Below, one piece after another: positions 1 to 64,000 of a DNA stretch of 64,000 nucleotides (position 1 is the first letter of the stretch; the number at the start of each line of letters is the position of its first letter). This DNA comes from Candidatus Limnocylindria bacterium (lineage in GTDB: Bacteria > Chloroflexota > Limnocylindria > P2-11E), in the NCBI GenBank assembly GCA_036518215.1, contig DATDNP010000201.1:24448-88447 (forward strand). The letters run 5' to 3'. The notes beneath the pieces are model-generated. The model did not search any database. It had not been told where the DNA came from and worked only from the letters and a program-made list of their open reading frames with translations. Both the position numbers and the translations under genes were made by a program.

Positions 1-175
1 CCTCCGTCGCGTCGGCGAGGCGCACGGCGAGCGGCTGTGGGAGGAGGCGAACTCGAGCCTGAAGCTCGTGACGACGCAGGAGGGGCGCTTGCATCTGGAG
101 CTGCACGACATCACCGCCGTCGAGCGGCCGCCGATCTCGACCATCCCCGCGTACCTCGCGACGCACCAGCGATAG
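1..175 (+). CDS. 3' end of an upstream gene (partial); product not identified
   Basis: Frame 2 is open from the window edge to TAG at 173-175 (...LHLELHDITAVERPPISTIPAYLATHQR*). It is in a different frame from panC. No family recognised. Confidence 0.3.
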   Translation, partial: LRRVGEAHGERLWEEANSSLKLVTTQEGRLHLELHDITAVERPPISTIPAYLATHQR

Positions 176-183
176 GCGCTCGC

Positions 184-1032
184 GTGAAGATCCTTCGGAC
201 CGCATCCGAGGCGCGCGCGTGGCGACGCGAGGCCAGGCGCGTGGGTCTCGTGCCGACGATGGGCGCGCTCCACGCCGGTCACCTCTCGCTCGCCGAGCGC
301 GCGGTGCGCGAGAACGACACCGCGGCGGCATCGATCTTCGTGAACCCGACGCAGTTCGGCCCGCACGAGGACTTCGCCGCGTACCCGCGTCGCGAGGCCG
401 AGGACCTCGCGATGCTGGAACGCGCGGGGGTCGCGGCGGTCTTCGTGCCGAGCGTCGCCGAGATGTATCCGGACGGCGATGCGACGCGCGTCCATCCCGG
501 CCCCATCGCGGACCCGCTCGAGGGCGCGGCTCGTCCGGGCCATTTCGTCGGCGTCGCGACCGTGGTGCTCAAGCTCTTCGCGATCCTCGCGCCGGACGCC
601 GGCTACTTCGGGCAGAAGGACTTCCAGCAGCTGCGCGTGCTGCAGACGATGGCGCGGGACCTGCGTCTCGGCGTCCGCGTCGTCGGATGTCCGATCGTGC
701 GCGAGCCCGACGGGCTCGCCATGTCCTCGCGGAACGCCTACCTCACGCCGGAGCAGCGCCGCGACGCGCGCGCGCTCTCGCGCGGGCTGTTCGCGGCGCG
801 CGAGCTCTGGGACCAGGGCGAGCGCGATCCGGATCAGCTTCGCGCGCGCGTCCGCGAGACGGCGTCGGCGCCCGGCGTATCGCTCGAATACGTCTCCGCC
901 GCGGATCCCATCACGCTCGCCGAGCTGCACGGTGCGGCGGAGCGCACGGTGATCTCGCTCGCCGCGCGTGTGGGAAAGGCGAGACTCATCGACAATGTGC
1001 TCCTCGGTATGGATGTGAGCGAGTTGTCGTGA
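184..1032 (+). CDS. panC: Pantoate--beta-alanine ligase (pantothenate synthetase)
   Basis: Translation from the GTG at 184 (VKILRTASEARAWRREARRVGLVPTMGALHAGHLSLAERA...FVNPTQFGP...GYFGQKDFQQ...) carries the PanC hallmarks: PTMG.LH.GH, QKD(F/Y)QQ and the SSRN region. The 5' extension in ORF 37..1032 is not PanC-like. Confidence 0.9.
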   Translation: MKILRTASEARAWRREARRVGLVPTMGALHAGHLSLAERAVRENDTAAASIFVNPTQFGPHEDFAAYPRREAEDLAMLERAGVAAVFVPSVAEMYPDGDATRVHPGPIADPLEGAARPGHFVGVATVVLKLFAILAPDAGYFGQKDFQQLRVLQTMARDLRLGVRVVGCPIVREPDGLAMSSRNAYLTPEQRRDARALSRGLFAARELWDQGERDPDQLRARVRETASAPGVSLEYVSAADPITLAELHGAAERTVISLAARVGKARLIDNVLLGMDVSELS

Positions 1033-2207
1033 GCCGGCGGAAGCTTCTCGTCGGGCTCTCCGCCGCGCATTTCGCACAGCACGTCACCAATGGCCTGCTC
1101 TCCGCGCTCCTGCCATTCATCAGCGCGACCTTCGCACTCTCCTTCACGGAGGCCGGGTTCGCGGTGACCGCGTACACGATCGCGTCGGGTGTGATGAACG
1201 CGCCGCTCGGCGTGCTCGCCGACCGCGTCGGGTCGCGGCGCGTCATCGTCGGCGGCCTCGTCCTCGTCGCGGCCACGGGCGTCGCCGTCGGGCTCGCGCC
1301 GTCGTACGCCATCCTCCTCCTCGCCCTCGTCGTCATGGGCGTCGCGAGCGCGACGTATCACGCGCCGGCGTCGGCGCTCATCGCCGAGACCTTCACGTAC
1401 GCGCGACGCGGCGTCGCCCTCGGCACGCACACGACCGCGGGCCATCTCGCGTTCTTCGTCGCGCCGCTCGTCGCCGGCATCCTCGCCCTCACCGGCACCT
1501 GGCGGCTCCCCTACGTGCTCTTCTCGCTCGCGCCGCTCGTCTGCGCCTTCGTCGTCATGCGCATCGCGCCGCCCGGGATGCGCGCGACCGAGCAGCACCG
1601 CTGGTTCGCGACCTTCACCGAGATCGGCCGCGTCGCGCGATCGGTCGGCTCGCTCGTGTCGATCTCGATCGTCGCGCAGGTGCTGCTCTCGAGCGCGCTC
1701 GCGTTCCTCACGCTCTTCTACGTGAACGCCCGTGGGGTGTCGCCCGCCGTCGCGGCCGCCCTCTACGGTGTGCCGCAGCTCGCCGGGCTCTTCGCGGCGC
1801 CGCTCTCGGGCGTGCTCTCCGACCGCTTCGGCCGACCCGCCGTGCTCCTCGGTGCGCTCATCGCGAGCGGCCCGGCTTCATGGCTCCTCGTGACGACGCC
1901 CGTCGAGGTCGCGGTGATCCCACTCCTTCTCGTCGGCGCGTGCCTGTCGTTCCGAGCGACCGCGACGGAGGTGCTCATCATCGATACGACACCGGCCGCG
2001 CGACGGTCGACGGTGCTCGGGACGTACTACCTCGTGAATCAGCCCGTCGGCGGGATCGCCGCGCCGATCTTCGGCGCGATCGCCGACAACGCGGGCATCG
2101 CGAACGCCTTCCTCTGGCTCTCCTACGCGTTCGTCGGGCTCTCGGTCGTCGCGCTCGTTCTCGTCGCCGCCGGGAGCGCGCGGCGCCGCGTCGCGCAGGA
2201 GGCATAA
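1029..2207 (+). CDS. MFS transporter
   Basis: GTG at 1029 overlaps the panC stop (GTGA). The product has about 12 hydrophobic helices and an MFS-like loop motif (GVLADRVGSRRV). The upstream Arg-rich part of ORF 219..2207 is a frame shadow. Confidence 0.75.
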   Translation: MSRRKLLVGLSAAHFAQHVTNGLLSALLPFISATFALSFTEAGFAVTAYTIASGVMNAPLGVLADRVGSRRVIVGGLVLVAATGVAVGLAPSYAILLLALVVMGVASATYHAPASALIAETFTYARRGVALGTHTTAGHLAFFVAPLVAGILALTGTWRLPYVLFSLAPLVCAFVVMRIAPPGMRATEQHRWFATFTEIGRVARSVGSLVSISIVAQVLLSSALAFLTLFYVNARGVSPAVAAALYGVPQLAGLFAAPLSGVLSDRFGRPAVLLGALIASGPASWLLVTTPVEVAVIPLLLVGACLSFRATATEVLIIDTTPAARRSTVLGTYYLVNQPVGGIAAPIFGAIADNAGIANAFLWLSYAFVGLSVVALVLVAAGSARRRVAQEA

Positions 2208-2212
2208 AGAAA

Positions 2213-2234
2213 GACGGGGCCTCGCGGCCCCGTC
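2213..2234. terminator. GC-rich hairpin between convergent genes; putative bidirectional terminator
   Basis: GACGGGGCC-tcgc-GGCCCCGTC is a perfect 9-bp stem. It sits 6 nt after the MFS stop and about 25 nt before the stop of the minus-strand gene ending at 2259. Confidence 0.5.
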
Positions 2235-2258
2235 CTCCGTCACTCGCGATCCTCGGCG

Positions 2259-2747
2259 CTAGTCGTGGTGATGCTTCTGCGTCGCGACCCAGGCCGCGGG
2301 ACCGCCATCCGTCTTCACGGTGGCGACCCACGCCGCCGGCCCGCCGTCCTCCTTGACCGTGGAGACCCATGAGGGTGCGTTCCCCTGGGAAGACGCGTGC
2401 GACTCGTTCTCGTCCGTGTCCTTGTCCTCGTCCGTCGAGGTCGCTTCCTGGTCCTGATCGGTCGTCGTGTCCTTGTCCTCGTCGGTGGAGGTCGTCGACG
2501 AGGTCGTGTCCTCATCGGCGCTCGCGTTCGTGGTTGCGGTGTCCTCGTCGGCGCTCGCTTCGGTGTCGGCCTGCGTCGACGTCGACGTCGTGTTCTCGTC
2601 GCTGGTGCTGACCTGCGTCGAGACCGCCGTCGTCGTCCCGGTCTGCGCCGTCATCGTCGCGCCATCGTGCGCGAGCGCGGTCGATGCGGCGAGCGCGAGC
2701 GCGGCGATGGCTCCAAGGGCCGTGATGATGCGGATGCGGATGCGCAT
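2259..2747 (-). CDS. Secreted acidic low-complexity repeat protein (hypothetical)
   Basis: N-terminal signal peptide (MRIRIRIITALGAIAALALAASTALA). A long Thr/Ser/Asp/Glu-rich region follows. The C-terminus has the tandem repeat WVATVK(T/E)DGGPAA three times and ends in HHHD. Confidence 0.6.
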   Translation of the reverse strand: MRIRIRIITALGAIAALALAASTALAHDGATMTAQTGTTTAVSTQVSTSDENTTSTSTQADTEASADEDTATTNASADEDTTSSTTSTDEDKDTTTDQDQEATSTDEDKDTDENESHASSQGNAPSWVSTVKEDGGPAAWVATVKTDGGPAAWVATQKHHHD

Positions 2748-2843
2748 GCTGCGGCTCTCCCTTCGAGGTGTGGTGCCCGGTTAACGGCCAGCGCAACGAC
2801 GTGTTGGGCAGGCAAGCGTTCGCGGCGAACGACCGAGCTGTCG

Positions 2844-3677
2844 TTACTGCGGGTGCAACGAAGCGACGAGCACCGTCAGGGCCTGATTCAGCGAGGCGTC
2901 GACGCCGAGCCGCTGCGCTTCGCGCTGTACGGCACCGCAGATCGCATCGACCTCGGTCGCCCGCTTCGCCTCGACATCCTGGAGCATCGAGCTTCGATTC
3001 GCGCCCGTCAGCTCCGCCATCTCCCGCCACCAGCGCACCGCGTCGTCCTCCGGGATGAGCACGCCGCTCGCGGTCGCCACGCGCGCGACCTCGCGTGCGA
3101 GCCGATCGGCGAGGCGCGCCGCGACGGGATCGCGCAGCAGATCCGCGTTCAGCATGCCGAGCAGCGCGGTCGTCGGGTTCACCGCGGCGTTCGTCACGAC
3201 CTTTCGCCACACGGCCGGCCAGGGGTCGTCGACGACGGTGATCGTCATGCCGCCGCCGCGGAGAAGCTCGGCGAGGGCGTCGAGGGTCGCGCGCGGGCGG
3301 GCACCACGTGGACGGCCGAGCTCGGCCCGTCCGGGGCCGGTCGCGTGGAGCGCGCCGTGCTCGTCCAGCCGCGCGCCGACGTAGATGACGCCCACCGCGG
3401 CGCGATCCGCGCCAACGGCATCGCGCAACACCTCGTAGTTGCCGAGCCCGTTCTGGATCGTGATCGCGACGCCGCCCTGCGCGACGACGCGCCTCGCCAT
3501 ATCCGCCGCCCAGGCGGTGCCGTGCGTCTTCACGCACACGACGGCCGCGTCGACGGGCGCCTCGCGATCCGCGAGCGGGGAGCGCGTGCGATCGACGCGA
3601 ACGAGCTCGGCACGACCGTCGAGCGCGCGCTCGATGACGTGACCGATCGCGCCCATGCCGAGGATCGCGACGCGCAC
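2844..3677 (-). CDS. panE: 2-dehydropantoate 2-reductase (ketopantoate reductase)
   Basis: MRVAILGMGAIGHVIERAL... is an N-terminal Rossmann GxGxxG fold. The overall ApbA/PanE pattern is present and the gene lies beside panB. Confidence 0.8.
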   Translation of the reverse strand: MRVAILGMGAIGHVIERALDGRAELVRVDRTRSPLADREAPVDAAVVCVKTHGTAWAADMARRVVAQGGVAITIQNGLGNYEVLRDAVGADRAAVGVIYVGARLDEHGALHATGPGRAELGRPRGARPRATLDALAELLRGGGMTITVVDDPWPAVWRKVVTNAAVNPTTALLGMLNADLLRDPVAARLADRLAREVARVATASGVLIPEDDAVRWWREMAELTGANRSSMLQDVEAKRATEVDAICGAVQREAQRLGVDASLNQALTVLVASLHPQ

Positions 3678-3680
3678 CTG

Positions 3681-4601
3681 CTACACGGCCTTCGGACGCG
3701 CGAGGTTCTGCCGCAGCGCTGCGAGCTCGGTCTCCTTCATCGTGAAGCTGTGCTCGGCGTCGGGGAACGTGCCGTCGCGCACCTCGCGGTCGAAGGCACG
3801 CAACGCCTCCACGACCGCGCCGCCGATGTCCGCATAGCGCTTCGCGAACTTCGGCTTGAACTCGCCGAACAGGCCGAGCACGTCGTGGAGGACGAGCACC
3901 TGGCCGTCGCAGTCCGGTCCGGCGCCGATGCCGATCGTCGGGATGTCGAGACGCTCGGTCACCATCGCGGCGACGGGAGCGGGGATCGACTCGAGCACGA
4001 TGGAGAACGCACCGGCCTCCTCGAGCGCGATCGCGTCGTCGATGAGGCGCCTCGCGGCGCGCGCGTTGCGCGCCTGCGTCTTGAACCCGCCGAGCTGCGC
4101 GACGCGCTGCGGCGTGAGGCCCACGTGCGCCATCACGGAGATGCCGTTGTCGACGAGCGCGCGGACGGTCTCGACGGTCTCGTGACCGCCTTCGATCTTC
4201 ACCGCGTCCATGCCACCTTCCTTCAGGAAGCGGGTCGCATTGCGGAGGGCATCGGACGTCGACGTCTGATAGCTGCCGAACGGCATGTCGCCGACGAGGA
4301 GCGGGCGCGTCGCGCCGCGCGACACCGACGCGCACATGCGGACCATGTCGTCGACCGTCACGGGGACGGTGTTCGGGTAGCCGAGCATGACCATGCCGGC
4401 GGAATCGCCGACGAGGAGCACGTCGATGCCGGCGGTGTCGACGAGGCGCGCGAACGCGACGTCATACGCCGTCATCATCGTGATGCGCTTCCCATCCCGC
4501 TTCATCGCGACGACGTCGGGGACGGTGACCTTCTTCGGGGGAGCGGCGGACGCGCCGCCGTACTGGGACGAGTCCTGGGGACGCTCGGTCTTCTCGGTCA
4601 T
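3681..4601 (-). CDS. panB: 3-methyl-2-oxobutanoate hydroxymethyltransferase
   Basis: MTEKTERP...ITMMTAYDVAFARLVDTAGIDVLLVGDSAGMVMLGY...GGMDAVKIEGG...HVGLTPQ matches PanB. The ATG at 4599-4601 was chosen over the upstream extension in ORF 3681..4712. Confidence 0.9.
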   Translation of the reverse strand: MTEKTERPQDSSQYGGASAAPPKKVTVPDVVAMKRDGKRITMMTAYDVAFARLVDTAGIDVLLVGDSAGMVMLGYPNTVPVTVDDMVRMCASVSRGATRPLLVGDMPFGSYQTSTSDALRNATRFLKEGGMDAVKIEGGHETVETVRALVDNGISVMAHVGLTPQRVAQLGGFKTQARNARAARRLIDDAIALEEAGAFSIVLESIPAPVAAMVTERLDIPTIGIGAGPDCDGQVLVLHDVLGLFGEFKPKFAKRYADIGGAVVEALRAFDREVRDGTFPDAEHSFTMKETELAALRQNLARPKAV

Positions 4602-4710
4602 GCGACACCTCCGTCCAGGCCGATGGCTCGGTCCCGGCGAATGCATCGAGTCTAGTCCGTCCGCCTGCCGACCGGCTGGCCCGCGGCTTGCGACCGAGCG
4701 CAGCGTGGAC
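4602..4710. promoter_or_regulatory. Divergent intergenic region between panB/panE (-) and a membrane glycosyltransferase gene (+)
   Basis: A 109-bp non-coding gap lies between two divergent start codons. No specific promoter motif could be assigned by eye. Confidence 0.4.
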
Positions 4711-6267
4711 ATGGCGGCCGTCGCCCGCCCGCGCTCGGCGCTCGCGACGCGCGTGACGGCCCTCGCGTCGTCTCAGCTCGTCACCGCGGCGACGCTCGTC
4801 GTCGCGCTCGTGCTGCGCGGACGCCGCGCCTTGCTGCTCGTCGACTTCCCGCTCAACGACGGCGGCATGTTCTACACGGCGATCCAGGACATCCGCGCGG
4901 CGGGCTTCGCGCTTCCAGCGGTGCTCACCTACAACGGCGGGATCCCGTTCGCGTATCCACCGCTCGCCTTCTACCTCGTCGCGGGGCTCTCCGACGCCAC
5001 GGGAGTGTCGACGATCGACCTGCTCCGGGTCCTTCCGCCGATCCTCTCCACGCTCTCCGTCGCGGCGTTCATCCCGATCGCGCGGCGCCTGTCGGCGAGC
5101 GGCAGCGCGGCCGCGATCGCCGTGTTCGTGTACGCCGTCCAACCGTCCGCGTACACGTGGATGGTCATGGGCGGTGGGCTCACGCGGGCGCTCGGGCTCG
5201 TCTTCGCGCTCGTCGCGCTCGCGGCGCTGCTCTCCTTCTATGAGCGGCCGCGAAGGCTCACCTTCGCCATCGCCGCGGTCGGGGGCGCGCTCGCGCTCCT
5301 CTCGCACATCGAGATGGCGTGGTTCCTCGCGTTCAGCGCGGCGCTGTTCGTCGTCGCGCGCCGACCATCGCGCCGCGTCATCGTGGGCGCCGGCGCGAGC
5401 GGCGCGTGCGCCATCGCGCTCGCCGCGCCGTGGTGGCTGACGGTACTGCTGCGACACGGGGTCGGCCCCTTCGTCGCGGCCGCCACCACCGGATCGCTCG
5501 ACAACCCCGTCCTCGATCTTCTCGCGTTCCAGCGGACCGACGAGCCGTACTTCCCGCTCATCGCCGCGGCCGCTATCGCCGGCGTCGTGTTCCACGTCGC
5601 ACGCGGTCGGTACCTCATCCCGGCGTGGCTCGTCGCGATCGCGCTGCTCGACCACCGCTCGTTCAACGCGCTCTCCGGCCTTCCCATCGGGATCCTCGCG
5701 GGCAGCGTCGTGACGGAGCTCATCGCACCGCTCTTCACGCGACGCCATCTCGCCGTCGCCGCCGCCGTCGCCGGCATCGTGTACGTGACGTTCAGCTCGG
5801 CGAAGGCGGACCAGACGCTCCATCGCGCGCTCAAGCCCGACGAACGCTCCGCGATGGCGTGGGTCGCGAACGGCACGCCGGCCGACGCGCGGTTCCTCGT
5901 CATCACGCAGTCGTTCTGGGCGGGCGATCGCGTCGCCGAGTGGTTCCCCGCCCTCACCGAGCGCGTGAGCGTCACGACGGTCCAGGGCAGTGAGTGGCTG
6001 CCGCGCGCGACGGGGTTCTGGCCGCACATGTGGAGCTACGAGAGCGCGCAGGACTGCGCCGATTCCGACGGCGACTGCCTCGCGCGCTTCATGAGCGGCA
6101 GCGGCATCACGTTCGACTACGTCTACCTGCCGAAGACGGCCGTCGCGACGGCGATGGACGAAAGCGACATCTGGTGCTGCGGCGGACTTCGCGCCGCGCT
6201 CCGCCACGACGACCGCTACGCCCTCGTCTACGACGGGCCGGGAGCGACGATCTTCAAGCGCCGCTAG
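4711..6267 (+). CDS. Polytopic membrane protein; putative GT-C fold glycosyltransferase (ArnT/PMT-like)
   Basis: Multiple TM helices. The N-terminal region (FPLNDGGMFYTAIQDI...AYPPLAFYL) resembles the first-loop region of GT-C mannosyl/arabinosyl transferases. The C-terminal half is soluble. Start taken at the ATG at 4711, not 4387. Confidence 0.5.
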   Translation: MAAVARPRSALATRVTALASSQLVTAATLVVALVLRGRRALLLVDFPLNDGGMFYTAIQDIRAAGFALPAVLTYNGGIPFAYPPLAFYLVAGLSDATGVSTIDLLRVLPPILSTLSVAAFIPIARRLSASGSAAAIAVFVYAVQPSAYTWMVMGGGLTRALGLVFALVALAALLSFYERPRRLTFAIAAVGGALALLSHIEMAWFLAFSAALFVVARRPSRRVIVGAGASGACAIALAAPWWLTVLLRHGVGPFVAAATTGSLDNPVLDLLAFQRTDEPYFPLIAAAAIAGVVFHVARGRYLIPAWLVAIALLDHRSFNALSGLPIGILAGSVVTELIAPLFTRRHLAVAAAVAGIVYVTFSSAKADQTLHRALKPDERSAMAWVANGTPADARFLVITQSFWAGDRVAEWFPALTERVSVTTVQGSEWLPRATGFWPHMWSYESAQDCADSDGDCLARFMSGSGITFDYVYLPKTAVATAMDESDIWCCGGLRAALRHDDRYALVYDGPGATIFKRR

Positions 6268-6519
6268 CGGACCTGCGTCGATAAAGCACGGCGGCGGGTC
6301 CTGTCCCGCTCCGGGCGGGTTCTCCTCGCTGCGAGACCGAGACCCGCTTCCGTGACGACACCGAGTGCGGCGGACGCGCGGCCGCGGGCCCCTCGGTCTC
6401 TGGCATCGGAGAACATCGCCCTGCGCGTGCCACCCGCCGCCGCCAGACACGACGCATGTCTGCTAGCTATGCAGCTATGCATCCCGTCACTGTCTGGTCC
6501 GGGCTGACGTTGACCGAGC

Positions 6520-7734
6520 GTGCGGTGGTCGTTCCTCTCGGCGGCGATGCTCGTCGTCGCCTGCGCGCCGGCCACCGTGGCGCCCCTTGCGGCGCCGGCG
6601 TTCCCGCAGCCGCTCGCGATCGCCGAAGCGACGTCGAGCGCGTTCGCTCGGCAGATCCTCGTTCCGACGCCCACGCTCGCGATCGCGGCGACGGCGACCG
6701 CGGCGCCGACGGACAAGCAGCTCGCTCCGTCTCTCGCGCCCACGCCGTCCACGGCGCCAACGCTCACGTTCGCGCCGACTCTCGCACCGACCGTCGCGCC
6801 GACCATCGCGCCGGCTCCGACACCAGCGGCGACGCCGTACGACCCACCCTTCCTCGGTCCGGTGATCGCGAAGGACTACCCGGACCCCGGACTCCTCATC
6901 GCGGCGGGCGCGTTCTACGCGTTCGCGACGAACGCGAACGGGCGCAACGTCCAGGCGAGCGTCTCGACCGACCTCGTGCACTGGCGCGATCTCCCGGACG
7001 CGCTTCCGGCGCTGCCGTCGTGGGCACGGCCGGGCTTCACCTGGGCTCCCGAGGTGACGCAGATCGGCGGCACGTACGTCATGTACTTCACCGCGCGCCA
7101 CGCGCCGAGCGGCCGTCAGTGCATCGGCGCCGCGACGGCGGCGTCCCCGGCGGGTCCGTATCGGCCGCGCGGTGATGTCCCGCTCGTCTGCGAGCCGCAG
7201 TTCGGCGGTTCGATCGATCCGTATCCGTTCGTCGACAGCGACGGCGTGCGCTATCTCGTGTGGAAGACCGACAGCAACGCCATCGGCACGCCGACGGTGA
7301 TCAAGATGGGACGGCTCGCCGCGGACGGGCTCTCCTTCCTCACCATCCCGACCGCGCTCATCGCGAACGACCTGCCGTGGGAAGGTGCCGTCGTCGAGGC
7401 GCCGACGCTCGTGCGGCGCGGCGCCACGTACGTCCTCTTCTATTCGGCGAACGACTACTCGGGTCCGGCCTATGCGGTCGGCGTCGCGACGGCGACGTCG
7501 CTCGCCGGTCCGTGGGTGAAGTCGCCGCGACCCATCCTCGCGAGCGCCGACGGACGCATCGGCCCGGGTGGCGAGACGATCGGCGTCATCGGCGACGACA
7601 CGTGGATGCTCTATCACGCGTGGAGCGCATCGGGCCCGTATCGCGAGATGCGCATCGCGCGCGTCGTGTGGGACGGCGCACGTCCGACCGTGGTGCCGGC
7701 GACGGTGTCCTCGCTCGCTCGCATCACGCCCTGA
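6520..7734 (+). CDS. Glycoside hydrolase family 43-like secreted lipoprotein with a Pro/Thr/Ala linker
   Basis: Signal peptide with a lipobox-like VVAC. A low-complexity APT linker follows. The catalytic domain (YPDPGLLIAAGAFYAFATN...WAPEV...YFTA...DPYPFVDSDG..YLVWK...EAPTLVRRG..YVLFYSAND) follows the GH43 beta-propeller pattern. Confidence 0.75.
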   Translation: MRWSFLSAAMLVVACAPATVAPLAAPAFPQPLAIAEATSSAFARQILVPTPTLAIAATATAAPTDKQLAPSLAPTPSTAPTLTFAPTLAPTVAPTIAPAPTPAATPYDPPFLGPVIAKDYPDPGLLIAAGAFYAFATNANGRNVQASVSTDLVHWRDLPDALPALPSWARPGFTWAPEVTQIGGTYVMYFTARHAPSGRQCIGAATAASPAGPYRPRGDVPLVCEPQFGGSIDPYPFVDSDGVRYLVWKTDSNAIGTPTVIKMGRLAADGLSFLTIPTALIANDLPWEGAVVEAPTLVRRGATYVLFYSANDYSGPAYAVGVATATSLAGPWVKSPRPILASADGRIGPGGETIGVIGDDTWMLYHAWSASGPYREMRIARVVWDGARPTVVPATVSSLARITP

Positions 7735-7849
7735 CGATCTCGTCGCCGGGCGTGGCAGCGAGTGTGCTCAACAGTGCGGCGTGGCGACCCGCCGCGCCGC
7801 CGCGCGCGTCCTCGAACCCCCGCGGCTCCATCGACCGGATGTGGCGAGC

Positions 7850-8974
7850 ATGCGCGCGCTCGTCGTGGCGGTCGCGCGCGCGGTCCCTTCGTGGTGGGTG
7901 GCCGACGTCCTCGTCCCGTTCGCGGTGACGCGGGCGGTATTCGCCGCCATCGGGTACATGGCGTTCCGTCTCCCCGTCGATCCCGCGCTCGCCACGACCG
8001 GAGACCGCTTCCTCGACATGTGGTCGCGGTGGGACGGTCAGTGGTATCTCGCCATCGCGCGCGACGGCTACAGCTACGTCCCCGGCCAGTTCTCGAGCGT
8101 CGCGTTCGCGCCGCTCCTTCCGATCCTCATGCGCGTCGTCGCGTGGCCCGCGCACGACGGCACCGCCGCGCTCGTCGCCGCGGGGATCGGCATCGCGAAC
8201 GTCTCGCTCCTCGTCGCGGCGACGCTCCTCGTGCTGCTCTTCCGCGATGAGGTCGGCCAGGCTGTGGCCGGCCGCGCGTCGCGGTACCTCATGCTCTTCC
8301 CGACCTCGTTCTTCCTCTCCGCCGTCTACCCCGAATCGCTCTTCCTCGCGCTCGCGATCGGCTCGTTCCTCGCGGCGCGCCGAGGGCGGTGGTGGCTCGC
8401 GGGCGCCCTCGCCGCGCTCGCGACGCTCACGCGGCCGTACGGGCTCGTCGTCGTGGCCGCGCTCGCGCTCGAGTACGCCTGGCAGCACCGCTGGCGGATC
8501 CGCGAGTTCGGCGTCGAGATGCTCTCGTTCGCGCTCGCGCCGGCCGCGTATGCGGGGTGGCTCCTCTACCTGTGGCGATCCTTCGGCGATCCGCTCGCGG
8601 GCATGCACGCCGAGAGCGTGTGGCAGCGCGGGCTCGCGCCGCCGTGGCAGGCGTTCGTGAACTTCTTCACGCCGCCGCGCGGCGCGTTCATCGACCTCGC
8701 CTTCGCGCTCCTCTTCATCGCGCTCGCCGTCTTCGCGTGGCGGACGCTCCGCGCGCCGTACGCGCTCTACACGACGCTCACGCTGCTCATCATCCTGTGC
8801 ACCGGGCAGCTCTATTCGCTCATGCGGCTCGGCCTCGAGCTCTTCCCGGCGTTCGCCGTGCTCGCGATCGCCGGCCGCACTCGGCTCCTCGATCGCGCGT
8901 ACTCGAACGCCGCGCTCCTCATCGGAGGCGCGTTCATGGCCTTCTTCGCGTCCGCGCTCTTCTTCTTCGCCTAA
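7850..8974 (+). CDS. Polytopic membrane protein; putative mannosyltransferase (PIG-V / GT-C-like)
   Basis: About 9-10 TM helices. The WDGQWYLAIARDGY motif is typical of PIG-V/DUF2029-type mannosyltransferases. Start chosen at the ATG at 7850, not 7568. Confidence 0.5.
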   Translation: MRALVVAVARAVPSWWVADVLVPFAVTRAVFAAIGYMAFRLPVDPALATTGDRFLDMWSRWDGQWYLAIARDGYSYVPGQFSSVAFAPLLPILMRVVAWPAHDGTAALVAAGIGIANVSLLVAATLLVLLFRDEVGQAVAGRASRYLMLFPTSFFLSAVYPESLFLALAIGSFLAARRGRWWLAGALAALATLTRPYGLVVVAALALEYAWQHRWRIREFGVEMLSFALAPAAYAGWLLYLWRSFGDPLAGMHAESVWQRGLAPPWQAFVNFFTPPRGAFIDLAFALLFIALAVFAWRTLRAPYALYTTLTLLIILCTGQLYSLMRLGLELFPAFAVLAIAGRTRLLDRAYSNAALLIGGAFMAFFASALFFFA

Positions 8975-8983
8975 TCACTCGAG

Positions 8984-10192
8984 TCACTCGAGCTCGCGGA
9001 TCGATCGGACCGCGAGCGGCGGCAGGAGCAGGACGATCGATGCGACGCCGCCGACGACGAACGACGCCGCGGGACCGACGGCGTCGACGACGCCCACGAA
9101 CACGACCGGCGCGACCGGCCCCATGAGCACCGCGCCGAACCAGTCGATGCTCACGACGCGACCGAGCATCTCGCGCGGAACGTGGCGCTGCAGCGCCGAC
9201 TGCCAGAGCACGCCGAAGCCGACGATGGAGAGCCCCCGGATCGCGAACATCACGAGGATCACCGGGAAGAGCGGCAGCAGCCCGAGCAGGACCGACGCGA
9301 CGGCGGCGACGATCGCCCACGCGTAGATCGCGACGCCGACGCGGCGGACCCGCATCTGGCTGATGGTGAACGTGCCGATCACCTCGCCCGCGCCCATCGC
9401 GGCGATGATCGCGCCGTACGTGCGCGCGTCGCCGAAGAGGACGTCGCGTACGAGGAGCGGCAGCGCGACGACAAAGGGGCCCGAGTTCGCCATGTTGATG
9501 AAGGCCCAGAGGAAGATCGTGATCCAGAGCCACGGGACGCCGAACGTGAACACGAGACCATCACGGATCTGGCGGAGCAGCGGCACCGCGACGCGTTCCT
9601 CGAGCGGGCGCCGAGCGACGAGCAGGACCGCGGCGAAGCTGAAGAAGAACGTGAACGCGTCGAGCGCGAACGCCATCGGCGCTCCGGAGAGCGCGACGAC
9701 CGCGCCACCGACGACGGGTCCGCCGACCTGTGCGATCTGACGCGAGAGACCCTGCACCGCGTTGCCTGGGACGAGGACGTCGGCGGGGATGAGCTCGGGG
9801 ATGATCGCGCTGATCGCCGGGCCGACGAACGAGAACGCGACGCCGAAGAACGCCGAAGCGACGTACAGGTGCTCGATGCGCAGCGTCCCGGTGATGCCGA
9901 GCACGGCGATGACCGTCGTCACGATGCCGCTCACCAGATCGCTCACGAGGATGACGCGTCGCCGCGGCAGCCGGTCGACGAGCGCACCCGCAACGAGGAG
10001 CGACAGGATCATCGCGCCGCTCGCGATCGACGCGCCGATGCCGAGCTGCAGCGCGGAGCCGCCGAGGGCGAGGATCTGGAACGGCAGCGCGACGCCGTAG
10101 ATGAAGTTGCCGAAGATCGAGACGGTCTGACCCGCCCACAGCAGGCGGAAGTCGCGATGCCGCAGCGGGACGAGGACCGCGGGGAGCCTCAC
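8984..10192 (-). CDS. MFS transporter (EntS/YbdA-like family)
   Basis: 402 aa with 12 predicted TM helices. The N-terminus (FRLLWAGQTVSIFGN) is typical of EntS-like MFS exporters. Confidence 0.7.
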   Translation of the reverse strand: MRLPAVLVPLRHRDFRLLWAGQTVSIFGNFIYGVALPFQILALGGSALQLGIGASIASGAMILSLLVAGALVDRLPRRRVILVSDLVSGIVTTVIAVLGITGTLRIEHLYVASAFFGVAFSFVGPAISAIIPELIPADVLVPGNAVQGLSRQIAQVGGPVVGGAVVALSGAPMAFALDAFTFFFSFAAVLLVARRPLEERVAVPLLRQIRDGLVFTFGVPWLWITIFLWAFINMANSGPFVVALPLLVRDVLFGDARTYGAIIAAMGAGEVIGTFTISQMRVRRVGVAIYAWAIVAAVASVLLGLLPLFPVILVMFAIRGLSIVGFGVLWQSALQRHVPREMLGRVVSIDWFGAVLMGPVAPVVFVGVVDAVGPAASFVVGGVASIVLLLPPLAVRSIRELE

Positions 10193-10204
10193 GAGAGAGC
10201 GACG

Positions 10205-11113
10205 CTAGCGGAATTGCTGCCGGAGGAACGCGAGCATCCGCGCGTCGTACTCCGCCGGCGCGGTGACATACGCCTCGGTGTGGCCGCATCCCGGCACGAT
10301 CCAGAGCTGGGTCTCCGCGTTCGCGCTCGCCGCCGCGAGATCGCGCGCGTGATGCACCGGGATGAAGTCGTCGTTCTCGCAGTGGATGAAGAAGAACGCG
10401 CGCTCGGGGTGCGCGCGCACCTGGTCGATGGGTCTGATCGTCGTATGGTCGAGGCCGAAGAGCCGAGCGGCGAGAAGGACGCCCGGCACGAAGAAGCTCG
10501 GCAGTCCGCTGTCGTGCGTGAATCCTTCGTTCACGACGCGGTCGGCGTCGGTGAACGCGGAGTCGACGATGACCGGACCGACGTCCGGCCGCAGCGCGAG
10601 CGTCTCGAGGGTCGTCGCCGCGCCCATCGAATGACCGATGAGCGCGACGTCCTTCGCGCGGTAGCCGCGTCCTTCGAGATACGCGATGGCCGCGGCGACG
10701 TCGAGCCGCTCGTACTCGCCGAGCGAGAAGCGATCGCCCTCGCTCTCGCCGCCGCCGCGGAGATCGAACGCGAGCACGCTGTAGCCGTTGGCGAGGAGGA
10801 CCTTCGCGCGATCGATCGTCTGCTGGTCGTTGAGCCTCACCGATTCTTTCCCATGCACGAAGACCACCGCGCGCGCGCCGCGCGGGAAGTACCACCCGCG
10901 CATGAGGAGGCCGTCGCTCGTCCGGAACGAGACCGCTTCGTACGGGCTGCCGACGAGCGCCGCGTGCTCGGGATCGGGGAGGTACCGCTCGTTCAGCGTG
11001 AACACGTTCGCCGCGTAGACGGAGATGCCCGCGTACGCGACGACCGCCGCGACGATGATGAGGATCGTGGCCGTGACGAGGATCTTTCGCATGCCCCGAA
11101 CGTCCGCGCGCAT
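10205..11113 (-). CDS. Alpha/beta hydrolase with an N-terminal membrane anchor
   Basis: N-terminal TM helix. GHSMG nucleophile elbow, and His near the C-terminus (PGCGH). The true start may be the internal MRKIL. Confidence 0.7.
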   Translation of the reverse strand: MRADVRGMRKILVTATILIIVAAVVAYAGISVYAANVFTLNERYLPDPEHAALVGSPYEAVSFRTSDGLLMRGWYFPRGARAVVFVHGKESVRLNDQQTIDRAKVLLANGYSVLAFDLRGGGESEGDRFSLGEYERLDVAAAIAYLEGRGYRAKDVALIGHSMGAATTLETLALRPDVGPVIVDSAFTDADRVVNEGFTHDSGLPSFFVPGVLLAARLFGLDHTTIRPIDQVRAHPERAFFFIHCENDDFIPVHHARDLAAASANAETQLWIVPGCGHTEAYVTAPAEYDARMLAFLRQQFR

Positions 11114-11154
11114 CGTCGCGTCAGGCCTTCGCCTCGCATAGAGTCCTTCGTCAC

Positions 11155-11976
11155 ATGCGGCAGCGTGAGCTCGCGGCGCACCTCCAGCGCGCCGAGGGTG
11201 TGAGCGTCGGCTCGTACATCGCCGCGAGCCCAGAGATCGCGCGGGCCTCCGGTGCGGCGACGCGACGCATCGGCGGCGTCATCTGTCTCGGCGCCGCGAA
11301 GATCGACAGCGAGTTCCTCAATCGCGCCCTCGGCTTCGGGACGATCGCCGCTCCGGACCCGCGGCTGCTCGACCGGATCGAGCGTCATTACGCGTCCATC
11401 GGCCGCCGCGCACGACTCGCGATCGCGATGCAGTGCGTGTCGTCAGCGACGCTCCGTCTCCTCGAACGGCGTGGCTACGTCGCCGAGGTGCGTCATCCCG
11501 ATCACTACGAGCTGATCTACGTGTACGACCGCACGCGCCCTCCCGCGATCCCACACGTCGACGACCTCGCCATCGAGCGCGTCACGCCGCAGCTCGCGCC
11601 GCTCTATTCGCGCGTCGGATACGAGTCGTTCCGCGAGCGTGGTCCTGAGTTCAGGACGATCATCGAGGTCCTCGTGCGCACGCGACGGCGTCGCGTCCGC
11701 GCGTACCTCGGGCGGATCGCCGGCGCGCCCGCGGCGACGGGGATGCTCACGGACATCGGCATCGTCGGAGCGCTCGGAAACGGAAGCGTGCTGCCGCGAT
11801 TCCGCGGACGCGGGATCCAGGTCGCGATGATCGCGCACCGGATCAACGAAGGGTGGAAGCGCGGCTACCGCATCTTCTTCGGCGAGACGGGAAATCCGGC
11901 GTCGGCGCACAACATGGAGGAGCTCGGCTGGCGGAAGCTCTACGACGAGGTCGATTGGGAACGCCCGACAGCCTGA
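11155..11976 (+). CDS. GNAT-family N-acetyltransferase
   Basis: The C-terminal half has a GNAT motif-A-like segment (RFRGRGIQVAMIAHRINEGWKRGY). Size and fold pattern are consistent. Confidence 0.5.
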   Translation: MRQRELAAHLQRAEGVSVGSYIAASPEIARASGAATRRIGGVICLGAAKIDSEFLNRALGFGTIAAPDPRLLDRIERHYASIGRRARLAIAMQCVSSATLRLLERRGYVAEVRHPDHYELIYVYDRTRPPAIPHVDDLAIERVTPQLAPLYSRVGYESFRERGPEFRTIIEVLVRTRRRRVRAYLGRIAGAPAATGMLTDIGIVGALGNGSVLPRFRGRGIQVAMIAHRINEGWKRGYRIFFGETGNPASAHNMEELGWRKLYDEVDWERPTA

Positions 11977-12026
11977 GGGCGCCGAGGCGCGTACCGTCGT
12001 AGGGAGACCGTGGCTGGAGGACCGAC

Positions 12027-12452
12027 ATGGCGATGACCGCTCCGCGACAGATGACCTATGGCCTTCGCGTCACGACGGACTTGTCGTACGACGCGGCGAT
12101 CGAGCAGATGAAGGCGGCGCTCAAGGAGCAGGGCTTCGGCGTGCTCACCGAGATCGACGTGAAGCGGACGCTCAAGGAGAAGAAGGACATCGACTTCCGC
12201 CGCTACGTGATCCTCGGCGCGTGCAACCCCGGGTTCGCCGCACGCGCGCTCTCGACCGAGATCGACATCGGGCTGCTGCTCCCGTGCAACGTCGTCGTGT
12301 ACGAGACGGACGATGGCGCGGTCGTGGAGACGATCGATCCGATCGTGACGCTGGGGCGTGTGCAGAATCCCGCGCTCGAGCCGCTCGGCGCCGAGGTGAA
12401 GGACGCGCTCATGAAGGCGCTCGGCTCGCTTCCCGCGAAGAAGAAGGGCTAG
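12027..12452 (+). CDS. DUF302-domain protein
   Basis: 141 aa. The pattern (FGVLTEIDVK..L.EK...DF..Y.ILGACNP) is characteristic of the DUF302 family. Confidence 0.6.
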   Translation: MAMTAPRQMTYGLRVTTDLSYDAAIEQMKAALKEQGFGVLTEIDVKRTLKEKKDIDFRRYVILGACNPGFAARALSTEIDIGLLLPCNVVVYETDDGAVVETIDPIVTLGRVQNPALEPLGAEVKDALMKALGSLPAKKKG

Positions 12453-13660
12453 CGGCCGAGACGCTCCGCGAGCTTCGCCGCGAGACGCCGCGCGACCTCG
12501 AGCTTCGGTAGCACGGGCAGCGTCTCGACGCCGTCGGCGCTCACGAACGCGACGCGGTCGGTGTCGCTCCCGAAGACCGAGCTCGGGTCGGTGATGTCGT
12601 TCGCGACGACGAGGTCGAGCTTCTTGTCGCGCAGCATCCGGCCCGCCTCGGCCGTCGCGTCGCCGGTCTCGGCCTTGAACCCGACGACGATCGTGCCCGG
12701 CCGTCGCTTCGCGACGACCGCGGCGAGTACATCGTCGGTCTGGACCATCCGCAGCGTGAGCGCGTCGCCGACATCCTTCTTCTTGAGCTTCGCGTCCTTC
12801 GCCTCCGCGGGACGGTAGTCGGCGACCGCCGCGGCCATCACGACCGCGTCCGCGCTCGTGAGCTCGGCGAGGACGGCCTCGCGGAGCTCGGCCGCCGTCT
12901 CGATCGCGACGACGCGCACGCCGGCGGGAGCGCGGAGCGCGGTCGGGCCCGACACGAGCGTCACGTCGGCGCCCGCTTCGCGCAGCGCCTGCGCGACGGC
13001 GTAGCCCATCTTCCCGCTCGATCGGTTCGAGACGAACCGCACCGGATCGATCGGCTCGTGCGTCGGCCCCGCGGTCACGACGACGCGCCGGCCCGCGAGC
13101 GCCGCGGAGGAGGAGACGGCCTCGGCGACCGCGGCCTCGATGCGCTCGAGCGCGGCGAGACGTCCCGGGCCGACCTGACCCGACGCGAGCAGGCCGGACT
13201 CCGGATCCACGACGAGAACACCGCGCGCGCGGAGCCGCGCGATGTTTTCCTGCGTCGCGGCGTTCTGCCACATGTGGGTCTCCATCGCCGGCGCGATGAC
13301 GACGGGCGCGTCGGTCGCGAGCACGGTCGTGGCGATGAGGTCGTCGGCCATGCCGTTCGCGAGACGCGCGATGACGTGCGCGGTCGCGGGCGCGATGCAC
13401 ACGACGTCGGCCTCGCGGCCCATCGCGACATGTCCCGCGGCGCGCTCGTCCTGCATCTCGAACATCTCGACCTCGACCGGGCGGTACGTGAGCGCCTGGA
13501 ACGTGAGCGGGCGAACGAACTCGGTCGCGGACCGGCTCATGACCACCTGCACGGTGGCGCCCGCCTGCGTGAGGCGGCGCGCGAGCTCGATCGACTTGTA
13601 CGCCGCGATCGAGCCGGTGACGCCGAGGACGACGAACTTCCCCTTGAGCGCTTCGGTCAT
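12449..13660 (-). CDS. coaBC: Bifunctional phosphopantothenoylcysteine decarboxylase / phosphopantothenate--cysteine ligase
   Basis: N-terminal flavoprotein domain (LGVTGSIAAYKSIELARRL...) and C-terminal CoaB ligase domain (ITAGPTHEPIDPVRFVSNRSSGKMG). The ATG at 13658-13660 overlaps the coaX stop (ATGA). Confidence 0.9.
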   Translation of the reverse strand: MTEALKGKFVVLGVTGSIAAYKSIELARRLTQAGATVQVVMSRSATEFVRPLTFQALTYRPVEVEMFEMQDERAAGHVAMGREADVVCIAPATAHVIARLANGMADDLIATTVLATDAPVVIAPAMETHMWQNAATQENIARLRARGVLVVDPESGLLASGQVGPGRLAALERIEAAVAEAVSSSAALAGRRVVVTAGPTHEPIDPVRFVSNRSSGKMGYAVAQALREAGADVTLVSGPTALRAPAGVRVVAIETAAELREAVLAELTSADAVVMAAAVADYRPAEAKDAKLKKKDVGDALTLRMVQTDDVLAAVVAKRRPGTIVVGFKAETGDATAEAGRMLRDKKLDLVVANDITDPSSVFGSDTDRVAFVSADGVETLPVLPKLEVARRLAAKLAERLGR

Positions 13661-14427
13661 GCGTTCAGCTCCCACAGGAGACGGAGCCCCTCGAGCGTGA
13701 GGTCTTCGTCCACGCGCTCGATCCCCTTCGCGAGCGGCGCGATCGTCGCGGCGAGCCCACCGGTCGCGATGACGGTCGGCTTCGCGGGAAGCTCCGCGAG
13801 GATGCGCGCGAGCAGCCCCTCCACGAGGCCGACGTAGCCGAACATGAGGCCGGACCGCAGGCAGTCCGCGGTGTTCTTCCCGATCGCCTGTGCCGGCGGT
13901 GTGAGCGCGACGCGGAAAAGCCGCGACGCGCGGCCGAAGAGCGACTCCGCCGAGACCTCGAGGCCGGGCGCGAAGGACCCACCGAGGAAGTCACCCTCCG
14001 CGCTCACGACGTCGAAGTTCGTCGTCGTCCCGAAGTCGACGATGACCACCGGGCCGCCGTACCGGCGATGCGCCGCGAGGGTATTCGCGATGCGGTCGGC
14101 GCCGACCTCGGAGGGATTGTCGACGCGCAGGCGGACACCGGTCTTGATACCCGGTCCGATCACGAACGGCGGATGCTCGAGGTAGCGCTCGCCGAGGCGC
14201 GTGAACGCCTGCGTGAGCGGCGGCACGACGCTCCCGACGACGAGCGCGTCGAGATCGGCGAGCGCGAGGTCCTCTTGACCGAGCAGGCCGTCGATCGAGA
14301 CCGCGAGCTCGTCCTCGGTGCGGTCGTGCACCGTCGCGAGACGCCAGGTGTGGCGAAGCTTCGCGTTCTCGTACACGCCGAGGACGATGTTCGTGTTGCC
14401 GACGTCGACCGCGAGGATGGTGCTCAT
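13657..14427 (-). CDS. coaX: Type III pantothenate kinase
   Basis: MSTILAVDVGNTNIVLGV...VIVDFGTTTNFD...IATGG is the CoaX (Bvg accessory factor) family signature. The long Arg-rich 5' extension of ORF 13657..14775 was rejected. Confidence 0.9.
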   Translation of the reverse strand: MSTILAVDVGNTNIVLGVYENAKLRHTWRLATVHDRTEDELAVSIDGLLGQEDLALADLDALVVGSVVPPLTQAFTRLGERYLEHPPFVIGPGIKTGVRLRVDNPSEVGADRIANTLAAHRRYGGPVVIVDFGTTTNFDVVSAEGDFLGGSFAPGLEVSAESLFGRASRLFRVALTPPAQAIGKNTADCLRSGLMFGYVGLVEGLLARILAELPAKPTVIATGGLAATIAPLAKGIERVDEDLTLEGLRLLWELNA

Positions 14428-14429
14428 CG

Positions 14430-14933
14430 CTAATCGTTCGCTTCGGTCGCGCCGGTGCGCAGGCCTCCCTGCCCCATATGGGCCTTGAGCGCCTTCGCGA
14501 CATTCGCCGGGACGTACGCGTCCACGGGCGCGCCGAACGCGACGAGCTCCTTCACGCGCGAGGCGGAGAGGAACAGGTACTCCGGCGCGGTCATGAGGTA
14601 GACCATCTCGACGCCCGGCGCGAGCGTGCGGTTCATGTTCCCCATCTCGAACTCGAACTCGAAGTCGGAGAGCGCGCGGATCCCGCGGATGATGAAGGCG
14701 GCGCCGCACGCCTTCGCGAAATCGACCTGGAGGCCGTCGAAGGGCCGGACCTCCACGTTGTCGAGCGTGCGGCACGCCTCGGTCATGAGCGCGACGCGCT
14801 CGTCCGCCGTGAACACCGTCTTCTTCGCGAGGTTGCGGCCGACGCCGACGACGACGCGGTCGAAGAGACGCGCCGAGCGCTCGACGATGTCGACATGGCC
14901 GTTCGTCGGGGGATCGAAGGATCCGGGGTACAT
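14430..14933 (-). CDS. coaD: Phosphopantetheine adenylyltransferase
   Basis: MAMYPGSFDPPTNGHVDIVERS carries the T/HxGH nucleotidyltransferase motif. About 167 aa. Start at the ATG at 14931-14933, not 15215. Confidence 0.9.
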   Translation of the reverse strand: MYPGSFDPPTNGHVDIVERSARLFDRVVVGVGRNLAKKTVFTADERVALMTEACRTLDNVEVRPFDGLQVDFAKACGAAFIIRGIRALSDFEFEFEMGNMNRTLAPGVEMVYLMTAPEYLFLSASRVKELVAFGAPVDAYVPANVAKALKAHMGQGGLRTGATEAND

Positions 14934-15067
14934 GGCCACGCGCTGCTTCACGCGGTCGCGCCTCCTTCTTACTGGTAGTGCACGCCGCCGCGAATCGTAG
15001 CGCTTACTGCGGAGCCGAAGGCGAAGAAGCAGGACGGTCATGCGACGCAATGCGTCGCATGAGCCAC

Positions 15068-16474
15068 CTATGCCGGGGCCGCACGGGCCGCGGCGGGCTT
15101 CGGTTCGGCGGCCTGCGCGGGTTTCGCGGCGAGCGGGATGCGCACGGTGACGACCGTCCCACGCGTGCCGCGCCGCTCGATGCGGACGGTCCCGTGATGG
15201 CGCTCGACGATCCACCGCACGATGGCGAGGCCCAGCCCGCTCCCGGACGAGTTCACGCGGCGCGCCGCGGTGCTGCGGTAGAAGCGATCGAACACCTTTG
15301 GCAGATCCGCATCGTCGATCCCGATGCCCTCGTCCTCGATGCGCAGGACGCTGTCGTGGCCGTCGTCGGAGAGCGAGATGTCCACCCCTCCGGGCTCGGG
15401 CGTGTAGCGGAGCGCGTTGTCGACGAGCGCGAGGACGAGCTGCTTCAGGCGGTCGCGCTCGCCGTCGACCACGGCGCTCTCGATCCAGCGCACGCGGAGA
15501 CGCCCTCCGGCGATCGGCCGGAGCTCGTCGAACGTCTCCATGACGATCTCGTCGAGATGCACGGCGCGCGGCGCGAACGCCTCGGCGGCCTCCGCGCGAG
15601 CCAGCATGAGGAGCTCGTCGACCAGCCGCGACAGCCGGCCCGATTCACGCGCGATCCGCAGGAGCGACTCGTGCTGCTGCTCGCTCGACATCGTGCTCGT
15701 GGAGAGGAGCTCGGCGTTCCCGCGGATCGTCGTGAGCGGCGTGCGCAGCTCGTGCGACACGTCGCCGAGGAATCGTTGCTGCTGCCGGTACGCGTCGTCG
15801 AGGGACGTGAGCATGTCGTCGAACGTCTTCGCGAGGACGACGAGCTCGTCGTTCGGGTCGCCGCGCACGTGCACGCGTCGCGAGAAGTCGCGGGAGGTCG
15901 CGATCTCCTGCGCCGTCTCGGTCACCGCCGCGACGGGGCGCAGCGCGCTGCCTGCGATGGTCGACGCCGTGGCCATGCCGAGGCCGACGCCGAGGAGCAG
16001 GAGGATGAAGTAGGTCATCCGCAGATCCGCGTTCGCGCGATCGATGACCGAGAGGTCGGCCGCGGTCACGATGTGGCCGATCCCGATCGGCACGACGTAC
16101 GTGCGCACGCGGCCCTCGGTCGTGTAGCTGGTGTGCCACCCGTCCAGCATGTCCGTGACCGCTGCGTACTTGAACGAGAGGAGGTCGATCTCGCCGGCGG
16201 TCGCGACGACCTTCCCATTGATCACGAACCACGCCGCATGCGGCTCGTCGATGGCGCGGGAGAGGTCGCTCAGGTCGACGGCGTCGATCGGGATGCCCGA
16301 GTGGAGCTCGCCGTCGATCTGCTCCTGCGCCTTGTCGGCCATGTCGCCGAGCGCGCTGTCGACGTCCGAGTCGTGCGCCTCGGCGTGGAGGAGGTACGCG
16401 AGCGTGAGGGCGACCGCGAGGACCACCGCGATGACGCCGCCGTACCACAGCGCCAGGCGGCGGCGAAGGGTCAT
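15068..16474 (-). CDS. Membrane sensor histidine kinase (two TM helices, periplasmic sensor, HAMP, HisKA, HATPase_c)
   Basis: H-box ([18 protein letters not shown]), N-box (LVDNALRYT) and G-boxes (DEGIGI, GSGLGLAIV). Two hydrophobic segments flank a sensor domain of about 140 aa. Confidence 0.9.
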   Translation of the reverse strand: MTLRRRLALWYGGVIAVVLAVALTLAYLLHAEAHDSDVDSALGDMADKAQEQIDGELHSGIPIDAVDLSDLSRAIDEPHAAWFVINGKVVATAGEIDLLSFKYAAVTDMLDGWHTSYTTEGRVRTYVVPIGIGHIVTAADLSVIDRANADLRMTYFILLLLGVGLGMATASTIAGSALRPVAAVTETAQEIATSRDFSRRVHVRGDPNDELVVLAKTFDDMLTSLDDAYRQQQRFLGDVSHELRTPLTTIRGNAELLSTSTMSSEQQHESLLRIARESGRLSRLVDELLMLARAEAAEAFAPRAVHLDEIVMETFDELRPIAGGRLRVRWIESAVVDGERDRLKQLVLALVDNALRYTPEPGGVDISLSDDGHDSVLRIEDEGIGIDDADLPKVFDRFYRSTAARRVNSSGSGLGLAIVRWIVERHHGTVRIERRGTRGTVVTVRIPLAAKPAQAAEPKPAAARAAPA

Positions 16475-17163
16475 GCCGCCGACCGGAGCTCGTACCCCAC
16501 GCCGCGGAGTGTGTGGATCATGCGCGGCTCGCCGTGCGCCTCGAGCTTGTTGCGCAGGTACCCGATGTAGACCTCGAGCACGTTGTCGTTGCCCTCGAAG
16601 TCGTAGCCCCAGACGCGCTGCGTGAGCTCGCGCTTCGGGATGGCCTTTCCGGCGCTGCGCATGAGCTGGAGGAGCAGGCGGTATTCGGTCGCGGTGAGAT
16701 CGATGTCGCGCCCGCCGCGCTTCGCGCGGTGGCTTCCGGTGTCGAGCTCGAGGTCGCCGATCTCGAGGATCTCCGGCGCGGGCTGCCGCCGCCGGAGCAC
16801 CGCGCGGAGGCGGGCCGCGAGCACCTGGAGGCTGAACGGCTTCACGAGGTAGTCGTCGGCGCCCGCGTCGAGGCCGGTGATCTGGTCGACCGCGGCGTCC
16901 TTCGCTGTGACCATGAGGATCCCGACGTCAGGCAGATCCGCACGCATGCGACGGCAGAGGGTGAGTCCGTCGGTCCCCGGCATGAGGATGTCGAGCACGA
17001 GCGCGTCCGGGTGGAACGCCTTCACCGTCTCGACCGCCTGATCCGCGTCGTTCGCGATCGCGACGTCGTATCCCTCGCGTTTCAGCGCGCGGTCCACGAC
17101 GCTCGTCACGCCTTCGTCGTCGTCGACGACGAGCACTTTCGCTCGCTTCTCTTCTGTCGTCAT
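16471..17163 (-). CDS. OmpR-family response regulator
   Basis: REC domain (VLVVDDDEG...LDILMPGTDG...KPF) followed by a winged-helix OmpR/PhoB C-terminus (LTATEYRLLLQLM...VWGYDF...LEVYIGYLRNKLE). It overlaps the kinase gene (ATGA). Confidence 0.9.
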   Translation of the reverse strand: MTTEEKRAKVLVVDDDEGVTSVVDRALKREGYDVAIANDADQAVETVKAFHPDALVLDILMPGTDGLTLCRRMRADLPDVGILMVTAKDAAVDQITGLDAGADDYLVKPFSLQVLAARLRAVLRRRQPAPEILEIGDLELDTGSHRAKRGGRDIDLTATEYRLLLQLMRSAGKAIPKRELTQRVWGYDFEGNDNVLEVYIGYLRNKLEAHGEPRMIHTLRGVGYELRSAA

Positions 17164-17330
17164 GTCCGAATCCTCAGGTCACGCGCCCACTCCGCGAATC
17201 TGCCGCTGGTCCTCGATGAGTGGGTCCTTCGGTCCTTCTCTCAGGCCACGCTCAGGGAGAACCTCGCTGAAGAGAACTGAGGCTGGGCTTAGAGCTCCAG
17301 ACGCAGGACGGACAAAAAGGAGGCTCGCTC
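17164..17330. promoter_or_regulatory. Divergent intergenic region between the response-regulator gene (-) and the FeS/NrfD operon (+)
   Basis: A 167-bp gap between divergent starts. It is a likely site for promoters and the regulator's own operator. No motif was assigned. Confidence 0.4.
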
Positions 17331-18095
17331 GTGGCAGGACAGCTGACCCGCAGGCAGCTCATCGGCACGCTGGGTGGCGTCGGCGGGGCAGCGCTCGCCG
17401 CCGGCTTCGTTCCGGTCGCCTTCCCCGAGGCGGTCGCGGCCGAGCCGCAGACGAAGCAGCGACAGTGGGCGATGGTCATCGACCTTCGCAAGTGCGATGG
17501 CTGCAAGAAATGCACGGAAGCGTGTCAGACCACGCACCACCTTCCGCAGACCTTCGAGTGGATCAAGGTCTTCGAGATGAAGGACAAGACCGGTGCGCAG
17601 TACTTCATGCCCCGGCCGTGCATGCAGTGCGAGAACGCACCGTGCCTGCGCGTGTGCCCGGTGGCAGCGACGTTCCGCGAGAGCGACGGCGTCGTGCTCG
17701 TCGATCAGGAGCGGTGCATCGGCTGCCGCATGTGCATGGCGGCGTGCCCGTACGGCGCGCGCTATTTCAACTACACCGATCCGCCCGTCGCACAGAACCC
17801 GTTCGGGCACCCGACGCCCGAGTTCCCGGTCCCGCAGATCAAGGGGACCGTCGGCAAGTGCATGTTCTGCGTCCACCGGACGGCGGACGGCGAGCTCCCG
17901 GCGTGCGTCCAGGCCTGCGGCATGAAGGCGCTCTACATCGGCGACCTCGTCGAGGACGTCGCGACGAACGGCGACCAGACGGTGCGCCTCTCGACCTTCA
18001 TCCAGGAGAACGACGCCTTCCGATACAAGGAGGAGCTCGGCACCGGACCGCGCGTCTACTACATCGCTGGCCACGGCCAGCTACTGGACTACTAG
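17331..18095 (+). CDS. Tat-exported 4x[4Fe-4S] ferredoxin-type subunit (NrfC/PsrB/HybA-like)
   Basis: Twin-arginine signal (TRRQLIGTLGGVGGAALAAG). Four Cys clusters: CDGCKKCTEAC, CMQCENAPCLRVCP, CIGCRMCMAACP and CMFCVHR...CVQAC. Confidence 0.85.
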   Translation: MAGQLTRRQLIGTLGGVGGAALAAGFVPVAFPEAVAAEPQTKQRQWAMVIDLRKCDGCKKCTEACQTTHHLPQTFEWIKVFEMKDKTGAQYFMPRPCMQCENAPCLRVCPVAATFRESDGVVLVDQERCIGCRMCMAACPYGARYFNYTDPPVAQNPFGHPTPEFPVPQIKGTVGKCMFCVHRTADGELPACVQACGMKALYIGDLVEDVATNGDQTVRLSTFIQENDAFRYKEELGTGPRVYYIAGHGQLLDY

Positions 18096-18097
18096 AG

Positions 18098-19435
18098 ATG
18101 GATAGAAGGACGCACGACCGCTACGTCGAGCGCGCCATGTGGCCCATCGGTCGCGGCGACCGGTTCTTCTGGATCGCGGTCGTCGTGCTCGGCGCGTTGG
18201 TCGTCGCCGGGCTCGGCGCATGGGTCTACCAGATCAAGAACGGCCTCTGGGTCACCGGGCTGAACCAGAAGGTCTCGTGGGGCTTCTACATCATCAACTG
18301 CGTCTTCTTCATCGGCATGAGCTACGGCGGCGCGATGACGAGCGCGATCCTCCGCCTCACCAACGCGAAGTGGCGCGCGCCGCTCACCCGCCTCGCGGAG
18401 GCCACGGCCGTCGCGGCCCTCCTCGTCGGCGCCGTGTATCCGCTCATCGACATGGGCCGGCCCGACCGCTTCTTCAACATCCTTGCGTACGCCCAGGTCG
18501 GGTCGCCGGTGGTCTGGGACGTCGTCGCCATCAGCACGTACATGGTCGCGAGCATCGTCTTCCTCTACCTCCCGCTCATCCCGGACCTCGCGATCACGCG
18601 CGACTCGCTGCACAAGAGCAAGCTCGCGCCGATCTACCGGGTCCTCGCGCTCGGCTGGAAGGGAACGCCCGGACAGGAGCGATCGCTCGCGCGCGGCGTC
18701 GGGATCATGGCGATCCTCATCATCCCGCTCGCGGTCTCGGTCCACTCGGTGCTCGCGTGGCTCTTCGCGGTCACCGCGCGCGGCGGCTGGCACAGCACGA
18801 TCTTCGCGCCGCTGTTCGTCCTCGCCGCGATGCTCTCGGGCGTCGCCGCGGTGATCCTCGTCATCGCGGCCTTCCGGAAGGTGTACGGGCTGCAGGAGTT
18901 CATCACCGCCCGTCACTTCCGCTACCTGAGCTACCTCATGATCGCCCTCGGCGCGGGCTACCTGTACTTCATGGTGAGCGAATACCTCACCGAGGGTTAC
19001 CTCGCGGATCAGGCGACCGCGCCGCTCCTCGAGCAGATCTTCGTGGGCACGTACTCGCCGGCCTTCTGGGGCTTCACGATCGTGGGCCTCGTCTTCCCGC
19101 TCGTCCTCGCCGCGATCCCCGGCCGCTACGCGATCGCGCGCGCGTGCAGCGCGTCGCTCCTCGTCATCGGCGGCATGTGGCTGAAGCGGTTCCTCATCGT
19201 CGTGCCGGGCATGGCCGAGCCGGTCATGCCGTGGGACTGGGGCCGCTACGCCCCGAGCTGGGTCGAGATCGCGATCACGCTCGGCTCGGCGGCCGCGATC
19301 CCGCTCATCCTCATCCTCTTCTTCCGCTTCTTCCCGGTCATGTCCGTCCACGAGATGGAAGAGGTCGAGGGTGGCGCGCCCGAGCCACGCGGCGTGGTGC
19401 TCATGCCGACCCTCGCGGAAGGAGCAGGCAAGTGA
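18098..19435 (+). CDS. NrfD/PsrC-family quinone-interacting integral membrane subunit
   Basis: About 445 aa with 8-10 TM helices. The conserved N-terminal pattern of polysulfide-reductase NrfD proteins (FFWIAVVVLGALVV...VSWGFYIINCVFFIGMSYGGAMTSAILRL) is present. ATG is 3 nt after the FeS gene stop. Confidence 0.8.
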   Translation: MDRRTHDRYVERAMWPIGRGDRFFWIAVVVLGALVVAGLGAWVYQIKNGLWVTGLNQKVSWGFYIINCVFFIGMSYGGAMTSAILRLTNAKWRAPLTRLAEATAVAALLVGAVYPLIDMGRPDRFFNILAYAQVGSPVVWDVVAISTYMVASIVFLYLPLIPDLAITRDSLHKSKLAPIYRVLALGWKGTPGQERSLARGVGIMAILIIPLAVSVHSVLAWLFAVTARGGWHSTIFAPLFVLAAMLSGVAAVILVIAAFRKVYGLQEFITARHFRYLSYLMIALGAGYLYFMVSEYLTEGYLADQATAPLLEQIFVGTYSPAFWGFTIVGLVFPLVLAAIPGRYAIARACSASLLVIGGMWLKRFLIVVPGMAEPVMPWDWGRYAPSWVEIAITLGSAAAIPLILILFFRFFPVMSVHEMEEVEGGAPEPRGVVLMPTLAEGAGK

Positions 19436-20109
19436 AACGGAAGATCCTCGTCTTCGCCGCGGCGCTCGTCGCGACGCTCGCGTTCATCGTCGCCGGCCGC
19501 GGGCTCCTCCCCGGCTCGGTGCAGCTCCGCGTCCCGAACTCCAACACGATCTCGCAGAACGCGCCGATGCCCGGCCACGACACGACGCCGCAGCAGGCGC
19601 CGCAGCCGATCGTCGCTCCGCCGGGAGGCTCGCGCGTCGCGCTCGCCGTGACGACCGGCGCGAAGCCCGAGCTCGGCTACATCGTCAGCGCAACGGTGAC
19701 GAGCCCCGCGGGCAAGGCCGTGAGCGAGGCGACCGTCCGCTTCTACGACGTCGTCGACCTCTTCGGTCAGCGCGAGGAGCTCATCGGGAGCGGCACGACC
19801 GACGGGCAGGGCAACGCCTCGATCTCGTACCTCCCGGCCTCCGGCGGAACGCACCAGCTGGTCGCGCGCTTCGCCGGCCAGGGCTCGCTCAGCGCATCGC
19901 TCGGCACGACCACCTTCGAGGCAAAGGTGACCGCGAAGCCATACGTCGTAGACCAGCCGCCGCTCGCGGGCTTCAGCCGCGCGGTGCCCTACGCCGTCGG
20001 CCTGCTCGTGCTCGCGGTCTGGGGCCTCATCGCCTTCTCGTTGTTCGGTACCGCGCGTGGCGTCGTCGCCACGGCGAACACAACACGCCGAAAGGGGGAA
20101 ACCGCATGA
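19432..20109 (+). CDS. Bitopic membrane protein with an Ig-like extracytoplasmic domain (hypothetical)
   Basis: GTG overlaps the NrfD stop (GTGA). N- and C-terminal TM helices flank a beta-rich domain (TDGQGNASISYLPASGGTHQL) reminiscent of Big/invasin Ig-like folds. Confidence 0.55.
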   Translation: MKRKILVFAAALVATLAFIVAGRGLLPGSVQLRVPNSNTISQNAPMPGHDTTPQQAPQPIVAPPGGSRVALAVTTGAKPELGYIVSATVTSPAGKAVSEATVRFYDVVDLFGQREELIGSGTTDGQGNASISYLPASGGTHQLVARFAGQGSLSASLGTTTFEAKVTAKPYVVDQPPLAGFSRAVPYAVGLLVLAVWGLIAFSLFGTARGVVATANTTRRKGETA

Positions 20110-20687
20110 TCCTGCGCCGCATCCTCGCGACCACCGCGTCCACCGTCTTCGTCGTCGGCGCGCTTGCCTCGTGTGGAGGCGGCACCGGCGAGACGCCCAA
20201 CAGCAACGCCAACGCGGCGCCGTCGACGCCCGCGCAAACGCAAGCGTCGGCAGCACCGCAGAAGGCGACGTTCCTCATCCTGCAGGGCGACACGGTCCGC
20301 AGCCCGGAGAACCTCACTGACGAGGAGAAGACATTCCTCTCCTGCGTCCAGCAGAGCCGCTTCCCGCAGGGCTCGCGCATCGTGTGGCGCTACCGCGTGC
20401 TCGACCCGACCACGAACACCGCGCTCGATGACAAGGCGATCAAGTCCTTCGATCTCATCCTCCCGGATGGCTCGAAGGTCGCATTCAAGTACGGCGGCCA
20501 CGGCGGCACGAAGCCCAACTACGCCGAGTACTTCTGGACCGCGGGCTTCAGCATCCCGGCCGACTACCCCACGGGTCTCTTCAACTATCAGGTCAAGGCA
20601 GTGAGCGCTGAAGGCGCGACGGGCTCCTTCGATCAGTTCAAGGTCGCCGCCGCCCAGCTCACCGTCGTCAAGGCCGGAACGAGGTAA
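20106..20687 (+). CDS. Lipoprotein (hypothetical)
   Basis: ATG overlaps the upstream stop (ATGA). Signal peptide plus lipobox (LASCGGG). No family recognised. Confidence 0.55.
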   Translation: MILRRILATTASTVFVVGALASCGGGTGETPNSNANAAPSTPAQTQASAAPQKATFLILQGDTVRSPENLTDEEKTFLSCVQQSRFPQGSRIVWRYRVLDPTTNTALDDKAIKSFDLILPDGSKVAFKYGGHGGTKPNYAEYFWTAGFSIPADYPTGLFNYQVKAVSAEGATGSFDQFKVAAAQLTVVKAGTR

Positions 20688-20692
20688 ATGAC

Positions 20693-22198
20693 ATGAGGCG
20701 TCTCGCCGTCGCGTTCGCAGCGGCAACACTCCTCGCAGCATGCAGTACGAGCGCAACTCCGTCCGCGCGGAGCCAAGATGTTGCGTCGGCCAAGCCGACC
20801 GCGACCGTGGCGGCGAGCGCCGCCTCATCCGCAGCTCCAAGCGCATCCACGCAGCCGATGGAGGTCGTCGGCAAGTTCGGGCTCGATCCGGCGCATGGAC
20901 CGTGGGACACGAAGGTCTCGGCGACGGCGACGGGCATGAAGGCGAACACGAAATACGACCTCGTCTGGGTCACCGGCAAGGTGACATGGAAGCTCTCGGA
21001 TGACAAGAGCAAGTACCTCGGTCGCGACGCGAAGATCGTGCAGAACACGATCACGAGCGTGACGACCGATGGGAACGGCGCGTTCACGACCCAGTTCGCG
21101 GTGCCGCGCGGCTTCGGCTACGGGCACGACGTGCTGGTCGTCGACGCGGACAAGGTCATCCGCAACAAGGGTCTCTTCGACGTGGACATGACGACGACGA
21201 TCAGCCCGACGAGTGGGCCGGTCGGGACGCCGATCACCGTCGAGGTGAAGGGCATCGGATACCAGGCCTACCAGAACAGCTTCCAGCTCGACTACGACAA
21301 CGAGTACACCGGTTGGGTCTCGTCGGTCACGACCGACGGCTACGCGAAGTTCGTCATCCCGGCGACCGGAGCGGTCGGCACGCACATCATCACGCTCGGC
21401 CACTCCGACTTCGGCGCGCCGTACATGAACCCGCAGCAGCAGCCGGTCGTCGCGTCGCGGCCGTTCCCGCACATCCCATTCACCGTCACCGACGGCGCGG
21501 CCGTGATGCCGAGCGCCGCCGACAAGCAGGGATTCGCCCCGATCGCGGGTAAGCCCGTGACGCAGGGGATCTGGTCAGAGCCGTACGCGACCACCGTCGG
21601 CGCGCCCGTGACCCTGAGCGCGAAGGCGCTTCCCGCGAACAGCGACATCGAGATCTTCTGGACGACGCAGGTCGGCAACCGCTCCGTCACCGGTTTCGAG
21701 GAGCGCACCTCATCGCTCGGCAAGACGAAGACGGACGCCAGCGGCTCGTTCAGCTGGTCGTTCAACATGCCCGACGATCTCGGCGGCACTCACACGGTCA
21801 CGGCGAAGCTCGGTGACAAAGAGGTCGCGAAGACGACCGTGTACATCCTCGCCCAGGCGTTCCCGCTCGACGTGACGCAGGGGCCCGCCGGTACGAAGAC
21901 GACGCTCCACCTCAAAGGCGCCGGCTGGACCGAGACCGAGCAGATCTACCACGTGGTCGTCGACAACGCCTACACCGGCTACGCGTGCGCCTTCAACAGC
22001 AAGGGCGACGTGACGGTCTACCTCACGATGTCCGGCGCGCCCGGGTGGCACTACATCGACATGTACCCGGGCATCTACCAGGGTCCGGCCGACGCGAAGC
22101 CTGCGGACTTCAAGATCCCGCAGCTCACCGCCGACACCGACCACCCGGGCGAGAAGCTTCCCATCTTCCGCTGGGCGTTCTACATCTCCGCGTCCTGA
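20693..22198 (+). CDS. Large lipoprotein with three Ig-like (IPT/Big-type) repeats (hypothetical)
   Basis: Lipobox (LLAACSTS). Three internal repeats of about 90 aa (..GPVGTPITVEVKGIGY.., ..GAPVTLSAKALPANSDIEIFW.., ..GPAGTKTTLHLKGAGW..). No heme (CxxCH) or obvious copper motifs. Confidence 0.55.
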   Translation: MRRLAVAFAAATLLAACSTSATPSARSQDVASAKPTATVAASAASSAAPSASTQPMEVVGKFGLDPAHGPWDTKVSATATGMKANTKYDLVWVTGKVTWKLSDDKSKYLGRDAKIVQNTITSVTTDGNGAFTTQFAVPRGFGYGHDVLVVDADKVIRNKGLFDVDMTTTISPTSGPVGTPITVEVKGIGYQAYQNSFQLDYDNEYTGWVSSVTTDGYAKFVIPATGAVGTHIITLGHSDFGAPYMNPQQQPVVASRPFPHIPFTVTDGAAVMPSAADKQGFAPIAGKPVTQGIWSEPYATTVGAPVTLSAKALPANSDIEIFWTTQVGNRSVTGFEERTSSLGKTKTDASGSFSWSFNMPDDLGGTHTVTAKLGDKEVAKTTVYILAQAFPLDVTQGPAGTKTTLHLKGAGWTETEQIYHVVVDNAYTGYACAFNSKGDVTVYLTMSGAPGWHYIDMYPGIYQGPADAKPADFKIPQLTADTDHPGEKLPIFRWAFYISAS

Positions 22199-22221
22199 AG
22201 CTGCGCGACCTCCTTTTAGGT

Positions 22222-22268
22222 GAGCGCGCCGTCTCATCCGACTCGTACCGGATGAGCGGCGCGTTCTC
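22222..22268. terminator. Imperfect hairpin between convergent genes; putative bidirectional terminator
   Basis: GAGCGCGCCGTCTCATCCG-actcgtac-CGGATGAGCGGCGCGTTCTC lies between the lipoprotein stop (22198) and the REC-gene stop (22276). Confidence 0.45.
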
Positions 22269-22275
22269 CTGTCCG

Positions 22276-22671
22276 CTAGGCCGCGGGCCGGCGGCGCGCC
22301 CCGAGCAGCTGGCGGACGCACGCCGCCAGCTCATCGACGTCGAACGGCTTCAGTACGACCGCATCGACGGGAAGGGCGTGCGTTCCGCTGCGCGCCCATT
22401 GCTGTGCCGTGAGGAGCAGGATGGGCGTCGCGCCGAACCGCGCTCGCATGCGCGAGAGGTACGCACGGCCACCGACGGGCTCGTGGACGTCACGTCCGAT
22501 GAGATCGGTGATCACGAGGTCGGGCGCCTGGCTGTCGGACACGAGATCGGGGGACGTGACCGCGTGCGCGTCGGCGCCGATGACGTCGACGACGACGTCG
22601 CGCAACACGCGCAGGATCGGCTCGTCATCCTCGATGATGAGGACAAGGCCGCTCCGCCGGCGCTCCCCCAC
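22276..22671 (-). CDS. Stand-alone receiver (REC) domain protein
   Basis: LVLIIEDDEP...DLVITDL...LKPFDVDEL fits the REC fold. 131 aa with no output domain. Confidence 0.65.
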   Translation of the reverse strand: MGERRRSGLVLIIEDDEPILRVLRDVVVDVIGADAHAVTSPDLVSDSQAPDLVITDLIGRDVHEPVGGRAYLSRMRARFGATPILLLTAQQWARSGTHALPVDAVVLKPFDVDELAACVRQLLGARRRPAA

Positions 22672-22715
22672 GGTATGAGTACACGCGCGGCAGGGGGCAC
22701 CGGAAAGATGTACGA

Positions 22716-23315
22716 ATGGACAGGGTCATGGAGAACGTGCAACTCACCGGTCGGCAGGAACAGGTGGTGGCCGGTGTCGCCCGCGGCTTGACGAACAAAG
22801 AGATCGCGGCCGAGCTCGGCATCTCCGAGCGCGCCGTGAAAGCGCACGTCTCCGAGCTGCTCCGGAAGTTCGCGGTCCCCAACCGCGCCGGGCTCATCGC
22901 CCAGCTCGTCGACTCGTCCCGGCCGCAACACGCCCTCGAGCTCGACGCGCGCCAATTCGCGCAGTACGAGGACGTCCCGTTCATGGTGGCGGTGACACAC
23001 GGGCCGGAGCACCGCTTCGTCTTCGTGAACGCGATGTCTGCGTCCGTCGCGGGCCGCACCGCAGCCTCGCTCGTCGGCCACGCGATGAAAGACGCGTATC
23101 CCGAGCTCGACCCGCGCTACCTCGCCGCACTCGACGCCGTGTACACGACCGGTATCCCGTGGTCCGCGCCACGCTCGCCGGCGCGATTCCCGCGCGCCGA
23201 CGGAACGTTCCACGACACCTGGCTGAATCTCATGTTCGCGCCGATCCGCGACGCGAGCGGGAGGATCGCCGGCCTGCTCCACATCGGCGCCGAGGTCGAG
23301 CCGGGCGACGAGTGA
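22716..23315 (+). CDS. LuxR-family HTH regulator with a C-terminal PAS-like domain
   Basis: The N-terminal LuxR/GerE HTH (LTGRQEQVVAGVARGLTNKEIAAELGISERAVKAHVSELLRKF) precedes a PAS-like domain of about 110 aa. This is the reverse of the usual order. Confidence 0.6.
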   Translation: MDRVMENVQLTGRQEQVVAGVARGLTNKEIAAELGISERAVKAHVSELLRKFAVPNRAGLIAQLVDSSRPQHALELDARQFAQYEDVPFMVAVTHGPEHRFVFVNAMSASVAGRTAASLVGHAMKDAYPELDPRYLAALDAVYTTGIPWSAPRSPARFPRADGTFHDTWLNLMFAPIRDASGRIAGLLHIGAEVEPGDE

Positions 23316-23324
23316 CGCGCTGCG

Positions 23325-24578
23325 CTATGCGACGGCGCGCCCCGCCGCGTACACGCGCGCGACGAGCTTCGCGCCGAGCGAATATGCGAGCTCACGTTCG
23401 TCGTCGGTCGCGAGGACGATGACATCCGCACGCCGGCCCTTCACGAGCGAGCCTGTCCGCTCGCCGCGCCCGAGCGCGTGCGCGGCGTTGATGGTCGCCG
23501 CGACGATCGCCTGATGCGGCGTGAGGCCGCAGAGCGACACCGCAAGCGCGATCGCGGTCGGCATCCCGACGACGGGCGAGGTCCCCGGATTGTGGTCGGT
23601 GGCGATGGCGACCGGCACGTCCGCGGCGAGGAACCGGCGCGCGTCCGGCGCCGCGTAGCCGACGAAGAACGCGCTCCCGGGTAGCAAGACGGCGGGGATC
23701 GCGGCCCGCGCGAGCGCGCGAAGACCGTCCGCCGAGGCGTTCGCGACGTGATCGGCCGACCGCGCCTTCATGCGCGCCGCGAACTCCGTCGCGCCGACAT
23801 CGTTCAGCTGATCGGCGTGCAGCGTGACGGCGAGGCCCGCGTCGCGCGCGGCCTTCGCGAGCGGACGCACCTCCTCCGTCTCGAAGACGCCGCGTTCGAC
23901 GAACGCGTCGACGGCCTCGGCCAGACCCTCGGCCGCGACCGTGGGGATCGTCTTCACGACCTCCTGGAGGAAGCCGCGGCGGTCCTCGGCATGCTGCGTC
24001 GGCATCGCATGGAGCGCGAGGTACGTCGGCGCGACGTCGATCGCGACCATGGCGTTCGCATGCGCGATGACGCGGAGCATCCGCAGCTCGTCGGCCGGCT
24101 CGAGGCCGTACCCGCTCTTCACCTCGATCGTGGTCGTCCCCGCGGCGATCGCGGCGTCGAGGCGGCGGATGAGCAGGCCGAGGAGGTCGTCGTCGCTCGC
24201 GTCGCGGGTCGCGCGCACGGTCGAGTGGATGCCGCCGCCCTGCGCGAGCATCGAGAGGTAGTCGCCACCGCTCTTCCGCGCCGTGAACTCGTCCCAGCGA
24301 TGGCCCGCGTAGCAGAGGTGCGTGTGCGGGTCGACGAATCCGGGCATCACGACCGCGCCGCCGGCATCGATGACCGTCGCGTCCTCCGTCACCTCGAGGC
24401 GCTCCCAGCCATCGCCGTGACCGCCGGCCGCGATGACCCCGTCGCGGACGCCGATCCAACCATCGTCGATCGCACCGACGTCGCCGGCCGAGGCGCCCGT
24501 GCGTGGGCGCTCCTCCTTCAGTGGCGCGAGGGTAAGGAGCCGCGCGCGCCGGATGACGAGATCGGCCTCAGCAGCCAC
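23325..24578 (-). CDS. hutI: Imidazolonepropionase
   Basis: Amidohydrolase metal-binding motif (GFVDPHTHL), together with ...TLHADQL... and ...ATDHNPG..., matches the HutI pattern. GTG start at 24576-24578. Confidence 0.85.
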   Translation of the reverse strand: MAAEADLVIRRARLLTLAPLKEERPRTGASAGDVGAIDDGWIGVRDGVIAAGGHGDGWERLEVTEDATVIDAGGAVVMPGFVDPHTHLCYAGHRWDEFTARKSGGDYLSMLAQGGGIHSTVRATRDASDDDLLGLLIRRLDAAIAAGTTTIEVKSGYGLEPADELRMLRVIAHANAMVAIDVAPTYLALHAMPTQHAEDRRGFLQEVVKTIPTVAAEGLAEAVDAFVERGVFETEEVRPLAKAARDAGLAVTLHADQLNDVGATEFAARMKARSADHVANASADGLRALARAAIPAVLLPGSAFFVGYAAPDARRFLAADVPVAIATDHNPGTSPVVGMPTAIALAVSLCGLTPHQAIVAATINAAHALGRGERTGSLVKGRRADVIVLATDDERELAYSLGAKLVARVYAAGRAVA

Positions 24579-24579
24579 G

Positions 24580-24942
24580 CTACTCGACGATCTTCCAGTA
24601 CGAGTCCTTGCGTCGGATCAGGTCGCCGTCGAACTCGAAGAGATCGCACCCCCGGACCGAGATCCGCGTGCCGTTCCTCGTCGTCCCGGTGAGGAGCCAT
24701 TCCGATGCGCCGCGCTCGCCCGCGACGAAGTGGCGGTCGTCGCCGTACTGCACGTCGGGTATGCCCTCGAACCGCGTCGCGAGGAGCGCGCGAACGCGCT
24801 CCTTTCCTTCCGCGCGCGTCCCGGACGGCGCCGGCCCGCGCGGGAAGTCGAATACGCAGTCGTCGGTGAAGAACTCCATGATGGCGTCGAGGTCGTGGCG
24901 ATTGAACGCGTCGAGGAACTCGCGCAGTCGCGGCTCGTCCAT
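24580..24942 (-). CDS. NTF2/SnoaL-like fold protein
   Basis: MDEPRLREFLDAFNRHDLDAIMEFFTDDCVFDFP... is the typical SnoaL-like start. Start at the internal ATG (24942), not 25110. Confidence 0.55.
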   Translation of the reverse strand: MDEPRLREFLDAFNRHDLDAIMEFFTDDCVFDFPRGPAPSGTRAEGKERVRALLATRFEGIPDVQYGDDRHFVAGERGASEWLLTGTTRNGTRISVRGCDLFEFDGDLIRRKDSYWKIVE

Positions 24943-24944
24943 CG

Positions 24945-25841
24945 CTACTCCAGGAACCGCGCCTCGATGACGCGCGAGCGGTCGAAGCTCTCGAGCTTGA
25001 GCGCGTCGGCGGTGACCTGCAGTGCCGCGTCGAGCGGGATCAGCCCGATGAGCTCTCCGCGCAAGATCTTCACGCCCGCCGCGCTCGCTCGCGCTCCCAC
25101 CTCGTGCCACACCCTCGCGAGCGACGTCGTGTTGAAGTCGAGCACGTTCATCGAGACCTGGACGCGCGCGGGACCGGTGAGCTCGAAGCCGAGCGCCTGG
25201 ATCGCCGCGAGCCCGCCCGACGACTCCCGGATCTCTTTCGCGATGCGCTTCGCGAGCTTCAGGTCCGTCGTATCGAGCTCGATGTTGAAGGCGATGAGGA
25301 ACGGACGAGCGCCGACGACCAGGCCGCCGCTGCGCTCGTTGAAGCGCGCCGGCCCGGCGTCTGGGACGTGCGTCGTCGGCATCGCGGCCGCGAGGCCTTC
25401 GTACTGGACCGCGTTGCGGATGTCACCGAGCTTCGTCCGTTCGGGGCGGCTCGCCGCGTTCGCATAGAAATAGACGGGGACCGCATGGCGCTCTCCCGCC
25501 TCCCGGCCGAAGCGCTTCGCGAGCGCGACGCACTCGTCCATCGTCGCGCCGCTGATCGGGACGAAGGGCACGACGTCCACCGCCCCGAGCCGCGGGTGCG
25601 CGCCGGTGTGCGTGCGCATGTCGATCTCGGCGAACGCGACGTCGCAGAGCGCGTGCGCCGCGGCGAGCACGGCGTCCGGGTCGCCGGCGAACGTGAACAC
25701 GCTTCGGTTGTGATCCGCGTCGCTCGTCTGGTCGAGGAGGCGCACGCCCGGCACCGCCGCGATCGCCGCCGCGCATCTCGAGATGACGTCGGCGCGGCGC
25801 CCCTCGCTGATGTTCGGCACGCATTCCACGAGCGCAGGCAT
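24945..25841 (-). CDS. ftcD: Glutamate formimidoyltransferase (FtcD N-terminal-type)
   Basis: MPALVECVPNISEGRR... is the canonical formiminotransferase N-terminus. About 298 aa. It follows hutI in the same operon. Confidence 0.8.
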   Translation of the reverse strand: MPALVECVPNISEGRRADVISRCAAAIAAVPGVRLLDQTSDADHNRSVFTFAGDPDAVLAAAHALCDVAFAEIDMRTHTGAHPRLGAVDVVPFVPISGATMDECVALAKRFGREAGERHAVPVYFYANAASRPERTKLGDIRNAVQYEGLAAAMPTTHVPDAGPARFNERSGGLVVGARPFLIAFNIELDTTDLKLAKRIAKEIRESSGGLAAIQALGFELTGPARVQVSMNVLDFNTTSLARVWHEVGARASAAGVKILRGELIGLIPLDAALQVTADALKLESFDRSRVIEARFLE

Positions 25842-25896
25842 GCGCGACAGGCTAGCGCGACGGACTTAAGGCCAGCTCCTGAGCGGAACGGAGGCC

Positions 25897-26052
25897 GTGA
25901 CGGAGAGCACGGCGTAGTGCTCGAGGGAGTCCCAGGCCCGCCAACCGTGATGGGTACGGAACAGAGAGGAGGGGCGGTTGGCGTGGCCTGCTAGACGAGC
26001 GAGAGCACTACGCCGTGCTCTCCACAGCGACACGTGCGGCGCCGTGCTCTCT
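25897..26052. repeat. Nested inverted repeats and a direct repeat in the ftcD/hutI leader; putative structured RNA or operator array
   Basis: GAGAGCACGGCGTAGTGCTC (25903-25922) is the reverse complement of GAGCACTACGCCGTGCTCTC (26001-26022). The inner arms CAGGCCCGCCAACCG / CGGTTGGCGTGGCCTG are also complementary. CGCCGTGCTCTC recurs as a direct repeat at 26040-26052. Confidence 0.5.
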
Positions 26053-26073
26053 GAGCCGCGCGCGGCCGAGGTG

Positions 26074-26529
26074 CTAGTGACGCGCCGCCTGCTGCGGCAG
26101 CATCCCCTCCGCGTTGCGGATGCGGCGAGTGAGGATCGGGAGCAGCGCGAGCGCGAGCTGCGGGTGGCTCTCGAGGATCCCCTTGAAGTGCCAACGCTGG
26201 ATCCCGAGCGCGGTCGTCGGCTCCGTCGCGCGGACGCTCGCCGATCGCGGGAACTCATCGAGGAGCGCCATCTCGCCGACGACGTCGCCCGGACCGAGGG
26301 TCGCGAGCTTCGTCTCGTGCCCGTCCTTTTCCTGGACGACCTCGACCTTGCCGCTCCGGATGATGAACGCGCCGACGCCGGTGTCGCCCTGACGCATGAT
26401 GAGCTGGCCGGCCTGATAGGTCTGCTCGACGGCCGCGTTCGCGATCGCGTCGAGCGACCGCTGGTCGAGGTCCTCGAACCACGCGACGCGCTTCAGGAAT
26501 TCGGTGTTCGGTGCTGCCACGCGCGGCAT
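26074..26529 (-). CDS. Stand-alone cyclic-nucleotide-binding (CNB) domain protein
   Basis: A CNB fold follows the start at MPRVAAPNTEFLKRV, with the GEMALL and RSA.VRA phosphate-binding-cassette motifs. The 5' extension to 26718 was rejected. Confidence 0.7.
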   Translation of the reverse strand: MPRVAAPNTEFLKRVAWFEDLDQRSLDAIANAAVEQTYQAGQLIMRQGDTGVGAFIIRSGKVEVVQEKDGHETKLATLGPGDVVGEMALLDEFPRSASVRATEPTTALGIQRWHFKGILESHPQLALALLPILTRRIRNAEGMLPQQAARH

Positions 26530-26576
26530 GGTAGCCCCAGCCCTGATACTTCGCCACAAGGGGAAACACAGAGAGC

Positions 26577-27428
26577 GTGAAGTTCCGGATCGAGGTGGCG
26601 ACCGATATCGCCGCGTGCGCGGCGACGATCCCCATCCAACAGGAGACGTGGAGCGGCGACCTGGCCGTCCCGGCCAACATGCTGCTCGCGGTCGCGCACA
26701 ACGGAGGCTTCGTCGCACTGGGCTATGGCGAGGACGATCCCGAGCCGGCCGGGTTCGTGTTCGGCTTCCTCGGCATACGCGACTACCACTTCCGCCACCA
26801 CTCGCACATGCTCGCGGTCCGCGACAAGTACCGCGGCACGACGCTCGCGCGGGAGCTGAAGGAGGCGCAGCGGGACCACTGCCTCGATCAGGGCATCGAG
26901 ATCATCGCGTGGACGATGGACCCGCTCGAGGCGCGCAACGCCACGTTCAACTTCGCGAAGCTCGGCGCCTACACGCGCGAGTACCACCGGGACTTCTACG
27001 GGGAGATGCCCGACAAGCTCAACGCGGGTCTGCCGTCGGATCGCATCTACGTCGAGTGGCCGATCGGTCACGACCGCACGTACAAGCGTCTCCGCGGCGA
27101 GGATCGACCGCCGACGCTCGACGACGCCGAGGGCGAAGGGATCCGCTACGTGCTCCGCGCCGATGGGGAGCGGCCCGCTGCGGTCGCCGCACCGAATGGC
27201 GAGTCGCATCTGCTGCTCGAGATCCCTCGGCAGTTCCAGGAGATGAAGCGACGCGACGGCGCGCTCGCGCTCCGCTGGCGTCTCGCGGCCCGCGAGGCGT
27301 TCGAGTCGGCGATGGCGCAGGGCTACGCGGCGGTCGAGTTCCTCCGTTCCGCGGACGGGCGCGCCGCGTATCTCCTCGTGCCGCAGCCGCGGCGCGAGGC
27401 GCCGATCGACACGGATGAGGACGCCTGA
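26577..27428 (+). CDS. GNAT-fold acyltransferase; candidate amino-acid N-succinyl/acyl-transferase
   Basis: Motif-A-like HMLAVRDKYRGTTLAREL. The gene is translationally coupled (TGATG) to the downstream enolase-superfamily gene. Confidence 0.45.
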   Translation: MKFRIEVATDIAACAATIPIQQETWSGDLAVPANMLLAVAHNGGFVALGYGEDDPEPAGFVFGFLGIRDYHFRHHSHMLAVRDKYRGTTLARELKEAQRDHCLDQGIEIIAWTMDPLEARNATFNFAKLGAYTREYHRDFYGEMPDKLNAGLPSDRIYVEWPIGHDRTYKRLRGEDRPPTLDDAEGEGIRYVLRADGERPAAVAAPNGESHLLLEIPRQFQEMKRRDGALALRWRLAAREAFESAMAQGYAAVEFLRSADGRAAYLLVPQPRREAPIDTDEDA

Positions 27429-28540
27429 TGCGGATCGAGCGGATCGAGCTCTTCCTCCTGCGTCTTCCCCTGAAGCGCCCATACGAGACGAGCGGTTCGG
27501 TCGAGACGCATCAGACGCGTGTGATCGCGCGCATCGAGTCGGAGGGCGTCGTCGGATGGGGCGAGAGCGTCGCTCCCGAACGTCCGTGGTACTCCGGCGA
27601 GACGCCTGAGACGATCTGGTGGCTGCTCGACGAGATCGCGATCCCGCAGCTGCTGAAGAGCGATCTCCCCGATCCGTACGCGACGAACGCGACGCTCGAC
27701 TGGATCCGCGACCACCGGATGGCGAAGGCGACGCTCGAGATGGGGATCTGGGATCTCTTCGCGAAGCGCGCGAACGCGCCGCTCTCCGCGCTCCTCGGCG
27801 GCACGCGCGATCGCATCCTCTGCGGCGTCGCGATCGGGATCCAGCCCACCGTCGAGCAGCTGCTGGAGCGGATCCGGACCGAGCTCGACGCGACCGCTTA
27901 TCAGCGCGTGAAGGTGAAGATCAAGCCCGGCTGGGATGGGCACATCGCCGAGATGATCCGCAACACCTTCCCCGATCTCCCGTTCCAGCTCGACGCGAAC
28001 TCCGCGTACACGCTCGCGGACATCCCGCTCTTCAAGCGCATCGACGCGTACACGCCGCTCCTCGTCGAGCAGCCGCTCGCCGAGGACGACATCATCGACC
28101 ACGCGACGCTGCAGAAGGCGATCATGACGCCGGTCTGCCTCGACGAGTCGATCCACACCGCCGAGGACGCGCGCAAGGCGATCCAAATCGGAGCGACCCG
28201 CGTCATCAACATCAAGGCGGGCCGCGTCGGCGGACTCGCGGAGGCGAAGCGGATCCACGATGTGTGCGAGGAACATGAGGTCCCAGTCTGGTGCGGCGGC
28301 ATGCTGGAGATGGGCATCGGGCGCGCCGCGAACGTGCACCTCGCGTCGCTCCCGAACTTCCGCCTGCCGGGCGACGTCAGCGCATCGTCGCGCTACTTCG
28401 ACACGGAGATCATCGGCGAACCGTTCACCGTGGAGAAGGACGGGACGATGAAGGTGCCGAGGGGTCCGGGGATCGGCGTGACGGTCCTCGAAGACGTCAT
28501 CCGAAAGCTCGCGCTCAAGACGAAGGAGTACCGGCCCTAG
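27428..28540 (+). CDS. Enolase-superfamily enzyme, o-succinylbenzoate synthase / N-succinylamino-acid racemase subgroup
   Basis: MRIERIELFLLRLPLKRPYETS is an OSBS/NSAR-type N-terminus. A KxK motif (KVKIKPG) and metal ligands (D..LD..., LVEQP) are present. 370 aa. Confidence 0.8.
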   Translation: MRIERIELFLLRLPLKRPYETSGSVETHQTRVIARIESEGVVGWGESVAPERPWYSGETPETIWWLLDEIAIPQLLKSDLPDPYATNATLDWIRDHRMAKATLEMGIWDLFAKRANAPLSALLGGTRDRILCGVAIGIQPTVEQLLERIRTELDATAYQRVKVKIKPGWDGHIAEMIRNTFPDLPFQLDANSAYTLADIPLFKRIDAYTPLLVEQPLAEDDIIDHATLQKAIMTPVCLDESIHTAEDARKAIQIGATRVINIKAGRVGGLAEAKRIHDVCEEHEVPVWCGGMLEMGIGRAANVHLASLPNFRLPGDVSASSRYFDTEIIGEPFTVEKDGTMKVPRGPGIGVTVLEDVIRKLALKTKEYRP

Positions 28541-28559
28541 CCGAGCGTCTGCGCGACGG

Positions 28560-29057
28560 TCAGCGCCTCGCGGATTCCTTCGGCTCCTCCGCGGGCGCCG
28601 GCCACACGACGACCTCGTCGATCACCGTGCCGAACGCGTCGACGAGGCGTGCGTAATCACCGCGCGCCCAGATGAGCCGCGCCGCCGCGATCGGCCCCGC
28701 CATGTACACATGCTTGCGTCCCTGAGCGAGGTCGTCGGGCAGCGGGTGCGACGCCGCACGGATCCGCGAGCCCGAGTGGATGCGGTAGATCTCGCCGCTG
28801 CGGACGAAGGACGGCGAGCCCCACGTGTAGACCCACTCCCACTCGACCGGCTTCGCCATCTCGGCGCGCCAGAGCGCCCGCAGATGCTGGATGCGCCAGT
28901 TCGCCATGTCGGAGTCGAGCTGCACGCGGACCTCGATCCACTCGGCGTTCGCGTCCTCGAGCGTCGTGCCCGGCGGCGCCGGGCGGAGCATGAGGATCCG
29001 CGCCTTCGTCGCCTCGACAGGACGGAAATCGGCCACGAGGCGAGAATAGCGGGCCAT
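28560..29057 (-). CDS. Hypothetical protein
   Basis: ORF of 165 aa, rich in W/R, with no recognisable family. Its annotated start overlaps the aqpZ start (CATG), so the true start is probably the internal Met (MLRPAPP). Confidence 0.35.
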   Translation of the reverse strand: MARYSRLVADFRPVEATKARILMLRPAPPGTTLEDANAEWIEVRVQLDSDMANWRIQHLRALWRAEMAKPVEWEWVYTWGSPSFVRSGEIYRIHSGSRIRAASHPLPDDLAQGRKHVYMAGPIAAARLIWARGDYARLVDAFGTVIDEVVVWPAPAEEPKESARR

Positions 29058-29757
29058 GAACGATCACACACGCGCACTGCTCGCGGAAGCCTGCGGCACG
29101 TTCTGGTTCTTCTTCATCGGCGCGGGCGCCATCCTCACCGACAACGTGATCGGCGGGTCCGGTCTCGTGCCGATCGCGCTCGCGCACGGCATCACGCTCG
29201 CCATCGCCATCTCCGCCTTCGGCGCTCTGTCCGGCGGCCACTTCAATCCCGCCGTCACGTTCGGGCTCGCGGTCGCCGGGAAGCATCCGTGGCCGCGCGT
29301 CGTCACGTACTGGATCGCGCAGCTCGCCGGCGGCCTCGTCGCGGGCTTCGCGCTCCGCTACGTGTTCGACTCGATGATCGCGTCGATCGACAAGACGCAC
29401 CTCGGCACGCCCGCCCTCGCGTCGACGGTGACACCGACCGTGGGCATCGCCATCGAGGCGATCCTCACGCTGTTCCTCGTGTGGGCGGTGTACGGGACCG
29501 CGGTGTCCCCGCTCGCGCCGCGCATCGCCGGCTTCGGCATCGGTCTCACGGTCATGACCGACATCCTGCTCGGCGGTCCGCTCACCGGCGCGGCGATGAA
29601 CCCCGCTCGCTGGCTCGCGACGGCGGTGCCGGCCTCCTTCTACGACAACGCGGCCGTGTACTGGATCGGCCCGCTGCTCGGCGCCGCGATCGCGGGGCTC
29701 ACCGTCCGCTTCGTCTTCGCGCCGCCACCGGATCTCGAAGCGTCGAAGGCGTCGTAG
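29056..29757 (+). CDS. aqpZ: Aquaporin (MIP family)
   Basis: Two NPA motifs (SGGHFNPAVT and GAAMNPAR). Six TM helices. 233 aa. Confidence 0.9.
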   Translation: MNDHTRALLAEACGTFWFFFIGAGAILTDNVIGGSGLVPIALAHGITLAIAISAFGALSGGHFNPAVTFGLAVAGKHPWPRVVTYWIAQLAGGLVAGFALRYVFDSMIASIDKTHLGTPALASTVTPTVGIAIEAILTLFLVWAVYGTAVSPLAPRIAGFGIGLTVMTDILLGGPLTGAAMNPARWLATAVPASFYDNAAVYWIGPLLGAAIAGLTVRFVFAPPPDLEASKAS

Positions 29758-29759
29758 CG

Positions 29760-30200
29760 ATGGCGAAGTGGATCACGCGCGAGCACCCGAAGGTCGACCG
29801 CGTCGCGTGCCCGTGGCTCATCGAGCGCTTCGTCGACCACGGCGCTGAATTCGTCTACGTGCCGTCGGGCGACGTCCTGCGCGAGGCCGAGCGCCAGGGC
29901 GCCACGCCGTACGACGTGAGCGGCGTCGAGCTCGGTCACCACGGCGACGAGTGCAGCTTCGACGCGTTCGCTCGGAAGTACGACCTGCTCAACGATCCCG
30001 CGCTCGCGTACATGGCGAAGGTGATCCGCGGCGCGGACACCCAGGCAAAGGACCTCACCCCCGAGTCGCGCGGCGTGGAGGCGCTCCTCGACGGCGTCCG
30101 CGCGCTCCATCACCCGAACGACCAGGAGCAGCGGAGAGCCTCGCGTCCGATCCTCGACGCCCTCTACGCGTACTGCCAGCAGAAGACGAAGACGACGTAG
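29760..30200 (+). CDS. ChrB-domain (chromate-resistance-associated) protein
   Basis: MAKWITREHPKVDRVACPWLIERFVD resembles the conserved start of the ChrB C-terminal/rhodanese-like domain family. Assigned from memory of that motif. Confidence 0.45.
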   Translation: MAKWITREHPKVDRVACPWLIERFVDHGAEFVYVPSGDVLREAERQGATPYDVSGVELGHHGDECSFDAFARKYDLLNDPALAYMAKVIRGADTQAKDLTPESRGVEALLDGVRALHHPNDQEQRRASRPILDALYAYCQQKTKTT

Positions 30201-30204
30201 CGCC

Positions 30205-31320
30205 GTGGCCTCGACGAGCCTGTGGCTTGACGGGACGACGCGGACCTTCGGATCTCTTGACGGCGACACGACCGTCGATGTCGCGGTCGTCGGCGGTGGT
30301 ATCGCCGGGATCGCGACGAGCTACTTCCTCGCGAGCGCGGGAGCGCGCGTCGTCGTACTCGAAGCGCGCGGCGTCGCCGAGGCCGCGAGCGGGCGCAATG
30401 CCGGTTTCCTGCTCGCGGGCGTCGCGGAGAACTTCGTCGCGGCGTCACGACGCTACGGGGAGGACCGCGCGCTCCGGATCTGGATGCTGACGAAGCGGAC
30501 GCAACTACTCGCGCGCGACCTCGTCGCGCGGCACGACATCGACTGCGACCTGCGCTGGAACGGATCGGATCAGATCGCGGGCGACGACGACGAGTGGCGC
30601 GAGGTCGAGGAGAGCGCGCGCCGCCTCGCGGAGCGTGGCGTGCCGGTCACCGTCGATCCGCGCCGTCGTGCCGCGACGTACGCCGACGACGGCGAGGTCC
30701 ACCCGGTGCGGTGGGTGCGAGGGCTCGCGCGCGCCGCCGCGGAGCGCGGCGTCGAGATCCACGAGAGCACGCGGGTCGTGTCGGCGCGGGGCAGCGAGGT
30801 CCGGACCGAGCGCGCGACCGTGCACGCCGGCACGGTCGTCCTCTGCACGAATGCGTACACGTCGCATCTCCATGGGACGCGCGTACGGGCGGTGCGCGGG
30901 CAGATGCTCGCGACGGCACCGACACGGCGCGTCTTCGAGCGACCCGCATACGCGCATCGCGGCTACCGCTACTGGCGCCAGACGCCGGACGGACGCGTGG
31001 TCGTCGGCGGATGGCGCGACACGGCGGCGGACCGCGAGGTCGGCGAGGAAGAGACGCCGACGCCCGACGTGCAGCTGCATCTCGACGCGTTCCTACGCGA
31101 GCACGCCATCGATGTGCCGGTCACGCACCGCTGGGCAGGCACGATGGGCTTCTCGCACGACGCGCTTCCCTATGTCGGACAGGTAGGCCCTCGCCTCTTT
31201 GTGTGCGGCGGCTTCACCGGACACGGCATGGCCTTCGGTCCCGCGAGCGCGGAGATGGTCGCGACGCTCGTCCGGACGGGGAGCCACGCCGACGCCGACC
31301 TTTTCGATCCATCGCGATGA
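30205..31320 (+). CDS. FAD-dependent oxidoreductase (DAO family)
   Basis: Dinucleotide-binding motif (VAVVGGGIAGIATSYFLA). C-terminal motif (GHGMAFGP) typical of DadA/glycine-oxidase-like enzymes. Confidence 0.8.
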   Translation: MASTSLWLDGTTRTFGSLDGDTTVDVAVVGGGIAGIATSYFLASAGARVVVLEARGVAEAASGRNAGFLLAGVAENFVAASRRYGEDRALRIWMLTKRTQLLARDLVARHDIDCDLRWNGSDQIAGDDDEWREVEESARRLAERGVPVTVDPRRRAATYADDGEVHPVRWVRGLARAAAERGVEIHESTRVVSARGSEVRTERATVHAGTVVLCTNAYTSHLHGTRVRAVRGQMLATAPTRRVFERPAYAHRGYRYWRQTPDGRVVVGGWRDTAADREVGEEETPTPDVQLHLDAFLREHAIDVPVTHRWAGTMGFSHDALPYVGQVGPRLFVCGGFTGHGMAFGPASAEMVATLVRTGSHADADLFDPSR

Positions 31321-31420
31321 CATTGCGACCTATCTGCCCGCGTCGTGCGTGATACAGATAGATACAGCACGTTGTGGCGAATGAGGACGCGCCACACAAC
31401 TAGGCGGGAAGGGTTCGGGG

Positions 31421-31990
31421 TTGCACGCATCGGTCATCCCGTCGATCAACGATCTCGGCGGGCTCGTCACCTATCTCTTCCGCAATCCCTACCTGTTCAT
31501 CTCGTCGACCACGGTGATGACGAGCGGGCTCCTGCTCGGTGCCGTCGTCGTGAGCATGCTTCCGCGCCGGCTCGGCATCATGCACGCCGTCGCCCCGACG
31601 CTCGCCGTGATCCTCGCCTACTTCGGGTTCGGGAGCTTCGCGCTCTCCACGGAGATCCTGCTGCGATTCCACAGCAGCATCCCCTACGAGACCGAGGTGC
31701 AGTTCGTGAGCGGCGTCGGGCATCTCCTCGAGGCGCTCGTCGGACTCGCCGTGCTGTTCCCGCACGTGCGCGATCACACGAAGCTCGAGTGGCTGTGGGC
31801 GCACACGGTCGCCCTCACCTACTGGACGTTCCAGGTCGCCGTCCTCACGCCGCCGTGGTTCTCGTTCCAGGGGCAGCGCGAGCTCGTGACCATGAGCGCG
31901 CTCCTCATGCTCGCGATCGCCGGAGGCGTGAACGCCGCGCTGTGGGTCCGTGCGGCGCGGCAGGCGCGGCGCCCTGTGGCGGTGCGGTGA
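31421..31990 (+). CDS. Hypothetical polytopic membrane protein
   Basis: TTG start. About 5 hydrophobic helices. No family recognised. The stop overlaps the tRNA 3' end. Confidence 0.4.
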   Translation: MHASVIPSINDLGGLVTYLFRNPYLFISSTTVMTSGLLLGAVVVSMLPRRLGIMHAVAPTLAVILAYFGFGSFALSTEILLRFHSSIPYETEVQFVSGVGHLLEALVGLAVLFPHVRDHTKLEWLWAHTVALTYWTFQVAVLTPPWFSFQGQRELVTMSALLMLAIAGGVNAALWVRAARQARRPVAVR

Positions 31991-32060
31991 GCCGCCCGGG
32001 ATTCGAACCCGGAACCAAAGGATTAAAAGTCCTCTGCTCTGCCGTTGAGCTAGCGGCCCG
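31988..32060 (-). tRNA. tRNA-Lys (anticodon UUU)
   Basis: The reverse complement folds as a cloverleaf. Acceptor GGGCCGC/GCGGCTC (one G-U pair), D-arm GCTC..GAGC, anticodon stem GAGGA/TCCTT, loop CTTTTAA, T-arm CCGGG-TTCGAAT-CCCGG, discriminator A. CCA is not encoded. Confidence 0.85.
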
Positions 32061-32240
32061 CGCTCACAGATTGTCGTCCTGAGCGGCCCTGTCCGGGAAC
32101 GCCTGACACGACGCCGGGCTCCTGCTCTACAGCCACCCTCCTGTGTCGCTCCTATGACGTTCGACCGGCCACGGCGATGGACGACGTCGATCGAAGGGTG
32201 CGGCATCCTTCGGGCCGATTCGGGGGGAAGGAGGTGTGAG

Positions 32241-32828
32241 ATGTCAAAGGAAGCCATCGCAAAGGTCATCCAGCGCTCGGTCAGTGACGCGGCGTTCCGC
32301 GGGCAGCTCGCGACGGACCCAGCGGGCGCGCTCCGCGGTTACGACCTCACCGATGATGAGAAGGCGGCGCTCCGGTCGCCCGACGCGCGGCGTTTGAGCG
32401 GTTACGGCGTCGACCAGCGCATGAGCAAGGCGTTCGTTCTCGGATTCGGCACCGCGGCAGTCACCGCCGTCACATCGAGCGACCTGCACGGCACGGTGCA
32501 GAGCCCCGACGCGGCCGAACGCAACATGCCGTTCCTCGCGACGGAGAGCACAAGCGGCGTGCAGAGTCCAGACGCGATCGATCGCAACGCGGCGTTCAGC
32601 GCCGACGCGACCAGCGGGACGACCGCGCAGGAGCCCAGGGACATCGCCCCGGTCGACATCGGCGGCACGGATTCGATCGTCCCGTCCGACGCCGGCCACG
32701 GTCTGCGCGGCGATCTGCTCGAAGGCGGCATGATCGACGAGGGCGCGACGATGGGCGTCGAGACGCACGACGCCTCCGGTCTGGTACCGCCGGGCGGCGA
32801 CAGCGCCGACACGAACATCGAGCCCTGA
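32241..32828 (+). CDS. Protein with a Nif11/NHLP-like N-terminal leader domain and a Ser/Thr/Asp/Gly-rich C-terminus (paralog of the gene at 63704)
   Basis: MSKEAIAKVIQRSVSDAAFRGQLATDPAGALRGYDLTDDEKAALRS resembles Nif11 / nitrile-hydratase-leader-peptide RiPP precursor domains. The C-terminal 120 aa are low-complexity with no Cys. Confidence 0.5.
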   Translation: MSKEAIAKVIQRSVSDAAFRGQLATDPAGALRGYDLTDDEKAALRSPDARRLSGYGVDQRMSKAFVLGFGTAAVTAVTSSDLHGTVQSPDAAERNMPFLATESTSGVQSPDAIDRNAAFSADATSGTTAQEPRDIAPVDIGGTDSIVPSDAGHGLRGDLLEGGMIDEGATMGVETHDASGLVPPGGDSADTNIEP

Positions 32829-32942
32829 GCAGCACGCGTCTCGAAGGAGCGGCTTTCAGCGAGCCGCTCCTTCCGCATCCAGGCGACCGAGCGAGCGCTC
32901 AGCGAGACGACGCACGCCTCTCGCCTCTATCGTTCACGACCC

Positions 32943-33752
32943 ATGGACACGACGGTGCAGTCCACCGCGGACGCGAGCCAGGTCAGCGAAGGCATCTACG
33001 TCTACTGCATCATCGAGAGCCCCGAGTCGCGGACGTTCGGGAAGATCGGCATCGGCGGTCGCGGCGACGACGTGTTCACCGTCCATTACAAGGAGCTCGC
33101 CGCGGTCGTGAGCCGGACGCCGCTCATGGTGTACGACCCGACCCGGGAGAACGCGCTCACCCACGAGCACGTGAACGAGATCGTGATGATCGACAACGGC
33201 TTCACGCCCGTGCCGATGAGCTTCGGGACGCTGTTCAAGACCGAGGACGACATCGTCGAGTTCCTGAAGGACACGTACGACGCGCTGCGCGACGTGCTCC
33301 GGAAGATGAAGGACAAGCTCGAGTTCGGTCTCAAGGTGAACTGGGACCGCGACATGGTGCTCGCGGACGTGGAACGCGACTACGAGGAGATCCGGCGGCT
33401 GAAGGCGCAGATCGAGAGCGATCAGCAGAGCTCCACGTACTTCGCTCGCATGCAGCTCGGCCGTCTCGTCGAGCAGGCGCTCGCCGAGAAGTCCGAGACG
33501 TTCGTCCGCGAGATCTACGACGAGCTTCGGGAAGCCGCGATCGCCTCGCGCTCGAACAAGGTCATCGGCGATCGCATGATCATGAACGCCGCGTTCCTCG
33601 TCGAACGCGAGAAGGCCGACTTCTTCGACAAGAAGGTGCAGGAGATCGGCCGGCGCTACGAGGGCAAGCTGAAGTTCACGTACACCGGTCCATGGCCGCC
33701 GTACAACTTCGTCACGATCCGGCTGCAGCTGGAGCGGAGCGCCGGGGTCTAG
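32943..33752 (+). CDS. gvpF: Gas vesicle protein GvpF/GvpL family
   Basis: GIYVYCIIESPE... at the N-terminus and TYTGPWPPYNFV at the C-terminus are hallmarks of the GvpL_GvpF family. Confidence 0.85.
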   Translation: MDTTVQSTADASQVSEGIYVYCIIESPESRTFGKIGIGGRGDDVFTVHYKELAAVVSRTPLMVYDPTRENALTHEHVNEIVMIDNGFTPVPMSFGTLFKTEDDIVEFLKDTYDALRDVLRKMKDKLEFGLKVNWDRDMVLADVERDYEEIRRLKAQIESDQQSSTYFARMQLGRLVEQALAEKSETFVREIYDELREAAIASRSNKVIGDRMIMNAAFLVEREKADFFDKKVQEIGRRYEGKLKFTYTGPWPPYNFVTIRLQLERSAGV

Positions 33753-33754
33753 CC

Positions 33755-34081
33755 GTGCTCCTGCGCCTGCTCACCCTCCCCATCAGCGGTCCCATCGCCG
33801 GCATCCGCTACTGCCTCGAGAAGGTCGTCGAGGTCGCGGACCGCGAGATGTGGGACGAGGAACCCGTGCGCGAGCAGCTCATCCTCGTGAACCAGGCGTA
33901 CGAAGAGGGACGTCTTCCCGAAGAGGACTTCCGCGAGCGCGAGGCCGAGCTCCTCGCACGGCTCCGCGAGATCCGCGAGCACACGAAGGCGCGGGCGCGC
34001 GCCGACGCGGAAGCGCAGGCGGGCGCCGCGGTCGACGAGAAGCGTCGCGTCGTCATCGACGTCCCGGACGAGCTCGAGTGA
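33755..34081 (+). CDS. gvpG: Gas vesicle protein GvpG
   Basis: GTG start (VLLRLLTLPISGPIAGIRYCLEKVVEVADREMWDE...EEGRLPEEDFREREAELLARLREIRE) matches the GvpG pattern. The upstream extension from 33692 was rejected. Confidence 0.75.
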   Translation: MLLRLLTLPISGPIAGIRYCLEKVVEVADREMWDEEPVREQLILVNQAYEEGRLPEEDFREREAELLARLREIREHTKARARADAEAQAGAAVDEKRRVVIDVPDELE

Positions 34082-34106
34082 GCCGCACGCGTCCGGCGGC
34101 GCGCGC

Positions 34107-34883
34107 ATGACGCTGCAGTACGTGTACGGCATCGTCCCCGCCGCCGAGGCGAACGCCGTCGACGGCGCGGCGATCGCCGGCCTCGATGGAGGTCGCGTGC
34201 GAACGATCGTCGAAGGCCCGTTCGCCGCGGCCACGAGCGAGGTGAGCGCGGAGGAGTACGGGAGCGCGTCGCTCAACGATCGCGTCGCGGATCTCGAGTG
34301 GCTCACGCCGCGGGCCGCGACCCATCAGGCCGTGAACATGCGTCTCCTCGACGTCGCCGGCACCGTCCTTCCGCTCGCGTTCGGCGCGCTCTACCACGAC
34401 GATGCGCGCGTCCGCGGGATGCTGCGGGAGGACCTCTCGTCGCGAAGCGCGCGCATGCGCGAGCTCGCGGGGCGCGCCGAATGGGTCGTCACGGTGTCGC
34501 GCGAGGTAAGCGCGGTCGCCGCGGCCGACGAGGACGTCCATGCGCTCGAAGAGGAGATCGCGAAGGCGACACCCGGCAAAGCGTTCCTGCTCGAGCGAAG
34601 GCGCGCGAGCGTCGCGAGCGCGGCCGGCGAGCGCGCCGACGCGGATGCCGCGCGACGCGCGCTCGCGCTCCTCACTCCGGTGAGCGAGCGGACGTATCGC
34701 GAGCCCGTGGCGCGCGGTGGCACGGATGTCGTCGTGCTCCGCGTGTCGCTCCTCGCGGCGCGCGACCGCAGCGACGCGGTGGACGGCGCGATCGCCGCGG
34801 TCCGCGAGGACCTCGCCGGCGCGGGATACCACGTGCGCGCGACGGGTCCCTGGCCGGCATACCGCTTCGGATCGCTGCCGTGA
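34107..34883 (+). CDS. gvpL: Gas vesicle protein GvpL/GvpF family (second copy)
   Basis: TLQYVYGIVPAAEA... at the N-terminus and ATGPWPAYRFGSLP at the C-terminus. Confidence 0.85.
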   Translation: MTLQYVYGIVPAAEANAVDGAAIAGLDGGRVRTIVEGPFAAATSEVSAEEYGSASLNDRVADLEWLTPRAATHQAVNMRLLDVAGTVLPLAFGALYHDDARVRGMLREDLSSRSARMRELAGRAEWVVTVSREVSAVAAADEDVHALEEEIAKATPGKAFLLERRRASVASAAGERADADAARRALALLTPVSERTYREPVARGGTDVVVLRVSLLAARDRSDAVDGAIAAVREDLAGAGYHVRATGPWPAYRFGSLP

Positions 34884-35077
34884 GGGACGACGTCGCGACA
34901 ACCGAGATCCCGCTCGTCGAGATCATCGACCGGCTGCTCGACCGAGGCGTCGTGCTCGCCGGCCGCGCCGTGATCTCCGTCGCAGGCGTCGATCTCATCG
35001 AGCTCCGTCTCAACGTCGTGCTCGCCTCGGTCGACGCGCTCGCGCGGAGCGATCGGCGGATCGCGGAGCCGAGGTGA
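34880..35077 (+). CDS. Small GvpA/GvpJ-family protein (GvpS-like)
   Basis: GTGA overlap with the gvpL stop. 65 aa. LVEIIDRLLDRGVVLAGRAVISVAGVDLIELRLNVVLASVDAL matches the GvpA/J core. Confidence 0.7.
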   Translation: MRDDVATTEIPLVEIIDRLLDRGVVLAGRAVISVAGVDLIELRLNVVLASVDALARSDRRIAEPR

Positions 35078-35721
35078 CGCTCCTCGTCCGCGCGATCGTT
35101 CGGGCGAGCGATCTCGACCGCGTGGCCACCGACGACGACATCGTCGCGATCCGCGCGGCCGACCTCGCCGCGCTGGCTTCGCGCATCGACGGGCCCGTGA
35201 GCGCGACCGAGAGCGCGCTGCGCGGCCACGACTCGCTCACGCGGAGCATCCACGAGCGCGTCGCCTCGCTGCCGGCTCGCTTCGGCCAGCTGTTCGAGAG
35301 CGAGGACGACGTGGTCGCGGCGATCGAAGCGCGCGCCGCGACGCTTCGCGAGGGGATCGCGACCGTCGACGGACGCGTCGAGGTGGCGATCACGTTGCGA
35401 TGGCGCGAGCTCTCGCGGCCCAGCGCGAGCGTCGACGGGTCACCCGGACATGCGTACATGGCGCAGCGCGCGGCGGATCTCGCGCTCGCACGCCGAGCGG
35501 AAGCGATCGCCGCACGCCTCGTCGACGAGATGGCATACGAGCGAGCGCATGCACGTCTCAAGACTTGCCCGCGGCCGGGGGTGGCAGCGATAGTTGCCAT
35601 CTTGGTCGACCGAGACGACGTGAGCGACGTGCGCGAGCGCGTCCGCTCGTTCGGAGCCTGTTCGAGCGAAGTCACCGCCAGCGTGGACGGCGTCTTCGCT
35701 CCGTACTCGTTCGCGTCGTGA
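35074..35721 (+). CDS. Gas vesicle protein GvpF/GvpL family (third, divergent copy)
   Basis: GTGA overlap. LLVRAIVRASDL... at the N-terminus and VDGVFAPYSFAS at the C-terminus parallel the two other GvpF/L copies. Confidence 0.65.
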   Translation: MTLLVRAIVRASDLDRVATDDDIVAIRAADLAALASRIDGPVSATESALRGHDSLTRSIHERVASLPARFGQLFESEDDVVAAIEARAATLREGIATVDGRVEVAITLRWRELSRPSASVDGSPGHAYMAQRAADLALARRAEAIAARLVDEMAYERAHARLKTCPRPGVAAIVAILVDRDDVSDVRERVRSFGACSSEVTASVDGVFAPYSFAS

Positions 35722-36035
35722 CCGACCTCACGCTCGAGCTCGAGGAAGTGCGCGCGGAGCTCGCGCGGGTGAGCGCGCAGCTTCCCGAGCGTATCGACGT
35801 CGACCCGGACGACGTGGAGCGGGGCCTCGCCGGTCTCGTGCTTGGACTCGTGGAGCTGTTGCGGCAGGTGCTGGAGAAGCAGGCCGTGCGACGGATGGAG
35901 GGTGGGAGCTTGACGGATGAAGAGATCGAGCGGGTCGGCCTCGCGCTCATGAGGCTCGAGCGGAAGGTGCGCGAGCTCGCTGAGCACTTCGGCCTCACCG
36001 AGGACGACCTCCGGCTCGGGCTGGGCGCGTCATGA
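35718..36035 (+). CDS. gvpK: Gas vesicle protein GvpK
   Basis: GTGA overlap. DVDPDDVERGLAGLVLGLVELLRQVLEKQAVRRME matches the GvpK pattern. 105 aa. Confidence 0.75.
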   Translation: MTDLTLELEEVRAELARVSAQLPERIDVDPDDVERGLAGLVLGLVELLRQVLEKQAVRRMEGGSLTDEEIERVGLALMRLERKVRELAEHFGLTEDDLRLGLGAS

Positions 36036-36337
36036 CGCTGGATAGGCGGCTCCGCGACACGGAAACATCCGCGACCCTCGTCGACCTTCTCGATCGCGTG
36101 CTCGACAAGGGACTCGTCGTGGCCGGCGACGTGAGCATCTCGCTCGCGAACGTCGAGCTGCTCACGATCCGCATCCGCCTCCTGGTGTGCTCGATCGACA
36201 AGGCGGAGCAGATCGGACTGAACTGGTGGCGTTACGAATCACAGCTCTCGCGCCGCGACGGTGAGTCCGACGAGGTGAAGCGCCTCGAGGCGCGCATCGC
36301 CGAGCTCGAGGCGCAGCTGAAGCGAAAAGGGGGATGA
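36032..36337 (+). CDS. gvpJ: Gas vesicle protein GvpJ (GvpA/J family)
   Basis: ATGA overlap. [45 protein letters not shown]-terminal coiled-coil tail. Confidence 0.8.
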   Translation: MTLDRRLRDTETSATLVDLLDRVLDKGLVVAGDVSISLANVELLTIRIRLLVCSIDKAEQIGLNWWRYESQLSRRDGESDEVKRLEARIAELEAQLKRKGG

Positions 36338-36340
36338 GAC

Positions 36341-36622
36341 ATGGCGGTCGTTGAGCGGAGCCCGGGTGGCAGCAGCCTTATCGATGTCCTCGATCGCGTG
36401 CTCGACAAGGGCATCATCATCGACGCGTGGGTGCGGGTCTCCCTCGTCGGGATCGACCTCATCACCGTCGAAGCCCGTGTCGTCGTCGCGTCGATCGACA
36501 CCTACCTTCGCTACGCGGATGCGCTCGGCCTCACGCAGGGTCGTGGGCAGAGCAGCATCGGGGCGAGCGGCGGAGGCTTGGACACAGCGACGGGCCGGTC
36601 GCGCGAGCGCGAGCGCTCGTAG
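36341..36622 (+). CDS. gvpA: Gas vesicle structural protein GvpA
   Basis: [52 protein letters not shown] is the near-canonical GvpA core. Confidence 0.9.
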
Positions 36623-36631
36623 CCGCCCGCG

Positions 36632-38650
36632 ATGCGGGACGTCGTCGAGCGTCCGAGCGATCTCATGCCGGACGCGCGCGAGACGCTCGAGCCGATGCTC
36701 GACGATCTCGTGCGCGGACTCGGGTATGAGCGCGCGCTCATCCTCGTCCACGACGAGACCGCCGGCGCGCTCCGAGGCCTGTTCGGGCTGAACGTCCGCG
36801 ACGAGCAGGCACGTTCGGTCCTGCTGCCGCTCGCACGCGCGAACGATCCGTTCGTGACGGCGCTCCGCTCCGGCGTGCCACAGCTCGTCGATGACGTCGC
36901 GACGGACGACCGCCTCGACGACGCGGAGCGCAGCGCGCTCCTCGCGATGCGCATCACGCGCTGCGTCGCCGCCTCGCTCCCCGTGACGCACCGAGAGCGC
37001 ACGAGCACGATCGTCCTCCTCGGTCGCGAGGGCGCCATCACCGAGGCCGACCTCGAGCGTCTCCTTCCCTTCGCGCGCCAGGCCGGTGCCGCATTCACAC
37101 GAGAGCAGGACGTCGAGCTCCTCCGCCGCGCGTCCGAGTCGCACGCGATCGAGAAGGAATGGCTCTGGTGGATGCTGAACGGCGTCGACGACCCCGTCGT
37201 CGTCGCGGACGCGAAGAACGACATCCTCCACTTCAACCGCCGCGCGGAGCACCTCTTCCGCGCGTCGGATGAGGACAGCCCCGGAAAGCGGCGTGCCGTC
37301 TGGATGAACAACTTCCTCTTCACGGCGTCGCTCTCGACGTGGAGCCTCGACCGGACGAGCCGCGCCACGAGCCGCGAGGTGACGCTCGTCGACCCGATCG
37401 ACGGAAGCGAGCTCATCTTCGAGGTGCTGACGGCCGCGGCGCTGAACCACCGCACCGGAGAGCGCGGCACCGTCGCGGTGCTCAAGGACGTCACGAACAT
37501 CCGCCACATGACTCAGGAGCTCACGCGCAGCGCCGAGCGCATCCAGAGCGCCGACGTTGAGATACGCGCCGAGCGCGACAGGCTCGACCTCGTCCTCCGG
37601 AGCGTGCCGAACCCGATCATCGTCGTCGACAACGACAACCAGATCATCTCGATGAACGCGGCAGCGCAGCGGCTCTTCACGCGCACCGAGGGCCGAGCAC
37701 AGCACGCGCTCGCCAACGACGCGAAGTTCACATCGTTCCTCGCGGAGCTGCGCCTCGACCCGACGCGCGAGAAGCGCACCGAGCTGCTGCTCATCGATCC
37801 CCTCACCGAGGAGCGCCTCGAGATGGAGGTGACCGCGACCGAGGTCCGCGATCAGCACGGTGCCGTCGTCGCGATCGTCTCCGCGATGCAGGAGGTCGGC
37901 CGCTTGCGCGAGCTCGAGCGGCGACGGCTGCAGCAGGTGCTCTTCGAGACCGAGAAGCTCGCCGCCACCGGGCGTCTCGCGGCGTCGATCGCGCACGAGA
38001 TCAACAACCCGCTCGAGGCCGTCCAGAACGCGCTCTATCTGCTCGGCACGTCGGTCGCGAAGGACGGTCAGGAGCGCGAGTACCTCGGCATCGCGCAGCG
38101 CGAGACGCAGCGGATGTCGCGGATCCTTCGACAGATGCTCGGCTTCTACAAGCCGATGACCGCCATGGGCACGCTCGACGTGAACGTGCTCGTCGACGAG
38201 GCCGAGGCGCTCGTCGCGAAGCGCATCCGACAGTCCAAGGTGACGCTGGTCCGCGAGCTCGATCCGAACCTCCCGAAGATCCGCGCCTCCGCCGACCAGC
38301 TGAAGCAGGTGCTCCTCAACCTCTACCTCAACGCGCTCGAGGCGATGCCGAACGGCGGCACGCTCACCGTGGTCACGCGCGGCGGCAACGATCTCGACCT
38401 GCCCTTCGATTCGGTCCGGATCGAGGTGCGCGATACGGGCACGGGCATGGACGAGCAGACGCAGGCCCGGATCTTCGAAGCCTTCTTCTCCACGAAGGAG
38501 CAACGCGGCACCGGCCTTGGCCTCTGGGTATCGCACGGCATCGTGCAGGGGCATGGCGGCACGATGAAGGTGCGCAGCAAGCCGGGACAGGGTGCGACGT
38601 TCGTCATCGCGCTGCCCGTCGCCGGGCCGCCGGAGGTACGCGATGGCTGA
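36632..38650 (+). CDS. Cytoplasmic GAF-PAS-PAS sensor histidine kinase
   Basis: N-terminal GAF. Two PAS-like regions. H-box (LAASIAHEINNPLEAV), N-box (LNLYLNALEAM) and G-boxes (DTGTGMD, GTGLGLWVS). It starts 10 nt after the gvpA stop. Confidence 0.85.
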   Translation: MRDVVERPSDLMPDARETLEPMLDDLVRGLGYERALILVHDETAGALRGLFGLNVRDEQARSVLLPLARANDPFVTALRSGVPQLVDDVATDDRLDDAERSALLAMRITRCVAASLPVTHRERTSTIVLLGREGAITEADLERLLPFARQAGAAFTREQDVELLRRASESHAIEKEWLWWMLNGVDDPVVVADAKNDILHFNRRAEHLFRASDEDSPGKRRAVWMNNFLFTASLSTWSLDRTSRATSREVTLVDPIDGSELIFEVLTAAALNHRTGERGTVAVLKDVTNIRHMTQELTRSAERIQSADVEIRAERDRLDLVLRSVPNPIIVVDNDNQIISMNAAAQRLFTRTEGRAQHALANDAKFTSFLAELRLDPTREKRTELLLIDPLTEERLEMEVTATEVRDQHGAVVAIVSAMQEVGRLRELERRRLQQVLFETEKLAATGRLAASIAHEINNPLEAVQNALYLLGTSVAKDGQEREYLGIAQRETQRMSRILRQMLGFYKPMTAMGTLDVNVLVDEAEALVAKRIRQSKVTLVRELDPNLPKIRASADQLKQVLLNLYLNALEAMPNGGTLTVVTRGGNDLDLPFDSVRIEVRDTGTGMDEQTQARIFEAFFSTKEQRGTGLGLWVSHGIVQGHGGTMKVRSKPGQGATFVIALPVAGPPEVRDG

Positions 38651-39803
38651 GACCTGCATCCTCGTCGTCGACGACGAGCAGAGCGTAGCGACGACGATCG
38701 AAGCGATCCTGCGGCTCGACGGCCACGACGTCGTGGCGGTCACGAGCGGCACCGAGGCGATCCGCCTCCTCGGCGAGCGGCAATTCGACGTCGTCCTCAC
38801 GGACCTACGCCTCGCCGACATGGATGGCATCGAGATCCTGAAGGAGGTGCAGCGGACGGCGCCGGAGACGGCGGCCATCATGCTCACCGGCTACGCGTCG
38901 CTCGAATCCGCCATCGCCGCGCTACGGTCGGGCGCGTACGACTACCTGCTCAAGCCCTCCGACGTGGAGGAGCTGCGGGCGACGGTGAATCGCGCGATCG
39001 AGCGCCGGCAGCTCCGCCGACGGCTCCTCGAGCTCGAAGAGGTCGACCGGCTGAAGACGCAATTCCTTTCGATGGTGTCGCATGAGCTCCGCACCCCGCT
39101 CACCGCCGTGAGCGGGTTCGTGCAGGTCGCGCGGCGACGCATCGCGCGCGCGCTCGAAGGGGGCGGTGCGATCGATTGGCAGCAGGAGGCGGTGCGCACC
39201 GCGGAGACGCTCGACCTCGCGCAGCGTCAGTCGCGGCGCCTCGCGCGCCTCGTCGACGAGCTGCTCGACGTGTCGCGGCTCCAGCTCGGGCGGATCGAGC
39301 TCCACCCGGCCGAGATCGACATCGTCGATGACGTGAGAGAGGTCGTCGAGCGCATGAAGCTCCTCGTGTCGACGCACGACTTCCAGTTCCGCTCGGACAT
39401 CGAGCAGGGTCGCGTCATCGCCGATCGCGACCGGCTCGACCAGGTCTTCGAGAACCTCATCGGGAACGCGGTGAAGTACTCGCCGGCGGGCGGCACGATC
39501 GGCGTCATCGTCGGCGCCGTCGGCGACGACGTGCACGTCGCGATCAGCGATCAGGGGATCGGCATCTCGCGCGACGAGCTCGACCGCATCTTCAATCTCT
39601 TCTATCGCTCGCCCGATCCGCGCGCCGGGCACGTCGGCGGGCTCGGCCTTGGTCTCTACATCAGCCGCGACATCGTGACGCGCCACGGCGGGAGACTGTG
39701 GGCGGAGAGCGATGGCGAGGGGAGCACGTTCCACGTCAGCATCCCGCTCGCGAGCACGGGCACGACGGGCGTCACAGCCCGCGCAGGAGCGACGACAGCC
39801 TGA
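38643..39803 (+). CDS. Hybrid protein: N-terminal receiver domain fused to a histidine kinase (REC-HisKA-HATPase_c)
   Basis: REC (ILVVDDEQ...VLTDLRLADMDG...KPSDVEEL), H-box ([16 protein letters not shown]) and G-boxes (DQGIGI, GLGLGLYIS). It overlaps the upstream kinase stop. Confidence 0.85.
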   Translation: MAETCILVVDDEQSVATTIEAILRLDGHDVVAVTSGTEAIRLLGERQFDVVLTDLRLADMDGIEILKEVQRTAPETAAIMLTGYASLESAIAALRSGAYDYLLKPSDVEELRATVNRAIERRQLRRRLLELEEVDRLKTQFLSMVSHELRTPLTAVSGFVQVARRRIARALEGGGAIDWQQEAVRTAETLDLAQRQSRRLARLVDELLDVSRLQLGRIELHPAEIDIVDDVREVVERMKLLVSTHDFQFRSDIEQGRVIADRDRLDQVFENLIGNAVKYSPAGGTIGVIVGAVGDDVHVAISDQGIGISRDELDRIFNLFYRSPDPRAGHVGGLGLGLYISRDIVTRHGGRLWAESDGEGSTFHVSIPLASTGTTGVTARAGATTA

Positions 39804-40029
39804 CCCCGAGCCGCTTCGCGATGTGCGCGAGCGCGGGAAGCGTCGGCGTGACGCGGCCGGTCTCCATCTTCCAGACGTACTGCTTCTCGAAGTACACGCG
39901 ACCGCGTCGATCCGTACCGAGCTCGGCCATGGTGAGACCCTGCTTCTGGCGCAGCGCGCGGATGCGCTCACCCACCCGCTTCGCGAGGAGCGGCTCACCG
40001 GGCACGTCTGGGTGCACGCGCGCCGGCAT
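39772..40029 (-). CDS. XRE-family helix-turn-helix transcriptional regulator
   Basis: 85 aa. LAKRVGERIRALRQKQGLTMAELG...LPALAHIAKRLGVRLSSLL is an HTH_XRE. Start at the internal ATG at 40027-40029. The rest of ORF 39772..40782 is a frame shadow of the hydrolase gene. Confidence 0.7.
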   Translation of the reverse strand: MPARVHPDVPGEPLLAKRVGERIRALRQKQGLTMAELGTDRRGRVYFEKQYVWKMETGRVTPTLPALAHIAKRLGVRLSSLLRGL

Positions 40030-40655
40030 CAGAGTCCTCTCGTGACGAAGTCGACGATGGCCGTGATCGCTTCGTCGCCGTAGGGCGCCGCGAACATCCC
40101 GCGCGAGTGCTCCTTGCCGCCGAACATGAGGAGCGTCTTCGGATGTGACGCGACGGTGAACGCGCGCAGCACGTGCTGGCCAGCACCGAGCGAATCTTCG
40201 TCGGCGCACACGAACAGCTTGCGGCCGGTGACGCGACGCGTCAGCTCGTCCGGCGTGTCCTGCACGGGCGCGGAGACGGACACGACGCACTCCACGTCCG
40301 CGTCGAAGCTCGACGCGAGGACGGCGTGGCCTCCCATCGACGCGCCGACGAGCGCGATCTCGGCCGCGCCGCGCTCCCGGAGGAGCGCCTTCGCCGCGCG
40401 CAGATCGATGACCGGCGACCACGGCGCGGGCGGTGCCCAGGCGTTCGTCGTTCCCGTCGACCCGTCGTATCCACGAAGGTTGAGGGTGAGTGCGGGAACG
40501 CCCCGCGCCGCGAAGCGGGGCGCGATGTCGCGCCAGCCGCTCCCGTCCCAACCGGATCCGTGGACGAGGATCACCGCGCGCGAAGCGGGCAGCTCGCCAT
40601 AGAGATCCGCCTGGAGCGTCTCGTCCCCGCTCGTGATCCGCACGGTGACCGCCAT
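40029..40655 (-). CDS. Alpha/beta hydrolase (dienelactone-hydrolase-like)
   Basis: LVHGSGWDGSGW..., the GASMGG nucleophile elbow, and a C-terminal His. 208 aa. Confidence 0.65.
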   Translation of the reverse strand: MAVTVRITSGDETLQADLYGELPASRAVILVHGSGWDGSGWRDIAPRFAARGVPALTLNLRGYDGSTGTTNAWAPPAPWSPVIDLRAAKALLRERGAAEIALVGASMGGHAVLASSFDADVECVVSVSAPVQDTPDELTRRVTGRKLFVCADEDSLGAGQHVLRAFTVASHPKTLLMFGGKEHSRGMFAAPYGDEAITAIVDFVTRGL

Positions 40656-40681
40656 GCGCGAATGGTGCTACAAACGAACGG

Positions 40682-43048
40682 ATGGCTCGCACGGTGGAGG
40701 CGGACGCCGCGCGCCTCTTCACGGACGCCCGGAGCGCCTTCCCGTTGTGGGAGGTCACGAAGGATGTCCTCGACGAATTCATCGACCTCTCGCTGAACTA
40801 CCGTCAGAGCGGTCACCCGGGCGGCTCGCGTTCGAAGGTCCATCTCCTTCTCGCGCTCATGCTCACCGGCGCGATGCGCTACGACGTCCTTCGGCCGTGG
40901 CGGCCCTTCGCCGACCGCTTCGTGCTCTCCGCCGGTCACACGATCCCGCTCGTGTATTCGACGCTCGCCGTCATGAATGAAGCGCTGCGCGCCCGGCGCG
41001 AACGAGATGGCGACCCGCGATTCGCGTTCCCCTTCGACGGCAGGTACGCGCTCACCTGGGAGGACCTTCTCCTCCTACGACGCAACAAGGGGCTTCCGGG
41101 GCACGCCGAATTCGCCGGCAAGACGCTTTTCGTGAAGGCGAACACGGGGCCGTCGGGACACGGCATGCCGCCGTCGGTCGGTCAGGCGGCCGCGCTGAAG
41201 CTGGCGGGCTGCGAAGAGGTGAAGGTCTTCGTCGTCGAGGGCGAGGGCGGCCTCACGCCCGGGGCGTCGCACGAATCCAAGAACTCGGCCTGGGGGCTCG
41301 GGCTCTCGAACCTCGTGTTCCTCGTGGACTGGAATGACTTCGGCATCGACGAGAACGCGCTCTCGACGGTCGTCCACGGCAGCCCCGTCGACTGGTTCGA
41401 GCCATATGGGTGGCGCGTCCTCGGCACGGAGCACGGTATGGAGTGGGAGGACGTGACCCGCATCGTCACGGAGGTCGCGCGCGGCGAGAATCCCACGAAG
41501 GTCCCCAGCATGGCGTGGTTCAAGACTCGCAAGGGACGCGGCTACGCGAAGTACGACTACAAGTCACACGGCTCGCCGCACGCGATGAACAGCGAGCCGT
41601 TCTGGGGGCTGCGCAAGGAATTCATGAACAAGTACGGCGTCGAGTACGAAGGCGTCGACCAGAACGCGCCCGCCGATCCCGCCGCGACGGCGGCGCAGGC
41701 GCGCCGCAACTTCGCGATCGCGGCGTCCGCGCTCCGCAAGCGGATGGACGTCGTCGAGTACCTCTCGGACCGGCTCGTCGAGATCGGCGAGACCGTGCCC
41801 GACCGTGTCGCGTCGTTCACGCTCGGCGGCCGCGGCGCGGGGCTGTTCTCCGACGAGCGCCTCTTCGACTTCGAGCACTACCCGGCGGGGATGTGGGCGA
41901 AGCCGGGCGAGAAGAAGCCGAACCGCGCCGCGCTCGGCACCTGGGGCGCGTGGGTGAACTCGTTCGCGAAGAAGGAGTACGGGCGTCCGCTCGTCATCGC
42001 GATGTCCGCGGACCTCGCTGAGTCGACGAACATCGCGGGCTTCATGAAGGGCTTCGAGGACATGGAGGGCTGGGGCTGGTACCAGCGGGACGCGAACCCG
42101 CGCGGCACGCTCCTTCCGCAGCAGATCACGGAGTTCACGAACGCGGGCATCGCGTGCGGCATCGCGAGCGTGAACCTCGCCGACGATCCGTTCGGCGATT
42201 ACAACGGCCTCTGGGGCGCATGCTCGACGTACGGCTCGTTCTCCTATCTGAAGTACGGCGAGATGCGGCTCTTCAGCCAGCTCGCGCAGGACTGCGACCT
42301 GAGGGTCGGCAAGGTCATTTGGGTCGCGGGGCATTCCGGTCCCGAGACCGCCGAGGACTCGCGCACGCACTTCGGCATCTTCGAGACGGGCGTGACGCAG
42401 CTCTTCCCCGACGGCGCCGTCGTCGACGTGCATCCGTGGGAGCACAACGAGGTCCCGGTCGTGCTCGCGGCCGCGCTCCGGCAAAAGGCGCCGATCGTCG
42501 CGATCCACCTCACGCGGCCCGCGGTCGATATCCCCGATCGTGCGGCGCTCGGCATGCCGTCGCACTTCGCCGCGGCGCGCGGCGCGTACGTGATGCGCGC
42601 GTACGCGCCAGGGCAGCCGAAGATGGGCACGGTGTTCGTGCAGGGGACGTCGACGACCGCGAACGTCGTGAAGATCCTCCCGAAGCTCGCCGAGCGCGGC
42701 CTCAACGTGAAGATCGTCGCAGCGATCAGCCCGCAGCTCTTCGCGCTGCAGGACGCGACCTACCGCGAGAGCGTCGCTTCCGACGCCGATCGCATCGACG
42801 CGATGGTGATCAGCAACCGCGCGCGCCGCGTCATGAGCGACTGGATCGCGCATCCCATCGTCGCCGAGTACTCGCTCACGTCCGACTGGGACGATCGCTG
42901 GCGGACCGGCGGCTCGGTGGACGAAGTCGTCGCCGAGGCACACCTCGATCCGGAGCACCTCCTCGCGGGGATCGAGCGCTTCTGCCGGGAGCGCGCGGAG
43001 CGCTTGCGCCGCCTGCGTGGCGCGATCGAGGCCGCGGAGCGCGGCTAG
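40682..43048 (+). CDS. Transketolase-family thiamine-diphosphate enzyme (788 aa, with insertions)
   Basis: TK N-terminal motif (RQSGHPGGS...DRFVLSAGH), ThDP-binding (VVEGEGGLTPGASHES), and pyrimidine-binding and C-terminal domains in order. Confidence 0.7.
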   Translation: MARTVEADAARLFTDARSAFPLWEVTKDVLDEFIDLSLNYRQSGHPGGSRSKVHLLLALMLTGAMRYDVLRPWRPFADRFVLSAGHTIPLVYSTLAVMNEALRARRERDGDPRFAFPFDGRYALTWEDLLLLRRNKGLPGHAEFAGKTLFVKANTGPSGHGMPPSVGQAAALKLAGCEEVKVFVVEGEGGLTPGASHESKNSAWGLGLSNLVFLVDWNDFGIDENALSTVVHGSPVDWFEPYGWRVLGTEHGMEWEDVTRIVTEVARGENPTKVPSMAWFKTRKGRGYAKYDYKSHGSPHAMNSEPFWGLRKEFMNKYGVEYEGVDQNAPADPAATAAQARRNFAIAASALRKRMDVVEYLSDRLVEIGETVPDRVASFTLGGRGAGLFSDERLFDFEHYPAGMWAKPGEKKPNRAALGTWGAWVNSFAKKEYGRPLVIAMSADLAESTNIAGFMKGFEDMEGWGWYQRDANPRGTLLPQQITEFTNAGIACGIASVNLADDPFGDYNGLWGACSTYGSFSYLKYGEMRLFSQLAQDCDLRVGKVIWVAGHSGPETAEDSRTHFGIFETGVTQLFPDGAVVDVHPWEHNEVPVVLAAALRQKAPIVAIHLTRPAVDIPDRAALGMPSHFAAARGAYVMRAYAPGQPKMGTVFVQGTSTTANVVKILPKLAERGLNVKIVAAISPQLFALQDATYRESVASDADRIDAMVISNRARRVMSDWIAHPIVAEYSLTSDWDDRWRTGGSVDEVVAEAHLDPEHLLAGIERFCRERAERLRRLRGAIEAAERG

Positions 43049-43591
43049 CTACGCGTCGGGCCGGATGATCCGCGTGTGCGCCTTCGCGATGCGCTGGACG
43101 GCGGGCGCCGCCTCCGTGCCGACCGTACGCGTCGCGTAGCCACACACGAGGGAGAGCGGCTGATAGCCGAGGGCCTCGTTCCAGAGATCCTCGAGACGGA
43201 GCGCCGCGGTCTGCTTCCCATCGCGCCAGAGGAGCGACACGATCTCACCGAAGGCGCGGACGCTGCCGTGACGCGACGCGAGCTGCTCGATGCGGTGACC
43301 GACGACGTCCGCGAACGTCTCGCGCGTCGGAAGCCCGTTCCGGAGCAGGCGCGCGATGACGCGCTCGGCGTCCATCGAGACGTAGCGTCCGGAGAGGACC
43401 GCATCATCGACGCGCACGCCCTCGCTTCGGAGCCGCTGCTCGATCGCCGCGACGTGCGCGCGCGTGCCGATCGAGACGATCGCGTCATCCCGCGCGAAGC
43501 CGGGCGCGAGGAACGTCGCCACCGTCGTGGCGAGCGTCGTGTCGTCGTCGTACAGATGGAGCGCGTGGTCGCGCTCTGGTCCCTCGCTCAT
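43049..43591 (-). CDS. Hypothetical protein, possibly a MEDS-like sensory domain
   Basis: 180 aa. The N-terminus (HALHLYDDDTTLATTVATFLAPG) loosely fits the MEDS family pattern. Weak call. Confidence 0.3.
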   Translation of the reverse strand: MSEGPERDHALHLYDDDTTLATTVATFLAPGFARDDAIVSIGTRAHVAAIEQRLRSEGVRVDDAVLSGRYVSMDAERVIARLLRNGLPTRETFADVVGHRIEQLASRHGSVRAFGEIVSLLWRDGKQTAALRLEDLWNEALGYQPLSLVCGYATRTVGTEAAPAVQRIAKAHTRIIRPDA

Positions 43592-43662
43592 CGCTGGCCC
43601 GCTTCATCTGCAGGCGGCATGCCAGGGGACAAGCGAGCGCTCTGAGCCGGTATCGTCGTTGC

Positions 43663-44535
43663 GTGCCGAAACGCCGATCGTCGCGCTCCCGCGTCGCCGT
43701 CGACGCGGTCGCCGAGCACAACCGGCAGATGTGGGAGCGCCTCGCCGCGGCGGGCATCCCGTACACGCGTCCGCAGGGCACGCCGCCGCGCGACCCGCGT
43801 GCGAAGCGGCGTTTCCTCGACGAGCTCACCGAGGGACAGCTCGCCGGTATCGAGCTTCGCGGGAAGCGAGTGCTCTCCCTCGCCGGGGGCGGCGGATGGG
43901 ACGCGATCCTGTTCGCGGAGCTCGGTGCCGAGACGACGCTCGTCGATCTCTCGGCACGTCAGCTCGCGACCGTGCGTGCGCTCGCGCGCGAGCGCGGGAC
44001 GAAGCTGCGCTTCGTCCGCGCGGACATGCGCGACCTCTCCTCGTTCGAAGACGCGTCGTTCGACCTCGTGTACCACCATCACTCGCTCGTCTTCGTTCCC
44101 GACGCGGCAAAGGTGATCCGCGAGGTCGCGCGCGTCCTCGCGCCGAGTGGCGTCTACATCTTCTCGACGATGCATCCGGTGACGCTTCGCATGTACGAGA
44201 CGTGGACCGGCAGCGGCTGGGGGTTCAAGCAGCGCTACTTCGCGAACGGCGCCGTCCCGGTGAAGGACCCGACCTGGGAGTTCGACGAGGTGAAGGTCCG
44301 TGCGCCGACGCTCGAGTACGCGCACCGCATCTCGGACCTCATCACGGCGTGCGGACGGGCGGGCCTCGTCGTGGATCGGATGTGGGAGTGGTCGCCGGGT
44401 GACACCGGAGGTCCGCCTGGCTCGGACGACGAGCTCGAGCGTTACCTCCCGGCGTTCATCGCGATCCGGGCTCGTCGTCCCGCGGCGCGCGAAGCTTCGC
44501 GCTCGCGTCCGCGTACTGCTGCACGATCTCGCTGA
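43663..44535 (+). CDS. Class I SAM-dependent methyltransferase
   Basis: Motif I (VLSLAGGGGWDAILFAELGA) and motif post-I (LVDLS). The 3' end is uncertain and overlaps a minus-strand ORF. Confidence 0.65.
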   Translation: MPKRRSSRSRVAVDAVAEHNRQMWERLAAAGIPYTRPQGTPPRDPRAKRRFLDELTEGQLAGIELRGKRVLSLAGGGGWDAILFAELGAETTLVDLSARQLATVRALARERGTKLRFVRADMRDLSSFEDASFDLVYHHHSLVFVPDAAKVIREVARVLAPSGVYIFSTMHPVTLRMYETWTGSGWGFKQRYFANGAVPVKDPTWEFDEVKVRAPTLEYAHRISDLITACGRAGLVVDRMWEWSPGDTGGPPGSDDELERYLPAFIAIRARRPAAREASRSRPRTAARSR

Positions 44536-44791
44536 GCTTGCGCGCGGCCGTCGGGATGTTCACGGCCCACCCGACGCCGATGACCTTCTCGCTGAAGATC
44601 CGATCGCTCGACGGATCCCAGTACGCCTCGCGCAAACGATCGAATGTCGGCACGCGGAAGTCGTACGGGATCGCGCCTGCGACCTTGCCGTGCCACGTCC
44701 GCTCCTGGGGCGGCTTGCGGAGCTCTTGGTAGATCGCGCCGACGAGCGCGATCCATGCGAGCGTGCGAAATCCGCGCATCAAGTCCCTCAT
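44456..44791 (-). CDS. Small hypothetical protein with one TM helix
   Basis: 111 aa from MRDLMRGFRTLAWIALVGAIYQEL. Its start overlaps the pyrE stop by 4 nt. The longer ORF 44456..45262 is a shadow of pyrE. Confidence 0.4.
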   Translation of the reverse strand: MRDLMRGFRTLAWIALVGAIYQELRKPPQERTWHGKVAGAIPYDFRVPTFDRLREAYWDPSSDRIFSEKVIGVGWAVNIPTAARKLSEIVQQYADASAKLRAPRDDEPGSR

Positions 44792-45387
44792 CTGGCGCCT
44801 ACGGGAGCACCGGTCGTGCCAGGGTGGGTCGCCGGGACGCCCGTTGCGCAGAGCGGGCACGCGCCGGCCGGGTACGTCGGGATGTCGAGCGACCAGAGCG
44901 CGTGGAGCGGGACGCCGAGCTTCGCGCCGCCGCCGGAGCGATCGACGAGGACGGCGGCCGCGACGACCTCGCCACCCGCCGACCGAACGGCGTCGATCGT
45001 CTCCTGGACCGAGCCGCCCGTCGTCATGATGTCGTCCACCACGACGACATGCTCGCCCGGTGCGAGCTGGAAGCCGCGGCGGAACACACGCCCCGTGCCC
45101 GCCTCGTCGCGCTCGGCGTAGACAGCGCGAGCGCCGAGCTGCCGAGCGACCTCGTGCGCGAGGATGATCCCGCCCGTCGTCGGCCCGGCGATGGTGTCGG
45201 GGTGGAGCGCGCGGACGGCGTCGGCGATGGCGGCGCAGAGACGCTCGGTCTCGCGCGGCCACTGCAGCACCTGGAACTTCTCGAGGTACCGAGGGGAGTG
45301 CTTCCCCGACGCCAGGACGAAATGCCCGTCACGGAGCGCGCCGGCGTCCCTGAAGATGCGTTCGACCTCGCTGGCATCCATCCCCAC
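44788..45387 (-). CDS. pyrE: Orotate phosphoribosyltransferase
   Basis: PRPP-binding motif (VVVVDDIMTTGGS), together with GHFVLASGKHSPRYLE. Confidence 0.85.
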   Translation of the reverse strand: MGMDASEVERIFRDAGALRDGHFVLASGKHSPRYLEKFQVLQWPRETERLCAAIADAVRALHPDTIAGPTTGGIILAHEVARQLGARAVYAERDEAGTGRVFRRGFQLAPGEHVVVVDDIMTTGGSVQETIDAVRSAGGEVVAAAVLVDRSGGGAKLGVPLHALWSLDIPTYPAGACPLCATGVPATHPGTTGAPVGAR

Positions 45388-45458
45388 GAGAGTAGGACTG
45401 CTCGGCGAGCGGTGCCCATCCCGCGGCGCCGCGCCGCATACTCGGGCGCCTGGAAGAG

Positions 45459-47138
45459 GTGGGTACCGCGAGGGCCGGCGACGTCCCCCGCCGCTTCGAG
45501 CAAGCGATCACAGTGTCGCGGCTCATCGGCGCTGTGGCGGTACTTGTCCTCGCGCCAAATATCCCGAACCTCGGCGCGCCCATCATCTGGCTGCTCGCCG
45601 GTAGCCTCGTCGTATCCGCCGCCGTGCTGCACGTCCTCGCGACGCGCATGCGAACGGCGGGCCAGGTCGAGCGGCTCTCGTGGATCGTGCTCGGCTGGGA
45701 CATCTTCATCGTCGCGCTCGCGCAGCTCGCGATGACGCCCGATCCGCTCTGGCCCGCGATCGTGCTCATCGGCGTCCTGCTGGTGGTCTCCTCGGCGTTC
45801 CGCCTCGGCGAGATCGGCGCGCTCATCTCGGCGAGCGCGGAGATCGTCGTCGTCGTGCTGCTCACGTTCTGGCGCCAGGATGCGCTCGCGATCGGGACGC
45901 CGGTCGCGTATCTCGGCTTCGACGTGGTGATGTTCTGCCTCGCGGCGATCCTCATGACCTCGATGCTCCGCGAGGTCGGCACCCTCCGCCAGGAGCGACA
46001 CGCCCTGCTCAGTCAGGTCGGGGACGTGGAGACGCTGCGGCGTTCGACCGAGCAGCACGCGCGCCTCCTCGAGCACGAGCGCGAGGCGCGGACCGCCGCA
46101 GAGCTCACCATCACGCGTCTCGAGGCCGTCCGCCAGATCACCGACGCGATCCTGCGCCAGTCGTCCATCGACGACGTCCTCGCGGAGACGCTCGCGGGCG
46201 TCGCGCGGATCGCGGGAGCGCACGCCGTCGTCGTGCTCGGTGTCGCCGGCGAGCAGGGCGTGTCCGTGCGAGCCGCGTACGGGCTCGAGCACAGCGTGCG
46301 GCGTCCCCTTCCGCTCGAGGGAGATCTGGGCGAGGCCGTGACCGCCGACAAGCCGGTCATCGTGTCGGACAACAGCACGACGCCGCTCGATGCGCACGCG
46401 ACCGAGCGGATCGACTCGCGCATCCTCCTGCCGCTCCATGGGGCCGGCGGCGCGAAGAGCCTCCTGTACATCGGGTTCACGCGGCATCAGGACTTCGGTC
46501 GCGACGACCTCACGCTGCTCGGGCTCATCGCAGAACGCGTCGGGATCGCGCTCGAGCGGGTCGAGCGCTTCGAGGCGGAGCGCCGCGCGCGCGAGGCGGC
46601 CGAGAACGTCGCGGAGCGGTCGCGCCTCTTCCTCGACGCCGCCGACACGCTCCTGCGCGCGCCCGATGCGAGCGACGCGCTCGTGCGGCTCGCGCGGCTC
46701 GCCGTGCCGCGGCTCGGCGATTGGTGCGCGGTCTACGCGCTGCGCGCCGATACCGAGCTCGAATGCGTCGCGCTCGCCAGCGAGGACGGCGATCGCGAGG
46801 CGCGCCTGCGCTCCGCGCTCCTCGGTCGGATCATGCGGCCGTCGCACCACCCGCTCTGGAGCGTCATCCGCAGCCGCCAGCATCGGCTCATCGAGCGCAT
46901 CGGGCCGGAGGACCTCGTCCCGCTCGCCGAAAGCTCGGAGCACCTCCGCGTGCTGCTCGAGGCGTCCATCCGATCGTGGCTCGCGGTGCCTCTGCTTGCG
47001 GACGGTCGCCTGCTCGGAGTGTTCGAGCTATACGCGACGTCGTCGGGACGCGCGTTCACGACGCACGACGTCGAGAGCACGCGTGGCTTCGCGGAGCACG
47101 TCGCGGTCGCGCTCGCGCGTGCCGGGGCGATACGATGA
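45459..47138 (+). CDS. Membrane-anchored tandem-GAF domain protein (no recognisable output domain)
   Basis: About 5 N-terminal TM helices, a coiled-coil, then two GAF-like regions. No HisKA, GGDEF or other output domain. Confidence 0.55.
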   Translation: MGTARAGDVPRRFEQAITVSRLIGAVAVLVLAPNIPNLGAPIIWLLAGSLVVSAAVLHVLATRMRTAGQVERLSWIVLGWDIFIVALAQLAMTPDPLWPAIVLIGVLLVVSSAFRLGEIGALISASAEIVVVVLLTFWRQDALAIGTPVAYLGFDVVMFCLAAILMTSMLREVGTLRQERHALLSQVGDVETLRRSTEQHARLLEHEREARTAAELTITRLEAVRQITDAILRQSSIDDVLAETLAGVARIAGAHAVVVLGVAGEQGVSVRAAYGLEHSVRRPLPLEGDLGEAVTADKPVIVSDNSTTPLDAHATERIDSRILLPLHGAGGAKSLLYIGFTRHQDFGRDDLTLLGLIAERVGIALERVERFEAERRAREAAENVAERSRLFLDAADTLLRAPDASDALVRLARLAVPRLGDWCAVYALRADTELECVALASEDGDREARLRSALLGRIMRPSHHPLWSVIRSRQHRLIERIGPEDLVPLAESSEHLRVLLEASIRSWLAVPLLADGRLLGVFELYATSSGRAFTTHDVESTRGFAEHVAVALARAGAIR

Positions 47139-47818
47139 GAGGGATGGCGGTGTCCCAGCGACCCCTCGTCCTGCGCCGCGATCTCGTGCGGATGTTCTCG
47201 GAGGACCGTCTTGTGGCGGTCATCAGGACGAACGCTGTCGAGAGCGCTGAGACGGCGGCGCGCGCGATGGCGCGTGCGGGCGTGCGCCTCGTCGAGATCA
47301 CGCTCACCGTCCCCGACGCGTACGAGCTCATCGCGAAGCTCGCCACCGACGACGAGTTCGCGCGGCAGGGCGCCGTCATCGGCGCGGGGACGGTGCTCTC
47401 GGGCGCACAGGCGGAGGACGCGCTCGTCGCGGGCGCGCGCTTCCTCGTGTCGCCCGCGCTCATCCCGGCGATGATCGAGGCGGGACGCGCTCGTGACGCG
47501 ATGACGATGCCGGGCACGATGACGCCGACCGAGATGGTGAAGGCGGCCGAGCTCGGCGCGGACTACATAAAGGTGTACCCGCTCGCGACGATCGGCGGTC
47601 CGGACTTCATCACGAACGTCCGCCGCGCGCTCATGCACCTGCCGCTCGTCGCGACGGGCAACGTCGAGCTCGCCGAGATCCCCGCGTACCTGAAGGCGGG
47701 CGTCGTCGGCTTCGGCATCGGCGGACCGCTCATCCGCCCCGACCTTCTCGCGAAGGGCGACGTGGACGGCATCGTGGCGAACGCGCGGACCTTCCTCGCG
47801 GCGACCCGCCGCTCCTAG
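47135..47818 (+). CDS. eda: KDPG / KHG aldolase (Eda family)
   Basis: ATGA overlap with the upstream gene. LVAVIR...VRLVEITL...GAGTV...FLVSP...PG..TPTE...GA...K.YP fits the Eda (beta/alpha)8 pattern. Confidence 0.75.
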   Translation: MRGMAVSQRPLVLRRDLVRMFSEDRLVAVIRTNAVESAETAARAMARAGVRLVEITLTVPDAYELIAKLATDDEFARQGAVIGAGTVLSGAQAEDALVAGARFLVSPALIPAMIEAGRARDAMTMPGTMTPTEMVKAAELGADYIKVYPLATIGGPDFITNVRRALMHLPLVATGNVELAEIPAYLKAGVVGFGIGGPLIRPDLLAKGDVDGIVANARTFLAATRRS

Positions 47819-47820
47819 CC

Positions 47821-49836
47821 TTGCCGCGCGATCTCCCGCTCGGCAACGGAGACCTTCTCGTCACCTTCGACTCGACGTACCAGCTTCGCGACATCTACTA
47901 CCCGATGGTCGGCATGGAGGATCACACGATCGGCGACCCGAGCCGCTTCGGGGTGTGGGTGGATGGCTCGTTCAGCTGGATGTCGGACACCGGCTGGGAG
48001 CGCCAGATCGCCTACGAGCACGAGACGCTCGTCGGCGATTCCCACCTCCACCACGCGGCGCTCGGCCTCCGCCTGCATTGCCGGGACGCGGTCGACTTCG
48101 ACCGGAACATCTACTTCAAAGAGGTCACCGTCGAGGACGAGAGCGGCAAGGATCGCGATGTCCGGCTCTTCCAGCACTTCAACGCGTCGCTCTATGGGAA
48201 CGACGTCGGAGACTCGGCCTTCTACGATCCGCGGTGCCAGGCGATCGTCCACTACAAGGGCCGCCGGTACTTCCTCGTCTCGGGCACGACGGGCGGGCAC
48301 GCCTACGGCCTCACGTCGTTCGCCATCGGACAGAAGGACGCCCCCGGAAGGGAAGGCACGTGGCGCGACGCGGAGGACGGCGAGCTGTCGAGGAACGCCG
48401 TCGCGCAGGGATCCATCGACAGCGTCGGGATGCTGTCCGCGACCGTCCCCGCGAGCGGCAGCACGACGCTCGTGTTCTGGATCGCGGTCGGGCAGGCGTA
48501 CGACGAGGTGCGCGAGCTCGACAAGCTGGTGCGCGAGCGCACCCCGGCCGCGTTCCTCGCTCGGACGAAGGATTACTGGCGGCTCTGGGCGAACAAGGAC
48601 GAGACCATCGTCGATCACGTGTCGCCCGAGCTCACCAGCCTCTACAAGCGCTCCACGCTCGTGATCCGCACGCAGGTCGACAACCGCGGCGCGATCATCG
48701 CCGCGAACGACTCGGACGTCCTCCGCTTCAACCGCGATACGTATTCGTATCTGTGGCCACGCGATGGCGCGCTCGTCGCCGACGCGCTCGATCTCGCCGG
48801 GTACGGCGAGGTCACGCGCCGCTTCTTCTACCTGTGCGGCGAGCTCATCACGCGCGAGGGGTATCTGCTCCACAAGTACAACCCCGACGGGTCGCTCGGA
48901 TCGTCCTGGCACGGGTGGTCGACGCCCGAGGGGCGGCTCGAGCTTCCCATCCAGGAGGACGAGACCGGCCTGCCGATCTGGGCGCTCTGGCAGCACTACG
49001 AGCGCGACCGGGACATCGAGTTCGTTCGTCCTCTCTATCGCAAGCTCGTTCGGGGCGGCGGGGACTTCATGGCGACCTTCCGTGAGCCGAAGACGAAGCT
49101 CCCGGCCGCGTCCTTCGACCTGTGGGAGGAGCGGCGCGGCATCCACGCGTTCACGACGGCCGCCGTCGTCGCCGGTCTCACCGCCGCGCGGAACTTCGCG
49201 GTCGCGTTCGGTCAGCACGAGTACGCGAAGCGGTACGCGGTCGCGGCGCAGGAGATCCGCGATGCCGCGCTCGCGAACCTCTGGGATGCGGACCGCGGCC
49301 GCTTCGTGCGCACGATCGCCGTCCTGCCCGACGGCGTCATCGTGAAGGACGCGACCGTCGACATCTCGCTCGCGGGGATCTTCCTCTTCGGGCTCCTGCC
49401 GGCAGACGATCCGCGCGTCGTGTCGACGATGCGGGCGATCGAGGAGAGGCTCACGATCAAGACCCCCGTCGGCGGGCTCGCGCGCTACGAGAACGACGCG
49501 TACTTCCGCGTCGCCGAGGACACCGAGGCCGTCCCGGGGAACCCGTGGTTCGTCGCGACGCTGTGGCTCGCGAAGTGGTACATCGCGATGGCGCGGACAC
49601 AGGCGGACCTCCAGCGCCCGCGCGAGCTGCTGGAGTGGTGCCGCACGAAGGCGCTCCCCTCTGGGATCCTCGCCGAGCAGGTGCATCCGTACACCGGCGA
49701 GCCGCTCTCGGTCTCGCCACTCACCTGGTCGCACGCAGCGTTCGTCTCGACGGTGCAACTCTTCGCGCGCGCGTCGGCGCGCATCCGCGACGGCATCCGC
49801 ACGAAGGCGAAGGCCGCGGGCGAGGTGATCGCGTGA
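47821..49836 (+). CDS. Glycoside hydrolase family 15 (glucoamylase/glucodextranase/trehalase-like)
   Basis: N-terminal LGNGDLLVTFD motif. The (alpha/alpha)6 catalytic region has NRDTYSYLWPRDGALVA and LWEER...AFTTAAVVAGL, and the C-terminus has WLAKWY. Confidence 0.8.
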   Translation: MPRDLPLGNGDLLVTFDSTYQLRDIYYPMVGMEDHTIGDPSRFGVWVDGSFSWMSDTGWERQIAYEHETLVGDSHLHHAALGLRLHCRDAVDFDRNIYFKEVTVEDESGKDRDVRLFQHFNASLYGNDVGDSAFYDPRCQAIVHYKGRRYFLVSGTTGGHAYGLTSFAIGQKDAPGREGTWRDAEDGELSRNAVAQGSIDSVGMLSATVPASGSTTLVFWIAVGQAYDEVRELDKLVRERTPAAFLARTKDYWRLWANKDETIVDHVSPELTSLYKRSTLVIRTQVDNRGAIIAANDSDVLRFNRDTYSYLWPRDGALVADALDLAGYGEVTRRFFYLCGELITREGYLLHKYNPDGSLGSSWHGWSTPEGRLELPIQEDETGLPIWALWQHYERDRDIEFVRPLYRKLVRGGGDFMATFREPKTKLPAASFDLWEERRGIHAFTTAAVVAGLTAARNFAVAFGQHEYAKRYAVAAQEIRDAALANLWDADRGRFVRTIAVLPDGVIVKDATVDISLAGIFLFGLLPADDPRVVSTMRAIEERLTIKTPVGGLARYENDAYFRVAEDTEAVPGNPWFVATLWLAKWYIAMARTQADLQRPRELLEWCRTKALPSGILAEQVHPYTGEPLSVSPLTWSHAAFVSTVQLFARASARIRDGIRTKAKAAGEVIA

Positions 49837-50882
49837 GGTCGAGCGGCGCGACGACGCGCGACCGAAACCCTCGGTCGCCCATCGTCGCTCTTCTGATCGT
49901 CCTCGTCGCGATCGCCGCGTGCGGTGGCGTCGGCAGCAGCTCGCCTTCCGCCGGAGCGAACGGATGCGGGACGACGGCCGTCTTCATCCTCGCGAACCCC
50001 GGCGGGCTCACCTGCCTCGACGACACGGCGAAGTCGATCGGCAAGCTCGTGCAGCTCCCCGATCAGAGCGCGCCGTCGACGCCGGCGCTCCATCCGTCCG
50101 GCAAGGCGATCGCGTTCGCGCTCACGCAGCAGCCCGATCCGAAGCGCGGGTTCGGCTCCGACATCTACATGGTCGATCTGGACGGATCCAACCTGCACGC
50201 GGTCGTCCTGCACGAGGACAACAACGTCTTCTACGCGAGTCCCCGTTTCGACGCGAGCGGAAACGTGCTCTACGTGCACCGGCGCGCGGCCATCGTGCAG
50301 AACGGTGCCTTCGTGGGGAACGAGGACGCGATCGAGCGCATCGACCTCCGCACCGGCCAGGCGACGAAGATCGTGAAGGACGGCGCCGACCCAACCGTGA
50401 GCGCCGACGGCAAGACCCTCGTGTACGTGCACCTGAAGGACGGCCAGATCGACGCGCTGTGGCGCGCCGACATCGACGGCGCGAACGCGGCGCCGCTCCT
50501 CAAGACGAAGGACACGTTCTGGTACCTGCAGGCGCCGCGGTCCTCTCCGGCCGCGTGCGAGCTCGTGTTCTCGGCGGCGGGCCATAGCGTCTCCGGAGCA
50601 GCGCCGGGCGCGGAGGTCGCGGCGACACGCGGCCAGGTCGGGGGGCGGCTCGCCCATCTCAACATCCCGTCGGAGCTCTTCATCGTCCCGTGCGACGGCT
50701 CGGGCCTCCGCTCCGTCGGTCAGACCGGCGACGATGTCGTGCCGTCGTGGTCGCCCGACGGTTCGAAGATCGCGTACGTCGGCACGGGAGGGTTCTTCGT
50801 GCTCGACGTGAAGGCACAGACGACGCGCACAGTCGCACAGGGTCAGGACTTCTTCTTCGGCGACCTCGTCTGGCTCAAGTAG
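49833..50882 (+). CDS. TolB-like beta-propeller lipoprotein (WD40-like repeats)
   Basis: GTGA overlap. Lipobox (IAACGG). Repeated ..SPDG..IAYV.. and ..SADGKTLVYV.. blades. Confidence 0.65.
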   Translation: MRSSGATTRDRNPRSPIVALLIVLVAIAACGGVGSSSPSAGANGCGTTAVFILANPGGLTCLDDTAKSIGKLVQLPDQSAPSTPALHPSGKAIAFALTQQPDPKRGFGSDIYMVDLDGSNLHAVVLHEDNNVFYASPRFDASGNVLYVHRRAAIVQNGAFVGNEDAIERIDLRTGQATKIVKDGADPTVSADGKTLVYVHLKDGQIDALWRADIDGANAAPLLKTKDTFWYLQAPRSSPAACELVFSAAGHSVSGAAPGAEVAATRGQVGGRLAHLNIPSELFIVPCDGSGLRSVGQTGDDVVPSWSPDGSKIAYVGTGGFFVLDVKAQTTRTVAQGQDFFFGDLVWLK

Positions 50883-50902
50883 TCGTGGCTGAGGGAGCAG
50901 AG

Positions 50903-52048
50903 CTAGGCGCTCGGCGGTAGGCGATACCCGGCGAGCGCCGGCTCACCACGCAGCCTCGCGAATCCCGGCTTGATCGTGTCGTAGATGATCGACAGGCGTT
51001 CGTCGTATCCGACGAACGCCGACTTCATCGCGTTGATGGTCAGCTTCTCGACGTCGGCGAGGTCGAGCCCGAACGCCTCCGCGAGACGATGGAACTCGTC
51101 GGAGAGCGTCACGTCCGACATGAGCCGGTTGTCGGTGTTCACCGTGACGCGGAACCGCTGCGCGATGAGCTGCCGGATGGGATGCGTCGCGAGCGACGGG
51201 ACCGCGCCCGTATCGACGTTGCTCGACGGGCAGAGCTCGAGCGGGATGCGTTTGTCGCGGACGTATGTCGCGAGCGGGCCGAGCGCGACGACCGCGTCGC
51301 CTGCGAGCGTCATGTCCTCGATGAGGCGCACGCCATGGCCGATGCGATGAGCGCCGCAGACCTGGATCGCCTGCCAGATGGACGGCGGGCCGAAGCCCTC
51401 GCCCGCGTGGATGGTGATGTTGAAGTTCTCGCGATGGCACAGGTCGAACGCCTCGAGGTGCGCCTTCGGCGGATTCCCCGCCTCCTCTCCGGCGATGTCG
51501 AACCCGACGACCCCGCGGTCGCGGAAGGCGACCGCGAGCCGCGCCATCTCGACCGAGTCGGTGCGATCGCGCATCGCGCATACGATCTGCCGCAGGACGA
51601 TGCGGTACCGCCGCTCGGCCGCCGCGAACCCGCGCTCGACCGCCTCGACGACCCGCTCGAGCGTCATCCCGCGGGCGGTGCTGAACACCGGTGCGTATCG
51701 CACCTCGGCGTAGACGACGCCGTCGTGCGCGAGGTCCTCGCCGCACTCGAACGCGACGCGCTCGATCGCGTCCGGCGCCTGCATGACCGCGATCGTGTGC
51801 GCGAACCCCCGTAGATAGAGCGACAGGGAGCCGCTCGCCGCGCTCTCGTGGAACCACCGTCCGAGCTCGCCGGGATCGTTCGTCGGGAGCCCACGGTGAC
51901 CCTGCTCCCGCGCGAGCTCGACGATCGTCGCCGGACGGAGTCCGCCGTCGAGATGGTCGTGGAGCAGAACTTTCGGTGCGGCATGCAGCGTCTCGCGCGG
52001 GATCACGCCCAGATGATGCGCCAGGTGCGCCACCGTGCTGACTTTCAC
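50903..52048 (-). CDS. add: Adenosine deaminase
   Basis: PKVLLHDHLDGG..., HAGE and SLNTDDP-like motifs (VNTDN). Confidence 0.85.
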   Translation of the reverse strand: MKVSTVAHLAHHLGVIPRETLHAAPKVLLHDHLDGGLRPATIVELAREQGHRGLPTNDPGELGRWFHESAASGSLSLYLRGFAHTIAVMQAPDAIERVAFECGEDLAHDGVVYAEVRYAPVFSTARGMTLERVVEAVERGFAAAERRYRIVLRQIVCAMRDRTDSVEMARLAVAFRDRGVVGFDIAGEEAGNPPKAHLEAFDLCHRENFNITIHAGEGFGPPSIWQAIQVCGAHRIGHGVRLIEDMTLAGDAVVALGPLATYVRDKRIPLELCPSSNVDTGAVPSLATHPIRQLIAQRFRVTVNTDNRLMSDVTLSDEFHRLAEAFGLDLADVEKLTINAMKSAFVGYDERLSIIYDTIKPGFARLRGEPALAGYRLPPSA

Positions 52049-52080
52049 AGGCGTGCGGGAGGCCCCTACGATTCGGGGCC

Positions 52081-55000
52081 GTGGGGGATCAAGGGACGGC
52101 CCGGGACGAACGGCGCGTGGCCGAGCTCGAAGCCGAGCTCGCGCGGGCGCGCGAGCAGCAGGCCGCGATCGCCGGGGTGCTGCAGGCGATGGCGGGATCG
52201 CACGCCGACGAACAGGCCATCCTCGACGCGATCGCGACGAGCGCCGTCCGGTACTGCGGCGCGAACGACGCGCAGGTCTGGCTCGTCCGCGGCGACGAGC
52301 TCGAGCGCGCCGCGCATCACGGCCCGGTCGCGAACCTCGAGGGACGGATCCGGCTCGACCCGACGTCCGTCGCGGGACGCGCGATCGGCGAGCGCCGCAC
52401 GATCCACATCAGCGACGTCCTCGGTCCCGAGGGCGATGCGTATCCGCAGACACGCGCGCGCTTCGCGCAGATGGGCCACCGCGCGCTGCTCGTCGCCCCG
52501 GTCGTGCGCGACGGGGTCGCGATCGGCTCGCTCAACCTGCGGAAGCACGCGCCCGAGCCTTTCACCACGGAGCAGATCCAGCTGCTCGAGGCGTTCGCGG
52601 ACCAGGCCGCGATCGTGATCGAGAACGTTCGCCTGCACCGCGAGACGACAGCCTCACTCGAGCGGCAGACGGCGATCAGCGACCTCCTCGGCACGATCAG
52701 CCGATCGGCGTTCGACCTCGATGCCGTCCTCACCACGATCTGCGTCCGCGCCGTGGCGCTCGTCGGCGCACAGGGCGCGTCGATCGGGATCCGCGAGGGC
52801 GACGAGATCGTCATCATCGCGACCGGCGGCGGCCCGGCGACGCTCGGCAAAGGCGAGCGCTGGCTGATCGACGACACCACCGTCGGCGGACGTGCGTTCC
52901 TGGACGGTAAGCGCCACTACGCTCCCGATGTCACAAAAGACCCGGCGCTTCCCCAGGGAGGGGCGCAGACCCGTCTCGCGATCCCATTCGTGCGCGACGG
53001 CACCGTGACCGGTGTGCTCTTCACGGCACACCGCGAGGCGAACGCGTTCGACGAACGCGACATCCAGCTGCTCGAGGTGTTCGCCGATCAGGCGGCCATC
53101 GCGATGGAGAACGTACGTCTCTACCGCGAGACGAAGGAGTCGCTCGAGCAGCAGACCGCGATCAGCGAGATCCTGCAGGTGATCTCGAGCAGCCCGACCG
53201 ACATACAGCCTGTGCTCGACGCGATCGCGCGGAACGCGGCGCGTTACTGCCTCGCGGAAGACTGCGGCGTAGCGCTCATCCGTTCCGACGGCCTGCTCGA
53301 GCAGGTCGCGCAGTACGGTCCGATCGCGCTGGACATCGCGCCATGGCCGGTCGATCGCACCTCCGTGCGTGGCCGCGCGATCGTGGACCGGCAGGTGATC
53401 CACGTACCGGACATGGCCTCCGAGAGCGAGGCCGAGTACGCCATCGGCGTTCGGCGCTCACGCGAGCTTGGCCAACGCTCGATACTCGCCGCGCCGCTCC
53501 TGCGAGAGGGCAGGCCGCTCGGCGCGATCGGGCTGCGACGCACCGAGGTCCGGCCCTTCACGGACAAGCAGATCGCGCTGCTGCGCACGTTCGCAGATCA
53601 GGCCGCCATCGCGATCGAGAACGTCCGCCTGTTCAACGAGACGAAGCAGGCGCTCGAGCAGCAGACCGCGATCAGCGAAGTGCTGCGCGCGATCTCGAGC
53701 TCGCCGACCTCGTCGCAGCCGGTCCTCGATGTCGTGGCCACGAACGCCGTGCGCTTCTGCGAGGCCGAGCACGCCGTCGTGTGCCTCATCCGCGACGGGC
53801 TCCTGACGCCCGTCGCCCACGGCGGCCTCGACTGGGAGCCCGTGAAGCCGTTCGTCATCGACCGCACGACGGTGACCGGTCGCGCGGTCGTGGACCGACG
53901 GATCACTCACGTCGCAGACCTCTGGGCGCTCGAATCCGAGTATCCGCTCGGCTATGCGCAGGCGCGCGAGGGCAACGAACGCGCGCTCGTCGCCGCGCCG
54001 CTCATGCACCAGGATGAGGTCGTCGGCGCGATCATCCTCCGGCGGACGCACCCGACGCCGTTCACCGAACGACAGATCGATCTGCTCGCGACGTTCGCCG
54101 ATCAAGCCGCGATCGCCATCTCGAACGTGCGCCTCTTCAACGAGACGAAGGAAGCGCTCGAGCAGCAGACCGCGATCGCCGACATCCTGCGCGTCATCTC
54201 CAGCTCGCCGACCGACCTGCAGCCGGTCGCGGACGCGATCGCGAAGAGCGCGCTCCGTTTCGCCGGCGCAGAGGACGCATCGCTCGTCTTGGTGAAGGAC
54301 GGAGTCTTGGTGCCGGCCTCTCACCGCGGACCGATGGTGATCCCTTTGACGGTGCCGGCGGACCGGCGTTCGGTCACCGGTCGTGCGATCCTCGACCGCA
54401 AGACGGTCCACGTCGGGGACGTCATGGCGAACGAGGAATTTCCGCAGAGCACGGAGAACGCGGCCAGCAGCGGCCAGCGCGCCGTGCTCGCCGCGCCGCT
54501 CATGCGCGAGGGGACGGCCATCGGCGCGATCCTGCTCCGCAAGACCGAGCCAAAGCCGTTCACCGACGGGCAGGTCGCCCTCGTGGAGACGTTCGCATCG
54601 CAGGCCGTGATCGCGTTCGAGAACGTGCGTCTCTTCAATGAGACAAAGGTCGCTCTCGAGCGTCAAACGGCGACGGCGGAGGTCGTCAAGCTCATGAGCA
54701 GCACCGCGTTCGACCTCCGGCGCGTGCTCGACATCGTCATCGGACACGCGACGCAGCTCGCCCAAGCCGACGCTGGGTTCATCTATCAGGCCGACGGTGA
54801 GTACCTGCGCATGACGGCGGCGTACGGCGAGCACGCCGAGGCGATGCGCGAGTGGCAAGCGGAACATCCGATCCGCGGCGACTATCTCGGGTCGGCCACC
54901 GGTCGCGCCTTCGCGGAGCGCCGGACGGTGCACATCTCGGACGTCGAAGCCGACGCGAGCTACACGTATGGCGAGGCGAAGCAGCTCGGCGCTTTCAGGA

Positions 55001-56436
55001 CGCTCCTCTCCGTGCCGCTCGTGCGCGACGATCGAGCCGTCGGCACCTTCTCGCTGTGGCGCACGACGCCACGTCCATTCACGGCAGAGGAGATCGCGCT
55101 CGTCGAGAGCTTCGCCGATCAGGCGCTCATCGCGATCGAGAACGTTCGCCTCTTCGACGAGACGAAGGGCGCCCTCGAGCGACAGACGGCACTGGGCGAG
55201 ATCCTGCGCGTCATGGCCAGCTCGCCCACGAGCGAGCAGCCGGTCCTCGACGCCATCGCCCACAACGCCGTGCGCTTCTCGGGCGCCGAGGACGCGGCGG
55301 TCGCGCTCCGTGGCGAGAAGACATATCGCTTCGTCGCGCACGAGGGTGCGCTCCTACCCGACTTTGGCGTCGATCGGCCGCTCGACGAATCGACGGTGAG
55401 CGGTCGGGCGATGCTCCGAGCCGAGCTCGTCCACGTTCCGGATATCCGTGAGCGCGCCGCGGAGTTCCCGCGCAGCTACGAGTTCGCCCAGCGCAGCGGC
55501 CAGCGCGCGATGCTCTCGGTCCCGATGCTGCACGACGGCACGGCGATCGGCTCGATCGTGCTCCGCCGCAAGGACCCGCGCGCGTACTCCAACGAGGAGA
55601 TCGAGATCGCGCGCGCCTTCGCGGACCAGGCGGCGATCGCGATCGAGAACGTGCGGCTCTTCCACGAGATCCAGGAGAAGAGCGCACAGCTCGAGATCGC
55701 GAACCGCCACAAGAGCGAGTTCCTCGCGAACATGAGCCACGAGCTGCGGACGCCGCTGAACGCGATCATCGGGTTCAGCGAGGTGCTGTTGCAGGGCATC
55801 TTCGGCGACGTGAACGAGAAGCAGCGCGAGTATCTCGACGACGTGCTGTCGTCGGGAAAGCACCTGCTCTCGCTCATCAACGACATCCTCGACCTCTCGA
55901 AGATCGAAGCGGGCCGGATGGAGCTCGAGGTCTCGACGTTCTCTCTCACCGCCGCGCTCGAGAGCGGGCTCACGATCGTCCGCGAGCGGGCCGCGCGGCA
56001 CGGGATCGCGCTCGCAGCCGTGATCCCGGACGATCTTCCGACCGTGGACGCCGACGAGCGCAAGGTGAAGCAGATCCTCTACAACCTCCTCTCGAACGCC
56101 GTGAAGTTCACTCCCGACGGCGGACGCGTGGAGGTGCGTGTGCGTCGCGTAGGCGACGACGTCGAGATCGCCGTGAAGGACAACGGCATCGGGATCGCAC
56201 CCGCGGATCAGCCCAAGGTGTTCGAGGAGTTCCGGCAGGTCGGGCGCGAGCGGTCGCGCGAAGGCACCGGCCTCGGCCTCACGCTCACGAAGCGCTTCGT
56301 CGAGCTGCACGGCGGCCGGATCTGGCTCGCGAGCGAGGTCGGCGCGGGGAGCACGTTCACGTTCACCCTCCCGCTGCGCCGCGACGCCCGCCGCGGGGAC
56401 CCTGCCAGGGAGATCACGCCCGCGCAGCCATCCTGA
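52081..56436 (+). CDS. Soluble giant sensor histidine kinase with seven tandem GAF domains (1451 aa)
   Basis: No TM helix. Seven GAF units of about 180 aa, each followed by a near-identical linker (F(A/T)[30 protein letters not shown]). Then HisKA ([19 protein letters not shown]) and HATPase_c ([16 protein letters not shown]). Confidence 0.9.
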   Translation: MGDQGTARDERRVAELEAELARAREQQAAIAGVLQAMAGSHADEQAILDAIATSAVRYCGANDAQVWLVRGDELERAAHHGPVANLEGRIRLDPTSVAGRAIGERRTIHISDVLGPEGDAYPQTRARFAQMGHRALLVAPVVRDGVAIGSLNLRKHAPEPFTTEQIQLLEAFADQAAIVIENVRLHRETTASLERQTAISDLLGTISRSAFDLDAVLTTICVRAVALVGAQGASIGIREGDEIVIIATGGGPATLGKGERWLIDDTTVGGRAFLDGKRHYAPDVTKDPALPQGGAQTRLAIPFVRDGTVTGVLFTAHREANAFDERDIQLLEVFADQAAIAMENVRLYRETKESLEQQTAISEILQVISSSPTDIQPVLDAIARNAARYCLAEDCGVALIRSDGLLEQVAQYGPIALDIAPWPVDRTSVRGRAIVDRQVIHVPDMASESEAEYAIGVRRSRELGQRSILAAPLLREGRPLGAIGLRRTEVRPFTDKQIALLRTFADQAAIAIENVRLFNETKQALEQQTAISEVLRAISSSPTSSQPVLDVVATNAVRFCEAEHAVVCLIRDGLLTPVAHGGLDWEPVKPFVIDRTTVTGRAVVDRRITHVADLWALESEYPLGYAQAREGNERALVAAPLMHQDEVVGAIILRRTHPTPFTERQIDLLATFADQAAIAISNVRLFNETKEALEQQTAIADILRVISSSPTDLQPVADAIAKSALRFAGAEDASLVLVKDGVLVPASHRGPMVIPLTVPADRRSVTGRAILDRKTVHVGDVMANEEFPQSTENAASSGQRAVLAAPLMREGTAIGAILLRKTEPKPFTDGQVALVETFASQAVIAFENVRLFNETKVALERQTATAEVVKLMSSTAFDLRRVLDIVIGHATQLAQADAGFIYQADGEYLRMTAAYGEHAEAMREWQAEHPIRGDYLGSATGRAFAERRTVHISDVEADASYTYGEAKQLGAFRTLLSVPLVRDDRAVGTFSLWRTTPRPFTAEEIALVESFADQALIAIENVRLFDETKGALERQTALGEILRVMASSPTSEQPVLDAIAHNAVRFSGAEDAAVALRGEKTYRFVAHEGALLPDFGVDRPLDESTVSGRAMLRAELVHVPDIRERAAEFPRSYEFAQRSGQRAMLSVPMLHDGTAIGSIVLRRKDPRAYSNEEIEIARAFADQAAIAIENVRLFHEIQEKSAQLEIANRHKSEFLANMSHELRTPLNAIIGFSEVLLQGIFGDVNEKQREYLDDVLSSGKHLLSLINDILDLSKIEAGRMELEVSTFSLTAALESGLTIVRERAARHGIALAAVIPDDLPTVDADERKVKQILYNLLSNAVKFTPDGGRVEVRVRRVGDDVEIAVKDNGIGIAPADQPKVFEEFRQVGRERSREGTGLGLTLTKRFVELHGGRIWLASEVGAGSTFTFTLPLRRDARRGDPAREITPAQPS
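55690..56380 (+). repeat. Duplicated kinase-core segment (near-identical at DNA level to 59115-59800)
   Basis: The HisKA-HATPase_c regions of the two adjacent kinases share long identical nucleotide runs, e.g. aaccg(c/t)cacaagagcgagttcctcgcgaacatgagccacgagctgcg. This points to a recent tandem duplication. Confidence 0.7.
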
Positions 56437-56523
56437 GAACGGTCGCGGCCCGCCGATCTCGCGAGCGTTACGGCGGCGCCTGACGCGATACAGGCGGGCC
56501 TAGCATGCGGGCGGAGGGAGCGG

Positions 56524-59500
56524 GTGGACCTCGTTCGCCGAGCTGAATGGCTCGTGGAACGACCGTGGCGACTCGTCGCCATCGTGGCCGTCGCAGTCGC
56601 GCTGCCGATCCTTGTCCTCGGTGAGATATCGAACGAACAGACGCGCGCCCGGGACGTATTGGCGCGCGCCGAGGCGGGCGAACGCGATGCGGCAGCGGCG
56701 ACCGAAGTGCTCGCGACCCGACTGACCTCGATCGAACGAGCCGTCGTAACGACGGGCTCCCGGGATCCGCTGGGCGTTCCCACGCCGCTCATCAACGCCG
56801 TCGAGCGACTGGATAGCGAGGCCATCGAGGCGGAGCTCGCTGCGGTGTGGCCGTATCGCGATCCGTCGGTGATCCGGCTGGCGGTCGTCGATCCGGACGC
56901 GCACGTCATCGGGCAGACGCCGCAGCCTCTCAGTGGTGTTCGCACCGTTGCGTCCTATAGCAGCGCGTTCGCACTGAGCGCGCCGGAAGCGAGCGACGTC
57001 CATGTCGACGCGGGCGACCCTCGCCTCGAGATCGGGACGCCCATCGAAGGAGCCGAACGGCGCGGGTATCGCCTCATCGCTACGGTGAGTCTCCGCGCGC
57101 TCGCCTCCGACACACTCGCGCCGCTCGCGTTCGTGTATCCGGACGTGTATCTCATCGACACGCGCGGGCGTCTTGCGCTGCGCGGCTCGCGTTTGCTCGC
57201 GGACGAACAACTCTTGCGCGATGTGACCGCCGCCACGGCTGTGATGCCCGGCGCATCGAGCGTGATCGATCCGATCGATCCTTCGTATCGAATACTCGCG
57301 ACCGCGCGGATGCCCGAATTCGGTTGGTCGATCGTCGTGCTCGACCCGGGCGTCTCCAACGCGACCCTGGATGCCAGCCTTGCGCAGCAGCGTGCACTGC
57401 GGATCGGCCTTGTTGTCGTGCTTCTTGTCGGCTCGGTGATCGTGGGCAACACGTCGAGCGCGACGATCCGGCGCCGTCGCGAGGCACAAGAGGCTCTCGA
57501 ACAGCAGGTCGCGACGAGCGCGGTGCTGCGTGCCATCAGCGCGACGCATGACGACGTGCAGGCCGTGCTGCAGTGTGTCGTGGATGAGGCGCTGCGCCTC
57601 TGTGACGCGGAGAGCGCGACCTTCTATCGGAGCGACGGCGAGGATCGCGTGCTCATGGCTGTCGCAGGTCGCCACCCGGAGTCTGTCCCCATCGGCGAGC
57701 GCATCGCGAACACGCCGACGACGCTGCTCAGCTTGGCCCTTCGAGAAGGGAAAACGTTCCACACGCGCGACATGTCGAGTGAGGAGACGCGCCGGCTGGT
57801 CCGGCCCGACGAAACGCAGGAGGAATGGCAGCGCACGATCCTCGCATCGTGGCCAGGACTGTCCCGGCTCGCGGTTCCCGTGATGCAGGATGGCAAGGCG
57901 GTCGGTGTCATCCGCGTCGATCGCCGTGAGCGCGGCGGCTTCACACCGCAGCAGATCAAGCTCATCGAGTCCTTCGCGGCGCAGGCCGCGATCGCGATGG
58001 AAAACGTTCGTCTCTTCAATGAGACGCGAGAGGCGCTCGATCGACAGACCGCCATTAGTGAAGTCCTGAAGACGATCTCGCAGAGCGTCTTCCAACTGGA
58101 CTCGACGCTCCAGACCGTCGTCGAGAACGCGGCACGACTGTGCGACGCGGACGCAGCCTGGATGGTCGAATGGGCCGGTGCGGGCTACACGGGCCTCGCC
58201 CGATACGCGCGCACCCCAGAGATAGCCGCGCTGCTCGAAAGGGCACGTAAGTCGCAGCCCGGCGTCGTCGCTCCAGCCGAACGGCATCGCATCGCCGGCC
58301 GGATGTTCCTCGAACGTCGCACGATCGGCGTGGCTGACATAGCGAACGAGCCGGAGCTCTCAGGGTCATGGACGGCCCTCGATATCGGTGCGCGGTCCGT
58401 GCTCGGCGTACCTGTCGTGAGCGATGGCGTGCCTCTCGCGGGAATCGTGCTTGCGCGGGTTACCGTACGCCCGTTCTCCAAGAGCGAGACGGAACTCGTC
58501 GAGACGTTCGCCGATCAGGCGGCGATCGCCATCAAGAACGTCCGTCTCTTCACCGGTACGAAGGAGGCGCTCGAGCAGCAGACCGCGGTGAGCGATGTCC
58601 TCAAGACGATCAGCCGGAGCGTGTTCGAGCTGGCGCCGACCCTACGCACGGTCGTCGAGAACGCGGCACGCATCTGCGACGCTGATGCCGGCTGGATGAC
58701 TCGCACCTCTCTGTCGGGACACAGCTCGGGAGCGCGCTACGGCCGCACGCCCGAGATCGCACGCGCCGTCGAGCTCGCGTATGAGAGGTCCGTCGGGGAC
58801 GTCTCCGGGCCCGATCCCAGTAGGATCGGGGACCGCGTCTACCTCGAACGGCGGCCGATCGTCGTCGACGACATCGCGGCCGACGCCACCCTCGCGAACT
58901 CCTACATCGCGCACGGGATCAAGTCACGCTCCGTGCTTGCGGTGCCGGTCCTTGGCGACGACGCCGTGCTCGGCGCGATCATCCTCGCTCGTCTGACGGT
59001 GAGACCGTTCTCTGAACGCGAAACGCAGCTCGTTCAGACGTTCGCTGACCAAGCCGCGATCGCGATCCAGAACGTTCGTCTCTTCAATGAGGTCGAAGAC
59101 AAGTCGCGGCAGCTCGAGGCCGCCAACCGTCACAAGAGCGAGTTCCTCGCGAACATGAGCCACGAGCTGCGAACGCCGCTCAACGCGATCATCGGCTTCA
59201 GCGAGGTGCTTCTCCAAGGGCTCTTCGGTGACATCAACGCAAAGCAGCGCGAATACCTCGACGACGTGCTGACCTCCGGGAAGCATCTGCTGTCGCTCAT
59301 CAACGACATCCTCGACCTCTCTAAGGTCGAGGCGGGCCGCATGGAGCTGGAGCTGTCGCGCTTCTCGGTCGCGACGACGGTCGATACCTCGCTCACGATC
59401 ATCCGGGAGCGTGCTGCGCGTCACAGCATCGCACTGAGGGCCGTTCTCCCGAACGATCTGCCCGAGATCGAGGCCGACGAGCGGAAGGTCCGCCAGATCC

Positions 59501-59826
59501 TCTTCAACCTCCTGTCGAACGCCGTGAAGTTCACGCCGGATGGCGGCACAATCAGCCTTCACGTGCGCCGCGAGGCCGGCGGGTTGTGCTTCGCGGTGTC
59601 GGACACGGGGATCGGGATCGCGCCGGAGGATCAGGTGAAGGTGTTCGAAGAATTCCGTCAGGTCGGCCGCGAGCGCGCGCGCGAAGGGACCGGGCTGGGC
59701 TTGACGCTCACAAAGCGCTTCGTCGAGCTCCATGGCGGCCGGATCTGGGTCGAGAGCGAGACGGGAAAGGGCAGCACGTTCTCGTTCACCCTTCCGCTGA
59801 CGCAGCCGTCGGCGGCGCCGGCATGA
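56524..59826 (+). CDS. Membrane sensor histidine kinase with an extracytoplasmic sensor domain, three GAF domains and a kinase core (1100 aa)
   Basis: TM helix at about aa 15-35 and again at about aa 290-312, with a ~250-aa extracytoplasmic region between them. Then 3x GAF with the same linker motif and a HisKA-HATPase_c core paralogous to 52081..56436. Confidence 0.9.
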
Positions 59827-60200
59827 GCGACCTCGTTCTCATCATCGAGGACAACGAGAAGAACATGAAGCTCGCGCGCGACCTCCTGCGCTTTCACGGC
59901 TTCGACACGATCGAGGCGACGAGCGCGGAGGATGGCCTCGCGCTCGCGCGGGAGCGACAGCCGCGGCTCGTCCTCATGGACATCCAGCTTCCCGGGATGG
60001 ACGGCGTCACAGCGCTGGGGCGATTGAGGTCGGACGGCACGACCGCCGCGATCCCCGTCGTCGCGATGACGGCCTCTGTGATGAAGGAGGACCGCGAGCG
60101 CTTCGACAAGGCGGGCTTCGACGGGTTCCTCATGAAGCCGATCGACGTGCGCGCGTTCCCGCAGCAGGTGCGCGACGCGATCGCGCGCGGCCGCGCGTGA
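59823..60200 (+). CDS. Single-domain response regulator (CheY-like receiver)
   Basis: ATGA overlap with the kinase stop. [11 protein letters not shown]...[13 protein letters not shown]...KPID. 125 aa with no output domain. Confidence 0.85.
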
Positions 60201-61237
60201 GCGATCGCCCGAAGATCCTCGCCGTCGACGACACCCCGGAGAACCTCCGGCTCCTCGACGCGCTCCTCGCGCCGCAGGGCTACGAGCTCGTGCCGGCGTC
60301 CTCCGGACGCGAGGCGCTCGCGCTCGTGCCGGAGCGGAGGCCGGACCTGCTCCTCGTCGACCTCGTGATGCCGGAGATGAACGGCTTCGAGGTCACCAAG
60401 GCCGTCCGCGCCGACGACACCTGGAAGCATCTGCCGATCATCATCATCACCGCGACGGGCGGCGCCGATCTCGTTCGGGCGCTCGAGGCGGGCGCGGACG
60501 ACTACGTGTCGAAGCCGTTCGACAAGAACGAGCTGCTCGCGCGCGTCCGGTCGCTCATCCGCGTGAAGAACTACTACGACACCGTGCAGCGGCAGCGCGA
60601 GGAGCTGTCGCGCTTCTTCTCGCCCGCGATCGCGCACCTCATCACGAGCGACGAAGGGAAGCGCATGCTCGACGGCCATCGTCGCGCCGTCACGGTCGTC
60701 TTCTGCGACCTGCGCGGCTTCACGGCGTTCTCGGAGACGGTGGAACCCGAGGAGGTGCTGGGCGTGCTGCGCGAGTACCACCGCGCGATGGGCGAGCTCA
60801 TCGCAGCGCACGGCGGCACGCTCGAGCACTTCGAGGGCGACGGCTTCATGGTGTTCTTCAACGATCCGATCGAAACGCCTCAGCACGAGCATGTCGCCGT
60901 GCGTATGGCCGTGGCGATGCGAGACCGCTTCGACGAGCTCGCCGCGCCGTGGCGCAGGAAGGGCTACGACCTCGCGTTCGGTGTCGGCGTTGCGGTGGGC
61001 TACGCGACGCTCGGACGCATCGGCTATGAGGGCCGCTACGACTACGCCGCGATCGGCAACGTGACGATCCACGCGTCGCGCCTCATGGCACGAGCGCAGG
61101 GCGGCGAGATCCTCATCACGCAGCGCCTGAACGCCGCGATCGAGGACGAGTTCGAGACGGCGGCCGTCGGCGAGCTCGAGCTGAAGGGCGTCACACGACC
61201 GGTCGCGGCGTTCAACGTCATTGGGAGGCGGAGATGA
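60197..61237 (+). CDS. Response regulator with a class III adenylate/guanylate cyclase (CHD) output domain
   Basis: GTGA overlap. REC (ILAVDDTPEN...LLLVDLVMPEMNG...KPFDKNEL). CHD (VTVVFCDLRGFTAFSE...GTLEHFEGDGFMVFFNDP...GVGVAVGYATLGRIG). Confidence 0.85.
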   Translation: MSDRPKILAVDDTPENLRLLDALLAPQGYELVPASSGREALALVPERRPDLLLVDLVMPEMNGFEVTKAVRADDTWKHLPIIIITATGGADLVRALEAGADDYVSKPFDKNELLARVRSLIRVKNYYDTVQRQREELSRFFSPAIAHLITSDEGKRMLDGHRRAVTVVFCDLRGFTAFSETVEPEEVLGVLREYHRAMGELIAAHGGTLEHFEGDGFMVFFNDPIETPQHEHVAVRMAVAMRDRFDELAAPWRRKGYDLAFGVGVAVGYATLGRIGYEGRYDYAAIGNVTIHASRLMARAQGGEILITQRLNAAIEDEFETAAVGELELKGVTRPVAAFNVIGRRR

Positions 61238-63366
61238 GCGACATCTACGAGACGATCAGTACGCGGCTCGATTACGGCTCGTTCGTCCCGCGGCCCATCG
61301 GCGATGTCGAGCGCGCGGACCTGAAGCGGCGGGACGGCACGATGTACACCGTCCTGAAGAACCCGCACGGCGACCGTGCCGCCGGCCTCTACATCCGGCT
61401 CGAGCCGGATGACGTCGCGCTCTTCGAGCTGATGGACGGCAACCGCACGATCCAAGACATCCTTGTCAATTACCTGGCGACGCACGGCGTGCTCGCCGTC
61501 GACCGCCTCGCGCGCCTCACGGCCGCGCTGTCGGCGAACGGCTTCTTCGGCGACGAGCGCCCGCGCTTCTACGAGCGCCTCGCCATGAACCGCCAGCTCC
61601 GCGATCCGCTCGTTCGTCTTTCGCTGTCGCTGCGGCGGCTCATCACGTGGGACATCGCGCGCTGGTCGAACGCCGATTCGCTCGTCCAGCGCGTGTACCG
61701 CGCCGGAGCGTGGCTGGCGTTCACGCCCGTCGGCGCGGCGCTCATCGCGGTCCTCTGCGTCGCCGGGATCGTCGCGTGGGTCCGCGAGGTCAGCGTCGGT
61801 CGCCACACGCTCGTCACGCTCGACGGGTCATTCGTGCTCGGGATCGTCGCCCTCATCCTCCTCCAGGTGCTATCGATCTCTGTGCACGAGGCAGGGCACG
61901 CGCTCGCGATCGCGCATTACGGGCGTCGCGTCCGACGCCTCGGTCTCGCGGTCTATTACCTCTTCCCGTGCGTCTACGTTGACAGCACCGACATGACGAT
62001 GGCATCACGAAAGGCGCGCATCGTCGTGTCCCTCGCCGGTCCGGTGGGCGGTCTCACGGTGAGCGCACTGTGCGCATTCGTGGCGATCGCCGACGGCGGA
62101 GTCCTCGGCAGCATCGCCTTCAAAGCATCGTCGCTCTTCCTTTTCCAATTCGCGCTCAACCTCATGCCGATCCTCGAGCTCGACGGCTACTACATCCTCG
62201 TCGACCTGCTCGACGCTCCGCTCCTCCGACAGCGCGCGCTCGCGTTCGCGCGGGGCGGCGTCATGCGGAAGCTTCGACGGCGCGAGCGGTGGTCGCCGTC
62301 GGAGATCGGGCTCGGCGTGTACGGCCTTCTCGCGATCGCCACCTCCTTCCTGATGATCGGCTTGTCGCTCGCGCTCTGGGAGTCACGCGTCTCGATCGCG
62401 GCACGCGAGCTGCTCGCAGCGGGGCCGCTCGGAGCGCTCGCGCTGGCGCTCCTCGTGCTCGTGTTCATCGGTCCACTCATCGTGGCGCTCACGATCCGCG
62501 TGGTCGGCTGGGGCAGGACCTTCGCGAAGGGGCGCGCACGGCGCGTACGCCGGCGTGAGCAGCAGGCGCTCGTCGAACGCGCACGCATCCTCTCGCGCGT
62601 GCCGTTCCTCGCGAGTCTCGCAGGGAATGCGCTCATCGCGATCGCGTCACACCTGAGCGAGGAGCGTGTGGACGCGAATACGAACGTCGTGACGATCGGC
62701 GAGCCCGGCCAGCGTTTCTACGTCGTGCGCTCGGGCCGTCTCGAGGTGCTCGACGCGAGCGGGCGCGTCATCGGCACGCTCGCGCCGGGTGACGGCTTCG
62801 GAGAGCTCGCGCTGCTCGACCACCGGCCGCGGACGGCGACGGTGCGCGCGACCGAGCCGAGCGAGCTCTGGTCCCTCGACCGCGGCCACTTCGAGCGTTG
62901 GATCCGCGAGCGGTACGAGATCGCCGCGCGGATCCGCGCGTCGGCTGAGGAGCGCGACATGCTCGCGAAGCTGCCCTTCTTCAAGGGACTGGAGCCTGCC
63001 GAGCTCGACCGGATCGTGCCGCATCTCAAGCTGACTCGCGTCGCCGCGGGCGAGGCGGTCTTCCGCGAAGGCGATCCCGGCGACCGCTACTACGTCATTC
63101 GCGAGGGCGAGGCGGACGTGAGCGTCGGCGGGAGCCTCGTGGCCCACCTCGGACCGGGCAGCGGCTTCGGGGAGCTCGCGCTGCTTTTCGGGAAGCCGCG
63201 TACAGCCACGGTGACCGCTACGAAGGATCTTGTCCTGGCCTCCCTCGGGCGCAGCGAGTTCGGCTGGCTCGTACGGGAATCAGGTGAGACGATGGGTGAG
63301 TTCAAGACACGAACGGCGCATTATGTCGGTTCCGCCGGCCTCGGGACGGCGGTGAGGGGGGCTTAG
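61234..63366 (+). CDS. Site-2 protease (peptidase M50) fused to two C-terminal cyclic-nucleotide-binding domains
   Basis: ATGA overlap. M50 zinc motif (HEAGHAL) in a TM helix and the second S2P motif (NLMPILELDG), with multiple TM helices. Then 2x CNB with GFGELALL...RTATVRA and GFGELALLFGKPRTATVTA. Confidence 0.85.
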   Translation: MSDIYETISTRLDYGSFVPRPIGDVERADLKRRDGTMYTVLKNPHGDRAAGLYIRLEPDDVALFELMDGNRTIQDILVNYLATHGVLAVDRLARLTAALSANGFFGDERPRFYERLAMNRQLRDPLVRLSLSLRRLITWDIARWSNADSLVQRVYRAGAWLAFTPVGAALIAVLCVAGIVAWVREVSVGRHTLVTLDGSFVLGIVALILLQVLSISVHEAGHALAIAHYGRRVRRLGLAVYYLFPCVYVDSTDMTMASRKARIVVSLAGPVGGLTVSALCAFVAIADGGVLGSIAFKASSLFLFQFALNLMPILELDGYYILVDLLDAPLLRQRALAFARGGVMRKLRRRERWSPSEIGLGVYGLLAIATSFLMIGLSLALWESRVSIAARELLAAGPLGALALALLVLVFIGPLIVALTIRVVGWGRTFAKGRARRVRRREQQALVERARILSRVPFLASLAGNALIAIASHLSEERVDANTNVVTIGEPGQRFYVVRSGRLEVLDASGRVIGTLAPGDGFGELALLDHRPRTATVRATEPSELWSLDRGHFERWIRERYEIAARIRASAEERDMLAKLPFFKGLEPAELDRIVPHLKLTRVAAGEAVFREGDPGDRYYVIREGEADVSVGGSLVAHLGPGSGFGELALLFGKPRTATVTATKDLVLASLGRSEFGWLVRESGETMGEFKTRTAHYVGSAGLGTAVRGA

Positions 63367-63367
63367 G

Positions 63368-63583
63368 GTGGACTGCTGGGTCTGCGAGCGCACGGCGCTC
63401 GGGGCGTGCCGGTTCTGCGGCCGCGGCACCTGCCGCGACCACGCGCGCACGCACCCCTTCGTCATCGAAGTGTTCCGCGGACGCAAGCACGAGACGCTGC
63501 GGGCGCTCGTCGTCGAGGACGCGCTCCACTGTGGCGTGTGCAAGCCCCGCAGCGAGCCCGTCGAGCTCCCCGAGCTCGAGTGA
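63368..63583 (+). CDS. Small Cys-rich zinc-ribbon-like protein
   Basis: GTG 1 nt after the protease stop. 71 aa with CWVCE..13..CRFCGRGTC..25..HCGVCK and an acidic tail. This is a predicted Cys4-type zinc ribbon. Confidence 0.5.
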   Translation: MDCWVCERTALGACRFCGRGTCRDHARTHPFVIEVFRGRKHETLRALVVEDALHCGVCKPRSEPVELPELE

Positions 63584-63703
63584 GGAGGCCTACCTGAGAG
63601 CTACTGTCATCACGATCACACAGGGGCAGCCATGGCGATGGACGTATGGGGAGCGTGGCGGGGCCAGAGTTCCGTCAACAGGCGATGGGAGGCGAAACAG
63701 AGA

Positions 63704-64000
63704 TGTCCAAGGAAGCTCTCGCGAAGGTGGTCCAGCGGGCGATCAGTGACGCGGCGTTCCGCCGTCAGATCTCGAGCGATCCGACGGGTGCGCTGCGCGG
63801 CTTCGACCTGACGTCGGACGAGACCGCGGCCATCCGCGCGGCGGACGCTGGCAAGCTCAGCGCGCTCGGCATCGACCAGCGCATGAGCAAGGCGTTCACC
63901 CTCGGCGGGAACGCGGACTCTCCGAGCATGGTCGGCGGCACCGACATCAACACGCTCGGCAGCGCGATCACGACCGGAAGCGCGGGCACGGCCGGCGGCG
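63704..64000 (+). CDS. Protein with a Nif11/NHLP-like N-terminal leader domain (5' part; paralog of 32241..32828)
   Basis: MSKEALAKVVQRAISDAAFRRQISSDPTGALRGFDLTSDETAAIRAADAGKLSALGIDQRMSKAFTLGG is about 60% identical to the N-terminus of the 32241 gene. It runs off the window end. Confidence 0.5.

What the first reader, a model, noticed from the sequence alone, without database searches (positions are those of the whole stretch)
52081..59826. Tandem paralogous multi-GAF histidine kinases with a recently duplicated kinase core and highly regular GAF plus signalling-helix repeats
The first kinase is soluble with seven GAF units. The second is membrane-anchored with an extracytoplasmic domain and three GAF units. 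The HisKA/HATPase_c segments (about 55690-56380 and 59115-59800) are near-identical at the nucleotide level. The inter-GAF linker [32 protein letters not shown] recurs almost verbatim ten times, and looks like an S-helix connector. This implies ongoing duplication or gene conversion. It also implies a chain of small-molecule binding modules feeding one output.
Basis: seen in the sequence. Interest (0 to 1): 0.6.

Follow-up and report, generated by a model that had tools for sequence, protein, structure and literature searches.

The report
Two old poly-GAF sensor kinase paralogues
Two neighbouring bacterial sensor kinase genes carry chains of seven and three GAF sensor domains joined by a conserved helix; they are real but are ordinary members of a very large uncharacterised family, and they are old copies rather than a recent duplication.

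Summary
The anatomy is real. HK1 (52081-56436) is soluble, with 7 GAF units plus HisKA/HATPase_c. HK2 (56524-59826) has two membrane segments, a ~255-aa outside domain, 3 GAF units and the same kinase core. The [15 protein letters not shown]… motif occurs 10 times.

The evolutionary reading is wrong. The kinase cores are 78.7% identical in DNA, with 61% identity at third codon positions, dS ~0.7 and a longest exact run of 41 nt. Linker synonymous sites are scrambled (pS 0.48), so protein-level selection keeps the motif, not gene conversion. An assembly artefact is excluded.

Syntenic soil contigs carry one HK1 orthologue with 6 or 8 units and no HK2. HK2's core lies outside the HK1-orthologue clade.

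The unit belongs to a huge family: 53,301 cluster representatives, with up to 17 matched stretches per protein. AlphaFold2 predicts one continuous 46-residue helix between units. Across 268 relatives the connector length is 9, 16 or 23 residues, in exact heptad steps. This fits a coiled-coil spine. It is not a canonical S-helix, because the ERT signature is absent.

Pocket-side elements are hypervariable and the ligands are unknown.

The operon continues with a response regulator, a receiver-cyclase and a cNMP-binding M50 protease.

The parts
52081..56436 (+). HK1: soluble poly-GAF histidine kinase, 1451 aa. NCBI calls it from codon 13, i.e. from 52117 (1439 aa).
   Evidence: ORF. Pfam finds 7 GAF stretches plus HisKA and HATPase_c. 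It is 100% identical to P0001, 'GAF domain-containing protein [Candidatus Limnocylindria bacterium]'. No hydrophobic segment reaches the membrane-segment cut-off.
52081..55662 (+). HK1 GAF array, seven units: A1 52081-52638, A2 52639-53124, A3 53125-53634, A4 53635-54138, A5 54139-54636, A6 54637-55155, A7 55156-55662. Each unit ends in [15 protein letters not shown]; these motifs start at 52594, 53080, 53590, 54094, 54592, 55111 and 55618.
   Evidence: Units A1-A5 have one-to-one orthologues (71-96% identity) in P0011 and P0042. A6 and A7 do not.
55663..56436 (+). HK1 kinase core: DHp/HisKA about 55711-55914 and HATPase_c about 56053-56379.
   Evidence: Pfam. The H, N, G1, F and G2 boxes are visible in the translation. 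It is 88-90% identical to the cores of P0011 and P0042.
56524..59826 (+). HK2: membrane-anchored poly-GAF histidine kinase, 1100 aa. GTG start, preceded by GGAGGGAG.
56572..57459 (+). HK2 sensor module: TM1 (aa 17-35), a ~255-aa extracytoplasmic region, and TM2 (aa 291-312).
   Evidence: Hydropathy. The only homologue found is P0121 (29% identity), a TM-dCache_1-like-TM kinase without GAF domains. The AlphaFold2 model is unusable, with pLDDT 41.6.
57481..59085 (+). HK2 GAF array, three units: B1 57481-58017, B2 58018-58551, B3 58552-59085. Linker motifs start at 57973, 58507 and 59041.
   Evidence: B2 and B3 are 58% identical to each other. Their best matches elsewhere are mostly the last unit before the kinase in other proteins.
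59086..59826 (+). HK2 kinase core (DHp plus HATPase_c).
   Evidence: The DHp is 93% identical to HK1's, with helix 1 after the His identical. The ATPase domain is only 68-69% identical.
59823..60200 (+). Single-domain response regulator, 125 aa. Its start overlaps the HK2 stop (ATGA).
   Evidence: Pfam Response_reg. Sequence and junction. Orthologues in L001-L003 are 89-92% identical.
60197..61237 (+). Receiver plus class III nucleotidyl cyclase, 346 aa, with a 4-bp overlap upstream.
   Evidence: Pfam Response_reg plus Guanylate_cyc. The cassette GAFn-HK | RR | REC-cyclase recurs in L001-L003, L006 and L008. The motif pattern points the same way in L005, L009-L011 and L014, where ORFs were not inspected.
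61234..63366 (+). M50-type intramembrane metalloprotease with two C-terminal cNMP-binding domains, 710 aa. It is the likely reader of the cyclase product.
   Evidence: Pfam. HEAGH and NLMPILELDG motifs. Hydropathy. Conserved in L001-L003.

Best explanation
These are two anciently diverged paralogous sensor histidine kinases. They come from a Candidatus Limnocylindria (Chloroflexota) genome assembled from a metagenome.

Both belong to a very large, uncharacterised family. In that family one particular GAF subtype is strung together in arrays of about 1 to 17 units in front of a HisKA/HATPase_c core.

Each unit is a GAF fold. Its last helix runs without a break through a short connector into the first helix of the next unit, giving a 46-residue helix in the model. 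Connector length in the family is quantised in heptads (9, 16 or 23 residues). Successive GAFs are therefore held in a fixed phase on what is most likely a parallel dimeric coiled-coil spine ending in the DHp helix.

Purifying selection on this spine explains the near-verbatim linker. Recent duplication and gene conversion do not. The pocket side of the units is hypervariable.

Inferred mechanism: individual units sense different, unknown ligands or states. They bias the spine conformation, and so the kinase/phosphatase balance.

HK2 adds an extracytoplasmic input. Its DHp is almost identical to HK1's, so both kinases probably act on the same partners: the stand-alone receiver and the receiver-cyclase encoded immediately downstream. 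The cyclase product would then be read by the cNMP-binding M50 protease.

Shown here: architecture, divergence, synteny, family size, continuous helix, heptad quantisation. Inferred: dimeric spine, ligand binding, shared partner, the cascade.
For: - Architecture.
- Old divergence of the cores and absence of conversion.
- Syntenic loci L001-L003 read ADA | one poly-GAF kinase (8 or 6 units) | RR | REC-cyclase | M50-cNMP, with no HK2.
- Core identities place HK2 outside the HK1/P0011/P0042 clade. Flanking genes are 85-93% identical.
- Family size: 53,301 representatives at E<=1e-3 and 5,856 at E<=1e-30, with up to 17 matched stretches in one protein. The 120 best full-length hits carry 4-13 linkers each.
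- Di-GAF AlphaFold2 model: pLDDT 91.3, with a continuous helix over residues 147-192. Best structural matches are the tandem GAFs of CyaB2 and PDE2/5/6 and the phytochrome GAF-PHY module.
- Connector lengths: 9 (1160 cases), 16 (700), 23 (8) and 15 (1).
- The connector is near-invariant, with the same heptad position occupied by Q4, N11, T/L18 and Q25.
- Entropy by element: helix a5 0.92, connector plus a1 1.23, against a4 3.33 and the b2-a3 loop 3.05.
- Unit types are conserved across proteins. A3 is 85-96% identical to units in P0003 and P0261, and P0003 is only 49% identical to HK1 overall.
- DHp is 93% identical between HK1 and HK2, against 68-69% for the ATPase domain.
- Overlapping stop and start codons join HK2, RR, the cyclase and M50.
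- Heptad-periodic linkers as a mark of coiled-coil signal transmission: PMC6798134.
Against:
- The variable pocket side is equally compatible with a lack of constraint.
- The dimeric coiled coil is inferred from periodicity and from analogy to PDE2A and phytochromes. Only a monomer was modelled. Prokaryotic CyaB2 tandem GAFs dimerise antiparallel (PMC1592074).
- The one seam of large hydrophobic residues is accompanied by a polar seam, so the coiled coil would be weak.
- The regexes used to cut units constrain 14 positions of helix a5 and the 9 positions of the QQTA motif. This inflates the apparent conservation there. Lengths can only be counted where both anchor motifs are found.
- A shared response regulator is inferred from DHp identity only.
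- The substrate of the cyclase (ATP or GTP) was not determined.
Confidence: 0.7

Rival explanations
1. One reading: the kinase core was duplicated recently, and the linkers and cores are being homogenised by ongoing duplication or gene conversion.
For: - Same gene order and orientation.
- The ungapped in-frame comparison of the cores is 75% identical in protein; local alignment of the cores gives 78%.
- One 60-nt window is 95% identical and includes a 41-nt exact run at the H-box.
- The 15-codon start of the linker ([15 protein letters not shown]) averages 82% DNA identity across the ten copies; the full 38-codon linker averages 72%.
Against: - Third-codon-position identity is 61%, dS is about 0.7 and pS is flat along the core.
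- Linker pS is 0.48, and same-codon use is barely above the codon-usage expectation.
- HK2's core is an outgroup to HK1 and its orthologues.
- Units A3, A4 and A5 each have their own orthologue in P0011 and P0042, so their duplication predates the speciation.
- The identical H-box run encodes the invariant [12 protein letters not shown] catalytic motif.
Confidence: 0.03
2. Assembly artefact: mis-joined or collapsed repeat copies created the arrays.
For: The source is a metagenome-assembled genome and the protein architecture is repetitive. Read data were not available.
Against: - The longest exact repeat in the 7.7-kb region is 41 nt, and copies are 60-84% identical.
- Both reading frames are intact and all catalytic motifs are present.
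- Independent assemblies from other soils carry the same unit order A1-A5.
- Thousands of similar proteins exist.
Confidence: 0.02
3. The GAF array is mainly structural: a rigid spacer, oligomerisation scaffold or physical sensor (for temperature or crowding). Most units bind no small molecule, and only the spine matters.
For: - The spine helices are by far the most conserved elements.
- The pocket-side elements are the least conserved and carry insertions and deletions.
- Unit number varies freely among orthologues and cassettes, from 1 to 8.
Against: - Some unit types are conserved across their full length in otherwise diverged proteins. A3 is 85-96% identical to units in other arrays, which argues for unit-specific function.
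- Several non-spine residues are near-invariant: GR in helix a3, H..D in strand b3, and R..L..P in strand b4.
Confidence: 0.2
4. Cofactor- or redox-based sensing: the units carry a bilin, haem or reactive thiol, like cyanobacteriochrome arrays or DosS/DosT.
For: - One Cys per unit occurs at the end of helix a2 in 73% of 2,177 units, although total Cys content is 0.6%.
- There are remote profile hits to DevS/DosS GAF domains and to cyanobacteriochrome GAFs.
- Phytochrome GAF-PHY modules are among the best fold matches.
Against: - The conserved Cys is on the a1/a2/a5 side, opposite the canonical pocket (topology from PMC4411481).
- No Cys-His pair and no conserved Cys occurs in the pocket-side helices of any unit.
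- Hits to cyanobacteriochromes cover only the C-terminal strands and helix a5.
- Four of the ten units here lack the Cys.
Confidence: 0.08
5. cNMP feedback: the GAF units bind the cyclic nucleotide made by the downstream cyclase, as in CyaB1/CyaB2 and PDE2.
For: - The operon encodes a class III cyclase and a cNMP-binding protein.
- The best PDB match by both profile and fold is the cAMP-binding CyaB2 tandem GAF.
Against: - In the alignment to CyaB2, the NKFDE signature of cNMP-binding GAFs aligns to R-R-F-Q-I, so only 1 of 5 positions is kept (signature from PMC4411481).
- Identity to those structures is 10-18%.
Confidence: 0.05

Closest known systems
Tandem GAF-A/GAF-B regulatory modules of cyanobacterial adenylyl cyclase CyaB2 and of phosphodiesterases PDE2A, PDE5 and PDE6 (PDB 1ykd, 1mc0, 3ibj, 3lfv)
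   Same: Two GAF folds joined by one long helix that continues from the last helix of one domain into the next. These are the best fold matches (E 1e-17 to 1e-15) and the best profile match (1ykd, E 6e-13).
   Different: Only 10-18% identity. The NKFDE cNMP signature is not kept. Those modules have two domains, against 3-17 here. Their output is a cyclase or phosphodiesterase, not a histidine kinase. This family has an almost invariant connector of quantised length.
Phytochrome and cyanobacteriochrome photoreceptor kinases (GAF-PHY helical spine; multi-GAF arrays)
   Same: GAF-fold modules sit on a continuous helical spine that feeds a DHp/HATPase_c kinase. Fold matches include 8w26, 4bwi and 5lly with TM-scores of 0.64-0.70. 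In the papers found, multi-GAF arrays are discussed almost only for this group.
   Different: There is no bilin-binding Cys or Cys-His in the pocket-side helices. Sequence hits are limited to the C-terminal strands and helix a5. The host is a Limnocylindria bacterium, and family members come from soil Rokubacteria, Binatia, Acidobacteria and Rhizobiales.
Signalling helix (S-helix) of Anantharaman, Balaji and Aravind 2006 (PMC1592074)
   Same: A helical segment of about 40 residues between two signalling domains, with heptad periodicity and conserved polar residues at a core position.
   Different: The defining ERT signature is absent from all ten linkers. The paper itself treats inter-GAF linkers as a separate class.
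Heptad-periodic coiled-coil linkers of PAS/LOV and bacteriophytochrome histidine kinases (reviewed in PMC6798134)
   Same: Discrete linker lengths differing by 7 residues, a continuous helix into the DHp, and the same signature between consecutive sensor modules (compared).
   Different: The sensor fold here is GAF, not PAS/LOV. The connector sequence is far more conserved, and it repeats up to 17 times in one chain.
DosS/DosT (DevS) GAF-GAF histidine kinases of Mycobacterium tuberculosis
   Same: Soluble tandem-GAF sensor kinases. Remote profile hits to their GAF-A domain at E about 1e-7 to 1e-9.
   Different: Those proteins bind haem in the GAF-A pocket and have two GAFs. No evidence for haem ligation was obtained here.

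Membership tests
GAF domain (Pfam PF01590 / PF13185 / PF13492) | Profile match above the curated cut-off. | tested here: met
   HK1 has 7 stretches at 360 bits and HK2 has 3 stretches at 164 bits, against cut-offs of 22-29 bits.
GAF domain (Pfam PF01590 / PF13185 / PF13492) | GAF fold: a central antiparallel sheet with helices on both sides. | tested here: met
   The AlphaFold2 model has pLDDT 91.3. Each unit reads a1-a2-b1-b2-a3-b3-a4-b4-b5-a5. The top fold matches are all GAF modules.
HisKA-type (class I) sensor histidine kinase | HisKA dimerisation/phosphoacceptor domain with an H-box, plus HATPase_c with N, G1, F and G2 boxes. | tested here: met
   HisKA scores 86 and 80 bits; HATPase_c scores 120 and 114 bits. 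[20 protein letters not shown](N/T)GIGI, FEEFRQV and GTGLGL are present in both proteins.
HisKA-type (class I) sensor histidine kinase | Autophosphorylation and phosphotransfer to a cognate receiver. | not testable with these tools
   Only adjacency is available: RR and REC-cyclase lie directly downstream with overlapping stop and start codons.
S-helix (PMC1592074) | A helical segment of about 40 residues between two signalling domains, with heptad periodicity. | tested here: met
   A 46-residue continuous helix. Connector lengths are 9, 16 or 23.
S-helix (PMC1592074) | ERT signature at positions c, d and e of the central heptad. | tested here: not met
   None of the ten linkers contains ERT. 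The nearest strings are RET, NET and ERQT. Definition.
cNMP-binding GAF (PDE / CyaB type) | NKFDE signature. | tested here: not met
   The profile alignment to CyaB2 (1ykd) puts R-R-F-Q-I opposite N-K-F-D-E. Signature as described in PMC4411481.
Cyanobacteriochrome / phytochrome GAF | Conserved chromophore-binding Cys (Cys-His) on the pocket side of the GAF. | tested here: not met
   The family consensus shows no conserved Cys or Cys-His in a3, a4 or their loops. The only conserved Cys is at the end of a2. The position of the canonical Cys is recalled from general knowledge and was not checked against a structure here.
dCache_1 extracytoplasmic sensor (HK2 N-terminus) | Pfam PF02743 match above the gathering score, or a Cache fold. 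| tested here: inconclusive
   HK2 scores 11 bits (E 0.25) and its only homologue P0121 scores 34 bits, against a cut-off of 45. The AlphaFold2 model has pLDDT 41.6 and is unusable.
Any curated NCBIfam kinase family | Score above the curated cut-off. | tested here: not met
   All matches cover only the kinase core and fall far below their cut-offs, for example HrmK at 242 against 725.

The most novel reading that the evidence does not exclude
The poly-GAF family to which these genes belong may be an undescribed class of combinatorial sensors. On this reading, a limited vocabulary of conserved GAF unit types is concatenated in strict heptad register on one continuous dimeric coiled-coil spine. 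Each type has its own pocket and most carry one conserved Cys on the spine side. One kinase would then integrate many chemical or redox inputs, and evolution would re-programme it by inserting or deleting whole units. This window would add a rare case in which a membrane sensor kinase acquired three such units and was placed in the same operon, so that outside and inside signals converge on one receiver/cyclase/cNMP output.
Probability: 0.2. Interest if true: 0.65.

Novelty: new member of a known kind. Interest (0 to 1): 0.35.

Why it matters
For this window the result is mainly a correction. There is no recent duplication, no gene conversion and no assembly problem.

The wider point is that a very abundant family has no curated model above cut-off, and no description turned up in the three full-text searches I ran. 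It has more than 50,000 cluster representatives and arrays of up to 17 units. The family offers an unusually clean natural experiment on how signals travel along coiled-coil spines. Connector length is quantised in exact heptads. Unit number varies between close orthologues. The same kinase/receiver/cyclase cassette occurs with 1 to 8 units in organisms that include cultured Rhizobium and Mesorhizobium, where it could be tested genetically.

Tried and rejected
- Exact-sequence look-ups of HK1, the M50 protein, the adenosine deaminase and P0001 found no contig.
- A genome-collection scan with the HK2 N-terminus found no relative.
- The protein search with the HK2 N-terminus found one homologue, and HK2 itself is not in that database.
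- The third and last protein search, with the P0121 sensor domain, returned nothing. It did not even return P0121, probably because Ala-rich words swamped the candidate list.
- AlphaFold2 on the HK2 sensor region with a two-sequence alignment gave pLDDT 41.6, so I ran no fold search on it.
- MAFFT on the window's own di-GAF segments slipped by one unit in three rows. I replaced that alignment with 25 di-GAF segments cut from homologues.
- Tandem Repeats Finder sees no array because the copies are too diverged.
- The second genome scan, with the receiver-cyclase, found no close relative of this genome (best 54% identity), but it did reveal the conserved cassette.
- The CyaB2 structure paper (PMC549502) is not held.
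- Promoter and terminator scans gave nothing above chance. One promoter-like site at 52044-52072 lies just upstream of HK1, and there is no terminator between the genes.
- Considered and rejected: the S-helix label, cNMP-binding GAF, bilin-binding GAF, recent duplication, and assembly artefact (see the membership tests and rivals).
Full report
**1. What is in the sequence**

Two long + strand ORFs occupy exactly the reported interval: 52081-56436 (1451 aa, HK1) and 56524-59826 (1100 aa, HK2).

Pfam finds seven GAF stretches plus HisKA and HATPase_c in HK1, and three GAF stretches plus the same core in HK2. HK1 has no hydrophobic segment reaching the 1.8 Kyte-Doolittle cut-off I used for membrane segments (maximum 1.70). 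HK2 has two, at aa 17-35 and 291-312, and they enclose about 255 residues.

The motif F[AS][ADS]QA.I...N[VI]RL occurs 7+3 times. A looser protein pattern finds it nowhere else in the window in any frame.

The two kinase-proximal copies match only over the first 15-17 residues and then continue into the DHp helix.

The descriptive part of the finding is therefore correct.

**2. What is not correct**

*The kinase cores.* They are not near-identical in DNA.
- Region 55690-56380 against the copy 3423 nt downstream is 78.7% identical.
- The following figures come from a 266-codon in-frame comparison (55618-56415 against +3423), which runs past HK2's stop.
  - Identity by codon position is 80, 87 and 61%.
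  - Nei-Gojobori pS is 0.46 (dS about 0.7) and pN is 0.16.
  - pS is flat at 0.38-0.52 along the core.
- The one 60-nt window at 95% contains the 41-nt longest exact repeat of the whole 7.7-kb region. That run encodes the invariant H-box.

*The GAF units.* They are 28-58% identical in protein and 60-75% in DNA. Tandem Repeats Finder reports nothing.

*The linkers.*
- Mean pS between linker copies is 0.48.
- Where two linkers have the same residue, they use the same codon in 66% of pairs, against 58% expected from codon usage alone.

The linker is therefore kept by selection on the protein, not by gene conversion. With no exact repeat longer than 41 nt, repeat collapse or mis-joining during assembly is not a realistic explanation.

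**3. Origin and relatives**

HK1 is identical to P0001, annotated 'GAF domain-containing protein [Candidatus Limnocylindria bacterium]' from an 89-kb contig. That class belongs to the phylum Chloroflexota.

Two close homologues, P0011 (69% identity) and P0042 (72%), lie on soil-metagenome contigs that are syntenic with the window. The order there is:
- adenosine deaminase, divergent;
- one poly-GAF kinase;
- a 125-aa receiver;
- a 346-aa receiver-cyclase;
- a 710-aa M50 protease with cNMP-binding domains.

Flanking orthologues are 85-93% identical to the window's. There is no HK2 in those loci.

Kinase-core identities are as follows:

| Comparison | Identity |
|---|---|
| HK1 vs P0011 | 90% |
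| HK1 vs P0042 | 88% |
| HK2 vs HK1 | 78% |
| HK2 vs P0011 | 79% |
| HK2 vs P0042 | 77% |

HK2 therefore split from the HK1 lineage before these organisms diverged. It is an extra gene between HK1 and the receiver in this genome only.

The HK2 sensor region has a single detectable homologue, P0121 (29% identity). P0121 has the same TM-sensor-TM module fused directly to the same type of kinase core, without any GAF. HK2 thus looks like such a kinase with three GAF units placed between the second membrane segment and the DHp. The sensor fold stays unresolved. dCache_1 scores are below threshold and the AlphaFold2 model is unusable.

**4. Unit turnover**

Units A1-A5 have one-to-one orthologues in P0011 and P0042, at 71-96% identity. 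Their duplications are therefore older than the speciation.

The kinase-proximal part differs between the three proteins:

| Protein | Unit composition | Units |
|---|---|---|
| P0042 | A1-A5 + one 178-aa unit | 6 |
| P0011 | A1-A5 + an A6-like unit + another unit + the same 178-aa unit | 8 |
| HK1 | A1-A5 + A6 + A7 | 7 |

- A6's best relatives (72-77%) and A7's (70%) are units of other proteins.
- B2-like and B3-like 178-aa units are mostly the last unit before the kinase in other arrays.
- A3 is 85-96% identical to units of P0003 and P0261. P0003 is only 49% identical to HK1 overall.

So arrays are remodelled by whole units on the timescale of about 10% protein divergence, and unit types are conserved entities. 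Nothing in this window is recent.

**5. The family**

A single unit with its connectors finds 53,301 cluster representatives at E<=1e-3, 24,859 at 1e-10 and 5,856 at 1e-30. Up to 17 matched stretches occur in one 3673-aa protein.

The 120 best full-length hits carry 4-13 linkers, with a mode of 11. Their sources name Rokubacteria, Binatia, Acidoferrales and Chloroflexota. Seven units is middling.

No NCBIfam model reaches its cut-off. By sequence, solved structures are only remote relatives. Three full-text searches found multi-GAF arrays discussed almost only for cyanobacteriochromes and nothing on this family. Those searches cover only the held library.

**6. The connector**

I modelled units A3-A4 with AlphaFold2, using 25 di-GAF segments cut from homologues. 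The model has pLDDT 91.3. It shows two GAF folds joined by one uninterrupted helix over residues 147-192. That helix comprises a5 of the first unit, the connector, and a1 of the second.

The best fold matches are the tandem GAFs of CyaB2 and PDE2/5/6 and the GAF-PHY modules of phytochromes. All are built on such a helical spine.

In 268 family proteins I measured the distance from the ...N.RL motif to the following QQTA motif. It is 9 residues in 1160 cases, 16 in 700, 23 in 8 and 15 in 1. These are exact heptad steps.

From the last GAF to the phospho-accepting His the distance is 26 in 167 of 183 cases, including both window genes.

The connector is almost invariant. One heptad position reads Q4, N11, T/L18, Q25. 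The neighbouring positions read I7, L14, A21, T/I28, I35 and F1, A8, F15, L22.

Heptad-quantised linkers are an accepted signature of continuous coiled coils that carry signals in sensor kinases, including between consecutive sensor modules (PMC6798134).

The linker is not an S-helix in the strict sense. That family is defined by an ERT signature, which is absent here, and its authors set inter-GAF linkers apart. It works like one without being a member.

**7. Conserved chassis, variable face**

I aligned 700 randomly sampled units to A3 and compared column entropy by structural element:

| Element | Mean entropy (bits) |
|---|---|
| a5 | 0.92 |
| connector + a1 | 1.23 |
| a2 | 1.66 |
| a3 | 2.53 |
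| b2-a3 loop | 3.05 |
| a4 | 3.33 |

The last two elements also carry insertions and deletions. Helices a3 and a4 and the adjoining loops are the elements that cover the ligand pocket in known GAFs (PMC4411481).

Caveat: 14 positions of a5 were constrained by the regex used to cut the units.

The NKFDE signature of cNMP-binding GAFs aligns to R-R-F-Q-I. Feedback by the operon's own cyclic nucleotide is therefore unlikely.

There is no Cys-His or conserved Cys on the pocket side. One Cys at the end of a2 is present in 73% of 2,177 units, although these proteins contain only 0.6% Cys. Six of the ten units here keep it. Its role is unexplained.

**8. Likely working**

Shown:
- Both kinases have all catalytic motifs.
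- HK2, the receiver, the receiver-cyclase and the M50 gene are joined by overlapping stop and start codons.
- No terminator-like site lies between the genes.
- The cassette GAFn-kinase | receiver | receiver-cyclase is confirmed by ORF inspection in a Chloroflexota MAG (L006) and Rhizobium sp. LjRoot258 (L008).
- The linker and H-box pattern points the same way in L005, L009-L011 and L014. These come from another Limnocylindria MAG, Mesorhizobium caraganae, a Mesorhizobium MAG, an alphaproteobacterial MAG and a Caldimonas MAG.
- Across these cassettes the linker count is 1-6 per kinase, a minimum where the contig ends, against 6-8 units in L001-L003.

Inferred:
- Units bias the conformation of a dimeric spine that ends in the DHp, and so set the kinase/phosphatase balance.
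- The DHp is 93% identical between HK1 and HK2, with helix 1 after the His identical, whereas the ATPase domain is only 68-69% identical. The two kinases therefore probably share partners. Cytoplasmic inputs (HK1) and an extracytoplasmic input (HK2) would converge on the receiver and the receiver-cyclase.
- The cyclase product would be read by the cNMP-binding M50 protease.

**9. Verdict**

The anatomy is real and correctly described. The evolutionary interpretation (recent duplication, conversion, possible artefact) is refuted. The S-helix label fails its membership test, though the functional analogy holds.

The genes are new members of a known kind (GAF-containing HisKA sensor kinases) within a very abundant and uncharacterised poly-GAF family. 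Interest for this locus is modest. The family-level regularities are the more interesting outcome: heptad-quantised connectors, conserved unit types, one Cys per unit, and a conserved cassette that also occurs in cultured rhizobia.

Noticed in passing
window 61234-63366 (+): An M50/S2P-type intramembrane metalloprotease (HEAGH and NLMPILELDG motifs, about 5 hydrophobic segments) is fused to two C-terminal cNMP-binding domains. Its best NCBIfam match is 'daptide biosynthesis intramembrane metalloprotease', at 122 bits against a cut-off of 300. It is conserved in L001-L003. A cyclic-nucleotide-gated intramembrane protease would be unusual.
   Followed up: partly
window 63368-63580 (+) and 63703-64000 (+, runs off the window): Directly after the M50 gene lies a small Cys-rich ORF (CWVCERTALGACRFCGRGTC...HCGVCKP). 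After it comes a gene with a RiPP-leader-like N-terminus (MSKEALAKVVQRAISDAAFRRQ...) and a Gly/Thr/Asp-rich tail. Its orthologue in L002/L003 carries Pfam PF14407 (Frankia_peptide). Together with the protease, this hints at cNMP-controlled peptide maturation.
   Followed up: partly
window units A1, A3, A4, B1, B2, B3 (e.g. Cys in RYCLAED at about 53245-53250); family-wide: One conserved Cys sits at the end of helix a2 (motif A.RLC.A) in 73% of 2,177 GAF units from 268 family proteins. Overall Cys content in these proteins is only 0.6%. The Cys lies on the helix side, opposite the canonical pocket. Its function is unknown.
   Followed up: partly
L008 7347-11519 (Rhizobium sp. LjRoot258); L009-L011, L006, L014: ORF inspection confirms the cassette in L008 and L006: a GAF-array kinase, a ~121-125-aa receiver and a receiver-cyclase, with 4-bp overlaps. 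The linker and H-box pattern suggests the same in Mesorhizobium, Caldimonas and other Chloroflexota. Linker counts there are 1-6 per kinase, so the system could be tested in culturable strains.
   Followed up: partly
window 50903-52048 (-): An adenosine deaminase gene lies divergent from HK1, 32 nt from its start. It keeps the same position in all three syntenic loci (L001-L003). Whether it is functionally linked to the cNMP cascade or merely adjacent is unknown.
   Followed up: no
L001-L003, downstream of the M50 gene (e.g. L002 13029-13709; L001 13467-14429): Further cNMP-related genes follow in the syntenic contigs: a Crp-family regulator in all three, and another cNMP-binding protein in L001. 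The locus looks like a cyclic-nucleotide signalling island that extends beyond the end of this window.
   Followed up: no
family proteins P0001-P0268: The 16-residue connector variant inserts exactly one heptad, with its own conserved residues (L18, R21, N22, L25; consensus ELQARNRELTEAL). It accounts for 700 of 1,869 connectors counted. All connectors in this window are the short 9-residue form.
   Followed up: yes
window 60197-61237 (+): At the position before the conserved GD of the cyclase domain, the sequence reads HFEGDG. This fits neither of the substrate-specifying residues I recall for ATP (Lys) or GTP (Glu) in the usual register. The nucleotide made by this cyclase is therefore uncertain. 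This rests on recalled motifs and was not tested.
   Followed up: no

Follow-up and report, generated by a model that had tools for sequence, protein, structure and literature searches.

Two-component control of a class III nucleotidyl cyclase through a fused receiver is established, as in CyaC of Anabaena and Spirulina and CyaB of Stigmatella; such receiver-controlled class III cyclases were reportedly described by Coudart-Cavalli et al. in 1997 and by Kasahara and Ohmori in 1999. Other class III enzymes are controlled differently, and CyaB of P. aeruginosa responds to a membrane MASE2 domain rather than to a receiver. The active site also varies between characterized members of the class. 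Xanthomonas XC_0250, which makes cGMP, has an Ala as its second specificity residue and a Leu in place of the transition-state Asn (PMC3770947), and Ma1120 of Mycobacterium avium is an active adenylate cyclase that keeps the transition-state Arg and has Ala164 at the Asn position (PMC4215837).

We here analyze a gene from Candidatus Limnocylindria that lies at 60197..61237 of a 64-kb window, the window being the whole stretch of DNA that was analyzed (all features described below lie on its forward strand). The gene starts with GTG and codes for a protein of 346 aa, which we call REC-CHD and which is identical to HEY6960048.1, a Candidatus Limnocylindria protein annotated at NCBI as "response regulator". 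The preliminary description of this locus had proposed that a receiver with its conserved Asp pocket is fused to a class III cyclase domain, and that the gene sits between a single-domain receiver and a protease carrying cyclic nucleotide-binding domains, and these proposals were borne out. The Pfam models Response_reg and Guanylate_cyc both scored above their cutoffs; the receiver pocket is complete in the alignment with homologs (D11, D12 and D55); both quoted cyclase motifs were found, FCDLRGFT at residues 169-176 and EGDGFMVFF in the stretch LEHFEGDGFM that starts at residue 209; and Pfam assigned the flanking genes to a single-domain receiver (59823-60200) and an M50 protease with cNMP-binding domains (61234-63366). 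REC-CHD is thus a two-component response regulator with a class III cyclase output, a known architecture. What is new is the variant of the active site, the combination of receiver and cyclase having been known already.

In REC-CHD, an N-terminal receiver is joined by a helical linker to the class III cyclase domain, and the AlphaFold2 monomer model of the protein has a mean pLDDT of 90.6. This minimal composition differs from that of CyaC, a large hybrid in which receiver, kinase, receiver and cyclase follow one another and which has the canonical Lys, Thr and Asn, although the catalytic domain of CyaC (1WC0) matches REC-CHD at 6.8e-16. The receiver (residues 7-118; 60215..60550) was recognized by Response_reg (PF00072) with an E-value of 1.3e-29 and a score of 103 bits (cutoff 30.2), and its best solved match is PleD REC1; the NCBIfam PleD family also matched the protein, at 3.8e-39, which is below the cutoff of that family. 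D11 and D12 form its acidic pocket, D55 (codon 60359-60361) is the predicted phospho-acceptor, T85 is the conserved Thr/Ser and Y103 the aromatic switch residue. Conservation was counted over 121 sequences, comprising the query and 120 homologs that are 64-92% identical, and the receiver positions D11, D12, D55, T85, Y103 and K106 are conserved in 119-121 of them, with Phe taking the place of Y103 in most homologs. According to DSSP of the AlphaFold2 model, the linker (residues 119-162; 60551..60682) begins as an extension of receiver helix alpha5, which runs from 110 to 138, and continues with two short helices (143-150 and 152-158, within 143-158) that lead into the cyclase domain. The sequence FFSPAIAHLI in these short helices resembles the cyclase-transducer element.

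REC-CHD is the product of the fourth gene in a translationally coupled operon (HK1, HK2, free receiver, REC-CHD, M50 protease), in which consecutive genes share four nucleotides, ATGA or GTGA, at 59823-59826, 60197-60200 and 61234-61237. The gene of the free receiver is coupled on both sides, its start overlapping the stop of HK2 and its stop overlapping the start of REC-CHD. Both kinases were recognized by Pfam: HK1 (52081..56436) has seven GAF domains, mapped as repeats, followed by HisKA and HATPase_c, and HK2 (56524..59826) has three GAF domains, HisKA and HATPase_c behind an N-terminal region without a Pfam match. Since their kinase cores are 79% identical and their H-box helices are identical, HK1 and HK2 would be expected to share partner specificity and to phosphorylate D55 of REC-CHD, and probably the free receiver as well.

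The pairing of the two receivers recalls DivK and PleD of Caulobacter, where the gene of a free receiver likewise lies directly upstream of that of a receiver-fused nucleotide cyclase. In sequence, the free receiver is nearest to DivK and the fused one nearest to PleD REC1. The free receiver (59823..60200; Pfam, 7.2e-24) is a DivK-like single-domain protein of 125 aa; its best solved match is Caulobacter DivK (1M5T, 1.5e-26), and it is 33% identical to the receiver of REC-CHD. The two systems differ in their output, which in PleD is REC2-GGDEF and c-di-GMP and here a PF00211 domain with a predicted cyclic mononucleotide product, and in their kinases, which here are poly-GAF proteins. The DivK-PleD-type pairing and a related kinase stay together across phyla, as a conserved cassette (kinase, free receiver, REC-CHD) in loci L001-L009 of Limnocylindria, Nitrospira, Rhizobium, Mesorhizobium and Microvirga. 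We also considered an inserted domain in the relatives from these loci, and rejected it, the long matches consisting of the free receiver gene together with the REC-CHD gene. Earlier it had been suggested that the free receiver could act as a phosphate sink or branch point, as in phosphorelays with several receivers. Such a role is possible; yet given that Nitrospira and rhizobia keep the same pairing downstream of a related kinase, and that the receivers are DivK- and PleD-like, an arrangement in the style of DivK and PleD, with the free receiver feeding back on the kinase, appears at least as likely. A multi-step phosphorelay through the free receiver is disfavored, because Pfam identified no Hpt domain in any protein of the operon.

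The cyclase domain (residues 163-333; 60683..61195) matches Guanylate_cyc (PF00211) at 1.5e-20, with a score of 74 bits (cutoff 21.9). Among solved cyclases, the closest by sequence are the class IIIb adenylate cyclase CyaB of P. aeruginosa (3R5G, 1e-33) and, in second place, Cya2 of Synechocystis (2W01, 2.7e-25). CyaB is also the best match in structure, Foldseek superimposing the cyclase domain on 3R5G with a target TM-score of 0.92, an rmsd of 1.4 A and 37% identity. The likeness to Cya2 extends into the linker and transducer, where the phytochrome-Cya2 fusion (6FHT) aligns from query residue 130 onwards.

The catalytic core of REC-CHD is retained, and its metal-binding Asp pair, Arg and KG-motif Lys all align with those of CyaB; the Asp pair also aligns with that of Cya2 and of CyaC. 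The two aspartates, D171 (60707..60709; FCDLRGFT, the counterpart of the Asp in the CyaB sequence FSDIRGFT) and D215 (60839..60841; EGDGFM), as well as the transition-state arginine R295 (61079..61081), were found in 121/121 sequences. K330 of ELKGV (61184..61186), which we take to be the phosphate-binding lysine, aligns with the KG-motif Lys of CyaB, Cya2 and CyaC and is present in 120/121. The same holds in a wider survey of the 150 nearest cluster representatives, in which D171, D215 and R295 are kept in 148, 148 and 147, respectively, and over hundreds of sequences the motifs G-D-G and F-x-D-x-R-G-F-T are invariant or nearly so.

The residues around the base and the ribose are different. 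Where CyaB has Lys, Thr and Asn, REC-CHD has His211, Ala284 and Ile291, and where Cya2 has Glu, Gly, Asn and, ahead of the Arg, a Tyr, it has His, Ala, Ile and Ser. H211 (60827..60829), four residues before D215 in an ungapped alignment, occupies the position of the adenine-selecting Lys (Lys also in CyaC, Glu in guanylate cyclases) and is His in all 121 sequences. Two residues before D215 lies the polar E213 (60833..60835), at a position taken by Val or Met in CyaB, Cya2 and CyaC; this Glu is typical of the orthologs that are linked to the M50 protease with cNMP-binding domains. At the second substrate-specifying position, A284 (61046..61048; Thr in CyaC as in CyaB), 107 of the 121 sequences have Ala and 14 have Gly. 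I291 (61067..61069), which precedes the Arg by four residues and stands in for the transition-state Asn, is Ile in 119/121. In the wider survey, the Lys position is Arg in 76, His in 49 and Gln in 17 of the 150 representatives and Lys in only one, and this Arg/His/Gln clade spans Chloroflexota, Nitrospira and rhizobia.

Aligning the Lys/Asp versus Glu/Cys pair, as the preliminary description had recommended for telling cAMP from cGMP, gave His211/Ala284, which corresponds to neither signature. The adenylate cyclase signature (Lys with Asp in class IIIa, or with Thr/Ser in class IIIb) is absent; of the guanylate cyclase signature (Glu with Cys, Ser, Thr, Gly or Ala), the Glu is replaced by His and the Ala at the second position is compatible (PMC4215837). 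All of the best matches belong to class IIIb, but the hallmark Thr of that class is Ala here and its Lys is His. That description had also held that loss of the catalytic residues would indicate a pseudo-cyclase, and on this point the outcome is divided, with both metal-binding aspartates and the Arg present and the transition-state Asn replaced by Ile291.

Several other explanations for the missing Asn were examined. An error of register can be set aside, since HMMER aligns REC-CHD with CyaB, Cya2 and CyaC without a gap across G-x-x-x-[N/I]-x-A-x-R, and is also opposed by the AlphaFold2 model, in which I291 is the fourth residue of helix 288-299 and precedes R295 by four, and by the Foldseek rmsd given above. 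The conserved N288, right after the Gly, was considered as a displaced catalytic Asn and rejected, as canonical cyclases, so far as is known, also carry an Asn there. A heterodimer in which a second cyclase subunit would supply the missing residues was rejected as well: the 64-kb window contains no other cyclase domain, and REC-CHD keeps the Asp pair together with the Arg, with no division of labor like that between C1 and C2.

Immediately downstream, and coupled to REC-CHD, is the gene (61234..63366) of an intramembrane metalloprotease of the M50 type (HExxH) that carries two cNMP-binding domains at its C-terminus and which we regard as the candidate reader of the cyclase product (Pfam cNMP_binding, 1.8e-40; Peptidase_M50, 1.7e-08). 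The protease also matches the NCBIfam daptide-type and YydH/LiaK-type RiPP proteases, in both cases below the cutoffs. The gene order, with a receiver, a REC-(GAF)-CHD protein, an M50 protease with two cNMP-binding domains and a protein of ~71-73 aa, is conserved in loci L081-L088. Linkage to the protease was seen within Limnocylindria only, and the relatives in L001-L009 and L089 are without it. The residue set H-E-A-I was found in protease-linked orthologs and H-A-G-I in two relatives, one of which (P0108) has a locus that, when examined, contained no protease. Both cNMP-binding domains have an intact G-E...R-T-A cassette, a motif shared by binders of cAMP and of cGMP, and in a manual alignment to PKG I-beta they have Gly or Ala at what is presumably the position of its guanine-contacting Arg297. 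Several Limnocylindria genomes keep the same housekeeping-like neighbors, namely an adenosine deaminase, a CRP-like regulator and amidohydrolases. In the orthologous loci, the nearest match of the CRP-like regulator is the CRP of M. tuberculosis, and its base-reading residues are Ser-Thr; CRP proteins read adenine via Ser/Thr (PMC11224242).

Taken as a whole, REC-CHD is best explained as a phosphorylation-controlled class III nucleotidyl cyclase that serves as a two-component output, a reading to which we give a probability of roughly 60%. Phosphorylation would drive dimerization of the receiver, and the signal would run along the long alpha5 helix into the short transducer-like element, bringing two cyclase domains together into a catalytic homodimer. 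Because D171, D215, R295 and K330 are kept, we predict the enzyme to be active. Its base pocket appears to have been rebuilt, with H211 in place of Lys, E213 as a new polar residue, A284 in place of Thr/Asp and Ile291 in place of the ribose-contacting Asn; with the Asn missing and both base-selecting residues replaced, activity could be low and the product is uncertain. The predicted product is a 3',5'-cyclic mononucleotide. On priors, cAMP is the most probable one, and the CRP-like neighbor, with its Ser-Thr and its similarity to M. tuberculosis CRP, weakly hints in the same direction; the sequence itself does not decide between cAMP, cGMP and another nucleotide. The conserved gene linkage suggests that the M50 protease would sense the product through its two cNMP-binding domains, with the CRP-type regulator a few genes further downstream as a possible second reader. 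By analogy with DivK beside PleD, the free receiver may be a co-produced competitor for the kinases, or a modulator of them.

It is possible, if less probable, that the same architecture and regulation serve a pocket that selects a nucleotide other than ATP, so that H211, E213 and A284 specify cGMP, cCMP or cUMP, or a mixture. The guanylate cyclase XC_0250 has its Ala and Leu with the same seven-residue spacing as A284 and I291 (PMC3770947), and in the cCMP cyclase EaPycC, R142 and Q144 lie at -4 and -2 from D146, as H211 and E213 do relative to D215 (PMC11224242). The absence of both the Lys/Asp(Thr) and the Glu/Cys(Gly, Ser) signatures, the lack of Lys in 149 of the 150 nearest cluster representatives and the presence of the guanylate cyclase Cya2 among the closest solved relatives point the same way. 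However, most characterized bacterial class III enzymes are adenylate cyclases, as is CyaB, the nearest of the solved relatives, and the Gly/Ala at the presumed Arg297 position in the cNMP-binding domains of the protease also speaks against this reading. REC-CHD also has Ser294 where Cya2 has a Tyr that boosts guanylate cyclase activity (PMC4215837), and the nearby CRP-like protein has base-reading residues of the Ser/Thr type. The chemistry of the pocket is ambiguous, since H211 as a donor and E213 as an acceptor could pair with the edges of adenine, guanine or cytosine. We regard as doubtful the more specific proposal that the His/Glu/Ala/Ile pocket marks a cGMP or cyclic-pyrimidine cyclase whose messenger gates the M50 protease, which in turn would process a RiPP-like precursor encoded just downstream. 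XC_0250 and XC_0249 offer a parallel for a class III cyclase gene beside the gene of an enzyme controlled by a cNMP-binding domain (PMC3770947), but XC_0250 is without the Arg and has TPR repeats instead of a receiver, and the effector in that pair is a diguanylate cyclase and not a protease.

The replacement of the transition-state Asn by Ile, along with two non-canonical base-selecting residues, could instead mean that REC-CHD is a dead or nearly dead enzyme, retained as a phosphorylation-dependent dimerization or nucleotide-binding module, while the cyclic nucleotide of the protease comes from elsewhere. We consider this improbable. The catalytic motifs (the metal Asp pair, R295, K330, G-D-G and F-x-D-x-R-G-F-T) are kept over hundreds of sequences, invariant or nearly so, which argues against decay, and His211 is itself invariant. 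REC-CHD also has the sole cyclase domain in the window, and its translation is coupled to that of a protein carrying two cNMP-binding domains. Finally, a dead enzyme is unlikely because active cyclases without the Asn are documented in Ma1120 (PMC4215837) and XC_0250 (PMC3770947), even if Ma1120 differs from REC-CHD in having the canonical Lys/Asp pair and no receiver, and matches it distantly (2.6e-07). That the cyclase and its cNMP-binding effector form an anti-phage system of the Pycsar or Pucsar type is highly improbable: PADLOC models of PycC match the cyclase domain (best 9.9e-19), and those of PycTIR and effectors the cNMP-binding domains (1.3e-20), but these matches cover the generic domains only and are no better than those of Pfam, a TIR domain is absent and the only effector models to match were TIR-type ones, the cyclase is under two-component control with an M50 protease as effector, and the synteny is conserved in several Limnocylindria genomes, unlike that of a variable defense island.

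The rule by which cAMP is predicted versus cGMP fails for REC-CHD, and among the 150 nearest sequence clusters it fails in at least 149. In the literature we found no assigned product for any member of the Arg/His/Gln clade, nothing relevant on non-canonical residues, His included, at the position that specifies the substrate, and nothing specific on response-regulator adenylate cyclases. Which base a divergent class III enzyme selects is a live question, given the pyrimidine and guanine cyclases recently found in phage defense (Pycsar, Pucsar), and this operon provides a compact test case, in which a kinase, a DivK-like receiver, a cyclase and a cNMP-binding effector are encoded together. Among the publications listed on site-2, M50 and intramembrane proteases, none referred to a cyclic nucleotide-binding domain; if the product does gate the M50 protease, this would be the first cyclic-nucleotide-regulated intramembrane protease found in the literature. 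Should the messenger that gates it be other than cAMP, a two-component system would act through a cyclic nucleotide on regulated proteolysis, a route with no described counterpart, and a non-cAMP product would give the large Arg/His/Gln clade its first assigned specificity.

The REC-cyclase (60197–61237, + strand; GTG start, 346 aa) matches a receiver (Pfam Response_reg, residues 7–118, E = 1.3e-29) and a class III cyclase domain (CHD; Pfam Guanylate_cyc, residues 163–333, E = 1.5e-20), both well over the curated cutoffs, and is thus the fusion that the preliminary description had proposed. The cyclase motifs quoted there were found, FCDLRGFT at residues 169–176 and EGDGFMVFF inside LEHFEGDGFM (start 209), and the conserved Asp pocket of the receiver is likewise there, with the full signature set (D11, D12, phospho-acceptor D55, T85, Y103, K106) kept in homologs. 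An AlphaFold2 model, built with 46 homologs as input, had a mean pLDDT of 90.6, and its cyclase domain matched that of P. aeruginosa CyaB (3R5G) with a target TM-score of 0.92 and an rmsd of 1.4 Å. The identical protein in NCBI (HEY6960048.1, from a Candidatus Limnocylindria (Chloroflexota) MAG) is labelled "response regulator". Since receiver control of class III cyclases has established precedents (Anabaena and Spirulina CyaC, Stigmatella CyaB), and relatives are publicly annotated as "class 3 adenylate cyclase" or "response regulator", the architecture itself is already known.

Active-site residues were assigned from ungapped HMMER alignments to the solved cyclases CyaB, Cya2 (2W01) and CyaC (1WC0). 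The metal aspartates (D171 and D215), the transition-state Arg (R295) and the KG-motif Lys (K330) are present. The adenine-selecting Lys position is occupied by His211 (Glu in the guanylate cyclase Cya2) and the second specificity position by Ala284 (Thr in CyaB and CyaC, Gly in Cya2), so that neither the Lys/Asp nor the Glu/Cys signature, proposed earlier for telling cAMP from cGMP producers, is found, and the call fails. Two residues ahead of D215 lies Glu213, where the three references have Val or Met. Among the catalytic residues whose loss was to indicate a pseudo-cyclase, the metal pair and the Arg are retained, whereas the transition-state Asn is replaced by Ile291.

Judging from the alignments, these replacements are not sporadic. 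In the query and 120 homologs His211, D171, D215 and R295 are invariant, Ile291 is found in 119, and position 284 is Ala in 107 and Gly in 14. A cyclase-domain search of the full library retrieved 1323 cluster representatives at E <= 1e-30; the nearest 150 have Arg (76), His (49) or Gln (17) at the Lys position, with Lys in just 1, and Asn (130) or Ile (15) at the Asn position, and retain the metal Asp pair and the Arg in 148, 148 and 147 cases. By these counts at the Lys and Asn positions the REC-cyclase is a member of a large "non-Lys" class III clade, within a small subgroup also devoid of the Asn; no characterised member of this clade was found. The complete His-Glu-Ala-Ile set was seen in orthologs linked to an M50-CNB protease (P0056, P0073, P0087), and the close relatives P0106 and P0108 carry His-Ala-Gly-Ile, with the protease absent from the P0108 locus.

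Adenylate cyclases form the majority of characterised bacterial class III enzymes, and CyaB is the closest solved relative of the REC-cyclase, both of which favor cAMP. The predicted product is a cyclic mononucleotide, and cAMP is more likely than any other single candidate. The chemistry of the pocket is ambiguous: paired as donor and acceptor, His and Glu could match the Watson-Crick edge of adenine, of guanine or of cytosine. A product other than cAMP, or a mixture, is less likely, though two features point that way: the Ala/hydrophobic pattern is shared with Xanthomonas XC_0250 (with Ala in the specificity position, Leu in place of the Asn and even the Arg replaced by Ala), which produces cGMP in vitro and in vivo (PMC3770947), and H211/E213 lie at −4/−2 from the metal Asp, as do R142/Q144 in the cCMP cyclase EaPycC (PMC11224242). 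Also on the side of cAMP are Ser294 ahead of the Arg, where Cya2 has Tyr (PMC4215837), and a conserved CRP-like neighbor nearest to M. tuberculosis CRP, with Ser-Thr at the base-reading position (PMC11224242). That the domain is a dead enzyme, as the missing Asn might indicate, is improbable given the strictly conserved catalytic core (120 homologs; nearest 150 cluster representatives) and two experimentally active enzymes without this residue, XC_0250 and M. avium Ma1120 (Ala at the Asn position, Arg conserved; PMC4215837). A defence role of the Pycsar type was dismissed, as the PADLOC matches cover only the generic cyclase and cNMP-binding domains.

The gene is the fourth in a + strand run joined by 4-nt stop/start overlaps from HK2 onwards. 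Two poly-GAF histidine kinases, HK1 (52081–56436, +; seven GAF domains, HisKA, HATPase_c) and HK2 (56524–59826, +; three GAF domains, HisKA, HATPase_c), precede a free receiver (59823–60200, +; 125 aa), and M50-CNB2 (61234–63366, +), an intramembrane metalloprotease of the M50 family (HExxH) whose C-terminal part holds two cNMP-binding domains, follows, in agreement with the previously described placement between a CheY-like single-domain REC and a CNB-fused protease. The kinase cores are 79% identical, with an identical phospho-His helix, so the two kinases probably share their receiver targets. Pfam gave no Hpt domain in the operon proteins, and the REC-cyclase holds the only cyclase domain in the 64-kb window. 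The window also contains two additional groups of matches to a histidine kinase core and a receiver (~37982–39749, +; ~15131–17136, −) and a further cNMP-binding domain (~26182–26496, −) 38% identical to the first one of M50-CNB2. An adenosine deaminase gene (50903–52048, −) diverges from HK1, an adjacency kept in L081, L083, L085 and L088; the short gap between them holds the sole sigma-70-like site in 51500–64000 (52044–52072), which is weak evidence at 1 found vs 0.5 expected.

In the AlphaFold2 model helix alpha5 of the receiver runs unbroken to residue 138 and is followed by two short helices (143–150, 152–158) and the cyclase domain, and this linker can be aligned to the stretch that joins sensor and effector in a phytochrome-Cya2 fusion (6FHT). 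By analogy, control would follow the usual mechanism for receiver-fused dimeric outputs: D55 phosphorylation would dimerise the receivers, thereby setting the register of the helical linker and closing the cyclase homodimer. The best solved match of the free receiver is Caulobacter DivK (1.5e-26), and that of the fused receiver is PleD. By analogy with this pair the free receiver may either modulate the kinases or be a competitor for them, the "phosphate sink" suggested earlier being one form of this.

Nine loci in other genomes (Limnocylindria, as a paralogous copy, Nitrospira, Rhizobium, Mesorhizobium, an uncultured alphaproteobacterium and Microvirga) encode the same series of related kinase core (48–77% identity), free REC and REC-CHD protein. 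The Rhizobium sp. LjRoot258 kinase has the domain order 4HB_MCP-HAMP-GAF-GAF-HisKA-HATPase_c, with an overlap between its stop and the start of the free REC. This shared order across organisms argues for the cassette as an old mobile unit, with the protease added in a lineage-specific manner.

Other Limnocylindria contigs repeat the order of one to three poly-GAF kinases, free REC, REC-cyclase, M50-CNB2 and a ~71–73-aa protein, with adenosine deaminase upstream on the opposite strand where they reach far enough. The kinases differ by fission/fusion, from two genes in the window (7 + 3 GAF domains) to three in L081, one in L083 (1306 aa) and single giants in L085 (2515 aa) and L088 (2326 aa). 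Some Limnocylindria have an orthologous cyclase with an additional GAF domain between receiver and cyclase domain (520–542 aa; L088 10001–11563, L089 10001–11629); the L088 gene keeps its operon position ahead of M50-CNB2, and the protease is absent from the L089 locus.

Both cNMP-binding domains of M50-CNB2 have an intact G-E...R-T-A phosphate-binding cassette, and HEAGH and N-x-x-P-x-x-x-L-D-G motifs were read by eye in its translation. Its best NCBIfam matches, both under cutoff, are RiPP-maturation proteases (daptide HExxH, 2.9e-35; YydH/LiaK, 1.4e-16), and the organism-named homologs among the matches listed are all from Limnocylindria or related MAGs, one labelled Candidatus Acidoferrales. 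Among the papers listed by a literature search on site-2/M50 intramembrane proteases, none mentions a cyclic nucleotide-binding domain. Directly after M50-CNB2 lies a 71-aa Cys-rich protein (63368–63583, +; CxxC...CxxC...C...H), and a similar ~71–73-aa protein trails the protease in every orthologous locus examined. An ORF past it (~63704–64000, +) runs beyond the window end, and its N-terminus, MSKEALAKVVQRAISDAAFRRQISSDPTGALRGFDLTSDE, looks like an NHLP/Frankia_peptide-type RiPP leader; two genes at the matching position in L088 have weak PF14407 Frankia_peptide matches. The Cys-rich protein and the product of this ORF are candidate M50-CNB2 substrates.

In long enough Limnocylindria contigs the downstream stretch encodes a ~200–270-aa protein and, on the opposite strand, a CRP-like regulator, which lies a few genes from the operon and past the window end (cNMP_binding + HTH_Crp_2; 224 aa, 14362–15036, −, in L081; also L085, L087 and L088). 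This regulator, closest to M. tuberculosis CRP (4.7e-36) and with Ser-Thr at its base-reading position, may also read the messenger made by the REC-cyclase. Three features are new: a conserved non-canonical pocket that has also lost the Asn inside a large clade, a DivK/PleD-like cassette with a predicted cyclic-mononucleotide output, and the coupling of the REC-cyclase to an intramembrane protease carrying cNMP-binding domains.

Follow-up and report, generated by a model that had tools for sequence, protein, structure and literature searches.

A single reading frame in the 64,000 nucleotides of Candidatus Limnocylindria DNA analysed here (the window) encodes a 710-aa protein in which an RRE-like domain, the membrane core of an M50 protease and two cyclic nucleotide-binding (CNB) domains follow one another. 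We predict that this protein, a member of the M50 superfamily, is active as an intramembrane zinc metalloprotease, and the model that explains the data best has it gated by a cyclic nucleotide (cNMP) and guided by its RRE-like domain to cleave proteins that carry a leader domain. We hold this model, and the predicted protease activity as part of it, to be evenly poised between right and wrong: nucleotide binding and the identity of the nucleotide, proteolysis, the substrate and the role of a small zinc protein encoded next door (ZNF) are all things that we infer from sequence. The initial annotation had described one ORF uniting site-2 protease (S2P) motifs with two CNB domains, and this is borne out by an HEAGH motif, an NLMPILELDG motif and two canonical cNMP-binding domains, arranged as follows:

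61234 to 63366, plus strand: whole gene (710 aa, single reading frame), RRE-like domain, 6-TM M50 protease core and tandem cNMP-binding domains
61291 to 61548, plus strand: RRE/PqqD-like winged-helix domain, cytoplasmic and N-terminal by prediction, about residues 20-105, three strands then three helices, 'LFELMDGNRTIQDIL'
61708 to 62505, plus strand: six-helix membrane core of the M50 protease, residues 159-424, from hydropathy, AlphaFold (AF2) and profile evidence
61885 to 61899, plus strand: HEAGH zinc-binding/catalytic motif, residues 218-222, cytoplasmic end of TM2
62158 to 62187, plus strand: NLMPILELDG (NxxPxxxLDG) motif, residues 309-318, TM4
62623 to 62958, plus strand: CNB-A, about residues 464-575, with phosphate-binding cassette (PBC) GFGELALLDHRPRTATV
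62995 to 63333, plus strand: CNB-B, about residues 588-700, with PBC GFGELALLFGKPRTATV

The start codon is supported by homologues of the same length (709-713 aa), which cover 100% of the query protein; the ATG overlaps the stop codon of an upstream cyclase gene (ATGA). A Pfam search with the protein returned Peptidase_M50 (PF02163) at 34.5 bits against a cut-off of 27.2 and cNMP_binding (PF00027) twice (137.3 bits, E 1.8e-40), but no PDZ domain at E<=0.01 and no CBS domain, the C-terminus consisting of the two cNMP_binding domains instead. PF02163 was likewise matched in 23 of 23 diverse sequences of the M50 module. The AF2 model of the fusion has a pLDDT of 83.4; a Foldseek search with the whole model reports the CNB tandem only, and for the RRE-like and M50 parts we relied on secondary structure together with sequence profiles.

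Across 51 homologues, reaching down to about 30% identity, H218, E219 and H222 are invariant, as are P312, D317 and G318, while N309 is kept in 49 of 51. Such constancy implies that the motifs are under selection and did not arise by chance, and a reading of the protein as a pseudo-protease or mere membrane anchor was ruled out because all catalytic residues are invariant. NLMPILELDG aligns to the same motif of mjS2P and, by homology, D317 would be the third zinc ligand. A hydropathy scan finds six TM segments. Lysines and arginines number 6, 9 and 11 in loops 2-3 and 4-5 and after TM6, but 2, 0 and 2 in loops 1-2, 3-4 and 5-6, a distribution that points to an N-in/C-in topology with the CNB tandem in the cytoplasm; the outward loops are merely 6-17 residues long. 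Together with the AF2 model, the charges thus predict that both soluble ends are cytoplasmic. The initial annotation had named two placements beforehand as capable of overturning its reading. HEAGH turns out to sit within helix 200-228 of the AF2 model and within the predicted TM2, and the tandem is cytoplasmic by charge distribution, not extracellular.

What kind of M50 protease is this? One scenario, and the one favoured by the initial annotation, is classical regulated intramembrane proteolysis, in which an enzyme of the RseP, Rip1 or SpoIVFB kind cuts a membrane-bound anti-sigma or pro-sigma factor after a site-1 cut, with the CNB tandem standing in for the usual PDZ or CBS gate. The superfamily and the catalytic motifs are the same, and the closest solved relative of the module's profile is the core of mjS2P (3b4r, E 7.6e-8). 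The same family profile, however, gives non-significant values against RseP (E 5) and SpoIVFB (E 1.8), and the missing PDZ and CBS domains also speak against this scenario. Canonical S2Ps (mjS2P 3B4R, RseP, SpoIVFB, Rip1) resemble the query in their HExxH helix, their NPDG helix and an active site near the cytoplasmic face, but the similarity is limited to the core: the query lacks PDZ and CBS domains, has an additional RRE-like domain and probably acts on soluble substrates. The protein belongs to the M50/S2P superfamily but not to the RseP/SpoIVFB/Rip1 kind. Its best curated profile is NF041824, that of the daptide RRE-intramembrane peptidase, which matches residues 50-406 with 122.1 bits (E 2.9e-35). 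That score lies below the 300-bit equivalog cut-off, which makes the protein a homologue and not an equivalog. The next-best curated profile, YydH/LiaK (NF058609), matches residues 204-327 with 61 bits against a cut-off of 225 (E 1.4e-16). JGI labels homologues 'putative peptide zinc metalloprotease protein'.

The NF041824 match extends across the N-terminal RRE-like region, where the AF2 model places three strands followed by three helices (residues 26-101) and where D68 and G69 are near-invariant or invariant among homologues. Direct matches are weak (1e-3 to 4e-4 for PqqD in homologues, E 0.056 for the PaaA RRE); taken with the homology to the MpaP family, they suggest that the N-terminal 150 residues form an RRE-like, putatively peptide-docking domain. 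According to the daptide paper, an RRE is fused there N-terminally to an intramembrane S2P, and this enzyme, MpaP, takes off the leader. Judged by profile similarity, the first 445 residues of the query belong to this branch of RRE-fused intramembrane peptidases, of which MpaP is the prototype: a cytoplasmic N-terminal RRE-like domain, predicted in the case of the query, is followed by an M50 membrane core, and both proteins are encoded beside precursor genes with a conserved leader and a variable C-terminal part. Unlike MpaP, the query carries the additional C-terminal CNB tandem and has ZNF as a partner, and its neighbours are NHLP-clan Os1348/Frankia_peptide proteins, not daptide precursors with an ELExMEAP leader and a C-terminal Thr. 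Neither such precursors nor modification genes of the MpaB/C/D/M type are seen in the window, where the neighbours are a kinase, a REC protein, a cyclase, ZNF and an Os1348-family protein. Two further kinds of membrane M50 enzyme from RiPP pathways, YydH/EpeP (epipeptide) and TglG/TmoG (pearlin), likewise process ribosomal peptides and not transcription-factor anchors. The YydH/LiaK model matches the query, but those enzymes are without a nucleotide-sensor domain, and no radical-SAM epimerase or other known partner of the YydH/TglG type was found near the query gene.

In the tandem, the cassette GFGELALL...PRTATV, which the initial annotation had noted in both domains, is present at residues 521-537 and again at 644-660, with phosphate-binding residues G523-E524...R533 and G646-E647...R656. 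The PBC Arg is kept in 49 of 51 homologues in both domains, and the Glu in 50 of 51 for CNB-A, with Glu or Asp in all 51 for CNB-B; the residue after the Arg varies among T, G, S and A. The suggested comparison with PKA also held up: in Foldseek the tandem matches the CNB-A/B pairs of PKA-R and PKG over about 240 columns (E ~1e-19 to 1e-17, 26-32% identity), including Bcy1 (E 9.8e-20, 32% identity). As in these proteins, two consecutive CNB domains carry canonical phosphate-binding cassettes, but PKA-R inhibits a kinase subunit, whereas the query tandem is joined covalently to a membrane protease through a helix that in the AF2 model runs without a break from TM6 to CNB-A (residues 398-453). 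CNB-B also matches the TIGR03896 'cyc_nuc_ocin' model (E 4.2e-12) with 46 bits, far under the cut-off of 161. By its NCBIfam description, TIGR03896 comprises soluble proteins that are encoded in transport operons for NHLP/Nif11 bacteriocins, have a link to ABC/HlyD export and are not known to be fused to a protease; it shares with the query a tandem CNB tied genomically to NHLP-type precursor systems. We found no discussion of this family in the 2010 NHLP paper.

It is reasonable to infer that a second messenger gates the protease, because an M50 enzyme is fused to a cytoplasmic tandem CNB with intact ligand-binding residues and no PDZ or CBS domain; the case is strengthened by the cyclase gene that overlaps the protease start codon. 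The regulatory CNB fusion proposed in the initial annotation is upheld in this sense, as a cytoplasmic tandem of the PKA-R type. The CBS domain of SpoIVFB, which binds ATP, offers a precedent for nucleotide dependence.

The gene lies in a chain with the following neighbours:

56524 to 59826, plus strand: histidine kinase with three GAF domains, heading a chain of abutting or overlapping genes down to the zinc protein
59823 to 60200, plus strand: single-domain response regulator (REC), its ATG overlapping the kinase stop codon
60197 to 61237, plus strand: REC receiver fused to a class III nucleotide cyclase (Guanylate_cyc), by profile match
63368 to 63583, plus strand: 71-aa Cys/His-rich two-zinc protein 'ZNF', with a GTG start 1 nt past the protease stop; unannotated
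63703 to 64000, plus strand: 5' part of an NHLP-clan 'Os1348/Frankia_peptide' leader-domain protein gene, running off the window; candidate substrate

A genome-contig scan with the one protein as query returned five close relatives plus L007 from Sinorhizobium, a false lead with a CNB-only match. A metagenome scan widened the sample; the loci compared number 91, among them 73 M50-CNB loci and 7 with complete CNB-less M50 genes. The order of kinase, REC, REC/cyclase, M50-CNB and ZNF recurs in L002, in L005 and in the distant L042, whose M50 module is 31% identical.

The REC-cyclase is a putative local source of cyclic nucleotide. It has His at the position that is Lys in adenylate cyclases and Glu in guanylate cyclases, and in the query's lineage Ile takes the position of the catalytic Asn, so that both its putative activity and its product are uncertain. 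Cyclases are found near 8 of the 73 M50-CNB loci and at 2 of 4 loci located through ZNF, which limits this linkage to a minority. The overlap of the cyclase gene with the protease start went unmentioned in the initial annotation.

These features of the cyclase bear on two further scenarios. First, the tandem might be structural or nucleotide-independent, or its ligand might, as in trypanosome PKA-R, not be a 3',5'-cyclic nucleotide, and proteolysis would then proceed without a second-messenger gate. Cyclase residues that depart from the canonical set, here including the catalytic Asn, would fit such a scenario, as would the presence of cAMP-independent, nucleoside-binding PKA-R proteins among the Foldseek neighbours. 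We nevertheless regard it as unlikely: in both domains, 49-51 of 51 homologues retain the PBC Glu and Arg, which form the ribose-phosphate clamp, and the neighbourhoods repeatedly contain cyclases and Crp-type cNMP regulators. Second, imagine a Pycsar-like antiphage system, in which infection prompts the cyclase to make a cyclic (pyrimidine) nucleotide and the CNB-membrane protein serves as the effector that kills. PADLOC matches the CNB domains to PycTIR (1.3e-20) and the cyclase to PycC models (9.9e-19), and the non-canonical specificity residues point the same way, but these matches are confined to generic CNB and class III cyclase folds. Moreover, the cyclase is REC-fused within a two-component phosphorelay operon and not part of a stand-alone PycC two-gene cassette, most loci are cyclase-free, the module is syntenic and conserved across the whole class (homologues 62-87% identical), and its neighbours are peptide, sigma-factor and Crp genes, not defence islands. 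We rejected this scenario as extremely improbable, given matches at domain level only, a cyclase inside a relay operon and its absence from most loci.

ZNF is a conserved partner of CNB-bearing M50 proteins as judged by gene linkage. At least 50 of the 73 M50-CNB loci have it as the adjacent gene, and the complete CNB-less M50 genes all lack it there; conversely, look-ups started from ZNF find M50-CNB immediately upstream in four cases out of four. Where the protease module is about 33% identical, ZNF is 55-65% identical. It is modelled as a compact two-zinc fold with invariant zinc ligands and a C-terminal tail, 'P..P.ELPELE', that is conserved but of lower model confidence. ZNF may act as partner, pseudo-substrate or substrate. 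In the last case it could be the true target, cleaved or released upon cNMP binding and acting as the output, for example on an adjacent Crp-type regulator or on transcription, with the leader proteins a lineage-specific add-on. It is the most constant neighbour, better conserved than the enzyme itself, and co-occurs with CNB-bearing forms only; its tail could enter a binding groove, and a gene of the Crp family follows in 15 of the 73 M50-CNB loci and 3 of 4 ZNF-anchored ones. However, the fold with its invariant ligands suits a stable subunit better than a consumable substrate, and CNB-less family members without ZNF keep leader ORFs in all 7 cases, so that the ancestral substrate link is with the leader family. 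We therefore consider ZNF an improbable target, though one to be taken seriously.

This leaves the leader-domain proteins as candidate substrates. Base 64000, the end of the window, cuts the downstream gene, and orthologous loci were used for its remainder. The Os1348-family NHLP-clan model NF038399 matches window positions 63703-63999 with 62.1 bits (cut-off 40), a paralogue at 32238-32828 with 58.1 bits, and orthologues of the downstream protein with 63.2 and 58.7 bits. Leader-domain ORFs are found in 38 of 91 loci, in 25 of 73 M50-CNB loci (about a third, many contigs being short) and beside all seven complete CNB-less M50 genes; another Chloroflexota MAG has them too, next to a homologue of 36% identity, and 12 other loci carry a different small-ORF family. 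RRE-M50 proteases likely pair with Os1348/Frankia_peptide leaders as a general rule. The leader is conserved and the tails are hypervariable; in the query's lineage the tail is a low-complexity stretch of 100-260 aa, unlike a typical RiPP core.

The classical substrate context, a membrane anti-sigma factor with a site-1 protease, did not materialize: the conserved neighbours are ZNF and NHLP-clan leader proteins, and next to the gene there is no sigma/anti-sigma pair, either in the window or in close relatives. In five related loci an ECF sigma factor and an Hx3Cx2C anti-sigma-like protein do adjoin M50-CNB, as classical intramembrane proteolysis would have it. However, these anti-sigma-like proteins have no TM segment (maximum hydropathy <=1.24) and do have a leader-like domain, which fits RRE-guided recognition of a soluble substrate. 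We therefore judge the classical scenario very unlikely.

Under cNMP-gated, RRE-guided cleavage, events might unfold as follows. A cyclic nucleotide, presumably made by the upstream REC-cyclase under control of the GAF-histidine-kinase/REC phosphorelay, would bind the PKA-R-like pair, to which a rigid helix would lead from TM6 on the cytoplasmic side. Binding would open the active site at the cytoplasmic face through this helix, through capture or release of the 71-aa partner, or both. The RRE-like domain would dock the NHLP-clan leader domain (about 65 residues) of the downstream-encoded protein, and a cut near the conserved leader-domain end, '...D-x-R-[IVLM]-[ST]-K', would split the leader from the tail, which might then be exported. 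In some lineages the leader-like handle would sit on the soluble Hx3Cx2C protein beside the ECF sigma factor, in which case the system could also be wired to transcription. A broader claim, which we advance tentatively and which probably overreaches, is that this is a widespread signalling device: a cNMP, made here by a cyclase under two-component control, would act on a PKA-like tandem CNB and a dedicated two-zinc partner and so gate an intramembrane protease guided by its RRE. Any protein with an NHLP-type leader would then be cut, be it a peptide precursor whose tail is hypervariable or, in certain lineages, a soluble anti-sigma factor.

In the S2P family, the known gates are a preceding cut, PDZ domains or an ATP-binding CBS domain, and the leader peptidases of RiPP pathways are usually regarded as constitutive. 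If the model is right, this would be the first S2P-family protease gated by a second messenger and a case in which the RiPP-style pair of leader and RRE is reused for signal transduction. Such a gate would couple second-messenger signalling directly to the maturation or release of peptides and, in certain lineages, to the control of ECF sigma factors, through parts that are defined and testable (cyclase, sensor-protease, zinc partner and leader-tagged substrate).

The architecture is not a new sighting, since the fusion is common in metagenomes and already auto-named. A tandem CNB is present in 84 of the best 150 cluster representatives at 50% identity, but databases call the CNB-bearing homologues merely 'cyclic nucleotide-binding domain-containing protein'. 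The architecture is thus known to databases and its function is the unstudied part: the literature searched yielded no published work on the M50-CNB fusion or biochemistry of any member, and the 2010 NHLP paper mentions neither cyclic nucleotides nor M50. In homologues of about 1100 aa, an insert of some 400 aa was considered as an HlyD-like adaptor and rejected, since it consists of consecutive hydrophobic helices and matches nothing in Pfam. Soil and sediment lineages harbour the system in abundance, namely Chloroflexota (Limnocylindria), Actinomycetota and candidate phyla, in which cNMP outputs have received very little study. The analysis also flags two unannotated small-protein families.

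The window has a G+C content of about 70% and shows a 100% identical match to a protein of a Candidatus Limnocylindria (Chloroflexota) MAG. Every gene listed from position 52081 to its end lies on the forward strand:

Genes from 52081 to the end of the window
52081-56436 (+): histidine kinase with seven GAF domains
56524-59826 (+): histidine kinase with three GAF domains
59823-60200 (+): REC protein, in ATGA overlap with the kinase
60197-61237 (+): REC-class III cyclase, its stop overlapped by the protease ATG
61234-63366 (+): protease of 710 aa, with Peptidase_M50 and two cNMP_binding domains (Pfam)
63368-63583 (+): ZNF, a 71-aa Cys/His-rich protein starting 1 nt 3' of the protease stop
63703 onwards, past the window edge (+): leader-domain gene 'MSKEALAKVVQRAISDAAFRRQ...', matched by NF038399

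Two very large tandem histidine kinases head this chain; in L002, one of the loci compared below, a single 2062-aa ORF with many GAF repeats occupies the corresponding place.

The motifs that led the initial annotation to propose a site-2 protease (S2P) with a tandem cyclic nucleotide-binding (CNB) module are all found in the protein: HEAGH at residues 218-222, NLMPILELDG at 309-318, and the cassette GFGELALL...PRTATV at 521-537 and again at 644-660. Profiles and conservation agree. Pfam matches Peptidase_M50 at 34.5 bits (cut-off 27.2) and cNMP_binding twice (E 1.8e-40); H218, E219, H222, P312, D317 and G318 do not vary across 51 homologues with identities down to about 30%, and in each CNB domain 49-51 of the 51 aligned sequences retain the Glu and Arg of the cassette. 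This motif pattern is not due to chance. Alongside such retention, the notion that the CNB domains work independently of any ligand strikes us as quite unlikely.

Hydropathy delineates six TM segments. Lys and Arg residues number 6 in loop 2-3, 9 in loop 4-5 and 11 in the linker after TM6, whereas the loops alternating with these have 2, 0 and 2, so that the protein is predicted to be N-in/C-in, with residues 1-158 and the CNB tandem alike in the cytoplasm. In an AlphaFold2 model (51-sequence alignment, mean pLDDT 83.4, pTM 0.62), HEAGH lies inside helix 200-228, and a single unbroken helix, 398-453, leads from TM6 into CNB-A. We thus find neither an extracellular CNB tandem nor an HExxH motif outside a membrane helix, the two outcomes that the initial annotation had regarded as fatal to its proposal. 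For the last 240 residues, Foldseek finds tandem CNB-A/B structures of PKA-R and PKG, for example Bcy1 (E 9.8e-20, 32% identity). The idea of an S2P with a second-messenger gate, as read from sequence, is a reasonable one.

The M50 motifs and core are real, but the family assignment does not stand as first proposed. Among NCBIfam models, NF041824, for the intramembrane metalloprotease of daptide biosynthesis, matches best (E 2.9e-35 over residues 50-406; 122 bits, below the 300-bit cut-off), and the YydH/LiaK epipeptide protease comes next. In the published daptide pathway, an RRE is joined to the N-terminus of an intramembrane S2P, MpaP, to which leader removal is assigned. The modelled N-terminal domain, with strands at 26-31, 37-43 and 52-56 followed by helices at 58-66, 73-84 and 89-101, has the order of the RRE/PqqD topology. 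PqqD matches among homologues are weak (2 of 23 module sequences; P0140 at 4.4e-4), as is the match of the module profile (residues 1-445, RRE-M50) to the RRE of PaaA (5FF5, E 0.056). The closest solved relative of that profile is the mjS2P core (E 7.6e-8), with no significant match to either RseP or SpoIVFB, and Pfam finds no PDZ or CBS domain in the protease. Taken together, these comparisons group it with RRE-guided peptide-processing M50 enzymes, and the assignment should be corrected to a predicted member of that branch rather than one of the RseP/SpoIVFB/Rip1 kind.

An exhaustive search of 1.84 billion cluster representatives with residues 1-445 returned 9239 relatives at E<=1e-3 and 335 at 1e-30. 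CNB domains are present in 84 of the best 150 representatives, in two architectures: one of about 700-750 aa, like the window protease, and one of about 1000-1170 aa (P0126, P0128 at L010 6073-9375, and some 50 other representatives) where about 400 aa of hydrophobic, polytopic sequence, lacking any Pfam match, are added between M50 core and CNBs. Relatives also include stand-alone M50 forms of about 430-490 aa, a protein with an N-terminal FHA domain (P0166) and one with a C-terminal AhpC/TSA domain (P0179). The named members are proteins of Chloroflexota, Solirubrobacterales and Candidatus Edwardsbacteria, and are entered as 'cyclic nucleotide-binding domain-containing protein' or 'CRP-like cAMP-binding protein/Zn-dependent protease'. 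The M50-CNB fusion is common and already automatically annotated; a full-text literature search found no paper on it. Apparently new is the conserved system of sensor-protease, zinc partner and leader-tagged proteins, often with Crp, cyclase or ECF sigma genes, on which we found no study.

We compared 95 loci: those of close relatives, two that encode a Chloroflexota protein at 36% identity, two that encode one from Candidatus Edwardsbacteria, four anchored on ZNF, and 80 metagenome loci with M50 modules 30-37% identical. The first 91 (L001-L091, of which L007 is without an M50 gene) were labelled by HMM and phmmer on six-frame ORFs, with the window labelled alongside. An M50-CNB gene is present in 73 labelled loci. 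ZNF lies beside it in at least 50 of these, many of the ZNF-less loci being contigs that end early; a leader-domain ORF occurs in 25, a Crp-type regulator in 15, a cyclase in 8, and an M16 peptidase and an ECF sigma factor in 5 each. Complete CNB-less M50 genes are accompanied by leader ORFs in 7 of 7 cases and by ZNF in none of 7. From these counts we infer that the leader family tracks the RRE-M50 module, and ZNF the CNB module. L042, at 31% module identity, has the same upstream relay as the window, in the order HK, REC, REC-cyclase, M50-CNB, ZNF, M16, ECF sigma, ZAS-leader, leader. In L078, a 1154-aa M50-module protein (3927-7391) precedes ZNF and a leader protein; neither phmmer nor Pfam finds CNB domains in it, and its sensor may be degenerate or replaced.

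ZNF usually starts 2-35 nt past the protease stop, and is sometimes upstream and divergent. Looking up ZNF homologues in reverse, we found an M50-CNB gene (701-758 aa) immediately upstream in 4 of 4 cases. ZNF retains 55-65% identity where the protease module retains only about 33%; C3, C14, C17, C22, H25, C55 and C58 do not vary and C6 is kept in at least 90%, from which two zinc sites are predicted. All 230 homologues are named 'hypothetical protein', and none has a Pfam family. Such conservation might also suit a protein that is itself the true target or the output of the protease, a role we consider unlikely.

A second small-ORF family, of 42-50 aa, occurs at twelve loci. It starts '[MV][AST][DE]KKI.P', and 10 of the 12 both continue 'ATRV' and finish in a Lys/Arg-rich tail; at several of its loci without a detectable leader ORF it is placed between ZNF, just upstream, and a Crp gene.

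Second small-ORF family (position in locus)
L029: 8479
L032: 8463
L045: 3706
L054: 3344
L055: 2739
L079: 3585
L080: 3541
L084: 6402
L089: 2618
L092: 1323
L094: 6380
L095: 3680

The gene from 63703 matches NF038399, 'Os1348 family NHLP clan protein', at 62.1 bits (cut-off 40), and its orthologues weakly match Pfam Frankia_peptide, a domain that the literature places among RiPP leader domains, LigA-like and three-helix, kin to Nif11 and NHLP. The conserved leader domain of about 65 aa ends in '[LV]D-x-R-[IVLM]-[ST]-K'. Tails beyond it are hypervariable, at 0-40 aa (e.g. GGYLTSDYNTPFN, GSGSIWDNQNTSFGSGD); those of Limnocylindria leader proteins are low-complexity and run to 100-260 aa. At five loci an NHLP-type leader-like domain of this kind makes up the C-terminal end of a soluble protein, Hx3Cx2C (ZAS-like), adjoining an ECF sigma gene:

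ZAS-leader proteins (positions in locus)
L030: 355-750 (-)
L031: 5811-6272
L042: 10204-10656
L061: 3607-4329
L087: 208-600 (-)

Their Hx3Cx2C motif is N-terminal and anti-sigma-like, and an M50-CNB gene also adjoins each; L031 and L042 have an M16 peptidase as well. Sigma-factor neighbours might call to mind a membrane anti-sigma factor as the target of classical RIP; the proteins here are soluble, and we hold that scenario to be very unlikely.

The cyclase catalytic domain is nearest to P. aeruginosa CyaB (3R5G, E 7e-34) and Synechocystis Cya2, and both metal-binding Asp residues are there. At the specificity position, where adenylate cyclases carry Lys and guanylate cyclases, as well as Cya2, carry Glu, the window enzyme has His, L031 Arg and L042 Ser; Ile replaces the catalytic Asn in the enzymes of the window, of L002 and of L005, and L031 and L042 retain it. 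Given the variant His and Ile, enzyme activity and product are the weakest link in taking the REC-cyclase as a putative local source of cNMP. A Pycsar-like defence role, suggested by PADLOC matches that are at domain level only, is highly improbable.

Our preferred scheme, to which we would give even chances, is kinase/REC-driven cNMP gating of RRE-guided leader cleavage, and we infer each of its five steps. The REC-cyclase would act under kinase and REC input; the tandem CNB would bind the cyclic nucleotide; the signal would pass via the TM6-continuous helix and/or ZNF binding or release; the RRE-like domain would dock the leader domain; and the protease would cut at its cytoplasmic-face active site, possibly with export of the kind proposed in the literature for EpeP.

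Elsewhere in the window, a CNB protein is encoded at 26074-26901 (-), its CNB at about residues 135-260 of a 275-aa stop-to-stop frame, which suggests a genome rich in cNMP receptors. A second Os1348-family leader protein lies 30 kb away at 32238-32828 (+) (NF038399, 58.1 bits); 'QSPDAAERN / PRDIAPV' motifs recur along its tail and are also found in extra paralogues of L002 and L005. Directly 3' of it, the ORF at 32943-33752 (+) has GvpF/GvpL matches below cut-offs, and by eye those at 33692-34081 and 34107-34883 (+) look like further gas-vesicle genes. In this 32-34 kb stretch G+C is lower and AT skew positive, and it is resembled by 20001-22000, where G+C is lowered to 0.661 and AT skew is strongly positive (0.153).
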